Below, piece after piece: positions 1 to 64,000 of a stretch of DNA of 64,000 nt (the stretch's first letter is position 1; the number at the start of each line of letters is the position of its first letter). Position numbers and translations under genes: made by a program. The DNA lies in contig OX597814.1 of NCBI GenBank assembly GCA_951406725.2, positions 200,136,001 through 200,200,000 of the forward strand, read 5' to 3'. This DNA is from Octopus vulgaris (taxonomy: Eukaryota). Under the pieces are notes generated by a model that saw nothing but the letters and a program-made list of their open reading frames with translations, had not been told where the DNA came from and did not search any database.

Positions 1-284
1 TTTGCCCAACTGTGCACAGTTTCTCTTCTCTATCCCAAATCATTATATCAGGCCTTTTGTGTTTACATTTTATTGAGGTCTTCACTTGTACATTCCACCA
101 GTATTCCTTTCTGTTATGAGTGGCTATGGCTTCTACCATATTGTGGGTTCTTATTTCTTTGTTCTTGGGATTATCCTTCTGACGGATTTCCTAATAGAGT
201 GTCCTAGCTAAGTCATGTCTCATTGGCAGAAAATAACTGTGATGGCGTATGTATGCATGCATGTCTGTGTGTCTGTCTGCCTTT

Positions 285-570
285 ACCTTTTACTTGTTTC
301 AATCATTAGATTGCAGCCATTTAAGATTTTTTTTTTAGTTAAAGGAATTGACACCTGGTACTTATTTTATTGGTCTCCTTTGCCAAACTGCTAAGTTACA
401 GGGATGTAAATACAAAGAAAGACACGTAGTTATACACTCATATACAACATCTTTTAATTTTTGTCTACCAAGTCAACACACAAGGCTCTGGTCACCCTAG
501 GTGCCATGCAATGTGAGTGAACCCAGAGCCATGAGGATGGGAAACAAACTTCTTACAACACAGCCACACC
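285..570 (-). mobile_element. Degenerate tRNA-derived SINE, family A
   Basis: Reverse complement matches the family A copies at 4698, 25473 and 60326 (tail ...gactgaaacaagtaaaag; head gtggctgtgtggtaag). Confidence 0.7.
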
Positions 571-661
571 TTGTGTGTGTGTGTGTGTGTGTGCATATAC
601 TTATGTGTTTGCATGTTTGTCTGTAAGTGTATGGGTGTTTATGTATGTATACATCTAATTC

Positions 662-778
662 TAGGTTGAGGAAAAAGTTTGTGCGCCTTGTTAAAATAAT
701 AAACTCGAACACATATATCACAAAAATATTTAATAAAGCATATTTTATCATGGCGCATGAACTTTTCTCCTCAACCTA
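662..778. mobile_element. Tc1/mariner-type MITE
   Basis: ~26-bp imperfect terminal inverted repeats taggttgaggaaaaagtttgtgcgcc / ggcgcatgaacttttctcctcaaccta, similar to mariner TAGGTTGG..AAAAGT ends. Confidence 0.6.
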
Positions 779-789
779 ATAAAACAATA

Positions 790-1182
790 TCCAATATATA
801 TAAAAGAGAAGTTGTGTGTCTGTCTCCTACGATTTAGATTTCTAAGTACTCCCACATTTTGCGGTGCAGTTTAACCAAAAGCGGGTATCGTATAGTCGTG
901 ATTCATATCTGGGTATTAGCGCACGTCTACGATGAGTCTATGATTTAAAAAAAAATTTACCATAATTTTTTTTCCATTTTAATGCATTTTTTCGCTATTA
1001 TATAAGGGAAGTAATGCTCTAAAAATGTCTACGATGAGTCAACGATTTAAAAAAATATTTACATCATTTTTTTCCCATTTATAATGCATTTTTTTTTTGT
1101 TATTTTTTGGCTATAACTCTCTAAAAATACTTATATAGTTATTCCCCTTACAAACCCGAGCAACGCCGGGCGATACTGCTAG
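790..1182 (+). mobile_element. Non-autonomous Helitron
   Basis: 5' TC..tatatataaaa start, 3' GC-rich hairpin cccgagcaacgccggg followed by CTAG|t; second copy on the minus strand at 13571-13866. Confidence 0.8.
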
Positions 1183-1416
1183 TCCAATATAATTCAAGTG
1201 TTAATCCAATGTAGGGCTCAACGTTAGAGTTCTAGAGTCAAGTATGCAATCAACAACATCCCCTTTGTGGCGACATACATAATGCCTTTTGGTATATATT
1301 GAGTTACAATGGCTTATTCATCTGATACATTCACCACTCAAAATGTGAGACCTCATCCGCAGGACATAGCTTGCCAAACTACATTAATTTTGACAAAATA
1401 CATGAGCTATTCCAAC

Positions 1417-1765
1417 TATTTACATTTGACGGATATTTGTCCTCATCAACGTTTTGGCTGATATACCCTCCAGCCTTCTTCAGATGACTTGGGCATATGG
1501 CATAGTGGTTAAGAGCACAGGCTACTAACCCCAGGATTCCAAGTTTGATTCCAAGCAGTGACCTGAACAATAACAATAATAATAATAATAATATTGAAAA
1601 ATACCTTAGGAATGAGAACCCAGGTTCAAAATTTCTCCAAGATACCTGAAGAAGGCTAGAGGGTATATCAGCCGAAACGTTATGCTAACAACAAACAAGA
1701 GGAAGACAAATATCCATCGAATGTAAATAATGTACATAATTCCTCATCTCTTAAATATAGAACTG
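1417..1765 (+). mobile_element. tRNA-headed SINE with Penelope-type hammerhead tail (family C), preceded by an inverted copy of its tail
   Basis: Inverted tail 1417-1490; head from 1491 with A box tggcatagtgg and decayed B box aagtttgattcc; (TAA)n linker; HHR core 1646-1681; flanked by tattccaactatt / tatttcaactatt (TSD-like). Confidence 0.8.
1641..1686 (+). ncRNA. Minimal (PLE-type) hammerhead ribozyme motif in SINE tail
   Basis: CTGAAGA-a-GGCTa..CAGCC-GAAAC-GTT; palindromic AACGTT replaces stem III; family consensus stem I is GACAC/GTGTT (decayed in this copy). Confidence 0.6.
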
Positions 1766-2619
1766 TATTTCAACTATTGTCTGATGATTTTGAAATGTGA
1801 CAGAAACAAGACTAGTCTTGTCAGTGCAATCATCTAACTAAGCAAATATTTCAAGTGGCTGTGTGTTATTGAGTATTTCAACATAAACTGTGGTACCCCC
1901 TATTTCTTTCTCTGTAGCAAGGTACCTAACGATATGTAATAGCTGTTTCACACTGTTTCCATTTTGTAAACATTGGTTGTGCAGTCAACAAAGTCAACAG
2001 TGATTTCACACCCATGACAAATCTTCACCAATAACAGCCAATCTTCCAAGAAAGAATAACACTGGGAATTTTGCAGCATCTCCAAGAATAAAAGGAAGGA
2101 GAGAGGAAGGTGTTCTTCAAACCAGATGTTGATGATACAAATATATGCATATGTGGGTGGATAATTTTATGGGGTGTTAGAGGAGAGTGACAGGTGGTTA
2201 AAGGTGAGGTTAGAGGTGAATATAATGAAAGATATTCAAGTGTGAGGCGTGATCAATTGGTAAGAAGGCAAAGGAAATAACTCAAGAAGGGGGAGGTAAT
2301 AAACAGTAGTACAGGAAAGATAGGGGACTGCAGCGTAATGAACTTGAGGATAGATCAGAAAATAGGGAGATGATGTGTGGGAGAATCGGAGGTGATAGAT
2401 ATAGGGGAGCAGAGATGGAGGTCAAAGACAGTTAGTGGCTGTTATAGAGAGCCATTGATGAGTGTTGAGAGGAATAACAGATATGAAAAAGTATTTAAAA
2501 TGAGGTACGGATGTTAAAAGGGGGTTCCAGGAAAAGCGGGGAGGGAACTGGTGGCAAAGAGCTGATGAAATATGTGCAGATTCTGCAGTCATATGATTGC
2601 AACAGCTGAATTATGCAGT

Positions 2620-2770
2620 TAGTGTGTGTATATGTGTGTGTGTGTATATGCATGTGCATATATGTATGTGTGTGTATATATACATAGATAGATAGATATA
2701 TACGCACACACATATACACACATGATCAGCGGCAGCAGCAGACATTAAATGATAATGATGATGTATGTGT

Positions 2771-2817
<47 letters not shown>

Positions 2818-2939
2818 ATGTATGTATATGTATGTGTGTATATATATATATGTGTGTGTATTTGCATGTATGTGAGTATATGTAGGTGTATGTATACATG
2901 TATTTATGTATATGAATATATATATATGTATATGTAAGC

Positions 2940-2970
<31 letters not shown>

Positions 2971-3015
2971 CATGTGTGTATGCATAAATGTGTGTATGTG
3001 TATGTATGATATATA
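2620..3015. repeat. Compound (TG)n/(TA)n/(TATG)n microsatellite array
   Basis: Directly visible dinucleotide and tetranucleotide repeats. Confidence 0.95.
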
Positions 3016-3211
3016 CACAAGTTATATTTACAATTTCTGGCCTATTTTGTATATTGTTGTATCAGGCATTCCTTCTCATACATAAATGCATAGGCATGTG
3101 CTATTATTGTAAATGTGTGGTTATATGTGCACGTGTGTATAAATATATTCATGTATGTAAGACTATGTGTGCAGGTGTCTTTGTGTGTATCATTTAAAAT
3201 CTAGACATTAT

Positions 3212-3249
<38 letters not shown>

Positions 3250-4127
3250 GTATGTGCGTACCTCAAGATAAATTTGTTTTCACACATATGTCAGTGTGTG
3301 AAGATTATCCACTTGTGGATAGGATTTTGAACAGATTAGCTAACACCGATCCTATATCCTTTTGTTTAGTTGTGTTTTGACTATAGATAAACACAAAGCC
3401 AGCAGGCAAGCTACATAAAGGAAGTGATGATGAAATCTGCTTAATGTTTGTTTATTTTCTAAACAAGAGAAATATTTTCTAATATCCTTTGCTTCGCTGA
3501 AGTTAAGCATGTGTTGGTTATTTACTTTGAATACAAAACCCTTTTTCTATGGAAAGTACAGGTTGGTTAAGATTTTAAAATTCATGTAAATTTATACAAA
3601 TTCATTGTTGTAAAGTATCCACTTCCCTTCAATGCATTTTTTGAATGATTAATGACATGTATATATTAACTCTTAAACTGTTGGAGTTTTTATTTGTTTC
3701 TATTAAATATTTCTGAAATGCTATCATCATCCTCGGTGGCGGCGGCAGCATTTAAGGTCTATTTTTTCCATGCAGGCGTGGGTTTAACAGTCTGACCTGA
3801 CCTGCTTAGTCGCTGAGCTGCATAAGTGCTCTACGTCAGCTTTGGCATGTCTGCTGTGGTTGGTTGTCTTTCCTAAGGCCAACCCCTTCACAGTATGAAC
3901 AGGGTACATCTTTCATGTCATCAATACTAGTGAGATTGCCAAGTAACTCGCAAGACAGGGAAAGAATAAGAAAAGGAAAAGGAAAAAAGCCCCCCCCCCA
4001 ACTAAGGTTATTTATGTGTTATGCAGTCCATTATCATATAATTTATTTCTTGGATTTTTTTGGTTGAATGCTCTACCTTTCATTTCTCTATATAAATGAT
4101 ATTCTGAAATCTTTCTCATTGTTATAT

Positions 4128-4345
4128 CATCATTTAACATGTGTTTTCCATGCTGCCATGGGTTGGACAGTCTGACAGGCGATGGCAAGTCGGAGAGCTG
4201 CACCAGGCTCCAGTTGTCTGCTCTGGCATGGTTTCCACGGTTGGATTGTCCTTCCTAATACCAACCCTTTACAGGGTGTACTGGGTGCTTTTTATGTGCC
4301 ACCAACACAGGTGTTTTATACATGGCACTAACATGGGTGCTTTTC
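4128..4345 (-). mobile_element. RTE LINE 3' tail fragment
   Basis: catcatttaac...ccatgctgccatgggttggacag matches the reverse complement of the tail at 56770-56938. Confidence 0.7.
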
Positions 4346-4697
4346 TTAATATTAGCATAATGGTTTGTTCATACTTCTTATGAGCAATGTCTTTGTCCCT
4401 TTTTAGTAGGAACATAATTTACTATTCTGTTGTGTCTGGGGAGAGTCATTTTCTTTTTGTGCCTTATAATATAACACACTCACCGGTAAAATTTCCACTT
4501 TTTTTCTTACTTTTCTTTTCCGAAAATGTTCATTCAAAAATGAAACATAATTTACTAATTTGACCTCATTATAACTCCTCTAATTATCTTAAGCTATTAA
4601 CTGCCAAACTTTTTCATTCATATTTATGGCTTTGCTATAAATATGAAGGAAAATATAATGGTTAAAATAATATATAGTATTTAAATTTTCTTCATAT

Positions 4698-5100
4698 AGG
4701 CATAGAAGTGGCTGTGTGGTAAGTAGCTTGCTTACCAACAACATGGTTCCGGGTTCAGTCCCACTGCATGGCACTTGGTCAAGTGTCTTCTACTATAGGT
4801 TCGGGCCGACCAAAATCTTGTGAGTGGATTTGGTGGACGGAAACTGAAAGAAGCCCGTTATATATATATATACTTATACATATATACATGTGTGTGTGTG
4901 TATTTGTCCCCCCCAACATCGCTTGATAAGTGATGCTGGTGTGTTCACGTCCCCGTAACTTAGCGGTTCAGCAAAAGTGACCGATAGAATAAGTACTAGG
5001 CTTACAAAGAATAAGTCCTGGGGTCGATTTGCTCAACTAAAGGCAGTGCTCCAGCATGGCCACAGTCAAATGACTGAAACAAGTAAAAGAGTAAAGAGAG
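4698..5100 (+). mobile_element. tRNA-derived SINE, family A, near full length
   Basis: A box tggctgtgtgg, B box gggttcagtcc, internal (TA)/(TG) array, tail gactgaaacaagtaaaagagtaaagag; more than 15 copies in the window. Confidence 0.9.
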
Positions 5101-5530
5101 TATATATAACTTTATATAGTTCAAAGCATTTCATTTGTCTTCCACAGTTACTGCTAATCACCAATATAACAGCTTTATAGTATTTTGATGATCACTAATC
5201 AGATGTATATCCTTCTTATTTAGATTAAGCTGAAGAATGCATTCACTTCCTTATAATTTGAACAGGAAATTTAAGTACTAGATAAATATAGTCTATATGT
5301 TAGTTCAAAGAACTTACCTTTTCATTTGCACATGTGTTTCCATATACTAAAAACATGTTTATTTGTAAATTTTATATTTCTGTTCATTCTTGTCTGTGGT
5401 CAAAGTATAATATTCTGCTGGGTGCAGTAACACTGCAGTTCTCATAATAAACATAGGATGTAATGCCGTCTGCCTGCCTGCTTGACTGTGTGTGTCTCTC
5501 TCTCTTTCTCATTTATATATATATATATAT

Positions 5531-5880
5531 TGGAAGGTTTGGAGATGATGTACAGGTATTATATATTAGAAGAAATGAGGTAATCAGAAAATTGGATGGT
5601 TTATATTTACAGATATTTATTTATATATTACATTTTTTACATATATATCACATTTTTTACATATATATCATATCATTTAGATCATTAGCGCTTTCTCCCA
5701 TTCTAGTGGGGTTTTCAAATAAAAAATCTTTGATTTGAAAACCCCACTAGAAAACCCCACTAGAATGGGAGAAAGCGCTAATGATCTAAATGATAAGATA
5801 TATATGTAAAAAATGTAATATATAAATAAATATCTGTAAATATAAACCATCCGATCTTCTGATTACCTCATTTCTTCTAA
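5531..5880. mobile_element. Fold-back (inverted) PLE-like remnant in a (TA)n array
   Basis: Arms ~5566-5720 and ~5733-5880 are reverse complements (small internal duplications in each arm); (TA)n on both sides. Confidence 0.65.
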
Positions 5881-5959
5881 AATATATATATATATATACA
5901 CACACACACATATGTACATACATATATACGGGCACATATATGTATGTAAAAAAAAAAAA

Positions 5960-6284
5960 GGAGCACTCTGTTGGTTGCGACGATGAGATTCCCAGCTGAT
6001 ACGATCAACAGAACAGCTTGCTCATGATATTTATGTGCAAGTGGCTGAGCACTCCACAAACACGTGTACCCTTAACGTAGTTCTCAGGGAGATTCAGAGT
6101 GACACAGAGTGTGACAAGGCTGGCCCCTTTGAAATACAGGTCCTACTCATTTTTGCCAGCTGAGCGGACTTGAGCAATGTGAAGTAGAGTGTCTTGCTCA
6201 AGGACACAACGAACCGCCAGGAATTGAACTCATGACCTTAGGATCATGAACCGAATGCCCCTAACCACTAAGCCACGCGCCTTC
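5960..6284 (-). mobile_element. tRNA-derived SINE, family D
   Basis: Minus-strand head gaaggcgcgtggcttagtggttagg...gagttcaattcc; 3' half shared with the SINE at 20613-21010. Confidence 0.85.
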
Positions 6285-6299
6285 ACTTGTGCATATACG

Positions 6300-6675
6300 T
6301 GGCCATATACTGTGGCCATGCTGGATCACCGCCTTTAGTCGAGCAAATTGAACCCAGGAGGTATTGTTTGTCAGCCTAGTGCTTATACTATTAGTGTCTT
6401 TTGCTGAACCACTAAGTTACAGGGACGTAAACACACCAGCATTTGTTGTCAAGTGATGTTGGATGGACAAACACAGACACACAAACATACACACACACAC
6501 ATACATATACGACAGGCTTCTTTCAGTTTCCATCTATCAAATCCACTCCACTCACAAGGCTTTGATCAGCCCGAGGCTATAGTAGAAGACACATGCCCAA
6601 GGTACCACACAGTGGGATGGAACCCAGATCCACGTGGTTGGTAAGCAAGCTACTTACCACACAGTCACTCCTGCA
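6300..6675 (-). mobile_element. SINE family A
   Basis: Reverse complement of family A head and body. Confidence 0.85.
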
Positions 6676-6686
6676 TCCACATCTAC

Positions 6687-6718
<32 letters not shown>

Positions 6719-7252
6719 ATACACACACACACACATATTTATATCCAGGATTAATAATCAAGCCAAAATGACATACATGCAACAGTCTATGAAAGCAGTA
6801 GTTCCATATAAATATAGACTCAAACCAGAACAACCTGTCTTATACCATCGAGGAAAGTGGGCATAACACTATGAGGACAATATATAAACACACACACGCA
6901 CGCACACACACACACACACACACAAGCATGCACGCACACACACACACACCAGGTGCCAGGTGTATTTGAGGATACTTTATTATCAGTATATTTACTCTCT
7001 TCAAACTGATTGAAAGATTTTATTTCTCTCTCAGATGTGCAATGACAGATAAAATGCTAATACACTGAACGAAAAGACAAGCAGTCATTGTTACCATATG
7101 TGCAGAGTGCAGTGATTTAGAAATTGCCAGCTTTCTAAATGTTATAAGAACTTTTGTACACAAAGTTCAGGTGGAATCGGAAATGTCTGGGAGGAATGTT
7201 TTAACTGTACCATGCAACAAAGAAAAAAATAACAAAAAACAAGAAAACATTC

Positions 7253-7408
7253 AGGTGTGGCTGTGTGGTAAGAAGTTTGCTTATCAACTACATGGTTCCA
7301 GGTTCAATCCCACTGCATGGCACCTTGGGCAATTGTCTTCTACTATAGCCTCAGGCCAGAGGAAACCTTGTGAGTAGATTTGCTTGACGGAAAATAAAAA
7401 AGCCTATC

Positions 7409-7445
<37 letters not shown>

Positions 7446-7823
7446 CATTTAACATCTGTTCTCTATACTACCATGGGTTGCACATTTTAACTGAAAACTG
7501 GTAAGCCAGGCAGCTGCACCAGGTTCCGATCTGATTTGGTAAGGTTTCTACAGCTGGATACTATTCCTAATGTTAACCATTCCGAGAGTGTAGTGGATGT
7601 TGTGTGTGTGTGTCTTTGTGTCTGCGTTTGTCCCCTCATCACCATTTGGCAACCAGTGTTGGTGTGTTTATGTCCCGATTACTTAGAGGTTTGGCAAAAC
7701 AGACTGACAGACGAAGTACTAAGCTTAAGAAATAAGTCCTGGCATCTATTTGTTCGACTAAAACCCTTCAAGGCAGTGCTCCAGCATGGCCACAGTCAAA
7801 TGCCTGACACAAATAAAAGAATA
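7253..7823 (+). mobile_element. SINE family A interrupted by a minus-strand RTE tail (7443-7598)
   Basis: Head 7253-7410, tail 7600-7823, RTE tail fragment inserted at the internal microsatellite. Confidence 0.75.
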
Positions 7824-7829
7824 AACCAT

Positions 7830-8100
7830 TTGGACACTGCAATTCATCCAACAATTTCAAAATGTTACCCATGATGATCCCAAAAAGTCAATGAAAGCCA
7901 TTGCTATGGAATCTTCTGAGGAGGAGCAAATTCATGTCTGCAAAGACAGGGAAACTATTTGGTCCATGTCATGTTGTTACTTAATAAGATTAAAGACACC
8001 CATGAACATGGCATACTTTGGATAATTTCTGACAGAGACTAACTGGAGAAATGACTAATGGTTAGGTGCAGATCCTTCTAATGTTCCAAGGATGGTCAAC
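7830..8100 (+). pseudogene. Tc1/mariner (maT/DD37D-like) transposase remnant
   Basis: Broken translation DPKKSMKAIA..RRSKFMSAKT..LLLNKIK..LWIISD..RND*WLGADPSNVP resembles the maT N-terminal to first-Asp region. Confidence 0.55.
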
Positions 8101-8115
8101 TGCAGAAGTGTTTCA

Positions 8116-8439
8116 TTATTTAGATTCGATGGATATTTGTCCTCTTCTTGTTTGTTGTTAACACAATTTTTCGGCTGATATACCCTCCAGCCTTCTTCAG
8201 GTGTCTTCAGCATATGGTGTAGTGGTTAAGAGTGCTGGCTACTAACACCAAGATTCCAAGTTCGATTCCAAGCAGTGACCTGAACAATAATAATAATAAT
8301 CATAATAATAATATTGAAAAATACCTTAGGAATGAGAACCCAGATTTGAAATTTCCCCAAGACACCTGAAGAAAGCTGGAGGGTATATCAGCTAAAACAT
8401 TGTGTTAACAACAAACAAGATGAGGACAAATATCCATCA
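8116..8439 (+). mobile_element. SINE family C with inverted 5' tail copy
   Basis: Inverted tail 8116-8207 (minus strand gacac CTGAAGA a GGCTG..CAGCC GAAA), then head, (TAA)n and forward tail with decayed HHR at 8361-8406. Confidence 0.8.
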
Positions 8440-8792
8440 CAGAACCAAAAGCAAACATATTTTCACTGAAGATTGGGAAAGAAAAATCAGCCAACATGAT
8501 GGTGGTGTTTTTTTACAACTATTATGCGATGTCAAAGCAAGAAGACAGGACACACTCACATACAGATGTGTGTGTGTGTGCACATGTGTGTGTGTGCACA
8601 TGTGTGTACACATGACAAGCTTCTTTCAGTGTTTCACTCTGACAAATCTTTTCACAAAGCTTTGGTCACTTGGGGCTATAACAGAAGAAAGTTGATCAGT
8701 GTGTCACACAATGGGGTTGAACCAGGAACCCTGGGATTGAGAAGCAAACTTTTTACCACATGACAACTGACATCATCTTCATAATATATATA

Positions 8793-9197
8793 TAATGTGG
8801 GTGGCTAATTTGCAATTTTACAACCTAAAGGCAGGAATATATACATTGATAAAATAAACAAGGGCATTATTAAGCACCAGTATTGCTAGAAATAAGAGTC
8901 AAAACAACTCAATAGCCAACAAAAGCACTATCTTAATGAGCTGATTCCATAGGGAGCACTATCTCCAAAGGGAGACAAGCTCCTTATGGTCGTAAATACA
9001 ACCGGATCATCGATGATTTTGTGTTTCGATTCTTAATGCTTCTTAAGGCTTATCAGTGGCTCTCACCATGCCTGGGGTTAAAATCATCTCGCCTTGTAAG
9101 CTCATGAGATTTCCATGGGGATCGTATGCTGATTTCCTAAATGGTAAAAGTGAAAATTATAAATAATGTAGGTGGCTAATTTGCAATTTTACAACCT
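8793..9197 (-). mobile_element. (TA)-flanked ~370-bp element with 35-bp terminal direct repeat and degenerate HHR-like motif
   Basis: taatgt(g/a)ggtggctaatttgcaattttacaaccta at ~8793 and ~9163; minus-strand CTGATAA..GAAAC at ~9052-9019; hairpin 8947-8988. Confidence 0.55.
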
Positions 9198-9213
9198 ATA
9201 TATGCGTGTGTGC

Positions 9214-9258
<45 letters not shown>

Positions 9259-9262
<4 letters not shown>

Positions 9263-9661
9263 TTAATAAATTTTAGGGTAGCAAAAAATTCTAGAAAAAT
9301 TCTCCGCTACCAGCAGTCAAGTGAGAAGGAAAAAATAGTCAATAGACTATATAATATACATTCAAACATATAAGGGACGGCCATAATAGGACATCTGATT
9401 CACTAGAAAGAGCAGCCAAACTCCAAACCACTAATAGTTGTAATTCTGAAATGGAAAGAGAAATAAAAACGTTTACCCTCTCCTTTCTGGACTATGACTA
9501 GTTTCGGCAATCTTTTGTAAATAAATTAATTTAATTAATTTATTTACCACTGGCGTTGCCTCGTCAGCAGAAAAGCCAAGGACTAACGTATATCCACGAG
9601 GCGATGATAAACATGCAACGAGTTTATATGCTATAAATTTTCAAAAATTTTTCAAAAATTT
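9259..9661 (-). mobile_element. (TA)n-embedded non-autonomous PLE-like element carrying a hammerhead
   Basis: Unique 400-bp block between two (TA)n arrays; contains HHR 9482-9575 and the shared motif tttggctgctctttctag; minus-strand end gctaccctaaaatttattaattaa. Confidence 0.65.
9482..9575 (-). ncRNA. Type I hammerhead ribozyme (complete)
   Basis: Minus strand: stem I CUUUUCUG/CAGAAAGG (8 bp, one G-U), core CUGACGA, stem II GGCAA/UUGCC capped by a 14-bp AU hairpin, GAAA, stem III ACUA-GUCA-UAGU, cleavage triplet GUC (cut between 9490 and 9489). Confidence 0.85.
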
Positions 9662-9859
9662 GTATATATATATATATATATATATTACTATTTTAGTCAT
9701 ACTGAAGGACAAGCATGAAGGATTTAGCCAAACAAATCGTTCTCTTGCCTATTTCTTTTTCAGTTGGTTCTTATTCTATCGTATCATTTTGCTAATACAT
9801 TGACTTATGGAGGTGTAAACAAACCAACATTGGTTGTCAAGTACTAAGAAGACAGGCAC

Positions 9860-10139
9860 AAACACACACACACATGTATATATGCATACAAATGAATATA
9901 TACACATGTATACATATACACATGCATGTGCATATAAACATGCATATATGTGCACATCTATACATACACATATATACATGCATATATATATATATGTATA
10001 GATAAATATATATATTTATACATCGATATGTATATGTATATACAGAGACATATTTATGTATATACATGTAAATGTATATATATATTCATGTATATATACA
10101 TTCATATATGTGTATGTATATACACACACATGCATATAG

Positions 10140-10170
<31 letters not shown>

Positions 10171-10200
10171 CATGGATATATATATATATATATATATAAA
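9860..10200. repeat. Compound (TA)n/(CA)n/(TACA)n microsatellite array
   Basis: Directly visible. Confidence 0.95.
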
Positions 10201-10339
10201 TTAGAGAAAAAAACCCACTATTATGCAATTTAAACAATGATAGACATAAGCCAAATCATAAATAAAAAATAAAATATTTTTATAAAACACGTAACTAGGT
10301 CACAAAAAGTATAAAAATGAATAATCTATATATAATAAG

Positions 10340-10375
<36 letters not shown>

Positions 10376-10377
<2 letters not shown>

Positions 10378-10636
10378 TAATTATAATAAAGGGTTAATTG
10401 CAACAAGTTGCTCAAAACCACATACCGAAAATATTAGAAATGGCAGCCAAATAGGTCACCATTTCTCCTACTAGTAAAAAAGTCTCCACAAACAAACAGA
10501 TGGGTTGCAAATTCTGTTTGTTTGTGGAGACTTTTTACTAGTAGGAGAAATGGTGACCTATTTGGCTGCCATTTCTAATATTTTCGGTATGTGGTTTTGA
10601 GCAACTTGTTGCAATTAACCCTTTATTATAATTAAT
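10376..10636. repeat. Near-perfect 125-bp inverted repeat, 12-nt loop, within a (TA)n-bounded PLE-like block (10372-10740)
   Basis: Arms 10376-10500 and 10513-10636 are reverse complements, with one homopolymer indel seen. Confidence 0.9.
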
Positions 10637-10730
10637 ATAATCCTTACCAAATATGGTCTTTTCCATACCAATAAAACTACTAAGTGAAATTTATTAATTT
10701 TATTAAATTAATCATATTTCATCCTTTTTG

Positions 10731-10763
<33 letters not shown>

Positions 10764-11597
10764 CATGGATAAATATATTCATGTATATTCACATATAGTT
10801 AAACACACATACATTTTGATGTCCATCCTATAGGATGTACAACAAAATGACCAGGATTTGAAGTTTTGCCAATCAGCAAAATTTCATTCCTTCAGGGAAT
10901 GTTTTGCTATTATTATCCTTAAATGTGTTGTAAACTATAAACTTTTTTTAACACACACACACACATATATATATATATCAATGAAACATTAAAACAAGTG
11001 ATATGCAATTTGCAGCCAGGATAAGCTGAATATGATCTGTTTGATGTACAGTGTGAACTTTCGAGATACCTTCCGGGCAGCTGCGTTGAGAAAGTTATTG
11101 CGTATTAAACGTATTGGAATTCACATGCTAGAGATAAAGGCTGTATTATGACTGTATTATGAACTTGTAATAAGAATAGATTATGTATTTGGGGCTATAT
11201 GGGAAATCCACAGGGCAGAGAGAGATTAAGACAGATTTAATTGTAAAGTAGCTAGATGATCAATTGAGGCTTTGCAAGTGAAATAATACAACACGAGGAT
11301 ATATGTCAAGCCGTATGACCCACACCAGCTGATGAAATGATAAAATATTGAACGTGTATTGAAAATTAATTATCTTGATGAGGTTGAGAATGTCAATCAC
11401 CATAGCTTGTTTGGCCTCTATTTTTATAAATATAGCTGTAGTTACTTAACATACACCAACTAGTCTCTCCTATAATTATACCGGTTCATTTTTTACAACT
11501 CTATCTTTTTAACAAAGTAATTCTTAAATGTCAGATATTATCATTTTGATCTAATTTTAAATGTCTTCTGAGTTTTTCTTTATTATTATTATTATTA

Positions 11598-11860
11598 TCA
11601 TCATTAAACGTCTGTTTTCCAAGCTAGCATGGGTTGGACGGTTCGACCGGGGTCTTGTAAGCCATGGAGGCTGCACCAGGCTCTAGCCTGATTTGGCAGT
11701 GTTTCTACAGCTGGATGCCCTTCCTAACACCAACCACTCCGTGAGTGTAGTGGGTGTTTTTTTACGTGCCACCGGCACTGGAGCCAGAGCAGGCTGGCAA
11801 ACGGCCACGATCGGTTGGTGCTTTTACATGTCACCGACTCGAACGCCAGTCAGGCGACAC
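11598..11860 (-). mobile_element. RTE LINE 3' tail
   Basis: Matches the reverse complement of 56700-56938. Confidence 0.8.
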
Positions 11861-11874
11861 TCATTATTATGATT

Positions 11875-12055
11875 CAATGCGACAAGCTGGTATTTCGCCT
11901 GTTACTACATTCTGAGTTCAAATTCTGCCAAGGTTGACTTTGCCTTTCACCCTTTCAGGGTTGATAAATTAAGTACCAGTGAAACGCTAGGGTCAATGTA
12001 ATCGTCTAGTTCCCTCCCACCAAATTTGAGACCTTGGCCTTTAGTAGAAAAGATT
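11875..12055 (+). mobile_element. SINE family B (Meta-domain-like core)
   Basis: gagttcaaattc B box followed by ttgcctttcaccctttcagggttgataaattaagtaccag. Confidence 0.75.
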
Positions 12056-12190
12056 ATTATTATTATTTCATAAATGAACAACTCCCTACATTGGGCTACA
12101 AGTAACATCAGATGCCAAGAACCTTCCTAAATATCCTAGCTGTCTCTAATAATACTGTTTTCTGCAGTTGCACTAAACTAGATTTTATGC
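12054..12190 (-). pseudogene. R4/Dong-clade non-LTR retrotransposon 3' end
   Basis: Minus-strand translation QLQKTVLLETARIFRKVLGI*, typical C-terminus of RLE-type LINEs, followed by a (TAA)n tail. Confidence 0.65.
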
Positions 12191-12269
12191 CTATTTCTCT
12201 TATCCAGGAATACATTTTACTCACACTTTCCATTACCTTTGTAACTCAATTGTCATTGTCGTCGTCATC

Positions 12270-12470
12270 ATCATTATTATTATTATATATGTTGCACAGT
12301 ATACAATATTGTGAGGTTGTTGATTGAAGATATTGTGTATAGCAGGGGTTTTGTATTGTCTCTCAAGTCACAACAAGGACCTCAGACAGACTGTACTTTA
12401 CGAAATATGCATGCAGTTCCAAGTAACACCAAATTTTGCAATACACTTAGATTGTCTTGTTTGTCATCAA
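12270..12470 (-). pseudogene. Second R4/Dong-clade 3' end
   Basis: Minus-strand LSVLQNLVLLGTACIFRKVQSV* then short UTR and (TAA)n. Confidence 0.65.
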
Positions 12471-13570
12471 ACACCCTTATCCACTAGGCCACAAAGCCAG
12501 TAATACTACTTACACAAAGTATGAGATATTTAAATCTATTCTAATGATTGGTTATTGATTACATTAGTCTGATAGATTTAAATATATCATTTTCAATCTA
12601 ATTATTGCAGTTGTCTCAGTGGTCTTGTGGGTAGAGACATGGACACAGCAACACACAAACCTCTTTGACAAAGGATCAATCTTGGCCTGTACTGATGAGG
12701 CTATTTGTAAAAGTATCCAGTTTTTTTTTCTTTCCCTTCTCCATTTACAGAAAAAATGCATCAGGGCATTGATTATTATTATTATTATTATTATTATTTC
12801 TTAAATAGATCCTTATTAATATTTTTTATTTGAAAGCTTTGTCTTTTAAAACAATGAGGTCATATCCATTTTCATTAGTTCATTTCTGCTCAGAAATATT
12901 AATTGGTTTTATCCCCCTAAAAATGAGTGGGATATATTTTATTTTTATTTTCAGGTGTCTGCTTCAAAAATATAAATATCTGAGTTTTATTTTTCACATT
13001 ACTTTGTCATTTACCTAGATAATTATTGAGCTCTAAATTAGGCAAAAGCCCTCACATTTTGCAGAGGTTGCAGTCAATTAAGTTGACTTTAGTAAAAAGG
13101 AAGTGTTAGAAACAGGCATGTGCTTAGATAATGTCTTACCACTATTACAAAATCATAAAAGACCAGGCTTTCAATTAAAAAGTTATTACTGAAATTCATT
13201 AGACAAACTTATTTGAGAAGAGCATGTGAGAGCAGACCTTGAAAAGAGAGGGCAAGTCACTGAAAAGGTGACAATTAGTGACAAAAGAGGACATAGACTA
13301 AAAAACAACTGATTGATTGTTTAACCAACACATTAAACAAATGACTGATGAATTAGTTGGTTAGATATTTAACCAATTGACTGAGAGTAAAGAAGTGATA
13401 ATGAACCAGTGCATGTGTTTATTATTATTGGTGTAATGACCCCACCACCACAAGACAGTAAGATTTATTTAAGAATAGTACTGGGGAAATATTTCACTTT
13501 TGTATTTGGTTTGCAAGATTCTTGATGTGTTGTATCTTTGGAGGATCATTATTCATTTCTTTATTAATTA

Positions 13571-13866
13571 CTAGCAGTATCGCCTGGCGTTGCTCGGGTT
13601 TGTAAGGGAAATAACTATATAAGCATTTTTAGAGAGTTATAGCCAAAAAATAGCAAAAAAATGCATTAAAAATGGGGAAAAATGATGGTAAATTTTTTTT
13701 TAAATCGTAGAATCATCGTAGACGCGCGCTAATACCCAGAAGGGCTCGATATGAATCACTACTATAAGATACCCGGTTTTGGTTAAACTGCACCGCAAAA
13801 TGTGGGAGTAGTTAAAAATCTAAATCGTAGGAGACAGACACACAACTTGACTTTTATATATAAAGA
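13571..13866 (-). mobile_element. Non-autonomous Helitron (same family as 790-1182)
   Basis: Minus strand a|TCtttatatataaaa ... cccgagcaacgccaggcgatactgCTAG|t; inserted at an AT dinucleotide. Confidence 0.85.
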
Positions 13867-14027
13867 TTTGTGAAATGGTTAACAAATTAACTACTTAACT
13901 AATCAGATGTTTCATTAATTGTTTGGTTAACCAATTGATCAATTAGGTTTGTCAAAGTCTTTTTGTCAGCATATGGGATCTCATCAATAACATACCTTCT
14001 CTATTCCAGGTCTGCATATTCTATTAT

Positions 14028-14415
14028 TGTTTTACTTATTTCAGTCATTTGAATGTGGCCATGTTGGAGCACCACCTTTAGTTGAGCAAATTGACCCCAG
14101 GACTTTTCTTTCTAAGCCTAGTACTTATTCTATTGGTCTCTTTTGCCGAACTGCTAAGTCACAGGGTCGTAAACACACCAGCATCGGTTGTCAAGCCATG
14201 TTGGTGGGGACAAACACAGACACACAATCATATACACACACACACATATATATATATATGACAGGCTTATTTCATTTTCCATTTACCAAATCCACTCACA
14301 AGGCTTTTGTCAGCCTGAGGCTACAGTAGAAGACACTTGCCCAAGGTGCCATGCAGTGGGACTGAACCTAGAATCATGTGGTCAGTAAGCAAGTTACTTA
14401 CCACACAGCCACTCC
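14028..14415 (-). mobile_element. SINE family A, full length
   Basis: Complete reverse-complement match to the + strand copies. Confidence 0.9.
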
Positions 14416-15287
14416 TTAAAAACATCAAATCCAATAAGGTAATACTTTAAGAACAGATAAGTATGATATAATATAGTAACATATTTAAAGAATAATGTTC
14501 TTGAATTGTCTATATGAGAAAATAGAACATCTTAAAGCAATCAAAGCACCCACTGATACAAGTATTATGGGTGTTGTAAAATTGTACAGACAAGACAAAA
14601 TAGCCAAGAAATTTGATTGATAAATTAAATAAGTGGTGCAAATTGAGTCTGAGATTTTGAGTTTCAGGTTTGATTTTCTATAAATCTCTTTGCTAGGTTG
14701 ATGGGTGAGGGAATAACATTAATTTAATTCATCAGGTGACATTTAGACATTTAAATGGAGAATGCCATAAATTACAGCAAACCGTTGTACATTTAGGTAT
14801 AATATTTCCTATATTAATATCACCAAGTAATATTCTAAATAACGAAGTGAATAAACAACTATTAAATTTCAGTTTCTCTTTGATGCACCTGTTAATTAAT
14901 TTCTAAGATCCAATAGAAACTACTTTACGTCAAGGAATTGTGTCATAAAAGTTGAAAGACGAAATCCTGGAGAAGAGGAAGTGTAAATAGAGCATTTAAA
15001 TGGGAATAGCTAGTTTGTGAAATGGGAATCTTTCCTGATTGAAACTAAAAAGTCTGAACCAATAAAAACGTGGAAATGTCAAGAGAAAGTCTAATCACTG
15101 ATTCTTATTACGCATGTATTGAACTCTCAAATATCTTATTTCGATATTTTATCGAAGGGACGTGGTGCAGAAAGCCGAGTGTTCTATTTAGTTTTAATAT
15201 ATCGTGCTTCCAAATTCAAATCTCATTGAAGTTAATTTTTACTTTCACTTATTCAGTATCCTTATTCAATATGGAACTAGCATACAG

Positions 15288-15701
15288 GGATCTTTTTGGT
15301 TTGAATGGCAGTTTTTAAACCATAGATAACTAAAAAATTTTAAACTTCGTATACTGGTAGAATATGTTTATAAAACATCTTTTTCTCTTGACTTTATTGA
15401 GAAAATTCTATAGTTTGTAAGATATTTGTTTTTTTTCTTCAATTTCTGCAATTTCAACCAATCAGTGACGTCCACTGAGTTAAAAAACATTCTGTGCCAT
15501 ATGAATATGTCCCTCTTTTAAGAAACAGATTGGGTTTATTTACATTTGTGAAGAAAAAAAGATACCCTTGACCCCACCCCCACCCTAAACCTAACCCTAA
15601 AACAGATTGAAATGCAATAGATCGATACTAGGGTCATAATTATGGGTGACAATTTCATATGACACAGCTAGAAAAAACTGCCGTTCAAACTGAAAAGATC
15701 C
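15288..15701. mobile_element. MITE with 30-bp TIRs and 8-bp TSD (possibly Merlin-like)
   Basis: TIR ggatctttttggtttgaatggcagttttt / aaaaaactgccgttcaaactgaaaagatcc; TSD gcatacag at 15280-15287 and 15702-15709; superfamily is a guess from GG termini and 8-bp TSD. Confidence 0.8.
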
Positions 15702-18649
15702 GCATACAGGGGATCTTAACTATAAAATTCCAACCTGATTGAAAATGACTTTGTGCCACATTAAAACACATCAATATTCAGTTTAAGAAAAAAATTGCCA
15801 AATTTTAGCATGAATAGAGTTTATAAAAACAATAGGTTTTCCTTTTCATACAAATCGGTAAAAATTATTTCTTAAATTCTGCAACTTTTTTTCTTTTTTT
15901 TAATTCTTAATTACTGATATTTAGTGACCTAATTTTCACTAATTACCCCAGACATATTTCAAGCTACCTATTGATTGCTGTATCACAGGGATTAAATCAT
16001 TTTCTGTAAACTCAGCATTTTTTTTAACGTGTCTCATCAGCCATTCAACTTTATATTTATTTCTATATTTAGTACAAGTTACATTTTCTCAATTACATTT
16101 AGTTCATCATTACTGCTTCTTGTGTAATAATTACCTTTTCTCTGTTGGTTTGTATTAATTCAATACAAACATTCAATATCCTTCTGTCTCCCTTCTATTT
16201 CTCAAAAGTTATTGTTCTTTTATACAGAACATCTCTTATAGAAATTTCTTTAGATTAGCCTCCTTTTTTTTTTCTCATACAGCATTGTACAGATACATTT
16301 CCAGTATTATTGATATTAATAATCTATCAAAAAGATGCTGTACTTTTGCTTAGTCTATCAGGGCAGTATTTCATCATCCGAAAAACCTAGAGGTAGTTTG
16401 CATCACAGTCAGTTCAGTTAACAATTACCAAACTTCATGACACTTCAAGCTAAATATATAAGCTTTCACCTGAGCTGTTCCTACTTCAACAAGCTGCTCC
16501 TTATTCCAGGTAAAAAAAAAATGCACCTTGATAATTCACTTTCAACCAGAATGCCATCATTCTTATCATGATTACATATTCAAAAGGTAATGTTTTAGTC
16601 AAATTCATTAAGAAACAGTTACTTTAATGCTGTTCAAACATTGTCATTAATTATACTTCAAAACAAGAAACCTATAATTTAGTGTATATAATTTGCTTCC
16701 TTTCTGCCACATTTTATATTCCTTCTTTAAACAATTCAACATCATCTCCATAATAACAACAACTTGATTTAATGCTTATACGTGATCTAAAATAGAATAT
16801 TTTGTTAGATTAGTCTTCTAGAAAACACTTACTTTTAAATAATTTATCACACACCTCATTATTTTGACTCTTTGAAATATAAATTCAATTTAAGTATCTT
16901 CTTCAGATGATGCAATATGAACATATAACTTAATACCTGTATCTAACAGACACTTTACATCCATTGAAAGTACTTTTACTATCATCATCACCATCATCAT
17001 AATCATCATGAAATTTCTATTTCTGTACAAATCCCTTCTTTGTAAGTAAAATAAAGGAAGAAATCTATCAGTGAAGAAATAGTGTTCATGTTTATGTTTC
17101 TGATGTTTTGAAGTTAAATATACAGCATCTATAAAGATGTAGTTCAATCGTCGAGACAAAGAAGTCATTGTTACTTTTTTTTTTTTTTTTTTTTTTTACT
17201 ATCAAAAAGTTTTATTATTTCACTGTTTCGCTACATTATTTGTAACTTGTCAGTGCATGCTTCTTCTTCTGGGCTAGTCATGCGTTGACCTTTTTTGAGA
17301 TCCTGCTGTCTTGAGCTATTAATACACCAGATAAATAATGTATTTGTAAATGATTAACCATAATAAAAAAAGATGACGCTAACTGTTAACAAACACTATT
17401 TATATATATATATGAAAAATCATTCGATTGTGTATATGTGGTTATAGCCCAGAAGATGTGGGTTACTATGATGTGCCAGAAAAGAATGTCATCGCAACAG
17501 GTACAAGACATCCTAGAAGTAAATGTCATGGTAGACTTAGACGGTTGATTCTTAAATGAAGTTGAAGGTGGGAGTGCAGGGGCATGTTCAATAAGCTTTT
17601 TTGTTTGTTGTTCTAATGAACTTCAAAACATTGAAGGAATCAATTGGAAGTGGAAGGAAAGAGAAGGCATTGAAAAGTATTTGGTAGATTTATACTGGTG
17701 ACGTTACTTTGCCAATTAATGAAATTAATGAAATATGAAAATTAGAATGCAAAGAATTATATGCAAGATTCACAAAATGCAACTATATTTTTAGCATATA
17801 TACTTTTTTTATGAATATGATACTTTGGACAAAACTTTTATAGATAACTTGCTAAAATACTAAAAAACATTGTTGGGTGTAACTTAAAATAAAGATTCCT
17901 ATTATAATGTAAGGTAATCATTAATTTTAATGAGTTCTTTTCACAACCAGTTAAATATCTTACTTATCTTTCCTGAACATGGTTTTTCCTTTATTTAGCC
18001 ATTAAACCTTCTTATAATAAATAACTGTGTGCAAGAAATTTCTTCTTTTTCTTTTATTACTTCCTTTAATCATTTAAGTTTTAAGTTAACATGTTTAATT
18101 TTTTAATTCTGTTTAATTTTGATTAAAAACTGTATTTTTTGTATGTAAAGTGTGTTGTTTATCATGACTGTTTTAATGTCTGTGTGTCCCTGATGGCATA
18201 GGTCAGTCAAGTTTCCGGAACAGCAAATCCCCATTAATTTTGATTCTGAATAATCATCTCTTCTGTGAGGTCCACCATTCAGAAATCTTAACTCACAGCT
18301 ACTTACAACGTCAGTAAACGAAACAAATTTTTCTTGATAGATTTATGATTGTCTGATGAAATATTCCATCTTCTGACATCTACAGCTTCCTCTTCTAGTT
18401 TAATCATGCTAACATTCATCTCCCGTTCTTGTATACATTATATTTCACAACATAATTCATTTTGTTGTAGTATTCTATATCTACTGAATTACTGCTTTGT
18501 AGAAAAAATGGTTCTTTAGCCTTTACATGTTTCATCAAATAGCCAATATATCACTGTTCTTTCTTTTTTTTTTTTTACTTTTCTTTTTCTGAATATATAT
18601 TTAAGCCTACTTAAATAATCACTTTTCACTATATCACATGGAAGTTATA

Positions 18650-18885
18650 CTCTTTACTCTTTTACTTCTTTCAGTCATTTGACTGCGGCCATGCTGGAGC
18701 ACTGCTTTTCAGTTGAGCAAATCGACCCCAGGACATATTCTTTGTAAGCCTAGTACATAATCTGCCTCTTTTGCTGAACGGCTAAGTTACGGAGACATAA
18801 ACACACCAGCATTGGTTTTCAAGTGATGTTGGGGGGACAAACACACACACACATATATACATATATATGATGGGCTTCTTTCAGT
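18650..18885 (-). mobile_element. SINE family A, 3' part
   Basis: Reverse complement of the family A tail. Confidence 0.8.
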
Positions 18886-19649
18886 TACAAACTTTATAGA
18901 ACTTCCTACCTACCACCCAAGAAAGTCTCCATTTTTGCTGGCCACTTGGTGATATTACATGCACTCAGTAATATTTTAGCCTGAGCCTCATCATCCTGTA
19001 TAATACACAGCAAACAGTTATAAAATATCTTCCAAACTAAGAAAGGAGCATCTTTGTGGTTGCTCAATCAGCTAAAATCAGGGGCCTAATTCTCCTCATG
19101 CCATACTCTACCATCTTAAAAAAGGAATACATTTGATATTGTATCCAAGGGGACACTATGCCCACCCCCACCAAAAATACAAAAACAAACATATACACTA
19201 AAAATTACAGTTATAAGGCCTCCAATCAAAGATCTGCTTAACCAAGACTGTCTTGGGTCTTGATAACAATAAAACCTCTGCTCATGTGAAACCAACACTG
19301 CAACAAGGTTTGTGAAAGCATTTCAATCACACCCCAACATGTTACCTTGTTCCTATCTTCATCGAACTCTTCAATCTCTCTCTCTCTCACACACACAAAC
19401 TCTTTGCTACTGTTTAAAAATATACTGCAGTTTGTACTATATCAAGAATACCAACATCTATCACTTCACTAACAACTTACTCATTGTTCTCCCTTCTAAC
19501 ATATCAGGGATTATAGAAACAGATACAGCCAAAAGCAATCTTCATCATCACCTTTTTCTCTTTCTCTCTCTCTTTCTATTCAGTAACATCCATTTTGGCT
19601 TCTATAAAATCAAATTCACTGGAGTTTTACTTTCAAATCACATTCAACA

Positions 19650-20570
19650 GTTTTGAGAACTTTGGTGAAAGCAATTGCCCTCAACATTAGCAAACAATTT
19701 AACTATGTTCTTCATAGGATTTATCTTGTCAGCATACCCAAACATGGCCTACACTCATCTCTCTATTCTGAGATTGAAAGATTCCTATCGTACTGTTGCT
19801 GCATGGGCCAATGCGGCTTTCTTTAATCACACCGTTTTATCAATTCTGGTGTACCCCAAGTTTCAACAATGTCTCCCATGCCCTTCCTGCTGAACACAAG
19901 CAACCTACTTGCTATCACATTTAACATCTCACACGTCTATACTGATGATCTTAAACTTCACACTCCTGTAGCCTTCCATCACAGGAGTCATCTGCAAATA
20001 ACATAAACAGCTCAAGCTCTATGGCATTGAGATCCTTCTTCAGTGGGGACTTGAGACATGACAACCACGTCTCTTTCAAAAACAATTTATATATAACTAG
20101 CACTATGACCCGGCAACGCCGAGTCATAGTGCTAGTGCATGCATGCGCACATACACGCGAGTACTGTCCAAATCTCCGACCAATCACATACAGCTAGCTG
20201 GCATTCAATTGGCGTATCAAGTTTTGGGCATTTTGATTGGGTATTGGATAGAAAATTCACAAAAAGTCACTTCTGTTGATTTTTAATGGCTTTGCGGGGT
20301 GACTGGGGAAATGTAAAGATGTGCATGACCACCCTTGGATGGTTTTGAATGACCATAGAAAGTGCGAGCCCTCTAACTGAAAAACTGTGGATTTGTATAA
20401 AGGACACGCACACAGACATTTTGCCGTTTATAGATATAGAGATAACACCCATCTGTGCACACATCAAGAGGGATTTGAAACTCTCTCCTTCCCCATGTTT
20501 TTCCTGCAAACACTGACAGATGTTCAAGCGGAATGTCATCTGTACCATTGTAAGCACACTCAATTGTCAT
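19650..20570 (-). pseudogene. Highly degenerate LINE RT fragment interrupted by a Helitron
   Basis: Remnant peptides ..CQCLQEKHGE.. and ELFMLFADD (YADD-like) on either side of 20097-20442. Confidence 0.4.
20097..20442 (-). mobile_element. Non-autonomous Helitron, second family
   Basis: Minus strand a|TCtctatatctataaacggc ... long terminal hairpin ending CTAG|t. Confidence 0.8.
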
Positions 20571-20612
20571 AGATGTGGGTTCCCTCCCTACCGGTTATGG
20601 TATTTGTCAATA

Positions 20613-21010
20613 GTGGAGGCGCAATGAACCAGTGGTTAGGGCAGCGGATTCACGGTCATAGGATCGTGGTTTCGATTCCCAGACCGGGCTTTGTGAGTGT
20701 TTATTGAGCGAAAACACCTAAAGCTCCATGAGGCTCTGGCAGGGGATGGTGGTGATCCCTGCTGTACTCTTTCACCACAACTTTCTCTCACTCTTACTTC
20801 CTGTTTCTGTTGTACCCTGTATTTCAAAGGGCCGGCCTTGTCACTCTCTGTGTCACGCTGAATATCCCTGAGAACTACGTTGAGGGTACACGTGTCTGTG
20901 GAGTGCTCAGCCACTTACACGTTAATTTCACAAGCAGGCTGTTCTGTTGATTCGGATCAACTGGAACCCTCATCTTCGTAACCGACGGAGTGCTTCCAAG
21001 AAAAATCCCA
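20613..21010 (+). mobile_element. tRNA-derived SINE, family E, full length with TSD
   Basis: Head ggaggcgcaatg..cagtggttagggcagcgg..ggtttcgattccc; 11-bp TSD atttgtcaata at 20602 and 21011; head-only copy at 37131-37247. Confidence 0.9.
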
Positions 21011-22544
21011 ATTTGTCAATAAGCTTGCATTTAAATTTTTTAGATCTTGTGATCTAATTTGTGTCTTGTGCTGGTTCTATTTAAACTATATTCATATGAT
21101 GTCCTTCCATCTTCTGAGTAGTAGCCTTAAAGTACTTGAAGAAATTGTTTATAAATTAAAGTAAAACAAAAACAAAAAATATATATATAAATAACTGAGA
21201 AGTCATTTCTATATAGAATTTTCTTTTTGAGCTCTTAATAGGGAGCTGACATGATATTCTGTTGAGGGGAAAATGACTATTATTACTGCTACAATAGATT
21301 CTGTTGTCTTCTAACTATTTCTTCCAACCAGTTAATTGGCTATCAAGCCGATGGTAATGAATTTAAAATATGGAATCCAATCTTGCAGAAACATTAATTT
21401 TCCAACAACTTCCTATTTAACAATGGAAGGTGACATAATTATTTCCATCAGCTGCAGAAATGGTCTTTTATTGTCCCTTTATGTAGGTATACATTAGTAT
21501 TATATGCTGTTCTCGTGTTTATCATGATTTGAAATCAATGTAGAGGGTTTGCAAACGGGCAGTATCACATATAAAAAGAAAGTTTTACACTCAAGCCATG
21601 AGTTACTTATTCTTGACTTCTTCCATGTAAGAGGAAGCATCCAACAAATTAAGTCTGTTCTACAAATTAAGCTTGTCTCTCTGGAAAAGTTGGATCAAAG
21701 AAAATTGACAATCAAAAACATATATTTTCTGCTTAGTATAAGATATGATAGCAAAGGATTTTAAAAAGCCTGTTATCATCTTTATAACAGTTTCAAATAG
21801 ACAACGTATCTTTTACAAAGTCGTATGATAATAATTTATTCTTGAACAGTTACTGAGTATCCTATATGCAAACCAAATGGGTCTAAGACCGAAGTATTGC
21901 TGACAAATTTTAATTGGTTATTCACCATACTCACAAAAATATTGTTCATCTGATTGGAAAGTCATTACATGATAAACTGCTGTATTCCCTGAACGAGTGA
22001 CCCCCTCACTGCCATTTCCATAAGTACATTCACCCACACTTTGTGATTGTATACTCCATACAACTATACTCAAGAAATTTATTTACATAGGCACAGGCAT
22101 TGCTGTGTGGTAAGAAACTTGTCTCCAACAGGCGGTGAGCTGGCAGAAATGTTAGCACGCCGGGCGAAATACTTAGCAGTATTTCATCTGCCATTACATT
22201 CTCAGTTACTCAACTAATTCTGAGTTACTCACCTATATTCTGAGAATTGCAGATATAGACATCTTGTTTTTATAACTTCAGTTTTTTGCTGAGATTGCCA
22301 GGTCTTCTTGAGCGCTCTTTATAAATTCTCTAAAGTCTGAGATGACTAGAGTGTGATGGGATGGAGCTCATAGCAAAAATCAGTTCAGTTGTAACTGTGT
22401 GTGCTGTGGGAGAGAATCCCAATGATTGTGGTACAGGTAACTGTTGGGAAAGGAATATAAAGGATATTGGAATGTTGTAAATAAAGGAAAAAGAGAGTGA
22501 GATACGTATGGAGGAAATGAGCAAATAGAGAGGATAGTGGCAGG

Positions 22545-22584
<40 letters not shown>

Positions 22585-23294
22585 AAGAGTGTGGATAAGA
22601 AAAGAGAGAAAGTAATGAATTAACATAATTAAAACGGATAAGAGAAAAGTCATTAACGATTTTTATATTTATCAATCATTTTTACATATTGTTTTTAAAA
22701 AATGCTATTGTTTAAAATTCAAAAGTGAATAAAAGTGAAAACCCAATGGGCTCTTAACTTTTTTTCATGTTTTTGTTATTTAATTTACTTTCATATTTGC
22801 TTTTAAGTATCTTCATAGTAGTGTTTTAAAAAAATGTAATCACACATTTTCCTATTTAATCCTAAGAAAGAAAATATAAGAAAAATTTAAAATAAGTTTT
22901 ATTGTTTTTCATCTGCCTGCAATTTCCTACTCTTTCTGTATTTTAAATTATTTGTTAAAATAATGAACTACAAAATACTTATTTAATTGGGCTGCAGCTA
23001 TAACACAGTTTCATTAACCTATATAATCATCATGTTGAGATTATTACGATTTCAACAGAAGGTACGCTTCAGTTTTGACAAAGCTTGTTCTTTTGATTAC
23101 ATTTCCTAGTTTGATATATTGCTTGGTCATTGAAAAAGTTACCAACTACCATGGTCATATTAAAAAACTAACTTTTTGTTTGACTGATTTAAAATATCTG
23201 AAGAGTGAAAAATTTATGTCTGTACAATAAGAGCTGATTCACTACAGGGTATCTGGTTAGTTTAATAATCCAAAATGATCCCCAAATTTAGAAT

Positions 23295-23632
23295 CCCTGC
23301 CCCGACTGGCTCCTGTGCCGGTAGCATGTAAAAAGTACCATCTGATCATGGCTGATGCCAGTGCCGCTGGACTGGCTCCTGTGCCGGTAGCATATAAAAA
23401 GCACCATCTGAACATGGCCAATGCCAGTGCTGCCTGACTGGCTCCTGTACCGGTAGCATGTAAAAAGCACTCACTATACTCTCAGAGTGATTGGCATTAG
23501 GAAGGGCATCCAGCTGTAGAAACACTGCCAGATCAGATTGGAGCCTGGTGTGGCCTCTTGGCTTGCCAGTCCCCAGTCAAACTGTCCAACCCATGCCAGC
23601 ATGGTAAACAGACGTTAAACGATGACAATGAT
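23295..23632 (+). mobile_element. RTE LINE 3' tail with three ~64-bp subrepeats
   Basis: gactggctcctgtgccggtagcatgtaaaaagcacc x3, then the aggaagggcatccagctgtagaaac tail. Confidence 0.85.
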
Positions 23633-24429
23633 CTTCATCCCTCTACCGTAATTTACATGCATTTAATAAGTCCTCTTATACAGTAATCTCTGATCCATTT
23701 GTTTCTGCACTTTACATTCATTTTCCCATCGAAGCATGGGTTAGATGAATACATATTACTAAAAAATTGCTCCTATCACCATTTGCCTTTCCTGTCATTA
23801 ACTCTTTCCCTTTGTCCCATGAGGGAATGCTCATTCGACATGTCTTTCAAAGTACATAACTACAATCACATAATTTGTTGAAAGGCAAATAGTTCAACTC
23901 AGTACAGAATACAAACAAACATACACAAATACAAAGGGCTTCATACACTCTCCATCTACCATATTCACTTATGAGGCATTGGCTTACCTGAGGCTACAGC
24001 CGAACTCACTTGTTCCATGATTGAACCCGAAAGCACATTATTATGAAGCAGACATCTTAATTGCAAACCCATGTCTGCACTATTAAAGTTGAGTAATTTT
24101 TAATAAATGTCGCTTCAGGATTTTATTCACATTTATTTCTTCTATAAAAAATCATTATTCTTTAACCTTTACTCTTCTAAATTCTCTTTTCTGTTCAGTC
24201 AAACAATTTGCCTTTACTATAACTTTCCAGGAGGATATTGATAATTTCTAAGAATTGTTTTCTTGGCCAACATCTATTAATAAAATTTAATTATACATAT
24301 GCTAATTAAATAAGCTGCTACAATACCATGTGCTCTTGGTCACAGAAACTATAGTTTTGATTTATAGATTTGTATTTAATTCAATCTAGACATTATTTCA
24401 CGGAAGTAGAGAATTAATAGTAACATAAT

Positions 24430-24960
24430 GGTAAATTCATAATATAGTTCAACCAGAAGGAATTGCAATTTTTAGATGTTTTAATTATGAAAGGAGATGG
24501 AAAGATAGAAACAGACATCTACTGCAAACCCATGGATTCGTGGCAGTATCTTCTCTTCCCATCCTGTCATCTTAAACATACAAGAACAAACATTCCATTC
24601 AATATTGCAAAGAGAATTTGTACAATAACATTGAATTCTACAAAATGTGATCAAAGAATAGATGAATAGAAAAACATACTTATTCAAAGAGTATTTCCTC
24701 TAGCTCTAATGACAAATGAAAATAGAAAGGATAAATATTCGAGATGTAAGGAAGGAAGAAGTAAAACCAAGTGAAATGTCTTAGCAGATGCATTTACATT
24801 TAACCTTAGAAATGCAGAAATATTTGGTCATATTTATAAAAACTCATAGAAAATCAACCAGTCATCGAAAGCAAAAGGCAACCCAAGAAATTGTAAAAAT
24901 ATGGTAACTAGGGCAAAAATCCCAAAGCAAACAAGTTTGTAACTTCACTATTATAAGATG
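24430..24960 (+). pseudogene. Penelope-like element RT C-terminal/thumb remnant
   Basis: ELQFLDVLIMK..KIETDIYCKPMDSWQYLLFPSCHLKHTRTNIPFNIAKRICTI matches the PLE pattern FLD..TD(I/V)Y.KPT...YL...S.HP; stops and frameshifts downstream. Confidence 0.85.
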
Positions 24961-25179
24961 CAAAAGACCAAATTTTACATGCCTATATATATATATTTAT
25001 ATATATATACATATATATATATATTTATATATATATATACATATATGTATATATATATATATATATGTCTATCTATTTATCTATCTATCTATCTATCTAT
25101 CTGTCTGTCTTTCTTTCTTTCAGTCTACCTACCTATATATTTATAAATAATTGAATAAGTTGGAGTCAATACAGATAGT

Positions 25180-25405
25180 GCAGCACGCTGACAGAATTGT
25201 TAGCACGCCGGGCAAAATGCTTAGAAGCATTTATTGTCATTACATTCTGAGTTCAAATTCTGCCAAGGTTGACTTTGCCTTTCATCCTTTCAGGTTGGTT
25301 AAATAAGTACCAATTACACACTGGGGTCGAGGTAATTGACTTAATCCCTTTGTCTGTCCTTGTTTGTCCCTTCTTTGTTTAGCCTCCTGTGGGCAATAAA
25401 GAAAT
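25180..25405 (+). mobile_element. SINE family B (Meta-domain-like)
   Basis: gttagcacgccgggc..gagttcaaattc..gcctttcatcctttcagg..aagtacc; tail gtgggcaataaagaaat. Confidence 0.85.
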
Positions 25406-25421
25406 ATATAAATATAATATG

Positions 25422-25472
<51 letters not shown>

Positions 25473-25475
<3 letters not shown>

Positions 25476-25873
25476 CACAGGAGTGGCTGTGTGGTATGTA
25501 GCTTGCTAACCAGCCACATGGTTCCGGGTTCAGTCCCACTGCATGGCATCTTGGACAAGTGTCTTCTGCTATAGCCCCGGGCTGACCAATGCCTTGTGAG
25601 TGGATTTGGTAGACAGAAACTGGAAGAAGCCTGTCGTATATATGTATATATATATAAGTGTGTGTGTGTATGTTAGTGTGTCTGTGTTTGTCCCCCTAGC
25701 ATTGCTTGACAACCGATGCTGGTGTGTTTACGTCCCCATCACTTAGCGGTTCGGTAAAAGAGACCGATAAAATAAGTACTGGGCTGACAAAGAATAAGTC
25801 CCGGAGTCGATTTGCTCGACTAAAGGCGGTGCTCCAGCATGGCCGCAGTCAAATGACTGAAACAAGTAAAAGA

Positions 25874-25876
<3 letters not shown>
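25473..25876 (+). mobile_element. SINE family A, full length
   Basis: Well-preserved copy between (TA)n arrays. Confidence 0.9.
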
Positions 25877-25929
<53 letters not shown>

Positions 25930-25932
<3 letters not shown>

Positions 25933-26140
25933 TATAGTTCAACTAGTCACCATGATAGATCGTTAGCCACTAAACACATTTTTTTTCTCTCCTTGTTTTT
26001 TTCTGTGTCCCTTTCTGTAGATGAGCGTAGGCTCAAAATGTAAAAGACTTTTTCTATTCCTGAGCATTATACAAATACATATGTTTGTTTTGTACACCAC
26101 CTGTCTTCATCTTTTGTTTTTTTCGTAAACTCTCCCTATA
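25930..26140 (+). mobile_element. (TA)n-embedded PLE-like element with decayed minimal HHR
   Basis: cttt CTGTAGA t GAGC gtag GCTC aaaat gta aaag at ~26011-26046; ends ctctccc(ta)n; minus-strand copy at 29461-29578 retains ggctcGAAA. Confidence 0.55.
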
Positions 26141-26833
26141 TATATATATATATGTATAAAGGCTCAGCATTCAACTTGAAGGAAGTTTTACTTGTCACTT
26201 GCAGAATTTAATCTGTATCATAATATATTTTAGGTGTTTGGATAAACTAGATTTTCCCTGTGTACAACAAATCAATTATGTGAAAATACAGAAAAAACTC
26301 CATAGAGTGGAAATATAGTGATGTGTGCTGGAATGAACTTAGCTAATTTTTGAAGTATTTCCAATTTATAGATGCCCGAATTCAACGACAGAATAACAAT
26401 GAATAAACGAAGAATAACTATTGGGAAATATCAGTCACACTTAAATATTTAGTAACTGCTGTAAATAACGTGCCCTTTTTATAAAGAACACTTTTATACA
26501 AAGTCAAGCATTGCCAACCATTGTTTCATTTTATTAATATTTAAAAAGCAAAATATTTATTTTCATTGCACAGCTCTTAGGAGTGTAAATTGATTGGTAT
26601 TAGACATAAAATAATAATACATCTAAAAGAGTTACATAGTATTGTTTGTTATTTAATATATCTAACATAGATTCTACATTTGGTACAACATTTCACACAC
26701 ACACATGTACATGTGTATGTGTGCGTGCACTTCTGACCACCATAAGAGTCATCAACATTACCAAGCACAATAGCTAGTGTGAAACCAACGGTAACATTCT
26801 GATTAGTTATATGTCAATACCAGTAATATACGA

Positions 26834-27050
26834 AGGCAGGGAGCTAGCAGAAACGTTAGCACATCTGGTGAAATGTTTAGAGGTATTTCATCTGTCTTTA
26901 CATTCTGAGTTCAAATTCCACCAAGGTTGACTTTGCCTTTCATCCTTTCAGGGTCGATAGATTAAGTACCAGTTGCATACTGGAGTTGACCTAATCGACT
27001 GACCCCACCTCCCCACAAAATTTTGGGCCTTGTGCCCAGAGTAGAAAAGA
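26834..27050 (+). mobile_element. SINE family B
   Basis: Head aggcagggagctagcagaaacgttagc, Meta-like core, tail agtagaaaagaat. Confidence 0.85.
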
Positions 27051-27206
27051 ATACCAGTAATATACTGCTCAGTGATATATATATATATATCAGTGTGATC
27101 ACCGTGACCAACCAGGCTATCAGATGTTACTACACATCGCTGGTCACAATGCGCTTCGCATTGTTTTAGCCTTCAAATGACGCCACCCCGCTGGCTAAGT
27201 GAGCAG

Positions 27207-27247
<41 letters not shown>

Positions 27248-27579
27248 TTTGGGAAAACAAATTTCCAAATCAATCAGGTGTAACCCTACAGTGTTATATG
27301 CATCTACATATCGTACTTTGGGGTCTAATTTATCGCATATTCATATATTTTTAGATAAATATACAAAGTATCTGATAAAAGTCAGTATTCAATTTTTTGG
27401 GATGAATCGATATGCAGGTATTCTCTTTCAGATAATAGAAAAATAACCTGATGAGTATATCAGACAGTAAATTCATGGTATCAGTTTGCACATCACGAAA
27501 TAACACTTGAAGAATATAACCTAAATTACCAGTTATGCAATGTACTACATTAATTATATCATACTTTAGTTAATTCTTA

Positions 27580-27980
27580 TCATCATTATCATTTAATGTC
27601 CGCTTTGCATGCTAGCATGGCTTGGACAATTTGACTGAGGACTGGCAAACCAGATGGCTGCACCAGGCTCCAATCTTGATTTGACAGAGTTTCTACAGCT
27701 GGATGCCCTTCCTAACACCAACCACTCCAAGAGCGTAGTGGGTGCTTTTTACGTGCCACCAGCATGAGGGCCAGTCAGGCGGTACTGGCAAAGGTCACGG
27801 AAAATCATGCTTTTTTTTTTTATATGTGTCACCTGCACACCAGCACAAGTGCCAGTAAGGCGACGCTGGTAATGATCACACTCAAACGGTGCTTTTCATG
27901 TGCCACCGGCACAAACATTAGTTGGCCACTCTGGCAACGATCACGCTCGGATGGTGCTCTTAGCGCTCCACTAGCACAGA
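27580..27980 (-). mobile_element. RTE LINE 3' tail with subrepeats
   Basis: Reverse complement of the RTE tail. Confidence 0.8.
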
Positions 27981-28079
27981 TGAAAGAACTACACATGTTT
28001 CAGTATTGGAAGATTACAGTATATAAACATATGCACAACTGCATACTCAGAGTAGACACCCTCACTTTCCAAATTGGCC

Positions 28080-28620
28080 TCAAGACAGCTCCACTACCTG
28101 GTGCATGTGCTTCTCACTCTGACCATTAGAAGATCTTTGAACACTTCCTTGATCAGGGTCACCAACCTCAGTCTTGATGTTGCGGGCAGAGCAGTTGGTA
28201 TATTTCTCAAGAACATCCACACATACTAGTTCATGGGATTAGGAAACCAGAAATTGGGTCGGGTAAAATCATAGAAATTCTTCAACAATCAGTTCTAATT
28301 CTTTCAAAGAGCTGAATCATGCCTTTAGCAGCTTCACATAGCTGTCTCAATTGTGCCTAAGGCCGCGTTCGAAGACATCATCCTCACCAGAGACACACCC
28401 CAAAACCACCACAGTTTGGGGGTTTTGGTTTTCATCCCATGGGTCATCACATGGATTGTAGGCAAATTATCTTTTGTCCTGGGTGTTGTACAATTGGTTT
28501 AGGCATATGTTTTCTCTCTTCACAACAAATCATCTTACTGATGTTTTCTTTTATAAGCCTTTATAAAGTAATTTTGGCCAATGTAGAATACTGCTAGTTT
28601 CCTGAGACTCCAGATATTGC
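28080..28620 (-). pseudogene. Tc1/mariner (maT-like) transposase remnant
   Basis: Broken minus-strand translation MKTK..PQTVVVLGCVSGEDDV..FERGLR..NFYDFTRPNFWFPN..PMN*YVW resembles the WPPNSPD.NP.DYYVW region. Confidence 0.65.
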
Positions 28621-28632
28621 CAACATCTTTAA

Positions 28633-29095
28633 CCCTTTCGTTACTGCATTTATTTTGAGATGCTCTTATATTTCTTTCAATTACTTTAAATATAACAAAG
28701 AATTAGGTAAAATAACTTAGTTATCATTCAGCTAGTGTTAGGAACATTAATTGTGACCAAGGTTTGGTGGAAGATTTTAATACAAAACTTATGAAAACAA
28801 GACATTTGTACTACAGAACCAGAGGTGGTTTCAGCCAGGTTGGTAATGAAAGGGTTAAATCAATCATTTGTTCACCCTTTTGTTACCATGTTTCTGTTGA
28901 GATGTTCTGTGTTTCTGTCAATTACTTTAAATATAACAAAGAATTAGGTAAAATAACTTAATTATCATTCAGCTAGTGTTAGGAACATTAATTGTGACTA
29001 AGGTTTGGTGGAAAATTTTAATTCAAAACCTATGAAAACAAGACATTTTTACTACAGGGCCAGAGCTGGTTTCAGCCGGGTTGGTAACAAAAGGG
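28633..29095 (+). mobile_element. Dimeric piggyBac-type MITE (two ~221-bp units)
   Basis: TTAA-ccctttcgttac...gtaatgaaaggg-TTAA, 12-bp spacer, ttca-cccttttgttac...gtaacaaaaggg-TTAA. Confidence 0.9.
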
Positions 29096-29277
29096 TTAAA
29101 CCAGCACCAACAACTCCCTATTTTCTACCAGCCACTTTCAGATAAATCAGTGGTTATCAGCCATGTTTTACTTATGGACTCCTTTGGTTAGTGTTTTACT
29201 TGGGTGGAACCTCATAGTCATCTGAGGCTTTAAAAGAAATCCTATTGTTGGAAATTGTATTTAAAAAAGATTAAGAT

Positions 29278-29577
29278 AGGTGCAGGAGTGGCTGTGTGGT
29301 AAGAAGCTGGTTTCTCAACCACATGGATCCAGGTTCAGTCCCACTGCGTGGCACCTTGGGTAAGAGTCTCCTACTATAGCCTCAGGCCGAACAAAGCCTT
29401 GTGAATAGATTTGGCAGAAAAAAACTGAAAGAAGTCCATTGTATGTATATATATATATATAGGGATGGATTCACAAAAAAAAACCCCAACAAAGGACGAA
29501 GACAGGTGGTGTAGACAACAAACAGATGTATTAGTTTAACGCTCAGGAAGTGAAAAAGCCTTTAAAATTTCGAGCCC

Positions 29578-29624
<47 letters not shown>

Positions 29625-29790
29625 CGCACACGCTCGCGCAGTTGTGTGTCTGTGTTTGGCCCCCCACCAACATTGCTTGACTGATAAAATAAGTATAAGG
29701 CTTACAAAGAACGAGTCCTGGGGTCAATTTGTTGAACTGAAGGCCATGCTCCAGCATGGCTACAAATGACTGAAACAAGTAAAGAGTATT
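29278..29790 (+). mobile_element. SINE family A with PLE-like fragment (29461-29578) inserted in its internal (TA)n
   Basis: Head 29278-29445, insert, tail 29640-29790. Confidence 0.8.
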
Positions 29791-30459
29791 ATCTGGTGTA
29801 TTGTAGAAGGATAAGTAGTTTTAATAACAAAATCTTGTGTGAACTTCCAAGCTTCATATAAACCTTGGTTGAGGACCACTGACTCATAAATAATGAAATG
29901 TCATTCTATTGTTAGGGGAGTTCCTACTCAAAGGCCCAGGGTGCTTGAACAGTTATAATATTAAGGGATGAGGTATTTGAATGGATAAGGGGGGTGGAGG
30001 TTTTGAGTAGATAAGAGATTAAAGAGTGGGGTATTGAATGGATGAAGTGGTAATGGTGGGATGGTTAAATGGATAGCATACTAAGGAGTACAGTTCATCA
30101 TCATCATCATCATCGTTTAATGTCTGTTTTTCATGCTGGCATGGGTTGGACAGACTGAAAGGATATTCAGTTTTCTGCTCAAATGTTGTGGAATCATATC
30201 TTTAATGAAGACTTTGTTGGATTTGGCAATAAAACATTTTGTTCTTTATAGCCTAGTTCACCCGTCTTTTGGTAGTTATCAACCAAGTTATCCACAGAAA
30301 TTTTACTTGGGATAGAACATCTAAAAATTGGAGCTAACCACAACTTTGACTAACCCCTGGAAGTATTTATATTTTCACTTCAGCTTTTACTGATTTAAAT
30401 AAATTGCACAATGAAAGCAGCTAAATCTTCCTCAACAATCTTCACAATATATTTATTTA

Positions 30460-30826
30460 GTAGGAATGGCTGCGTGGTAAGTAGTTTGCTTACGAACCAC
30501 ATGGTTCCGGGTTCAGTCCAACTGCTTGGCACCTTGGGCAAGTATCTTCTACTATAGCGTCAGGCCGGAAACTGAAAGAAGTCCATCACACACATATATA
30601 TATATATGTGTATATATGCATATATATATGTTTGTGTGTCTGTGTTTGTCCCCCCCAACATCACTTGACAACCAATGCTGGTATGTTTATGTCCCCGTTC
30701 AGCAAGAGAACCAGATAAAATAAGTACTACGCTTACAAAGAATAAGTCCTGGGGTCAATTTGCTCGTCTAAAAGGCTGTGCTCCAGCATGGCCACAGTCA
30801 AATGACTGAAACAAGTAAAAGAGAGT
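30460..30826 (+). mobile_element. SINE family A (internal deletions)
   Basis: Head and tail match the other copies. Confidence 0.85.
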
Positions 30827-31102
30827 ATTCATAGTACTTACAATAATGACACATATTTTAAGTTCATATTCTTGGGGTAAGAGTGTGTATATGGTTAACC
30901 ATGCAAATGAAATTTTTTCTTGGAAAAACTATCTTTATATTATATATCAGTTGAAGCAGAGCTAATCAAGACTGCACGATATTAAACACAGGTATAATAC
31001 TGATTTCAGATTTTGGCACAAGGCCAGCAACGTCGGCCGGATGGGGGTGGGGGAAACCAATACAATGATCCCAGCGCTCAACAGATATTTATTTTCTTTT
31101 AT

Positions 31103-31338
31103 AGGCCGACGAGCTGGCAGAAACGTTAGCACGCCTGGTGAAATGCGTAGCCGTACTTCGTCTGCTGTTACGTTCTGAGTTCAAATTCCACTGAGGTCGA
31201 CTTTGCCTTTCATCCTTCTGGGGGTCAATAAATTAAGTACCAGTTATGCACTGGGGTCGATGTAATCGACTTAATCCGTTTGTCTGTCCTTGTTTGTCCC
31301 CTCTGTGTTTAGCCCCTTGTGGGTAGTAAAGAAATAGG
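31103..31338 (+). mobile_element. SINE family B nested in an older minus-strand family B copy (31000-31470)
   Basis: Full + strand copy splits a minus-strand copy whose halves rejoin at tattttatt. Confidence 0.75.
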
Positions 31339-32921
31339 TATTTATTTTATTGATCCTAGAAGGATGAAAGATAAAGTCAACTTTGACGGAATTTGAACTC
31401 AAAACATAAAGACAGACAAAATGTCGCCTAGCATTTTACCCAACTTGCTAATGATCTGCCAGCTTACCACCTTTAACACAGATATAATACTGACATTGGA
31501 GTTGATCTAATTCTAGCATTTTTGTTTGAGACGTTTCAACTGATAACCTCTGTACCTGTTCCCAAATATTCTTCTGTGGACAGCAAGAAACAGGAGAACA
31601 GTAAACAAAAACACCTTTTTTAATTTTTTTTATTGCATCCCCAAAATCCTGAGCTTTCAATTCTGCCCAAGTTGACTGCTTTTCAATCTTGTGAGATCCA
31701 TAAAATAAGTAGAGGTGAAATACTGGGGTCGATATAATTGAATCTATCCATTAAGGTAGCAACAGAATTATTAGTCTTTTATGATATCATTGGGGATTAA
31801 GCTGGATTACAAACACAGTATTGTGTGTGTGTGTGTGTGTGTGCACACACATACAGAATGGAATGAAAGAGTGGAATCCTTCTTAGTTCTCAAAGATTGA
31901 GGGGAATGAATTATTATTATTAAGCTTAAAAATAATGGTGGTAATATGATAAAAATGAAGTGAATGAGTTGCAATGAAGTGAGTTCAAACCTCTCCAGGT
32001 CAACATTGTGCTTCACCCCTCCAAGGCTGATAAAATACATAAGTTTTGCATTATGTTCACGTTAATTGACTATATAATTTTACCTGGAAATCTGTGAATG
32101 TTACTAAGTGGGAAATCATTGTACTTGCAAAAATAAATCAGTGTATCTTAATTAGCTTTTGGTTAGTTAATTAAATAAACTTAAATGTTATTGTCTGATG
32201 CTTTTTTAAAAAGAATTCCTCATTAATATATACATAATTAATTTCTACACTTCTAACTATACATATGCACAATACACACACACACATATATGCATGTATG
32301 CAGAATATTTTTTATTTGCACTTGTATGTGTAACAAGGTATTTGACTCTATTCCACCTCCCAATACATAATTACATCCACATATTGCTGGAATTAACTTT
32401 AGGAAACAGATTTCCCTTTGCTATTTTAAATTTTATATTTCTGCTCTGGCTGTTTATTGAAAGTAGAAGTAACATAACATTATTTCTCCTTTTAATTTAA
32501 TCCTTTCTTTTTTTTATTTTTATTTTATTGATTTTTTGTAACTTTTTGAAACAGAGCTAAAAGGTTTCTTAGTTAGAAAGGAAAGGAAAAAAAAAATTTC
32601 CTAACAGTTTAGATTGAGAAGAATGCTATAAAACCATCACACAGCTGGTTTTTCTAATGCTACTGCTGCTTCTCTCAACTTAATGAACATCACAGGAAAA
32701 TTCAGCCTATGTAAATGAGACACACGGATAAGCATTGCAACAGCAGTTCTACGGGATATAACTATAAAGTGAACAATAGAAATAATTATATTGTCCCTGT
32801 AGCAGGTCTTGTTTATAAACGGCCTTCTTTTACCATGTGCAATAATTATTAATCTATCCATATCTTGTAAGTTTCCTGATTTCATTAGGATTCTTTTTTA
32901 CTCAACCAAACATTAGAAAAT

Positions 32922-32952
32922 ATGCAGAAAATAGAATTTAAGCTGAAGAAAG
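32922..32952 (+). CDS. Candidate first coding exon (MQKIEFKLKK+G), probably spliced to 60963
   Basis: ATG at 32922, strong donor AAG|gtatgt after 32952, phase 1 matches the acceptor at 60963; lies in a repeat-poor island (32050-33540). Confidence 0.4.
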
Positions 32953-33849
32953 GTATGTGGAAATAATTGAATTTATTTTTATTAGCCTAAATTATAGGTG
33001 ATAGTTGTATATTCTTCAAACAGCTTCACTAAATTGGTATTATTTTATTGTGAATGAATGAATTTATTTGAATATATATATATTTTTTTTTTTTGTTTTG
33101 CTTCTGTTCACTAAAGCTTGCTAAAGTACTCACCCACTTCAAGTGAAACTATATAAATTTTATGTAGCATATTAATGTTTGTATTTGTGAACATTTATAT
33201 TCTATTAATTAGATATTTATTAATTTCCTTGACAACTAAATTCTTTTTTTAATAATCCTTTTGAAGTAGTTGATATTCTTCCCTGTAAATAAATGAAATT
33301 GATTAAAACTTGTGAGTGTTCAAAGCCTACACGATTTTATTTTTATAGAAGTTTGGGAGTTCAAATACCCATATTCTTGGAAAGTTTAAGTCAAATTGTT
33401 TAACACTTAATTGGAATTACCCTGTATTAATTTGAATTATTCTATTTTCATATAATTTAAACACTTAATTTTCTACAATTAAAATACAGAATTTAATTAA
33501 AATTAATATGTTCACAAATCCATTACTTGAGTGAAACTTCATTCCACACACAAACACACACACACATGCATGGCTATTCACTGTGAAATGTGAGTGATTG
33601 TCAGTGATCAATCTTCAGATTATTTTAAAATCTGCAGTATCTAAGGACTGGTGGTCAGTAAGAGGGATTTGAGGGCAACTTGCACCACATCACAATAATT
33701 TTTTTTTTACCCTAGCTCTGGATTGTAAAGACAAAATGTGTGGCAAAGCTGTAGCCACAAAGGATTTGTCAGAGTCACCATATCTATTTGGGGATTTCCT
33801 TCAGCATGGTTGAAATGTACTTTGATATATGTAAAGCTATATGCCAACA

Positions 33850-34065
33850 GGCATATAGTGTAATGATTAAGGGCATGGGCTACTAAACCAAAGATTGCGA
33901 GTTCAATTCCAGGCAGTGCTTTGAATAAATAATGATAATGATAATATTATCAGAAAATAGCTTAGGAATGAGAACCCAGGGTTGGGTTCAAAATTCTACA
34001 GCTGAACTGTTGTGGTGACAGTGAACAAGATGAGGACACATATCTGTCCAATGTAAATAATGTAT
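33850..34065 (+). mobile_element. Degenerate SINE family C (HHR segment lost)
   Basis: Head, (TAA)-like linker, cttaggaatgagaacccagg and aacaagatgaggac..aatgtaaataatgta are retained. Confidence 0.7.
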
Positions 34066-34932
34066 GTAAAGCAGTGTTGAGCTGCATAGTTTACATTGTG
34101 AATGAGGAATATCTTAAAAATCATTTACTTTTTCTCCTCAAAATTTAAACAAGATTGCATGCATCACAACCAAAGAAATTTTTTTTCAGAATAAAAGACT
34201 TTGACACAATATATGCAATCAGTTTATCTATCTGATTATTATAAATCACATCAGCATGTTATGTTCTCCAATTGCCCCAGATCACTTTAGCAAAATTCTT
34301 GTACATTATTAAAAGAAATTTACAACAACAAATACTAGCAAATATAAGTTACAAAGAATTCATTGTGGTTTTAATCTACAATCTCTATAAAATCCCTATA
34401 AATCTATTTAAACTCCCAGTTTTGTATTGTAAACACGTGTATTCTGTTGTAAAGTCAACTGAATCCAAACAAAACTTGTAAAAAATTGCATTGATCTGGC
34501 ATGTTTTGATAAGGGTTAGAACTTAATCCTCTAAATTCCTAGAGTAAACTAAGACCAAATGAAATGCAGACTTTCTTCTTGTCATGTTACATGTCACACA
34601 TTCTATCAAGGATAACAACATGTAAAACATGTTCTCAGGCCAAAGAATATTTCTGACACGTTTTAGATATTGAGTTTTCTAAATCCAACTGGATCAAGAT
34701 TACTCAACAACAGCCTTTATCTTATCTTATGCTGGTCTGCATTAATAGTGTTTATAAATTTATCTCAATGTAGATACTTGTTCTTGGATTTTTAGTCAAG
34801 TTAAGACCCTGAAGAGACTGCACCATTTTATAGTAGGGTGCAATTGGAACGTGCTTAAGGCAGTATATAATTATAGAATTAAAGGTAATGCTATTGCTAC
34901 TCTGGGGGTAATCTTTATTTTTAATATTGTGG

Positions 34933-35092
34933 TGGCACTTTAAAAGCACCCACTACACTATAGAAACTCTGTAGAAACTCTGCCAGATCAGATTGGAGCC
35001 TGGTGCAGCCATCTGGTTCGCCAGTCCTCAGTCAAATCATCCAACCCTGCTAGCATGGAAAGCGGACGTTAAACGATGATGATGATGACGAT
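34933..35092 (+). mobile_element. RTE LINE 3' tail
   Basis: Ends gcggacgttaaacgatgatgatgat. Confidence 0.8.
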
Positions 35093-35549
35093 GCATTTAA
35101 TTCATAAGACATTTAATATTGTCATATGCATGATGATGATGATGATACATATAATGCCTCAGTTTCTTTTTATTTAGTAAGAAAAAAAAAAAAGAATTTT
35201 CTTTATTTTACCCATTGATTCATTACATGATGAAATAAAATAACAATCAGGCCTTAATGTCTATGCGCATACAAGTGTGTTCATGCCTACCCATACATGT
35301 GTGTTCAGAGCTGTGCATACGAGAGTGTCGTCTGAATGTAGATAAAAGAGTGAAGAAAATTAATATACTTTAGAATGTTTCTCTTGTTTTAAGGTGCAAT
35401 TCAGTGCAAGTATTCTTTTGATAGGAAAAATATATATTTAATAATATATACTCTACATTGAAGTTTTTAATTATCTCAATGGCATCAGGTACAAACTTTA
35501 GATGCACAATACAGAGTTCAACCAGAGCACAATCACATTTATCTGACAT

Positions 35550-35611
<62 letters not shown>

Positions 35612-35880
35612 ATGCATTAATGTAAATAATTGTTTAATGTACCATGCATCAGTAAGGTCTCACTTTTCCTTATTTCAAAATAAATAAGTATTTTTCATAG
35701 CACTCATAAATGTTTATAGAGTTCAGGGGTTTTATGTAATTATTCAAATAGATAATTTATTATTTACAATATTATTATTTCACTTTAATTACTGGTTGTG
35801 ATTACTTATTAATAATTATTCCGCATATTTTAATAATAAAATTGTACATGAATTCCAATAAGAACTTAGTAATGAGCTTT

Positions 35881-35917
<37 letters not shown>

Positions 35918-37090
35918 TATACTCTTTTGCTAGTTCCAGTTGATTGGCTCTGTCCAGTCTTGGGTCCCACAGACAGAAAGATTACAAGGTGTTTTTAATA
36001 ATTTCCTCATAAAAAAAAAAAACCCCAGAGAAATCGTTAGATAGATATAAATTATTTCAGCTCTGACTAGTCTGTCAGCCTACCCAAGGCGAAAGTATAT
36101 CCAATTATAAAATATTCTATCAAGTGACCCATTCTTAAATTGCTTTCCTAAAATCTTACTGTCTGCTTCACATTCTTTCTCTTCAGCTGATGACTATCTC
36201 TTATTTCATCTTAATTTAGTTTTATCTAAGATGAAATTGACGTCACTTTAAACATTAGCACACAAAATTAATTAAACACTTATTGAACTTTAGATATCTA
36301 AATGATCACTTGCCAGGCAATGGCTACGTTATTTGAGTGCTGTGGGCCTATTTCACTTTGCTTTCTAAAACGGTGACTATAATGTCCAATAAAATTTACA
36401 TGAAAATCTTAGAGTTAATCCATAATTTCAATATCTAAATTTAACATACAACAAAAATATTACAATATTTTGTTTTATGGCAGGAAACACTTTAATGACA
36501 AAAATATTTCCATTTCAACTTTCAAATGTTCTGACAAATAAGATGCTTTTAAATTTTCAGTTTTGATCTTGGGAAAAAAGCCTATTTATATCTTTTATCT
36601 TTTACTTGTTCCACTCATGAGACTGAGGCCGTGCTGGGGCACTGCCTTGAAGAATTTTTAGTCAAATGAATCAACCCCAGTACTTATTTTCTTTTTAGCC
36701 TGATACCTATTATATTGGTCCCTTTAGTCTAACTACTAAGTTACAGGGGACATAAACACACCAACACCAATTTTTCAGGCAGTGATGGGGGGACAAACAC
36801 AAGGACGGACACACTTTAATATTTTGTTTCGGCATAGTAAGACCAATAACCTGGTGTAGAACTCAATATATATGTATAGTACCACTTCCATATCCATCAA
36901 CGTAAACTTTCTCTCACATAACACCAATATGTTCTGGAAATGTAACTTTCCCAAATAAAGTGCACTTCATTTTGAAGGCTTTGATGAAGCTATAGATGAT
37001 ACCCTGGTACTCAATCAGACTCCACCACATCTTACAGAAGAAACAGCTATAAACATGTGAAGTTCAATACATAACATTTGATTTTTCCAG

Positions 37091-37132
<42 letters not shown>

Positions 37133-37734
37133 TGGAGGTGCAATGCCCATTGATTAGGGCAGCGGACTCGCAGGCATAGGATTGCAGTTTCAATTCCCAG
37201 ACCGCGTGATATAAGTGTTTATAAAGCGAAAACGACCTAAAGCTCCACATATGTATATTATATATATACATATACATATATGTATATATATTTATATATA
37301 ACAGGCTTCTTTCAATTTCTACCTACCAAATCCACTTACAAGGCTTTGGTTGATCTGAAGCTATAGTAGGAGACACTCACCCAATCCAAAGTGCAACGCA
37401 GTGGGGCTGAACCCAAAACCATATAGTTGGGAAGCAAAGTTCTTACCACAATAGCCACATCTGTATCTAATATTTGATATTTTTTTCATGGACCTTTTAA
37501 AATCAAAATGAAACACATTACATTATAAATGACTTTGACTACTGACATTTTCTATGTGAAAGGACAAGACATCACAAACACCTGCAACAGTTAGGATTTG
37601 AACCATGTATGCATTGCTTGGTGAGCAACGTTATTGATTTCACTATTGAACACCTTCTACTTCCTTCTTAAATTAAATACTTTTATTCCCTTAAAATAAT
37701 TGCTTATTTACTTATCAGCTCTGTCATGTGACTT

Positions 37735-38313
37735 TTAGAGGCCCCCTGCAACGTTTTGTTTCAGGGTCCCCATCCCTTCAATCAAAATTCTTAATCTAAG
37801 CACCTTTTATTCATGGCTATATTTTATTTTATTCTATATGAAGCTCAATATCTCACGTTATCCTAAAGAACATCTTTAAAAGTACAACATGTTAAATTTA
37901 TTTAGGTCTATTACAAACTTCAACAAGTAAAACTTCCAAATATCAATAAAAGAGCACTTTTATAATCCAGGCAACTTTCAAAGTCAAACACGGCGCACTT
38001 TTCGCTTCGCAAAATCATCGATCATTACAGAATAATCAAATTGAGTTCATGTTCTATAGATATCAAAGATAATCCACAAAGTCTGGTACACGTTTGAGGT
38101 AAAATGCAATATTTCTACTAGAAGTTTTGCAGGTACAATGTATTAGCATTTTATTTCTCGAAATTTTCAGTTATAGATAGTTGAATTCTTGTTCAACATC
38201 TTAACCAAAGTAAAAAGATGACTCATCTACGTACTTTTATCTTAACATGGGGACCCTCAACCACTGAGGCTCCCTGTGACCGCAGCGGTTGCAAGGGCTT
38301 AGCGATGGTCCTG
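37735..38313 (-). mobile_element. Internally deleted hAT transposon with transposase C-terminal remnant
   Basis: Minus strand ~38085-37985 reads RLCGLSLISIEHEL../DYSVMIDDFAKRKVRRV (hAT dimerisation-domain end); GC-rich ggcccc/gggacc subterminal motifs; terminus cagg. Confidence 0.65.
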
Positions 38314-39289
38314 CTTATCATGGTATGACAGATTATACACTATCTATAAAGAATAATATCTATAACTATGCCTACTATAATAAAGTGTTTGGGTCGCATG
38401 AATTGCTCTTTTCCCCTTCAGATTATTGCTTTAAAATATTAAGAAAATATTTTACATTGAAAAATTTATTTAGTTTCATTCATAGGGTTACAAACATCAA
38501 ATTAAAGCAAGGCACTGGACACAAATGTGTTTGTGTGTGTGTGTGTGTATATATATTTATATATGCATACATACATGCACCATATACTTGTCTAACACAC
38601 ACCACACATATATATATACAGAGAGAGAGAGATACTTGTGTCCAACATATCATTATCCCCGTTATTTAACGTCCATCTCCAGTTGGAGCTTGACAAAGAT
38701 CCAATGCATACAAGGTCTGCATTGTGCTCCTGTGCCTCCTTTGCCATGGTTTCTATGGCTGGATGTCCTTCCTAGCACCAACCACTTCACAGTATGTACT
38801 GGGTACTTTTCTTATTTGTAACACTGGTGCTATTAAGGTCACCATGTAACTCACAAATCAACAGACCCAGGGAAAGAGAGAGTGAGTGGTGCTCAATTTT
38901 GGAGGTGACAAGAATGGTAGTTGTAGTGTAGAAATGTTGACAGTGGGGGAAAAGAGAGATATGATGTGTTTTGGTAGGCAGCAAGAGCAGAGTTGATAAA
39001 CAAATGGGTTTAATGCATGAGGAGAGATAATTTGGTCATCTAAGAAGGGGGGAGATGGCCACTGTACACATGTGGGTGTGAAGAACGATATTAATAGATG
39101 AAGAATGGCTAACAAGCGTGATGGTTCTGGGTAACAAGATAGAAAAGTGGTATTTGGATGTGGGGGGAAGAGCTGTAATAGATGGTGTTGGGGTGGAGGG
39201 CAACATAAGATAAAAACTGATTGATTGAGGTGCTCATATATATAGGCACACAAAGTGTATATACTTGTATTCAACATGTACATGCACAC

Positions 39290-39335
39290 ATATGTATATA
39301 TATATATATATACACACATACACACACACATATAT

Positions 39336-39366
<31 letters not shown>

Positions 39367-39593
39367 CATATATATATACACACACACACACATATATATA
39401 CACACACACACATATATATACACACACACACACATATATACACACACACACACACACATATATACACACACACACATATATACACACACACACACACATA
39501 TATACACACACACACACATATATACACACACACACACATATATACACACACACACACACATATATACACACACACACACACACATATATACAC

Positions 39594-39624
<31 letters not shown>

Positions 39625-39668
39625 GATAGATAGATAGATAGATAAATAGATACACAAACATGTGTATT

Positions 39669-39726
<58 letters not shown>

Positions 39727-39790
39727 CACAAACACGTGTATTTACGAATATATATATATATATATGTATATGGAATTACACATATATATA
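39290..39790. repeat. Compound (CA)n(TA)n minisatellite-like array with (TAGA)n
   Basis: Repeating ~18-24-nt (CA)n(TA)3-4 units; source of seven spurious ORFs. Confidence 0.95.
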
Positions 39791-40302
39791 TAGCCTATCC
39801 TGCTACATTAACTGTCCAATTATATTGTGGAGATTAATATAGCACATTTAAGAAATATCAGAAAAATAGATTTAAGCATCTAATTGAGAGGCCGGGAGTG
39901 GCATGTGGTGTGTTGTGTAATTGGCAATGTGGTCACCCAGCAAGTAATACGTGCAGGGTTTGATCCTTCGCATAACATCTGTTGCTTTGTATTCCCTAAG
40001 TTGGAGCTTGTAATGTCTGAAATCATTAGAATTACATCACACACATTTTTTAAAGATGTTGTGTATATAATAATAAAACTAATGTTAGCTGAATGGTAAA
40101 GGCGTCTGCTTCACAGTTGCAAGGGCTCCAGTTCAATCCCTCCACAGGGCATTTTTTTTATCTATCTCTGAAAGTGAACCCAAACTTTGGGAGTGAAATG
40201 GAGGAGCTGGAAACTATGGAATTTCATTGGATGAATTTTAACTGTAATTCGAAAGTTCAGTCTTGTCTCATACTGTCACACTGAAAATGCCCAAGAACAA
40301 AA

Positions 40303-40702
40303 GGTGGTGAGCTGGCAGAAACGTTAGCACACCAGGCAAAATGCTTAGTGGTATTTCGTCTGCTGTTACGTCCTAAGTTCAAATTCCGCCGAGGTCGACT
40401 TTGCCTTTCATCTTTTCAGGGTCGATAAATTAAGTACCAGTTATGCACTGGGGTCGATGTAATCGACTTAATCCGTTTGTCTGTCCTTGTTTGTTCCTTC
40501 TGTGTTTAGCCCCTAGTAGGTAGTAAAGAATTAGGTATTTCGTCAGCCGCTACGTTCTGAGTTCAAATTCCGCCTGTCATCCATTCAGGGTCGATAAATT
40601 AAGTACCAGTTATGCACTGGGGTCGATGTAATCAACTTAATCCATTTGTCTGTCCTTGTTTGTCCCCTCTGTGTTTAGCCCCTTGTGGGTAGTAAAGAAA
40701 TA
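40303..40702 (+). mobile_element. SINE family B with partial tandem duplication
   Basis: Full copy 40303-40533 followed by a 5'-truncated repeat 40534-40702. Confidence 0.85.
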
Positions 40703-41878
40703 TATGCCCGATAACAAATAAGGTTTGCATATGTTTAAGGAATACTCAACCAGTTAATTTATCAAGGATGTAATTCAATAAATCAAAAATTATTTAAATT
40801 GAGGGAAACTCGTTTTTTTTTTTTCTTTTTTGATATTTCCTTTATTTAACAAATGGCAACTGGAAGACTTCAAAATCTACAGAAGAAAGCCATCATCATT
40901 TTTATTTATTAAAGAACAGATCAATCAAATAATTCTTTGTATTTTACATCCCATGTTTTGAATATATATATTGTCAACTATATGAAAACTATAACTTCGT
41001 AAATAACACCACACAATGACATTTGTAAAAGATAATTAACTATTCCAAGATTGCAATGAAAATGCTAAAGATAATTCTCAATGAAAGCTTTGGTAAAAGA
41101 TTATTATTATCGTTAGTGTCGGCCTGATCATGAAAAATAAGAAAAATGAATATCTTAAGTTTAGTTCCTATAAAAAAATTAAAAAATCAATGACTACAAG
41201 TAAGATTCTAAAAATATAACATTTAGAGCACAATATGAGGATTATTATGTGATTAGACATGAACATAAGTGTTTGTACTATTAAATTCACAAAATAAATA
41301 TCAAAATATATTGCCATATTACTAAAAAAAAAAAAAATAAATAAATGATAATAGTAATTTCATGGCAGTAGACAGTAAAGAGCAGCAATAATTTAAACTG
41401 AGGAAAATTTTGAAACTTTTTAAACAAAGCACAAAATGAAAATTCGTCACAATTTATAAAACTTCCACTGTCTCAGTCTTACAAGAATAGCATATTTTAT
41501 CATCATCATCATTTAACATCTGTTTTCTATGCTAGCATGGGTCGGATGATTTGACCGGAGCTGGCATCAGGTTCCATAGTCTGGTTTGGCTTGGTTTCTA
41601 CAGCTGGATGCTCTTCCTAATGCCAACCACTTATAGACTGTACTGAGTGCTTTTTACATGGCACCACCACCAATACTTTTTACGTGGCAGCAGCACCAGT
41701 ACTTTTAAAGTGGTATCAGCACCAGAGATTTTTACAAATGCTTTTTATGTGGCACAAGCATATCAGACCCCTTCCCTTCCAATTTTAGCAGTGCATATAC
41801 AGAAAATAGTTTTTAGTGCATTGACACTTTTAGCTTTCAGATTACTCTGTCAAATGTTATGCTTTCTTTATTCACCTT

Positions 41879-42450
41879 ATCATCATCATCATTTAGCGTC
41901 CGCTTTCCATGCTACCATGGGTTGGACAGTTTGACAGAGGCTTGGCAAGCCTAGAAGCTGTACCAAGCTCCAATCTGATCTGGCAAGGTTTCTACAGCTG
42001 GATGCCCTTTCTAACGCCAACCACTCTGAGAGTGTAGGTGTTTTTCCCGTGCTGGTGGCACAGGATCCAGTCACAGGGCACTAGCACTAACCATGTTCAG
42101 ATGATGCTTTTTACATGCCACCAACAAAGAAACCAGCCATGCAGCACTAGCCATGGCTATGGTTTCAATTTTGATTTTACTTGCCTCAACAGGTCTTCTC
42201 AAGCGTATCATATCATCCAATGCTTCACAGGGTACTTTTAAATAGGCCGATCATGCCGGGTCTTCTTAACCACAGCATATCTCCAGAGGTCTCAGTCTCT
42301 TGTCATTGCCTTTGTGAGGCCCAACATTTGAAGGTCATGCTTCACCACCAAATCCCATGTCTTCCTGGGTCTACCTCTTCCACAGGTTCCTTCTACTGTT
42401 AGGGTGTGGCACTTCTTCACACAGCTGTCCTCATCCATACATAACACACG
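41879..42450 (-). mobile_element. 5'-truncated RTE LINE (ORF end plus 3' UTR)
   Basis: Minus strand MDEDSCVKKCHTLTVEGTCGRGRPRKTWDLVVKHDLQMLGLTKAMTRD matches the C-terminus of the ORF at 53443-54522; (GAT)n tail. Confidence 0.9.
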
Positions 42451-43139
42451 TTTTGAATTAATCATGCATTATTTCGTACCTTTAAGATTTTGATGTCTAA
42501 ATATATATTTTTAGAATGACATTGTAGGGTAGGTGTAAGCCGTTAGATCTGGCCAGTTCAAACATAAAACAGATAGACTATTTATTTAAATGCTAACAAG
42601 TAATACAGGCTCAATTTCACATTTAGGATGTAGGAGGAATTTTTAAGAGATTTCTTTTGAAAAACAAAGTGCATCTTATATGATGACAAATATGGCATAT
42701 TGTTATATGAACTCTAAAAGGAATTAGAAAACTAAAAATCTTTGATCAAATTTAAGAAAGGAGATTCACAAACAGCTTTTAATTCCTTTCAACAATCACC
42801 GCTAATTAACTTCATCTTAAGTATTTTTATTTGGACATGATTGATGGCCAGTATAATGTGGGCGTAGAGAACAATATTAATAGATGAAGAATGGCTAACA
42901 AGTGAGATGGTTCTGGATAACAAGAAGGAAGTGGTATCAGGACTGGGGAAGAGCTAAGTTGCGAGATATGTGGAGGTGGAGCAATGTGAGTACGGGGACT
43001 GACTAATTGATTAAATGAGGGGTCCCTGTATACCAGCATGACTTGACCATTTTTGTCTCTCCCCATCTATCTTCTTCATAGGAAAGCATAGGCTTCAAAT
43101 ATTAATGACTTTTTCCATTTTCCCAGAGTTTTAAATAAA

Positions 43140-43525
43140 TATATACCCTGTTTGCTGTTCTCTCCCAGCTCAAAGGGCGAGCCCCGTTCAATGCTTGGGT
43201 CAAGGCATAGAACACAACCTCCATTATCAGCAGCGGGGCCTGGCAGCAAATGCTGGTTTAACCCAACTGAATCATGCTGGTTCTGTACTCCTTTGAGCAA
43301 CATCAAAATTCCCTCATCCGTCCAAGCTTTCCTATTATTTATAAACTCTCTTACCTCTCTCACTCCAACACCTCCAACCACCAAAGCTTTCCTCACTCCA
43401 TCCATCCACACAAGCCGAGGCCTGCCTCTGATTCTGCTGTCTACCACTTCTGCCTCTTTACCATCTGCTCCTCATCCTTCCTCTGCATGTGGCCAAACCA
43501 CCTCAACATTTGTCTTTCCAATTTG
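43140..43525 (-). mobile_element. 3' end of a second RTE-type LINE family
   Basis: Minus strand ..WFGHMQRKDEE..RIRGRPRLVWMDGVRKAL..NRKAW, typical RTE C-terminus, with a different 3' UTR. Confidence 0.7.
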
Positions 43526-43899
43526 GTTACTCTTTTACTTATTTCAGTCATTTGACTGCGTCCATGCTGGAGCACCACCTTAGCTGAGCAAATCGACCCT
43601 AGAACTTATTCTCTGTAAGCCTAGTACTTGTTCTATCGGTCTCTTGTGCAGGACCACTAAGTTACGGGGACGTAAACACACCAGAGATGCTGGGGGGGGA
43701 CAAACACAGGCACACAAACGTATACATATATATACGACGGACTTCTTTCAGTTTCCATCTGCCAAATCCACCCACAAGGCTTTGGTTGGCCCGAGGCTAT
43801 AGTAGAAGACACTTGCCCAGGGTGCCACGCAGTGGGGCTGAACCCAGAACCATGTGGTTGGTAAGCAAGCTACTTACCACACAGTCACTCCTGCGCCTA
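43526..43899 (-). mobile_element. SINE family A, full length
   Basis: Reverse-complement match. Confidence 0.9.
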
Positions 43900-44998
43900 T
43901 CGTTAGTTTTTCTTTCACATCATTGCATTGTTGTCTTATCTTTTGTATTTTTGGACTAAATATCTATATATTATATAATTTAATGAACTTATTGTGTACA
44001 GTGCTCGGGTGCACTACAACTCAGGAAAAGTAGCCAAAATGCATGAATAGTACGTAGAAAAATGCACAGGAAGTTGAACAGTAAATGAATCATTAAAAGA
44101 AATTTAAAATAAACGGCTTGAGGGGGGTACTTCAGGTGTACTGTTGGCAAATTTCAGGAACCATGGAAGTTTTGAAGAATGTAGGAATTTGTGTGTGTGT
44201 GTGTGATATTAACATTAAAAATATTTCAATATTTGCAGTTAAAAAAAAAAATGATTTGCAGATTTAAACCACCTCCAAGAAAATTTATTTTTGTATATGA
44301 TACCTAAAGCACGTGGAGATGAACAAAAATCAAAACCAAGAGCAAATATAAATATTTTTGTAGATGTAAAATGTTAAATGGTTTTTTTTTGTTTTGGCTT
44401 TTAAAGAATTTGTAATTTGTAATCTCATTTTATCTCTATTCATGAAATATAGAATACAATAATTGTAATTTTTATATTTTACTGTTGATATTTAGTTTAA
44501 ATTCACAACAATCTTGTTGTAAATGCATATTTCTTTCAAAGTTATTGATTTGTTGCCTTTATGTCGGAAAATAATCAATGAGAATGAAGGGAAGAACAGA
44601 GTGAGTGAAAGAGAGTGAGAGAGGAGGAGAGAGAAAGAAGAGAGTCAGAGTGAGAGAGAGAGAGAGAGATTCTAGGTTGTGGCTTGGACTCCAGCTTTGT
44701 TTTACATCACAGTTATACTCTGTAGTACTTCTGTAAATCTCCAATCACCATTAATATCCCTGGAAAAAAAGTTTAAAGTATCAAATGGCCAGTGCTATAT
44801 GATACTAAGGGATTCTGTAGAATAACCAAGCTGAAAGTGCTGAGAGGAAATGAAGGGTGATAGATATTGTCAGAGCTGAGAATCCCTCCGGAAAATGAAT
44901 GAAGTAATTGATACTGTACTGAAGAAATAGGGAAGATTGGGTTTGACACAGAAAAAATGGTTAGCACCGAAATTAATCAAGATATTTATTTCTTTAAT

Positions 44999-45120
44999 AC
45001 AGTTCTATATTTAAGAGATGAGGAATTATGTATATTATTTACATTTGACGGGCATGTGGCATAGTGGTTAAGAGTGCGGACTACTAACCCCAAAATTCCA
45101 AGTTCAATTCCAGGAAGTCA

Positions 45121-45165
<45 letters not shown>

Positions 45166-45387
45166 TGATGATAATAATGATCATGATGATAATAATAATA
45201 ATAATAATGATAACAACAACATCAAAAAATACCTTAGGAATGAGAACCCAGGTTTGAAATTTTCCCAAGACACCTAATGAAGAAACGTGTTAACAACAAA
45301 CAAGATGAGGATAAATATCCGTCTGAAATGGTGTGTTAACAACAAACAAGATGAGGACAAATATCAAATCAAATGTAAATAATATAA
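44999..45387 (+). mobile_element. SINE family C with short inverted 5' tail copy
   Basis: 45000-45051 is the reverse complement of the family 3' terminus; head from ~45050; stem II of HHR deleted; flanked by aagatatttatttcttta / aaggtatttatttcttta (TSD-like). Confidence 0.8.
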
Positions 45388-46665
45388 AAGGTATTTATTT
45401 CTTTATTGCCCACAAGGAGATAAACATAGAGGGGACAAACAAGGACAGACAAAGGGATTAAGTCAACTACAGTGACCCCAGTGCATAACTGGTACTTATT
45501 AATCGACCCTGAAAGGATGAAAGGCAAAGTTGACCTCAGGAAGATTTGTCATTTTTGAGGCATAAAAACAATCAGCAAAGCTAAGGTGAATGGGCAGAAT
45601 GCAAGTTAATTATTCCTATCAGGATATTTTATAGAAGAATCCGAAAACCATAAATAGTAGAATTGGAGTGACACTGATGGCCTTCCATAGCAGCAAAGGG
45701 TACTCAATCTCAAAACTTATTGTAGTAACTTGCAAGTTATTCTTGGTAGAAAACATCTCGCTGGCAGCACAACCATATTCTACAAGAAAGCATATCCAAC
45801 AGCTTTCCAAAGGAATGGTGGAAAAACACAGTGTAGATCAGGCCTGGCCAACTCCAATTACATTGTAAGTGTGGATACGATACATACATGAGAAAATAAA
45901 AAAACAAAGCAACCTGAACTGGGAATGAAGAAAATGTCACCCTAAATCACTTGTAACATAAAATAATTGCAGCAGCTGGTCTTAGATTGACATGGAAACT
46001 TCATGGAAGCCTCAACATTGTAGTTAACAGCTGAGAGTAGCTTTTTCAACGAGTGTGTAGCTTGATTGACAATGGTAGCCAATAGCAAAAGACCTGCTGC
46101 TGAGGAGAAGCAGTCATTCCTTAAAGTATTTCAACTGACATACCTTTCCATATATGCCCTACAAGTAGGAGAAAATCTCTGGCAAAGATAGACTTTATCA
46201 GCCACTTCTGGTCCCACCAAACCAATAGAAAATAATGCTAAGTCTGTGTCATCTTTGACAGTAAAGGACAATCAACATATGCACACAGATGGACAGAACT
46301 GAAATGGCCTTTTATTTTTATATGACCTTTCTCCCATGCTCAGATCGGTTCAATGAACATATTATTGAGGTATTGTTTTCCAGCTGGATGCCTTTCCTGT
46401 AACTGACCCTTGTGACTGCTTGTAATTTATCGACATTTGGAGAAGTGCAAATATAAACACACATGCAAACACTGATGCACACACACACACACGGTGACAC
46501 ATCATACACTTGCCATTCAGAGTCAAAGATGACTCAGTAACATGTAGCATGCATTCCCTAATTGTATTAAGGCCCCTGTGTAGTCCTGATCATACAAAAG
46601 ACACCCGCTTGGCATCCCACCCTTGATCCAGTGAAACACCTAAGATGTGACGATAGGAGAAAGAG

Positions 46666-46885
46666 GGCGGTGAGCTGGCAGAAACGTTAGCACGCCAGGT
46701 GAAATGCTTAGCGGTATTTCGTCTCTCTTTATGTTCTCCGTTCAAATTCTGCCGAGGACGACTTTGCCTTTCATCCTTTCGGGGGTCAATAAATTAAGTA
46801 CCAGTTGTGTACTGAGGTAAATTTAATCGACTGGCTCTTCCTCCCACCAAAAATTTTGAACCTTGTGCCTGGAGTAGAAAAGAAT
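46666..46885 (+). mobile_element. SINE family B
   Basis: ggcggtgagctggcagaaacgttagc head and Meta-like core. Confidence 0.85.
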
Positions 46886-47334
46886 AGAAGAAAGAGAAAA
46901 AAAAACTACATCAGTACTTGGCTGGTACTCAAATCAGCTGAGTTGACTGGAATGAGGTGAAATAAAGTATCTTGCTCAAAGGCATAACCATATGCCACCC
47001 AATTCAGGAATGGAACTCACAAACTTCTAGTCATGTAACCAAATGTATGTGTTCGTATGTGTGTGAATATGCATACATAGGTATGAGTATGTGAAGCTGT
47101 ATGTATGTGCAAACTAAATGGCCTGTGGAACTACCCTGTATATTAAAAAAGTTAGCATTATGAAACCATAATAGTTTGTTTGGCTAAATGCATTATCTCT
47201 ATAACGTTAGATTAGATTATAAATGAAACTTTAAATAGTGTGTAGGTGGTGCCATAAAAGTAATGTACTTGGAAATCTGAATTCAATTCTGTCCCAGCTC
47301 ATACATTTTCTTTCATTATATTTCAGTTCATATA

Positions 47335-47471
47335 TATATATATATGTATATGTGTATATGTATACATGTATATGTGTATATGTATATGTATATATGTATG
47401 TATGTATGTGTGTATATGCATGTGTGTATATGTATGCATGTGTGTATATGTATGTATGTGTGTATATATAT

Positions 47472-47502
<31 letters not shown>

Positions 47503-47540
47503 TGTATGTGTATATGTATGTGTGTGTATGTATATATATT
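47335..47540. repeat. (TATG)n/(TA)n/(TG)n microsatellite array
   Basis: Directly visible. Confidence 0.95.
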
Positions 47541-47862
47541 ATCAGTGAAAATACATGTAATAATTATGTTCTCTGAGTTACCAACTTCAATTGGGTATGT
47601 GTGTATGTGCGTGTGTGAGAGAGAGAAAGAAAGAGAGAGTATAATCTCATGAGTGCGTGTGTGGTAGATATAGATAGTCTTTCATTACACTGTAACTGTC
47701 TACAGATGTCTAAACACATCAGTAACAAGCATGTCAAATCAACAAGTTCGCGTCTTTATGATTGCTTGGCCTACTAGAAATAACAGCCAAATCTCCTGCA
47801 ACTAACTCTCTCTCTCCACACATACACACACACACACACATGCATGCACAGATGGTTTAGAC

Positions 47863-48164
47863 CAGTAGTTCCCAAAGTAGGTGGTACGACCCCACTGGGG
47901 GCGGTGGAAAGATCCAGGGGGTGTTGAAGAAAAATGGGGTGACCAAAACAGGGCAAGGAATGTAAAAAAACCCCGAAAAAACAAAGAAAGTAAAGAGTTA
48001 ATTAGATTAAGTTTTATTTGTGAAAGACTGTTGTTTTGAACTTGATGCAGAAAATGGTCTCTGTCTGTGATGGTTAGTTTGGTGGTTGTGGGGAGGAAGG
48101 GGTCACTAGGAATGTGACCTTAGAACCAAAGGGGCAGCAGCCTGAAAAAGTTTGGGAACCACTG
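47863..48164. mobile_element. hAT (Charlie-like) MITE
   Basis: TIR cagtagttcccaaa / tttgggaaccactg; 8-bp TSD gtttagac / atttagac. Confidence 0.85.
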
Positions 48165-48477
48165 ATTTAGACTGCTGATTATGTGTTCAACACTATAGTT
48201 AATATGACAATAGTTTATAGTGTTGGCTGGTACTCAAGTCAGCTGAGTTGACTGGAATGAGGTGAAATAAAGTATTTTGCTCAAAGGCACAACCATATGC
48301 CACCCAATTCTGGAATGGAACTCACAGACTTCTGGTCATGTACCAGTATATGTATAGTTCAACACTATAAACTGTTGTCATATTAAATATATAATACACA
48401 TATTTCATATTTAACTTACATCTCTCAAGAGATTGTTATTAAAAAGAATTACAAATATAACTTTGTGTGTGTGAGAC

Positions 48478-48508
<31 letters not shown>

Positions 48509-49280
48509 CAGACAGAGATAGACAGGTACTTGCTCAACTCATTTTAAAGTAAAAAGATAAAAATCATAATGGTTGATTCCATAAAAAATAATTTTTTTTC
48601 TCCCATACTAGTTTGGGTGATATCATTTTCTATGGTTTTGATATTTCGTTCTCAGAACAACTATTTTTATAGGTGGATAGCCTTTCCACAAATATCTTCG
48701 CATCTGTAAAGTATGAGAGAACCTTTTGTTAAACAATCCGAATGAAGCAAGCTTTGTCTAATGCCTTGCCCATAGACACAAAACAATGTCTATGCCTGAT
48801 GGCCATTTCTCACTCGGAAACATTCTTCTCCTTCCTTTATTCTCTATGGTTTCACTATCCTAAAATAGTTTAGTTTGTAGACACGTTTCAAATACAAAAG
48901 GTGGTTAACCGTATGCTATAACGTATTGTATTCTTTAATATATGAATTTTTATTCGTTGTTTTCTCTCTGGAAGTATTAAAACCTTACAACTGGGATGTA
49001 CTGTTAAACAGGATGTTATACATAAAAAACATATGGAGAATGGTGAATTACCGTGTATCAACCTTGAATTGCTTTCCTGCCAACATGACAACCACAACTA
49101 TTTGTATAACCCAGATCCTCCCATGCACTGTACACCCTCGCATCCGTGTTAAACACAAATGCAGTCGATGAAGATACTTCTAGGATGTAGCAGTTGCAGA
49201 TCTATGACATATGTTGTGCTGTGTTGCTCTGGAATTTAACTCCTTATCTGGGTTTTTCTAGAAATCAATGTATAACATAG

Positions 49281-49450
49281 TCACAGGAGTGGCTGTGTGG
49301 TAAGTAGCTTGCTTACCAACCATATGGTTCTGAGTTCAGTCCCACTGTGTGGCACCTTGGGCAAGTGCCTTCTACTATAGCCTCGGGCCGACCAAAGCCT
49401 TGTGAGTGGCTTTGGTAGACGGAAACTGAAAGAAGCCCATCGTATATATG

Positions 49451-49507
<57 letters not shown>

Positions 49508-49688
49508 ATATGTTTGTGTGTCTTTGTTGTGCCTCCAACATCGCTTCACAGTCGATGCTGCAAAAGAGACCGATAGAATAAGTACTAAGCTTACAAAGAA
49601 TAAGTCCTAGGGTCGATTTGCTTGACTAAAGGTAGTGCTCCAGCATGGCCGCAGTCAAATGACTGAAACAAGTAAAAGAGTAAAGAGT
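49281..49688 (+). mobile_element. SINE family A
   Basis: Near full-length match. Confidence 0.9.
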
Positions 49689-51140
49689 ATAACAATTCAA
49701 ACTATAATTGACCACAATAACCTCTCACTAGACAAGTATAACCCAGAAAAAACCTTTAACACATATAATTCTGAGCAATGGAAATTGGAGCCTTTCAGTT
49801 GAAATGTATTACACACACATCATCATCTAAAGTCTGTTTCGCATGCTTGTATAGATTGAGTCATTCGGCAGGTCCTGATGAGTTGGAGAACTGTGTCATG
49901 CTCCCGTGTCTGCTGTGGCATGCTTTCTATGACTGGGTGACCTTCATGATCCACCCACTTAGCAGAGTGTACTGGGTGTTTTCGTCATGGCACGAGGACT
50001 GCAGAAGTCACCATGTAACTCACAAGACGAAATTGTCCCTCAACTGACTGGGCATCCAGCAGAGAAGGAGGTGGCATTCTGCTAGATGCTGAGGGGTTAC
50101 AGTATAAAAGAAAGAGCAGGAACGAGTTTGCTGTTGTAGCTGAGATACAGAGCTAACTCACATTATAGAAGACTGGGTGGGAGTATTCTTAATGGAGCTT
50201 GAAAGGAAGACAATGTGATGAGGGGTCAGAGTGAGCGCTCAAGGTACGAGAAGGGAAATAGAAGAGATTTTGGAGACAGAAGAAACGGGAGGGTGAGTAG
50301 AGGTTGCAAGAGAGTATAGGGAAAGTGAGGTAAGGTTAGGAGATAGTGTAAGGGTGGAGGAAAGGTAGGGAGAGTAGGTAATGACTGGCAGTTCAGAAAG
50401 GGTGAAGAGCAGCATAATATGACAGTAGGAACAGAAAAACGTAAATGTTTGCAATGAATGCTATATCGTCGCTATAACATTAAGCGAGCTACGACATTAT
50501 AAGGTTAAAACATTTGTAATACACATCCACTGTTCTGCTCATTAATCAAAGGAAACAGATTTTTCATCAGCTTAATGAATTCATCACAGAATCACAGTAT
50601 TGACCAGATCATCAGATGCTGTTTTACACCACTGGTCACAATACACTTGATTTTGCCACTGTTTTCCATCTTGATTCAAATTCGCTGACTAAATTGCCTT
50701 CCCATCATCGTGGAAGCCTTCCACATGGCTTTCTTCAATCTCTTGGATACCATTCAGCAATGGCATGGGTCCATTTGTTATCAGTGAACCTTGCAACATG
50801 TCTGTCCTAGTGGAACTTATCTTTTCAGTATTCTGTGATCTTGTCATTCACTCTACTCATGATAATGAATTTATATCTATTTTAAATACAATCAATGTAC
50901 AGCAATGAGCTCTTTACTGCTTAGATTCCTGTATATTTCCTTAGAGATTTCAGCAATTTGTGATGTTTAAAATTCATGATCAATGAATTTCTCAGTGATT
51001 TACATTTATTTGGCCAATGTTAAAGTTTGTCTGTATTAAATAAGAACTTGCAAGAAAGACTAAACAACAGCAAGAAAGGAAAAAAGAAAAACTATTAATT
51101 GTCAGGTGGAATTCGATTCTATATCTATTAGTTAATGCCT

Positions 51141-51185
<45 letters not shown>

Positions 51186-51312
51186 CGTAGGAATGAGTGT
51201 GTGGTAAGTAGCTTGCTTACCAACCACATGGTTCCGGGCTCAGTCCCACTGCGTGACACCTTGCAGTGTCTTTTTGTGAAGGCGAAGGGCATCCAGCCGT
51301 AGAAACACTGCC

Positions 51313-51355
<43 letters not shown>

Positions 51356-51758
51356 GACACAAGAGAAACTACCTTTAACAGGTAGTTTTACACCGGAAAA
51401 GAAGCAGTCATGTTGCCTTGTCTTCACCCTGTCATCACGGTGAAATTTCTAAACATATTCGCTACCCTATATATTTTAGGTGTATATATACATGTATACA
51501 TATATATATGCCTACATATATAAGCACATATATATGTTTGCTTTTATTCTGAGAGATAATCCTTTCTACAATAGGTGCAAAGCCAAATCTTTTGGGGGAG
51601 GGCGCTAGTCAATGGACATTGATTCCAATGTTCAACTGTTATGTTTTTTTTTATTGACCCTGAAAGGATGATGACAGTCAAATTCGACCATAGCAGAATT
51701 TGAACTTAAAACATAAAGACGAACCGAATGCTGCTAAGCAGTTGGTTTGGTGAGTTAA

Positions 51759-52221
51759 CCTTTTCGTTACCAACCCGGCTGAAACCACCTCCAGCTCTAT
51801 AGTACAAATGTCATGTTTTCATAAGTTTTGAATCAAAATCTTCCACCAAGCCATAGTCACAATTTATGTTCCTAACACTAACTTAATGATAACTAAGTTA
51901 TTTTACTGAAATCTTTTGTTATATTCAAAATTAACTGAAAGAAACACAGAACATCTCAACGGAAATATGGTAACAAAAGGGTTAATAAATGATTTATTTA
52001 ACCCTTTTGATACCAACCTGGCTGAAACCGCCTCTGGCTCTGTAGCAGAATTGTCTTGTTTTCAAAGTTCTCAATTAAAATCTTCCACCAAACATTAGTC
52101 ACAATTAATGTTCCTAACATTAGCTTAACCGTAACCAAGTTATTTTACTAAATTCTTTGTTATACTTAAAGTAATTGAAAGAAACACAGAACATCTCAAC
52201 AGAAATACAGTAATGAAAGGG
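51759..52221 (-). mobile_element. Dimeric piggyBac-type MITE, inserted in a family B SINE head
   Basis: Same A-spacer-B dimer as 28633-29095 in opposite orientation; outer TTAA at 51755 and 52222; host SINE resumes at 52226. Confidence 0.9.
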
Positions 52222-52987
52222 TTAATGATTCTACCAGCTTGCTGCCTTATACTGAGTTATAATGAAAACAATTTAGCATTAATCTGTGGAGCACAGATTT
52301 ATTATACATTGAGGAAGGCAAGCAAACCAAAACTTCAAAGTCGTTGTCTCCGCTGTTCTTGTAAATGTACAGCTTTGATAAGTATAGGATGGCGTTAAAT
52401 TTCTCAATCTCTGTAGTATCTCACTTGAATAAACTGTGGGATTGATTATTATGCATGATTACCACACTGCAGAATTATGTAATTCACCCATCTATGTGAA
52501 ACGTGTGAATAATTCTCCATTCTTCTATGTTTATTTATGCATGTATGTATCTATATGTGAAAGTATATCTTCATCAATCAATTTCCATGCTGGGAGGTCA
52601 TTACTGGTCAACGAGACAAATCAGAGGACAACATCCCCTTCCTAACACCAAATATTTCACAAATTGTTCTGGCTGCATTTCTTTCAAGCCACCAGCACTG
52701 GAGAGGTAGTCACATCTATGATAAAATGAAAGGGCCCTTTTGATCTCAGATTTAACATTGTATACTGGAAGTTTTTTTTTTTTTTATCTCACCATCAGAG
52801 AAGTAGCCATGTCCTAGACATAACTAAAGGAACCTCACAAACACACCCCTCTATTCACTTGCTAACCTCTTTACAAAATAAGAAGCAGGCATGATAGTAG
52901 TGTGAAAGAGAGAAACATGAATGGTTACTGTAAGAGGGGTGTGTAGTAACAGGGGATAGGTAAATGGGTTCTCAGTATTTTGAGATA

Positions 52988-53203
52988 GAGGTGGCAAGCT
53001 GGTGGACATGTTAGCGTGTCAGGCGAAATGCTTTGCGGTATTTTGTCTGTCTTGACATTCTGTGTTCAAATTCCACTGAGGTTGATTTTGCTTTTCATCA
53101 TTTCGGGGTCAATAAATTAAGTACCAGTTGTGTACTGGGTCGATCTAATTGACTGGCCCCTCTCCCCCAAAATTTCAGGCCCTGTGCCTAGAGTAGAAAA
53201 GAA
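52988..53203 (+). mobile_element. SINE family B
   Basis: Head, B box and Meta-like core. Confidence 0.85.
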
Positions 53204-53409
53204 TACTCTGAGACAGAAACATTTATTCAAGGCATTATAACCGAGATGACAGGGTGAAGACGGAAGGCAACATGACTCAGAACATAGAGAAATCACAGGT
53301 TTCCAGGCTATGCAGGAGATAAAAAGCTGAGAGTTATGATGGCAATGGGACATAGGGTGATGATAAACTATACAGGAGGTGAGGGTGAAAGTACTTTGAA
53401 CCGGAATAA

Positions 53410-54522
53410 GTGGTCCAGTGTAGCTTATCATATTTAATGTCCTACAGTGAAGAATTCCGGGTAGAGGTTGGGGTCCACCAAGGTTCAGTCCTCAGTCCCC
53501 TCCTATTTATCATAGTCCTCCAGGCAATAACGGAGGAATTCAAGACAGGTTGCCCCTGGGAGCTCCTCTATGCTGATGACCTTGCTCTAATTGCTGAGTC
53601 ACTATCAGAACTGGAGGAGAAGTTTCAGGTGTGGAAACAAGGATTAGAATCGAAGGGCCTTAGAATTAACCTAGCCAAAACCAAAGTCCTAATAAGTAGG
53701 AAGGTAGATCAATCACAAACGCCTTCAGGTAGATGGCCCTGCTCGATCTGTAAAAAAGGTGTAGGTAGAAACTCTATAAGATGCACCAAGTGTAAGCTAT
53801 GGACACATAAGAGGTGCAGCAATGTCAAAGGAAGGCTAACTAGGAAAATAGTTTTTGTCTGTGGCAAATGCTCAGGAGCAATAAACACTGGAAATGTGCA
53901 GAGACCAACTTCTGCCACGTTCCAGGAAGACAAACTAGAAGTAGTTGATAGCTTCCGCTACCTAGGAGACCAAGTCAGTAGCGGGGGTGGGTGTGCTGAA
54001 AGTGTAACTGCTAGAGTAAGAATAGCCTGGGCAAAGTTTAGAGAGCTCTTACCCCTGCTGGTGACAAAAGGCCTCTCGCTCAGAGTAAAAGGCAGACTGT
54101 ATGATGCATGTGTACGTACAGCCATGCTACATGGTAGTGAAACATGGGCCGTGACTGCTGAGGATATGCGTAAGCTCGCAAGAAATGAAGCCAGTATGCT
54201 CCGATGGATGTGTAATGTCAGTGTTCATAATCGTCAGAGTGTAAGTTCCTTGAGAGAAAAGTTGAACCTAAGAAGCGTCAGTTGTGGTGTGCAAGAGAGA
54301 CGGCTGCGCTGGTATGGTCATGTGACGAGAAAGGCTGAAGATAGTTGTGTGCAAAAGTGCTACACCCTAGCAGTTGAGGGAACCTGTGGAAGAGGTAGAC
54401 CCAGGAAAACCTGGGACGAGGTGGTGAAGCACGACCTTCGAACTTTAGGTCTCACTAAGGAAATGTCTAGAGACCGAGACCTATGGAAGTATGCTGTGCG
54501 TGAGAAGACCCGGCAAGACTAG
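53410..54522 (+). CDS. RTE LINE ORF C-terminal part: reverse transcriptase (5'-truncated) with embedded PHD-like finger
   Basis: GVHQGSVLSPLLF, LLYADD, FRYLG, RRLRWYGHV, GRGRPRKTW; homology starts at ~53443, so the listed start codon is probably flank-derived. Confidence 0.9.
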   Translation: MVQCSLSYLMSYSEEFRVEVGVHQGSVLSPLLFIIVLQAITEEFKTGCPWELLYADDLALIAESLSELEEKFQVWKQGLESKGLRINLAKTKVLISRKVDQSQTPSGRWPCSICKKGVGRNSIRCTKCKLWTHKRCSNVKGRLTRKIVFVCGKCSGAINTGNVQRPTSATFQEDKLEVVDSFRYLGDQVSSGGGCAESVTARVRIAWAKFRELLPLLVTKGLSLRVKGRLYDACVRTAMLHGSETWAVTAEDMRKLARNEASMLRWMCNVSVHNRQSVSSLREKLNLRSVSCGVQERRLRWYGHVTRKAEDSCVQKCYTLAVEGTCGRGRPRKTWDEVVKHDLRTLGLTKEMSRDRDLWKYAVREKTRQD

Positions 54523-56938
54523 TCAGGCCATAACCCGTGGCCCCTACCTGGGACGTAGTCAGTCCTCCTGTGCATACCTTCCTTCTTGTGACACTTATGA
54601 AGACCTGTTGAGGCAAGTGAAAATCAAATCAAAACAAATCAAAATAGATGAACATCAGTGGAATTGTATTCTTTGTGGTACCAGTGCCGGTGGCACACAA
54701 GAAAACCACCCAAACGTGGCCGTAGCCAGTACCGCATCGACTGGCCTCCGTGCTGTGGGCACAACAAACACCATCCGATCGTGGCCGTTCGCCAGCCTCA
54801 TCTGGCACCTGTGTCGGTGGCACATAAAAACACCATCCGAAGACCCGGCGACGTAGTCAGTCCACCTGTGCATACCTTCCCTCTTATGACACTTGTGAAG
54901 ACCTGTTGAGGCAAGTGTGTGACACTTGCGAAGACCTGTTGAGGCAAGTGTGTGACACTTGTGAAGACCTGTTGAGGCAGAGGCAAGTGTGTGACACTTG
55001 TGGAGACCTGTTGAGGCAAGTGTGTGACCCTTGTGAAGACCTGTTGAGGCAAGTGAAAATCAAATCAAACCAAATCAAAATAGATGAACATCAATGGAAT
55101 TTGTATCTTTGTGGTTCCAGTACCGGTGGCACACAAGAAAACCATCCGAACGTGGCCGTAGCCAGTACCGCATCGACTGGCCTCCGTGCTGTGGGCACAA
55201 CAAACACCATCTGATCGTGGCCGTTCGCCAGCCTCATCTGGCACCTGTGTCGGTGGCACATAAAAACACCATCCGAAGACCCGGCGACGTAGTCAGTCCA
55301 CCTGTGCATACCTTCCCTCTTATGACACTTGTGAAGACCTGTTGAGGCAAGTGTGTGACACTTGTGAAGACCTGTTGAGGCAGAGGCAAGTGTGTGACAC
55401 TTTGTGAAGACCTGTTGAGGCAGAGGCAAGTGTGTGACACTTGTGGAGAACTGTTGAGGCAAGTGTGTGACACTTGTGAAGACCTGTTGAGACAAGTGAA
55501 AATCAAACCAAACTTGTGAAGACCTGTTGAGGCAAGTGAAAATCAAACCAAATCAAAATAGATGAACATCAATGGAATTTGTATCTTTGTGGTTCCAGTT
55601 CCGGTGGCACACAAGAAAACCATCCGGTTCGCCAGCCTCATCTGGCACCTGTGTCGGTGGCACATAAAAACACCATCCGAAGACCCGGCGACGTAGTCAG
55701 TCCACCTGTGCATACCTTCCTACTTATGACACTTGTGAAGACCTGTTGAGGCAAGTGTGTGACACTTGTGTAGACCTGTTGAGGCAAGTGAAAATCAAAA
55801 TCAAAATCAAATCAAATCAAATCAAACCAAATCAAAATAGATGAACATCAATGGAATTTGTATCTTTGTGGTACCAGTACCGGTGGCACACAAGAAAACC
55901 ATCCGAACGTGGCCGTAGCCAGTACCGCATCGACTGGCCTCTGTGATGTGGGCACATAACAAACACCATCCGATCGTGGCCGTCCGCCAGCCTCATCTGG
56001 CACCTGTGTCGGTGGCACATAAAAACACCAACCGAAGACCCGGCAAGACTAGTCAGGCCATAACCCATGGCCCCTACTTGGGACGTAGTCAGTCCACCTG
56101 TGCATACCTTCCTTCCTTCTTGTGACACTTGTGAAGACCTGTTGAGGCAAGTGAAAATCAATCAAATCAAATCAAAATAGATGAACATCAATGGAATTTG
56201 TATCTTGTGGTACCAGTGCCGGTGGCACACAAGAAAACCATCCGAACGTGGCCGTAGCCAGTACCGCATCGACTGGCCTCCGTGCTGTGGGCACGCAACA
56301 AACACCATCCGATCGTGGCCGTTCGCCAGCCTCATCTGGCACCTGTGTCGGTGGCACATAAAAACACCATCCGAAGACCCGGCAAGACTAGTCAGGCCAT
56401 AACCCGTGGCCCCTACCTGGGACGTAGTCAGTCCACCTGTGCATACCTTCCTTCTTGTGACACTTGTGAAGACCTGTTGAGGCAAGTGAAAATCAAATCA
56501 AATCTAAACAAATCAAAATAGATGAACATCAATGGAATTTGTATCTTTGTGGTACCAGTGCCGGTGGCACACAAGAAAATCATCCGAACGTGGCCGTAGC
56601 CAGTACCGCATAGACTGGCCTCCGTGCTTTGGGGACGTAACAAACACCATTCGATCGTGGCCGTCCGCCAGCCTCATCTGGCACCTGTGTCGGTGGCACA
56701 TAAAAACACCATCCGAGCGTGGCCGTCTGCCAGCCTCGTCTGGCACCTGTGTCGGTGGCACATAAAATCACCCACTACACTCTCGGAGTGGTTGGCGTTA
56801 GGAAGGGCATCCAGCTGTAGAAACACTGCCAGATCTGACTGGCCTGGTGCAGCCTTCGGGCTCCCCAGACCCCAGTTGAACCGTCCAACCCATGCTAGCA
56901 TGGAAAACGGACGCTAAATGATGATGATGATGATGATG
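53443..56938 (+). mobile_element. Young 5'-truncated RTE-clade LINE with tandemly expanded 3' UTR
   Basis: Uninterrupted RT ORF end, six repeat units in the UTR, terminal aggaagggcatccagctgtagaaac domain and (GAT)n tail. Confidence 0.9.
54504..56714 (+). repeat. Six tandem 335-436-bp units with nested 31-37-bp and (AAATC)n subrepeats
   Basis: Unit starts (gaagacccggc) at 54504, 54839, 55275, 55679, 56034, 56373. Confidence 0.9.
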
Positions 56939-57654
56939 AAAGATCGAGTGAAAAGAGTGAAGATAGGACGTATGGAAAGTTGGTGGGTCCTATACCATTG
57001 ACCAGCACAAATGTATGTTGGTAAGAGGGTCAGATGGATGTAGTAGTTTTATAGTTACTCAAGAAGCAATAATTGGTGAACATTAGGGATCCACTGCTAT
57101 ACTTGGTTGCATTGACAGAATAGTGCAGTGTGATTAAGAAGAAGAAAAAGTGAGTGAAAGATGAGCAATAGGGGCTTGGACCTAAGAGGTAGGAAAAATA
57201 AAGGCATGGATGAAAGGGACATGAGACAAAAGACATTGACATACGAGACATACATGGAGTGTGTGTGTGTGTGTGTGTGTTTGTATATCTTTTTGTGACC
57301 ATGCTGGGGCACAATCTTGGGGGATTTTAGTTGAATGAATTGACCCCAGAACTTAACTTTTAAACCTGGTACTTATTCTGTTGGTCCTTTTTGTTGAACC
57401 ATTAAGTTACTGAAGCTAAACACACTAAGTTAAACACACCAACACCAGCTGTCAATGGTGGTGGGGGACAAACACAGACACAAAAACACACACACACAAC
57501 AGGCTTCTTTCAGAAGACACTTGTGCAAAGTGTCACACAGTGGGACTGAACCCAGAACCATGAGGTTTGACAGCAAACTTCTTACCACACAGCCTCGTGT
57601 ATATGTGTGTACCTAAGTGTTTTATCTTTTACTTAATCATTGGGCAATAAACTG

Positions 57655-58110
57655 TGCTTGTGAAGACCTGTTGAGGCAAGTGAAGTTGTTGCCGTGGCCG
57701 ATGACAATACCACATGATTAGCACCTGTGCCAGTGGCATGTAAAAAGCACCATTTGAGTGTGGTCGATGCCAGTGCTGGCTGACTGGTCCTGTGCTGGTG
57801 GCACATAAAAAGCACCATTTAAGCGTGATCGTTGCCAGTGCTGCCTGACTGGCTTTCATACCAGTGGCAAGTAAAAAACAACATTCAAGCATGGCCAATG
57901 CAAGTACTGCCTGATTGGCCCTTGTGCCAGTGGCACGTAAAAGCACTCACCACACTCTTGGAGTGGTTGGCATAAGGAAGGGCATCCAGCTGTAGAAACA
58001 TTCCCAGATCAGATTGGAGTCTGGTGCAGCCTTCTGGTTCACCAGCCATCAGTCAAACCATACAACCCATGCCAGCATGGAATGTGGATGTTATACAATG
58101 ATGATGATGA
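57655..58110 (+). mobile_element. RTE LINE 3' UTR with four ~63-bp subrepeats
   Basis: gtgaagacctgttgaggcaagtgaa start, repeated gccagtgc..gactgg..gtggcacgtaaaaagcacc, (GAT)n tail. Confidence 0.85.
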
Positions 58111-58844
58111 TTCATGAGACTGTAGCCATCTGGGGCAAGGAAATTATGCTACAATAAAGATAATGATCTCAACTGTAAAATCATTCAGAACCAGTGATTT
58201 AAAGATAATACATCAGAGCATTAACCATAAACTGTGGGCTTGGTTTCCCAACAATATAGTCACTATTTTCTTTCTCTTCATTTTTATAGTCGTCTGCACA
58301 TGTTTACATTTAATATACACAAACGTATTCTTTAAAAATCATCTTAGTTATATTGATTTCTAATTTATGTACCAAACCCATCTGAGTGAGAGGCTTTCAT
58401 GCCTGACCATTCATTACAATGGTACACTCCATTATCTGTTGCAAAAAGTAGAAACCATTTATTTAAAAGGGTTACATTATGTCTTCATTTCTTTCCATTG
58501 TATCATCGATGTACAATAAACATAATGTTTAAATTTATGCTGACCTTACTTCTCTAATATTTGTTTTAAGAACTTTGAATATTTATCTTAGGATAAAGTT
58601 AATTATATTGTAATTTTCCCTGTGTGCTTTACAGAAGTGTAAACTGAATTTAGAACCACACTTGCTATCAATGTATATACTAAACGGTTCCAAACACCAT
58701 TCCAGTGAATGCTTTCTTTTTAATGCTCCTTTTGAAATGTATTCTTTCATTTCTGCATTGTATTTTCTTCCATAAATATTTAGCTATTTTATTGCAAGTA
58801 TACCACACTATTTCCTCTTTGCAATGCGCAAAATTCTGAGTTTA

Positions 58845-59140
58845 CCAGCATAACTATTGGGGTGATAAAAGGTAGAGCTGAAGAGATTGTAGAGATGCTA
58901 GAACAAAGACAAGTAGATGTGTGTTGTGTACAAGATATAAGATGGTGGTGAGCCTCAGTCAGACTCCTCCCAGAGAAGGAACACAACTACACATTATCTG
59001 AGGGTAGGTAACAGTACTGGTATTAGTAGAGTAGGAATATTGTTTGGAGAGAAATGAGTAGATAAAGTGAGACAGTCAGATGGAATACATGACAAAATAA
59101 TTAAGCTTAAACTAATCATAGGCAATATAACAGCAATGGT
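58845..59140 (+). pseudogene. LINE APE endonuclease N-terminal remnant
   Basis: IGVIKGRAEEIVEMLEQRQVDVCCVQDIRWW* resembles the RTE endonuclease motif N(V/I)G...D(I/V)CC.QE.RW. Confidence 0.7.
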
Positions 59141-59174
59141 AAAATGTAGTGCATATATATATAACAGCAATATA

Positions 59175-59692
59175 AAAATCAAATCAAATGGAAATTGTAG
59201 TTGTGATCTCCGTGACGGTAGCATGTAAAAAGCACTATCTGAACATGGCCAATGCCAGTGCCGCTTTGAATGGCTTCCATGCCAGTGACACATAAAAAGC
59301 ACCCACTACACTCTCGGAGCGGTTGGCGTTAGGAAGGACATCCAGCTGTAGAAACACTGCCAGATCAGATTGGGGCCTGGTGCAGCCTCCTGGCTTCCCA
59401 GACCCCAGTTAAACCTATTTCTTTACTACCCACAAGGGGCTAAACATAGAGGGGACAAACAAGGACAGACAAACGGATTAGGTCGATTATATCGACCCCA
59501 GTGCGTAGCTGGTACTTAATTTACTGACTCCGAAAGGATGAAAGGCCAAGTTGACCTCGGCGGTATTTGAACTCAGAATGTAACAGCAGACGAAATATGG
59601 CTAGCATTTCGCCTGGCATGCTAACGTTTCTGCCAGTCAAACCATCCAACCCATGCCAGCATGGAAAACGGACGTTAAATGGTGATGATGAC
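59175..59692 (+). mobile_element. RTE tail interrupted by a minus-strand family B SINE (59415-59637)
   Basis: RTE tail breaks at ccccagttaaacc and resumes at ccagtcaaaccatcc. Confidence 0.8.
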
Positions 59693-60325
59693 TACAGTAA
59701 ATGACTAACTGATGAACAAAAATATACCAGCCCCAAAATACTGAAAATGGCTCATAAGTGCTGAGCTTTCCTCCCTGCTGACCAGATCATTATAAAAAAA
59801 AAGAACTGAATTTACACAGTGATATCATTTTAAGCTTTTTCATTCTATTAACATCTGTAATACACTGGTTTAGCTCCAGGTCAACCCTAATCATGATGAC
59901 AGACATTAGGATTGGAGGTATTCTCATAATGAGTCATATTTTTGTTTTCATAGGTAGTATATTTTGGACAACATTTTCCAATGTATCTTTTCTTTTTACA
60001 ATAACAGAATAACACTAAACAGAGTTTTGGCGTTATTTTTAGCATGTCAAATGATATCACAGAGAAACTCCCACTGTTTTGTCTGTAATATATCATCCAT
60101 CATTGTTCTAACACCCATCTGTGAATACTTGGAATTCACTGAAGCACATTTTCTACAGTTGGATGCACTTACCTGTTTCCAAGCAAGGTAATATTTCCTC
60201 TTGGCCAGATATATTCATCACAAAACACAGGAAATAAACAAATTCATTTGTCTGACAGTAATGCTTACAGGCAACCATCACATGCTTTCAAGACAAGACA
60301 ACACATTCAAATATATATACATTAT

Positions 60326-60724
60326 AGGCGTAGGAGTAGCTGTGTGGTAAGTAGCTTGCTTACCAACCACATGCTTCCGGGTTCAGTCCCACTGCATGGC
60401 ACCTTGGGCAAGTGTCTTCTACTATAGCCCCGGGCCGACCAAAGCCTTGTGAGTGGATTTTGTAGATGGAAACTGAAAGAAGCCCGTTGTATATATATGT
60501 GTGTGTGTGTATGTGTGAATGTTTGTGTGTCTGTGTTTGTCCCCTCAACATCGCTTGACAACCAATGCTGGTGTGTTTACGGCCCCGTCACTTAGATGTT
60601 CGGCAAAAGAGTCTGATAGAATAAGTACTAGGCTTACAAAGAATAAGTCCTGGGGTCGATTTGCTCGACTAAAGACGGTGCTCCAGCATGGCCACAGTCA
60701 AATGACTGAAACAAGTTAAAGAGT
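60326..60724 (+). mobile_element. SINE family A, full length
   Basis: Well-preserved head, body and tail. Confidence 0.9.
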
Positions 60725-60962
60725 ATGTAATGGGCTTATTTCAGTCTCTCTTGAACAAATCACTCACATGGCTTTGGTCAGCTCAGGGTTATATTAAAAA
60801 ATAGGTTCTGTGCAGTGGAACTGAACATGAAACCACATAATGGAAAGCAAGATTCTTAACCACAAACCACACCTGGTGTATTTAATATTTAATATTTTAA
60901 AATATTTGATTGCTAACTTCAAACTTTGTACTTAAGAACATTTTCTCAATTCTATTTTTCAG

Positions 60963-61137
60963 GTACTGGATCTTTAACAGTTCTTCGCCAAAACAATTCA
61001 CGTAAGCTTGTCAGCTCTAGCAGTCGTACATCAAGTACTGTGAGTATAGATAGCGATTCCTATGCAAGCGGGGAATTAGGTTTTGAAAAAATGCCTGCAG
61101 CGGATGCACCTGAGGCTTCACATTATTGCTCAATGCG
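60963..61137 (+). CDS. PDE1: Internal coding exon, probably Ca2+/calmodulin-dependent cyclic nucleotide phosphodiesterase 1 N-terminal region (tentative)
   Basis: Acceptor ttctatttttcag|, donor GCG|gtaaga, open frame (G)TGSLTVLRQNNSRKLVSSSSRTSSTVSIDSDSYASGELGFEKMPAADAPEASHYCSMR; the last 18 aa fit the E-x-(L/M)-P-x-x-D-x-P-(D/E)-A-x6-R pattern I recall before the calmodulin-binding helix of invertebrate PDE1. The exon is better supported than the gene name. Confidence 0.6.
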
Positions 61138-62049
61138 GTAAGATATTTTTTTCAACAAAACATCTTCAGTAATTTTTCCTGAATATTTTTTTACATGAAA
61201 TTTAATGCTGGATGAATTGAAAAAAAACCATTTGTGTCAATGTCTATCAATAATACTTCATAATTTGCTGTCCTTCCCAAGATATGGATGATCCTGCTGT
61301 ATGCTTGTAAATTGTTTTGGGTAAGGTAAACTATGGATTTAACAGAAACTTTGGTCATTCAACTGGTTCCTTGTTTATCAGACTACATTCCTTGGTTCTG
61401 CAATTTATGTATTCATTTATTTTATCAAAACACTTCAATGTTTTTCTTTGGTGCTTTTTTGGAAGACTTTATAATTTATTTTCGTCATCTTATTATTTCC
61501 ATACATTTCAAAGCAGCTCATTAAAGTTTGTTCAAATGATTCCACATCTTCACTCACTGTTTCCCATAAATTATTAGAGAACTCTATTTTGGGTGGTAGA
61601 CTTAATCCATTGCCTAATTTAATGCCATTACCTGATTGACTGGTACCTTTGGTAGAGTCCACTTTGTTGCAAGCTTTCAGATCAGATAACTCCAACACCT
61701 CTATTCATAGCAGCTCCACAAAATGCATGAGTGGTACCCTTCAATTCTCACTAAGTCATATGATAAAAAAAAACAAAAAAACTTGCCCCTTCTTTGTGAT
61801 TGTTGATGTCTTGTTTGAAAGCCTAAATTTCTTTTGGGATTTCTCATTCTACCTCCACCAAAATTGAGAGTATATTTCCATTTACTATGAACCACTGAGC
61901 TATGACAGAACAAAAAAGATTCAGATCATTCAGTCTATATCAGTGATTCTCAACTCAACATGTCACTTACACTTAGCCTCTGATTTGGTTTTATTTGTGC
62001 TCTGCCTCTTCACATAATTAGTCAAGCCTACATGACTCATTTTCTCCCA

Positions 62050-62390
62050 CCTCAGCAGATGTTTTGCATTCAATGTTTATACCTCATTGATAAAATGTAG
62101 AACCACTTATATGCTTGATACAGTCTTTCACAGAGAAAACAAATCATTAAGGACAATATTATATCTAACAACTTTCTAAACCTCCAGCATCACGTTTTAT
62201 CTCAGGTTACCATACTATCACTACATTCACCTCCAGCAACAAACAGACCAGTTGAGCAAAAGAAACTGTCATGTATGTCTGGTGAGCTGTTTGAGCAGTT
62301 CAGTAATTATTCCTGTGCATCTGTCACATATGAAGTCCTGATTTTCTGTCAGCCTACCAGTGACACCACTTCATCTTTTGTAAAGTTTGC
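62050..62390 (-). pseudogene. Degenerate RTE RT fragment
   Basis: Minus strand KR*SGVTGRLTENQDFICDRCTGII aligns with HKRCSNVKGRLTRKIVFVCGKCSGAI of the ORF at 53410. Confidence 0.65.
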
Positions 62391-62429
62391 AAAGTAAAAA
62401 CTTTTCAGCTCCAACAGTTCTATATTTAA

Positions 62430-63518
62430 CCCTTTCGTTACTATATTTCTGACCAAAATACACCCCTCATGTGTTTCAATTAATTTCTAACGTAATCATA
62501 AATTTAGTCTGGTTTCATTAAACAACCATAACTTTTTTATTTATCAATATATTAACGTGAATTTTGGAAGATAATTTAATGAAATGTTCTCAACCAATTC
62601 TATACTATAATTTTTGTCACAAAGTGACTCTAATTGCAGGTAGATACAGGTAAATTCAACAAAATATAAAATTATTAAAATTTTGTTCAAACATTGCTAT
62701 AGAAAATGGGTTATTAGCTAATATTCAGTTGGGTATACAACAAAATTTTACGATAGAATTTGTTATTCTGGATAACTTTCTGATACCCATAATAATATTT
62801 ATGGCAAAATAGTCTTAATTTCATTTAAGGTTGTGGGAAACCACTAACTATCCTTTCTTTTGCTTTGTTTACATTAAGCATAACGGTTCGTTTCCGCCGT
62901 AATGATTTCAAATAGGCTCATTCGAAAAAGTAAAAAGAAATAGTCTAAGGCTTTACTCTCCTGGGAAAGTCTGTGGCTTGGTCCAGTTTCTTCAGAAAAA
63001 TCACCGAAAGAAACAGTTTTTAAATTTTCACTCCATTCAGGTGCCAATTCATTTTCTTTATCGCTGTCGGAGCTCTCGGATTCACTGTTTTCACTTTCGG
63101 AAAATGAAACATCAGATCCATTATCAAATACCACGTGCTTTTTTTTTTTCAGTCATAGAGTTAGATTTATCAAGGTCTTCAGTAGAAAATCCTTTGAATT
63201 CTGACTCGCTGCTTGATATAATGAAATTCGTATCCATTTTTTGTCAGAATTACAAATTTTGAAAACACAATAGGAACAAATTTCTGAAAAAAAATCTCCC
63301 AAAATTCACGTAATTAAAATTACACTTTGATTCTTGTACAAAACTGTAGTTGAACTGTTTACGAAATATAATACGTGTTTTCACGAATGTACTAAAGAAA
63401 TTTGCTCTGATATTCTCATTTAAATATGAATAGGTAAATATGGGCGGGTTTGGACGGTTTGGTCCACATTAACCAAAATTTTTTTCGGGCGGCTTTGGGC
63501 GGTTTGGTAACGAAAGGG
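62430..63518 (-). mobile_element. Internally deleted piggyBac transposon
   Basis: TTAA TSD at 62426 and 63519, 12-bp TIR ccctttcgttac / gtaacgaaaggg, subterminal ggcggtttgg repeats; interrupts cagttctatatttaa|gagatgagg of a family C tail. Confidence 0.9.
62874..63236 (-). pseudogene. piggyBac transposase N-terminal remnant
   Basis: Acidic N-terminus then W..F.EETGP..ALDYFFLLF...IITAETNRYA (PGBD4-type motif); frameshift at a poly-A run; catalytic core deleted. Confidence 0.75.
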
Positions 63519-63522
63519 TTAA

Positions 63523-64000
63523 GAGATGAGGAACTATTTACATTATTTACATTTGATGACTATTTGTCTTCATCTAGTTTGTTGTTAACATGTATTGGCT
63601 GATATACCCTCCAGCCTTCACCAGGTGTATTGGGGAAATTTCAGACCTGGGTTCTCATTCCTAAGGTATTTTTCTATATCATTATTATTATTATTATTAC
63701 TATTATTATTATTCAGATCACTGCCTGGAATCAAACTCAGAATCTTGGGGCTAGTAGCCTGTGCTCTTAACAACTACACCAAAAGTCTTTCTAAACCTCT
63801 TGTATCCTGTTTTCACTCAGGTTACCATACATTCACCTCCACGGGCATATGGCATAGTGGTTAAGAGCACGGGCTACTAACCCCAAGATTCTGAGTTCGA
63901 TTCCAGGCAGTGACCTGAATAATAAAAATAATAACAACAACAACATCGAAAAATACTTTAGGAATGAGAACCCAGGTTTGAAATTTCCCCAAGACACCTG
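63523..64000. mobile_element. Head-to-head pair of family C SINEs (minus 63523-63783, plus 63843 to window end)
   Basis: Full inverted copy (its last 15 nt lie at 62415-62429), ~55-bp spacer, then a forward copy that runs off the window at the HHR (..gacacctg). Confidence 0.85.

Follow-up and report, generated by a model that had tools for sequence, protein, structure and literature searches.

What are the short, mutually dissimilar blocks that lie between neighboring (TA)n arrays in a 64,000-nt stretch of Octopus vulgaris DNA (contig OX597814.1; hereafter the window), and why do they carry the same 18-nt motif? An earlier note, made from the letters of this DNA, had proposed that they belong to a diversified group of non-autonomous RNAs of the Penelope-like element (PLE) type, with the motif as a conserved cis-element for a reverse transcriptase (RT) or an endonuclease. 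Two kinds of known elements come into play. Metazoan retrozymes are units of 170-400 nt with a type I hammerhead, which are expressed as circles and are thought to be copied by PLEs (Cervera & de la Pena, 2020, PMC7229834). Their repeats are reviewed as having no conserved motif that would indicate a helper and, seemingly, no promoters; their recognition and the identity of their autonomous helper are stated as an open question (PMC7761336). In a recent preprint, a helper is argued for from phylogeny and co-occurrence (Li, Clavereau & Pollet, 2026, 10.64898/2026.07.22.740005). The PLE clades Naiad, Neptune and Hydra are described as preferring (TA)n targets and as leaving inverted, 5′-truncated copies and one-sided tails, with Naiad and Hydra elements from octopus included (PMC8557442). 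The features of the locus are collected in Table 1, where A, B and C are the three neighboring inserts and D is a further site of the motif.

Table 1. Inserts, hammerheads, hairpins and motif copies, with their positions in the window.
Feature	Position	Strand	Basis or remark
Element A, retrozyme-like monomer in circular permutation (non-coding unit of 371 nt with a terminal redundancy of 41 nt)	8787..9198	-	direct repeat, junction contigs
Redundancy of A (41 nt), 5′ copy	9158..9198	-	95% identical to 8787-8827
Redundancy of A (41 nt), 3′ copy	8787..8827	-	GCCACCC at its end, followed by an AT-rich run to (TA)5
Decayed type I hammerhead of A	9000..9061	-	core 9056-9050, true GAAA 9020-9017, predicted cut after 9005
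Motif copy A (TTTGACTCTTATTTCTAG)	8886..8903	-	pattern search; within ~32-nt depth peak 8877-8908
Hairpin ending CCC after motif in A	8862..8878	-	decayed here; better paired in loose ends of relatives (by eye)
(TA)21 between A and B	9217..9259	.	other flanking arrays 8784-8794, 9663-9685, 10342-10372, 10736-10762
Element B, insert of 403 nt with (TA)21 and (TA)11 as neighbors	9260..9662	-	fold z -3.9
Intact type I hammerhead of B	9482..9575	-	descriptor match, fold
Motif copy B (TTTGGCTGCTCTTTCTAG)	9403..9420	-	pattern search, weight matrix
Hairpin ending CCC, 7 nt after motif in B	9374..9395	-	z -1.8; 7/200 shuffles as good
Terminal hairpin of B, ends GCTACCC, then AT-rich into (TA)n	9276..9311	-	z -3.8
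Element C, one 3′ fragment present twice, inverted and head-to-head	10373..10735	.	arms 10376-10499, 10514-10636, one 1-nt indel
Motif copy, left arm of C	10434..10451	-	pattern search; absent from the list of the earlier note
Motif copy, right arm of C (TTTGGCTGCCATTTCTAA)	10561..10578	+	pattern search, weight matrix
Hairpin ending CCC, 14 nt after motif, right arm of C	10593..10621	+	alone no better than shuffles
99-nt extension, one arm of C only	10637..10735	+	tail-like or separate insert
Motif copy D	47774..47791	-	pattern search; just after (GT)n/(GA)n run

Element A is a closed, head-to-tail non-coding unit. With 371 nt and a GC content of 37%, it lies within the range used to define retrozymes (non-coding, 150-450 bp, GC <50%). 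Contigs from 4 of the 24 public runs listed were matched to positions 8765-9216 at 80% likeness; this comparison covered A, and B, C and D are known here as single copies. One of the contigs (record 11 of run X2) passes from 8918-8868 through 66 nt into 9181-9128, where 57 nt would be expected for a head-to-tail junction. A loose end preceding 8787 resembles 9131-9157, and in other contigs 9197 is connected to the hammerhead core of A (9052). Between them, the contigs extend over every part of the unit. Among the contigs listed, none covers the whole unit or two hammerheads, nor is there a full dimer, and the circular fold of A was no better than those of shuffled sequences (5/40 as good). From the closed non-coding unit, the head-to-tail contig and the terminal redundancy, the identification of A as a non-autonomous PLE-type (TA)n insert is well supported, and the element is very probably retrozyme-like.

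The hammerhead of A has decayed in this copy, where G8, G12 and stem positions are altered and no descriptor match was obtained. In the related contigs, the letters appear to be those of a canonical type I fold. They restore G8 of the core at 9051 in 85-87% of the depth (1818/2100, 1548/1831 and 191/225) and G12 at 9020 in just 67, 58 and 44%. The letters of the relatives at 9004 and 9001 restore 5 bp in stem I (69-94%), and those at 9022 and 9047 restore 5 bp in stem II, with 9047/9023 as a possible compensatory pair; the inner hairpin is restored by their letters at 9040 and 9031. Stem III, of 4 bp with a TCGA loop, is intact, and the predicted cut site is an AUC, a triplet that appears to be rare among natural hammerheads (PMC1636495). 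This restored fold was paired by hand from per-position, unphased letters, taken from the differences listed, beyond which there are 45 more. Two other readings of this region were considered: CGAAAC at 9028-9023 was rejected as the catalytic core because position 9027 is different in most relatives, and the idea of a type III topology was dropped after the letters of the related contigs had been seen.

In element B, the hammerhead is intact. It consists of an 8-bp stem I, CUGACGA, a 5-bp stem II, GAAA, a 4-bp stem III and GUC, with a predicted cut after 9490, and stem II encloses an inserted AT-rich hairpin of 14 bp. It was the sole descriptor match in the window, and none of 40 shuffled windows gave one as good; Rfam models gave no score to it. 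The insert has a GC content of 33% and lies, at 403 nt, within the same retrozyme range as A. Its circular fold was not equaled in any of 40 shuffles, aided by AT-rich hairpins, and the similarity between its ends was non-significant as a sign of terminal redundancy (39/500 shuffles). The intact hammerhead between two TA arrays makes it plausible that B is a (TA)n-inserted non-autonomous element of the PLE type.

Both 3′ ends of the inverted fragment that makes up element C face flanking TA arrays, and its plus arm continues 114 nt beyond its CCC. No hammerhead is present in C, the arms of which extend just ~50-60 nt upstream of the motif. With its inverted, 5′-truncated copy and one-sided tail, C is of the form taken as the sign of a PLE-type insertion; head-to-head inversion with a one-sided extension is described for PLEs (PMC8557442), and by this analogy C is plausibly a PLE-type insert. 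A retrozyme-like identity is rather probable for B and C. No ORF of at least 100 aa and no ORF for an RT with a GIY-YIG domain is present in A-C. Scanning of 16 of the 42 ORFs of the window for domains gave one RVT_1 match, at 53410, which is unlinked to the inserts, and no PLE protein was found among the ORFs scanned.

The motif, TTTGRCTNNNNTTTCTAR, is present in five exact copies in the 64-kb window. Since the copies at 10434 and 10561 are the arms of the one inverted element C, these represent four independent sites. When up to one mismatch was allowed, six matches were found vs. 0.20 expected, and none of 100 shuffles reached this number with the pattern, which had been fitted post hoc. 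Because of this fitting, a leave-one-out test was done, in which a weight matrix trained on three sites ranked the held-out motif above all non-members over 127,966 positions in each of the four cases. With a matrix built from all four sites, the members scored 24-28 bits and the next best position 12.9. Outside the motif, the local alignment scores of A with B (36), A with C (29) and B with C (31) stayed below the shuffle maxima of 38-39. The motif is real and beyond chance. In these respects, the earlier note was right: its coordinates for a motif common to three neighboring blocks hold, the blocks are otherwise dissimilar, and the similar motif that it reported at ~47773-47790 proved to be an exact match (Table 1). 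It had also placed the motif 60-100 nt downstream of a hammerhead or hammerhead-like sequence in the first two blocks, and the distance from the predicted cut to the start of the motif is indeed 69 nt in B, with its intact hammerhead, and 101 nt in A, with its decayed one.

The position of the motif within the inserts is also recurrent. Its sense is that of the hammerhead in both hammerhead-bearing elements, with CUGA-to-motif distances of 153 and 147 nt, and it is directed at the TA-abutting end in A, in B and in both arms of C. A hairpin ending in CCC lies downstream of it in all three inserts. Counted from the motif, the first CCC is reached after 21 nt in A, 26 nt in B and 40 nt in C, and the terminal CCC at a variable distance of 84, 124 and 40 nt, respectively. 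Copy D has no hammerhead, and the nearest (TA)n is ~300 nt away from it. Linkage to a hammerhead thus applies to two of the four sites, and one of the two hammerheads is dead.

The earlier note had, in addition, defined the group by its ends, i.e., CCC followed by an AT-rich run toward (TA)n, and had included the blocks at 25930-26140 and 51351-51470. Such ends are found in A, B and C, but they are not enriched at the TA edges of the window: read in the direction of the array, a CCC no farther than 22 nt from it was found at 10 of 96 edges vs. a background of 11.2% (P = 0.64), and the three edges that prompted the idea are among the 10. With GGG as a control (2/96 edges), there is at most a weak asymmetry. 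Membership of the two further blocks in the group is not supported, as both lack the motif. The first one (25925-26136) belongs to a different family, with 80% likeness to 29446-29576 and a hammerhead-like remnant discerned by eye, and 51353-51499 yielded neither the motif nor a hammerhead descriptor match. Thus, the proposal of non-autonomous PLE-type (TA)n RNAs, to the degrees given above, stands for A, B and C, and its extension to these blocks is not supported. A, B and C abut (TA)n but make up one cluster, and D is located away from (TA)n. The window as a whole is AT-rich animal DNA, rich in microsatellites and SINE-like repeats.

Searches of other collections gave few leads. At gathering scores, Rfam produced no matches in the window, and at E<=10 it produced microsatellite and hairpin artefacts only; none of its hammerhead, U1 or U7 models matched over the motif. 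In viral contigs, the pattern specific for B had no matches; the bare motif had at least 120 there, which are taken as chance. Matches to the core plus motif in metagenomes were likewise attributed to chance, as all six loci were without (TA)n and, by eye, without a hammerhead.

The relatives of A bear on what is conserved around the motif. A is multicopy, with 1,763, 1,982 and 1,384 related contigs in runs X1, X4 and X7, respectively, and its hammerhead body has 2-48 times the depth of its own locus contig. The contig of the locus itself in X1 shows one difference in 244 positions. Runs that bear the labels of two other organisms contain it too, there with one gap and 11 differences over 246 positions, and the insertion of A is therefore probably old. 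Depth peaks at 8877-8908, a core of ~32 nt around the motif: the two motif bins reach 212,845 and 234,307 in X1, where depth is 174-2,189 over the hammerhead body, 13,000-25,000 over 8797-8844 and 54 for the locus contig. As depth is no copy number, the peak is used as a ratio only, and relative to the highest bin of the hammerhead body this ratio is 97, 99 and 88 in X1, X4 and X7. To either side of this core, the loose ends vary in sequence (agreement 0.56-0.72). In copies with joints like that of 8911 to 9128, the middle of which is unassigned, the order is the same and the half on the hammerhead side is divergent. In the loose ends 3′ of the motif, the hairpin-CCC is still present by eye, with altered pairs. 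Seen as depth alone, the peak could stem from an unrelated high-copy repeat with a small number of very deep contigs. Together with the swapped flanks, it supports the conserved cis-element of the earlier note; the role in RT or endonuclease recognition that the note attached to it comes from analogy.

This analogy is with the Poseidon element of the anole (PAc). The RNA that its protein requires is contained in the first 172 nt of the ORF (Frangieh et al., 2024, PMC11167929). In PAc, the hammerhead cut is at +26, and the internal start of RT follows at +111-118, ~85-92 nt past the cut, in an AC-rich stem-loop (PMC11167929). In vitro, the protein nicks AT-rich DNA; the RT start site is not homologous to the target, and two starts give rise to a tail (PMC11167929). 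Since the motif lies 70-119 nt past the cut, in a position analogous to this stretch of PAc, we infer that it is a recognition element for a helper and that the ACCC ends correspond to RT starts. The reading that we favor, to which we assign a probability of about 45%, is that the inserts are non-autonomous, retrozyme-like RNAs mobilized by a (TA)n-targeting PLE, with the motif and the hairpin-CCC as the predicted RNA signal for its RT/endonuclease.

According to this reading, tandem or read-through transcripts would be cut by the hammerhead into unit-length RNAs, which would probably be circularized. The PLE protein would bind around the motif, at ~70-120 nt past the cut, and nick (TA)n. It would start RT from within the RNA, between a few tens and ~130 nt beyond the motif, with AC-rich ends such as ACCC as start points. 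The 41 nt repeated at the ends of A would arise from copying beyond one unit, and element C from a second copy in inverted orientation. Among subfamilies, the hammerhead-containing middle may diverge or be swapped, whilst the recognition core would be retained. A more far-reaching version, i.e., a large radiation of circular-RNA retrozymes, with thousands of copies and many subfamilies, that swaps the hammerhead half and keeps motif and hairpin as the signal for a single (TA)n-targeting Penelope-like RT/endonuclease, is doubtful. If it were true, the motif would be a portable tag that names the helper, and any RNA bearing it would become a substrate.

The elements might also be retrozyme-like with the motif acting at the DNA level, as an internal promoter of the Pol III or snRNA type from which the units are self-transcribed. 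The motif is conserved strongly in its primary sequence in a variable pairing context, and it is present in the non-coding elements with a canonical hammerhead and not in the two PLE-like ends of the window with a minimal hammerhead, as would suit a promoter. Moreover, a sequence that resembles the octamer consensus, TTGCAAAT, is present in A and C. There is precedent as well in hammerhead satellites, with an internal Pol III promoter in that of schistosomes and one of the snRNA type in newt satellite II (PMC2220036). However, retrozymes do not seem to carry promoters according to the review mentioned above (PMC7761336), no clean pair of A and B boxes was seen by eye, and the retention of the motif in the truncated 3′ fragment of C, beside the insertion end, is explained equally well by a role in copying. 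We consider a promoter unlikely; if the motif were one, it would answer how these repeats are transcribed.

Alternatively, the motif could be a passive module of one very high-copy repeat, e.g., a SINE-like one of the D type, which was captured by these elements or inherited from their common ancestor and has no present role in mobilization, in which case B and C may be 5′-truncated ends of autonomous PLEs. The narrowness of the depth peak would fit such a history, and so would D, which carries the motif without a hammerhead or (TA)n; furthermore, it is common for truncated PLE ends to be stacked in TA tracts (PMC8557442). Points against a passive passenger are the same sense and similar hammerhead-relative position of the motif (153 and 147 nt, see above) in two otherwise dissimilar elements, and the hairpin-CCC that follows it in three. 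Also, to either side of the core, the loose ends look like a gradation of A subfamilies rather than like the borders of a sharp foreign insert. The chance that the motif is such a module is small.

That three of the four independent sites fall within 1.7 kb of the 64-kb window (P ~0.008 under uniform placement, in a cluster that was selected for this very feature) raises the question whether the motif is a DNA cue, recognized by an endonuclease, through which new copies enter (TA)n beside earlier motif-bearing ones. PLE endonucleases do recognize the DNA of their own pLTR or tail (PMC11167929). Nevertheless, this homing is quite improbable, as the clustering is subject to selection bias, TA arrays are themselves clustered, D is isolated, and a homing cue would not need a fixed sense relative to the hammerhead.

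At the 3′ ends of snRNAs, an Sm-type site is flanked by hairpins, and the layout hairpin-(A)UUUCUAG-hairpin-CCC is similar to that, so that the 3′ half of the motif could be the site of an Sm-type protein ring that stabilizes the RNA. By eye, A, B and D match 8 of the 10 positions of the U7 consensus RUUUNUCYNG (PMC5054213), but no copy fits it fully, C matches only 6/10 and its motif is predicted to be base-paired, and Rfam gave no U1 or U7 match over the motif even at E<=10, which leaves this explanation hardly credible.

Retrozymes and (TA)n-targeting PLEs are already known, and the new element here is a motif common to dissimilar families. A published description of the motif or of the octopus hammerhead families was not found, and supplements or repeat libraries (Repbase, Dfam) may contain them as unclassified repeats. 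In the available text of the 2026 preprint (10.64898/2026.07.22.740005) and of PMC13282606, PMC4209133 and PMC10886601, the motif is not described, and the supplement of PMC8557442 gave no full match to motif words, some of which may be hidden there by line breaks every 70 nt. A motif in unrelated hammerhead families, at a position like that where the protein binds and RT starts in PAc, makes the question of the helper directly testable.

A close resemblance is seen to the metazoan non-LTR retrozymes (PMC7229834, PMC7761336, 10.64898/2026.07.22.740005). As in these, the units of 371-403 nt are non-coding and low in GC, contain a canonical type I hammerhead and are found as dispersed monomers with a PLE as the presumed helper, and in A the unit is head-to-tail with an insertion that exceeds a single unit. 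In contrast to them, families of dissimilar sequence have an 18-nt motif in common, downstream of the predicted cut, and stem II contains an inserted hairpin in both A and B. The copies of A, B and C sit in (TA)n, whereas the main text of PMC7229834 describes retrozymes without mention of microsatellites. Whilst expression as circles is reported for metazoan retrozymes (PMC7229834), A, B and C are known here as DNA. Repeat units of 300-400 nt with a hammerhead are also characteristic of newt satellite II and the schistosome satellites, which, as discussed above, have internal promoters (PMC2220036).

With the endonuclease-containing (EN+) PLEs of the Hydra, Naiad and Neptune clades (Craig et al., 2021, PMC8557442), the inserts have in common the location of A-C at (TA)n, the inverted truncated copy seen in C and the extension at one end, although the latter is 99 nt long in C vs. 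the 30-40 nt published for PLEs, and A-C are, unlike these PLEs, without an ORF. Stem III of B (ACTA..TAGT) has the form found in several Hydra hammerheads (PMC8557442). Hydra-1_Obim, as given there, ends ~40 nt past its hammerhead and lacks the motif, and Naiads are described as being without canonical hammerheads; the 3′ UTR of the octopus Naiad (Naiad_Obim/Ovul) contains a loose look-alike of the motif, as judged by eye (PMC8557442). Poseidon from Anolis carolinensis differs from A-C in being autonomous and in having its signal at the start of the ORF, but it offers, by analogy, the model for what is predicted here, i.e., a signal just downstream of a hammerhead (PMC11167929).

Loop II contains an additional, inserted hairpin in both hammerheads, that of the retrozyme-like element A and that of element B, an insert between TA arrays, and these insertions may be the reason why Rfam models miss both. 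In element A, GTGGCTAATT-like words at 8914-8923 and 8802-8812 (minus strand) are predicted to engage in long-range pairing, and the domain thus closed would hold the 18-nt motif of this element together with the hairpins downstream of it.

A further family of Penelope-like element (PLE)-like ends, represented at 8117-8438, has a hammerhead that, by eye, is minimal and of the dimer type. Some copies are inverted in part, (AAT)n runs are present, and the 18-nt motif was not found at this or the four other sites in the window.

Loop II insertions and copies of the minimal-hammerhead family in the window
Feature	Position	Character
Loop II insert, element A	9028-9042	5-bp hairpin in relatives of A
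Loop II insert, element B	9517-9547	14-bp AT-rich palindrome
PLE-like end family	1417-1718	
PLE-like end family	8117-8438	
PLE-like end family	33851-34062	
PLE-like end family	45052-45383	
PLE-like end family	63538-64000	

The motif is also absent from a (TA)n-flanked family with two copies, 80% alike (25925-26136 and 29446-29577), which has a CCC end and a remnant resembling a hammerhead. Neither motif nor hammerhead was found in the TA-flanked insert at 51353-51499, the end of which, GCTACCC followed by AT-rich sequence, is identical in its terminal word to that of element B. Sequences resembling the motif with two mismatches (1106-1124 and 13629-13647) sit in two copies of a different repeat and are treated as chance matches.

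An RT ORF fragment at 53410-54522 (Pfam RVT_1, E 1.5e-14), with a PHD-like finger inserted within it, is followed at 54887-56772 by tandemly repeated tails of 33, 73 and 339 nt; with these tails, it may be of LINE type (RTE-like).

A long fold-back insert with TA arrays on both sides (5531-5881) has the short word GAAAA..CCCACTA in common with the insert immediately left of element C (10199-10341), and the two probably represent another PLE-type family. In element C itself, an inverted pair of one 3' fragment, the one-sided extension (10637-10735) finishes with CATCC, a T run and GTATAT, which by eye resembles the final nucleotides of the Naiad consensus sequences published for octopus.

Follow-up and report, generated by a model that had tools for sequence, protein, structure and literature searches.

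A complete type I hammerhead ribozyme in a multi-copy octopus repeat, likely the 3′ end of a truncated Penelope-like element

Results

A ribozyme-bearing repeat between (TA)n runs

The window, by which we mean the whole 64-kb stretch of octopus DNA analysed here, is AT-rich and carries many microsatellites and interspersed repeats. Within it, a repeat of 33% GC takes up precisely the space between two (TA)n runs; on its minus strand lies a complete hammerhead ribozyme (Table 1), with 173 nt of repeat before the predicted cut site and ~229 nt after it. The repeat is present as a single copy in the 64-kb window, with no tandem copy there, and its locus shows no pLTR and no tandem or inverted 5′ structure. 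It contains no long open reading frame (ORF) and gave no Pfam match, its four short frames included; no reverse transcriptase (RT) or GIY-YIG ORF linked to it lies within the window, an absence expected for a truncated copy. The (TA)n insertion context was seen at this one locus, and such flanks are frequent, 9 of the 29 gaps between TA runs in the window being 200–600 nt long.

An initial annotation of this DNA had described the ribozyme as antisense to a host gene. We compared 288 reading frames with Pfam, namely 284 of at least 52 amino acids (with a complexity filter) and 4 shorter ones in the element, a scan that reaches exons of at least 52 codons. A single frame matched, a LINE reverse transcriptase 44 kb from the ribozyme; with no host gene found among the 288 frames (287 gave no match at all), the antisense arrangement is unsupported rather than disproved. 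Also considered was a 31-nt GT…AG stretch at 9476–9446, rejected as too short for an ordinary intron.

Table 1. Features of the ribozyme-bearing repeat and its flanks (window coordinates; paired strands separated by a slash)
Feature	Position	Strand	Basis or remark
Multi-copy repeat with ribozyme; likely 3′ end of a 5′-truncated Penelope-like element	9260..9662	-	403 bp
(TA)n run, 3′ side of the element; likely target site	9217..9259	.	sequence
(TA)n run, 5′ side of the element; likely target site	9663..9685	.	sequence
Stem I, 8 bp (one U-G)	9575-9568 / 9489-9482	-	pairing check; open-ended
Core C3-A9	9567-9561	-	consensus match; no variant among the 40 of 67 variants listed for relatives
Stem II, 5 bp, G10.1-C11.1 first	9560-9556 / 9510-9506	-	pairing check
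Stem II internal loop, 8x6	5′ side 9548..9555	-	pairing check
AU-rich stem II extension, 14 bp, 3-nt loop	9547-9534 / 9530-9517	-	94% AT
Core G12-A15.1	9505-9502	-	consensus match; together with the 3′ strand of stem II, 9502-9510
Stem III, 4 bp + 4-nt loop	9502-9499 / 9494-9491	-	pairing check; whole region 9491..9502
Predicted cleavage site after C17 of GUC	9490/9489	-	position from the hammerhead consensus

The motif is complete and is not a chance arrangement

Hammerhead positions (C3, A9, C17 and so on) are numbered here by the standard scheme. The motif at 9575–9482 (−) is a complete type I hammerhead, predicted to cleave itself: the CUGANGA and GAAA core, U16.1, H17 and the GUC triplet are all present, and every pair of the three stems was checked, confirming the annotated architecture of 8, 5, 14 and 4 bp with an internal loop. 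Its stem II had rightly been singled out as unusually long and AU-rich, the insert between the two stem II strands measuring 45 nt.

We ran a hammerhead descriptor on the real window and on 3,050 dinucleotide-preserving shuffles of the 64-kb window. With stems of at least 8/5/4 bp, 0 of the 3,050 shuffles contained the motif, against 1 at stems of at least 6/4/3 and 20 at stems of at least 4/4/3, while the unshuffled window gives this site and no other at all three settings. The Rfam search that had been proposed as a check gave no hammerhead match, either for the whole window or locally, at gathering score or at E up to 10. Probably the 45-nt stem II insert defeats the Rfam hammerhead models, a limit of the library rather than the lack of a defining feature. 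This silence of Rfam is what could be said for a mere chance arrangement of letters; the shuffles, together with core and stems that vary less than the flank among relatives (listed variants affect none of the 13 core positions and 3 of the 32 in stems, versus 11 of the 39 upstream ones; Fisher p 0.016), reduce that explanation to a vanishingly small probability.

A multi-copy family of relatives

As relatives we took contigs at least 80% alike in four sequencing runs (X1, X2, X6 and X10) from three organisms (A, A, B and C). The four runs hold 969, 38, 1,091 and 622 related contigs, and contig counts and depth do not give genomic copy number. The repeat belongs to a multi-copy family in three organisms, and part of it is present in 20 of 24 listed runs, from four organisms. 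The variants considered are those listed for the relatives, comprising 40 of 67 variants, 24 of 363 loose ends and 11 indels. None of the listed runs is on record as RNA and all matches are contigs, which cannot show RNA ends; X2, taken for RNA by guess alone, served solely to supply relatives. No pile-up of contig ends is listed in the four runs. Viral contigs yielded 0 relatives for two patterns. Seven metagenome contigs matching a 17-base pattern were dismissed as chance, none having the exact core upstream and none a stem II arm.

Several of the relatives' differences respect the ribozyme's structure. Stem I changes at 9483 and 9486 preserve pairing; another at 9572 needs a partner change at 9485, and two loose ends show the 9485 change, with linkage between the two not seen. 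The loose ends also indicate that the ribozyme persists in relatives on the far side of an indel near 9478. Contig cover is lower over the 5′ part than over the 3′ tail, in X1 for instance 11 contigs at 9588 against 84 at 9399; this lower 5′ cover may be what is expected for a 5′-truncated Penelope-like element (PLE), or may reflect divergence between subfamilies. Five joints are listed, none of them head-to-tail; in X6, two joints switch strand, each in a single contig and one of them within the hairpin, which would be as expected for PLE ends.

One loose end in X6, at window position 9479, comes from a relative that seems to begin about one base past the cut site, beside a microsatellite, a hint that cleaved RNA can serve as template, albeit probably from one contig. 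A steep fall in X1 depth, from 113,745 (9461–9474) to 5,244 (9489–9502), might be read as copies beginning at the cut; this was rejected, because depth is no copy number, X6 shows no such fall and loose ends continue through the ribozyme.

The window copy carries a private change in stem III

We compared stem III among the relatives. On the plus strand, 77 contigs have C at 9497, where the window has A, and 77 have A at 9498, where the window has C. The relatives' letter accounts for 100% of depth at 9498 in X1, X2 and X10 and at 9497 in X6, and two loose ends (X2 and X10) directly show the relatives' letters at both positions; the window's letter pair occurs in no covering contig of the four runs. 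From the contigs, the change appears to be private to the window copy, whether by mutation or by assembly error. This copy further differs from nearly all contigs at 9315, 9378, 9399 and 9588, and the closest related pieces (X2 records 18, 21 and 23) are ~98% alike to it. The relatives' stem III and loop have the same 12-nt length as in the window copy but form a perfect palindrome, which the two-letter change breaks; the same change is the reason why UAGUC occurs twice in the window copy.

The predicted effects of this change were assessed with an equilibrium folding model that leaves aside tertiary contacts, Mg2+ and co-transcriptional folding. For the relatives' 12-mer the model gives −15.9 kcal/mol for a 12-bp homoduplex and +0.4 kcal/mol for a lone hairpin; for the window copy's 12-mer the corresponding values are −5.0 and −0.7 kcal/mol. 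In the window copy, loop III is predicted to misfold onto core positions U4–C7 (pair probability ~0.6), and the active fold is not favoured: its predicted share is 0.044 for 94–121 nt, rises to 0.13 when pairs between loop III and the core are forbidden, and drops to 0.0002 or less with 181–398 nt of context. Because dimer pairing would be weakened and loop III would pair with the catalytic core, the change at 9497–9498 is likely to impair the window copy rather than improve it.

The repeated UAGUC had been read differently in the initial annotation, as a local duplication by which a minimal ribozyme of the dimer type gained the ability to act as a monomer, antisense to a host gene. The repetition itself is real, and a minimal hammerhead with this hexamer, ACUAGU, has been published from Adineta vaga. 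The minimal palindromic form that the reading starts from does not hold up in this copy, for in the register that places C17 at 9496 there is no stem I, with 2 of 8 positions pairing and a closing G–A pair. Nor do the relatives bear out a conversion: they are equal in length and lack the repeat, which, on following the suggestion to look for it in paralogs, we found in none of the contigs covering 9497–9498 in four runs, and no gap of 5–6 nt at stem III is among the 11 indels listed (a short-stem subfamily might be clipped rather than gapped). With a predicted share of the active fold that remains below 0.001 in longer flanks and no host gene found in the Pfam-scanned frames, we regard the duplication scenario as highly improbable.

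A variable AU-rich hairpin and a candidate pseudoknot

The AU-rich stem II hairpin characterises the family and varies in length. It is common to the relatives, with tips 2, 3, 8 or 9 nt shorter; the 8- and 9-nt tip gaps make up 978 of 3,365 depth units in X1, and one X6 contig skips 9514–9548 altogether while keeping both sides of the internal loop. The form that is 9 nt shorter is a perfect 22-nt palindrome, so that the long form looks like the product of a slippage duplication at the tip. Probably the ribozyme tolerates the hairpin as an appendage, which slippage lengthens and shortens.

A candidate pseudoknot joins 9551–9555 with 9575–9579 (−) through 5 bp, 3 of them G–C, at a predicted −5.9 kcal/mol, and could be taken to dock stems I and II in a fast hammerhead active as a monomer, with the palindrome incidental; this would fit either a PLE or a retrozyme origin. 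None of the 10 positions involved has a variant among those listed, the contig that lacks the AU hairpin retains the loop strand, and the lower stem I extension that competes for these bases differs in two relatives; pseudoknots of this kind occur in about 40% of hammerheads (PMC3088659). Set against this, controls reach the same energy in 4,464 of 20,000 and 1,334 of 20,000 trials (7–22%), no covariation was seen among the relatives' listed variants, and in the window copy the 5′ bases concerned are predicted to be paired in an extended stem I. The pseudoknot is thus a weakly supported lead in modelled structure, and we hold a monomer-active ribozyme built around it to be an unlikely account of the family. 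What is still unusual here is the 45-nt stem II insert together with this weakly supported pseudoknot.

Discussion

Likely origin as the end of a Penelope-like element

The most likely reading is that the 403-bp repeat with its complete type I hammerhead is the 3′ end of a 5′-truncated, TA-targeting PLE, most like those of the Hydra clade. A link to PLEs had been proposed in the initial annotation and is still the best reading, resting on the (TA)n flanks, on a stem III that runs from AC to GU and on the palindromic stem III of the relatives; membership is inferred, because no RT or endonuclease ORF is linked to the repeat. In PMC8557442 (Craig et al. 2021), all 26 hammerhead rows of the Hydra clade show a stem III of 3–4 bp from AC to GU, 26 of 27 Hydra families insert at (TA)n, and in the families compared the hammerhead sits ~90–430 nt away from the 3′ end. 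The window motif likewise is of type I, has a 4-bp AC…GU stem III and sits within a few hundred nucleotides of the 3′ end, ~335 nt from it if the TA flank is taken to mark that end. Files S1–S2 of the same paper list Hydra-1_Obim, a Hydra-clade family of Octopus bimaculoides that lacks a pLTR; the repeat resembles it in its octopus host, in the (TA)n flanks typical of the clade and in showing no pLTR pair, while the window motif is a different sequence.

Other features set the repeat apart from the Hydra rows of PMC8557442: 45 nt separate its stem II strands, compared with a loop 2 of 3–10 nt, its stem III region is 12 nt long rather than 9–10 nt, and, unlike Hydra-clade PLEs, the repeat has no linked ORF. 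Five short motifs of the ribozyme were not found in the PLE sequence supplement of PMC8557442, which speaks against a PLE, although line breaks there could hide a match. A long stem II has a precedent in the Selaginella PLE-X1 hammerheads, whose loop 2 spans about 30–35 nt in File S2; these belong to plant, rDNA-targeting, endonuclease-less elements of unrelated sequence.

Palindromic helices III are known in PLEs. Small ones are described for Aedes aegypti, Saccoglossus, Drosophila and rotifers, with 10-nt palindromes in Aedes and Saccoglossus, in Cervera and De la Pena 2014 (PMC4209133) and Perreault et al. 2011 (PMC3088659, Fig. S8 legend, on Aedes repeats). The relatives' stem III and loop are likewise fully self-complementary, which suits dimer pairing, and occur as dispersed single copies; the window copy has lost this palindrome. 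The family differs from those hammerheads in the length of its palindrome, 12 nt as against up to 10 nt in the published alignment (PMC4209133), in having no extra base after A9 and in its long stem II.

On the PLE reading, RNA of the parent element would be cut after C17, so that tandem or read-through transcripts are processed. With a palindromic stem III, pairing between two copies would be much more favourable than the folding of one copy into a hairpin, so that RNAs with one motif would for the most part escape cleavage and act as templates. The element's endonuclease would nick (TA)n and the uncut RNA would be copied in with 5′ truncation, reverse transcription of the window copy having stopped 173 nt past the cut site. 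The window copy spans its own cut site and therefore came from uncut (or rejoined) RNA, which fits the view of uncut templates. Most PLE insertions are 5′-truncated; for an anole PLE, PMC11167929 reports uncut RNA as the main insertion substrate in vitro, with cleavage not required and no reads ending at the cleavage site. The dimer step would be the weakest part of this mechanism, as modelled, since a stem III of 4 bp can also be enough for action as a monomer.

The main rival sees the repeat as a non-autonomous unit with a hammerhead, either a solo non-LTR retrozyme or a SINE-like element, that is transcribed, cut, perhaps circularised and mobilised by PLE proteins. Metazoan non-LTR retrozymes (Cervera and De la Pena 2020, PMC7229834; Li et al. 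2026, bioRxiv 10.64898/2026.07.22.740005) are short non-coding units of below 45% GC with one type I hammerhead, as is the repeat; its 403 bp and 33% GC come near the mussel retrozymes (350–390 bp), it has no ORF, solo monomers derived from PLE ends exist, and in invertebrate retrozymes helix III is stable and the hammerhead cleaves as a monomer. The repeat departs from them: it is not arrayed in tandem in the window, a test that a longer unit would slip past; none of the five listed joints runs head-to-tail; and contig cover varies greatly along its length. We consider such a unit unlikely; the two readings are not exclusive, because retrozymes derive from PLE ends.

A bolder version of the PLE origin would make the family an octopus-wide, Rfam-invisible set of PLE-derived hammerheads of a new build, in which the motif could fold alone or in pairs through its 12-nt palindromic helix III, a pseudoknot links the internal loop of stem II to the strand before stem I, the AU hairpin is dispensable and many genomic copies start at the cut site. 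We give this combination a small chance. If copies do start at the cut site, cleaved RNA would be a real template in vivo and PLE hammerheads would gain a demonstrated role.

Novelty and significance

Hammerheads at PLE ends are already known, including ones with a full stem III and those of an octopus family. The ribozyme family described here seems undescribed in the literature searched, which did not extend to Repbase, Dfam and most subscription papers, and the window ribozyme is probably an impaired copy within an apparently unlisted family of known kind. As it stands, its significance is little. In giant squid, 235 type 1 hammerheads have been counted with Rfam, and, since the present family is missed by Rfam, Rfam-based counts of cephalopod ribozymes would be too low. 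Further background came from PMC7761336, PMC6765202 (citing Lunse et al. 2017) and PMC6962438. With its many copies that vary naturally in stems II and III, the family would be good material for comparing monomer and dimer cleavage and for asking whether insertions begin at the cut site.

Other features of the window

Elsewhere in the window, a repeat family represented at 8120–8440 has inverted ends around an (AAT)n tract, each end with a minimal hammerhead motif that lacks stem III. Its relatives lie at 1420–1726, 33851–34056, 45052–45378 and 63547–64000. The copy at 8200–8165 (−) passes a minimal descriptor; an intact core lies at 1646 (+), and decayed ones near 8365 and 63600. The head of these repeats we take to be tRNA-like, and the family looks like a SINE with PLE-type ends.

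The matching LINE reverse transcriptase fragment, at 53410–54519, spans 370 codons with a PHD-like insert and is followed by a complex tandem repeat (54504–56900). We assume it to be RTE-like; its top identity, 84%, is with an Octopus vulgaris protein among the best 120 of 1,119 relatives, on which basis the host DNA can be described as octopus-like. Two further frames, 7069–7377 (+) and 62877–63152 (−), gave no Pfam match and to our eye resemble the N-terminal parts of DNA transposases. At 11329–11364 (+), exact halves of a hammerhead core flank a 4-bp AU stem II, with no stem I or III by descriptor, and this may be a chance or a decayed hammerhead motif.

Long inverted repeats at 5560–5886 and 10376–10636 sit between (TA)n runs and resemble inverted 5′-truncated PLE ends; no hammerhead was found in either. 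Beside the ribozyme-bearing repeat, a unit at 8787–9200 abuts a (TA)n run, carries a direct repeat of 36–41 nt at both ends and contains, at 9056–9050 and 9027–9024 (−), a decayed core resembling that of a hammerhead; it is possibly another PLE remnant.
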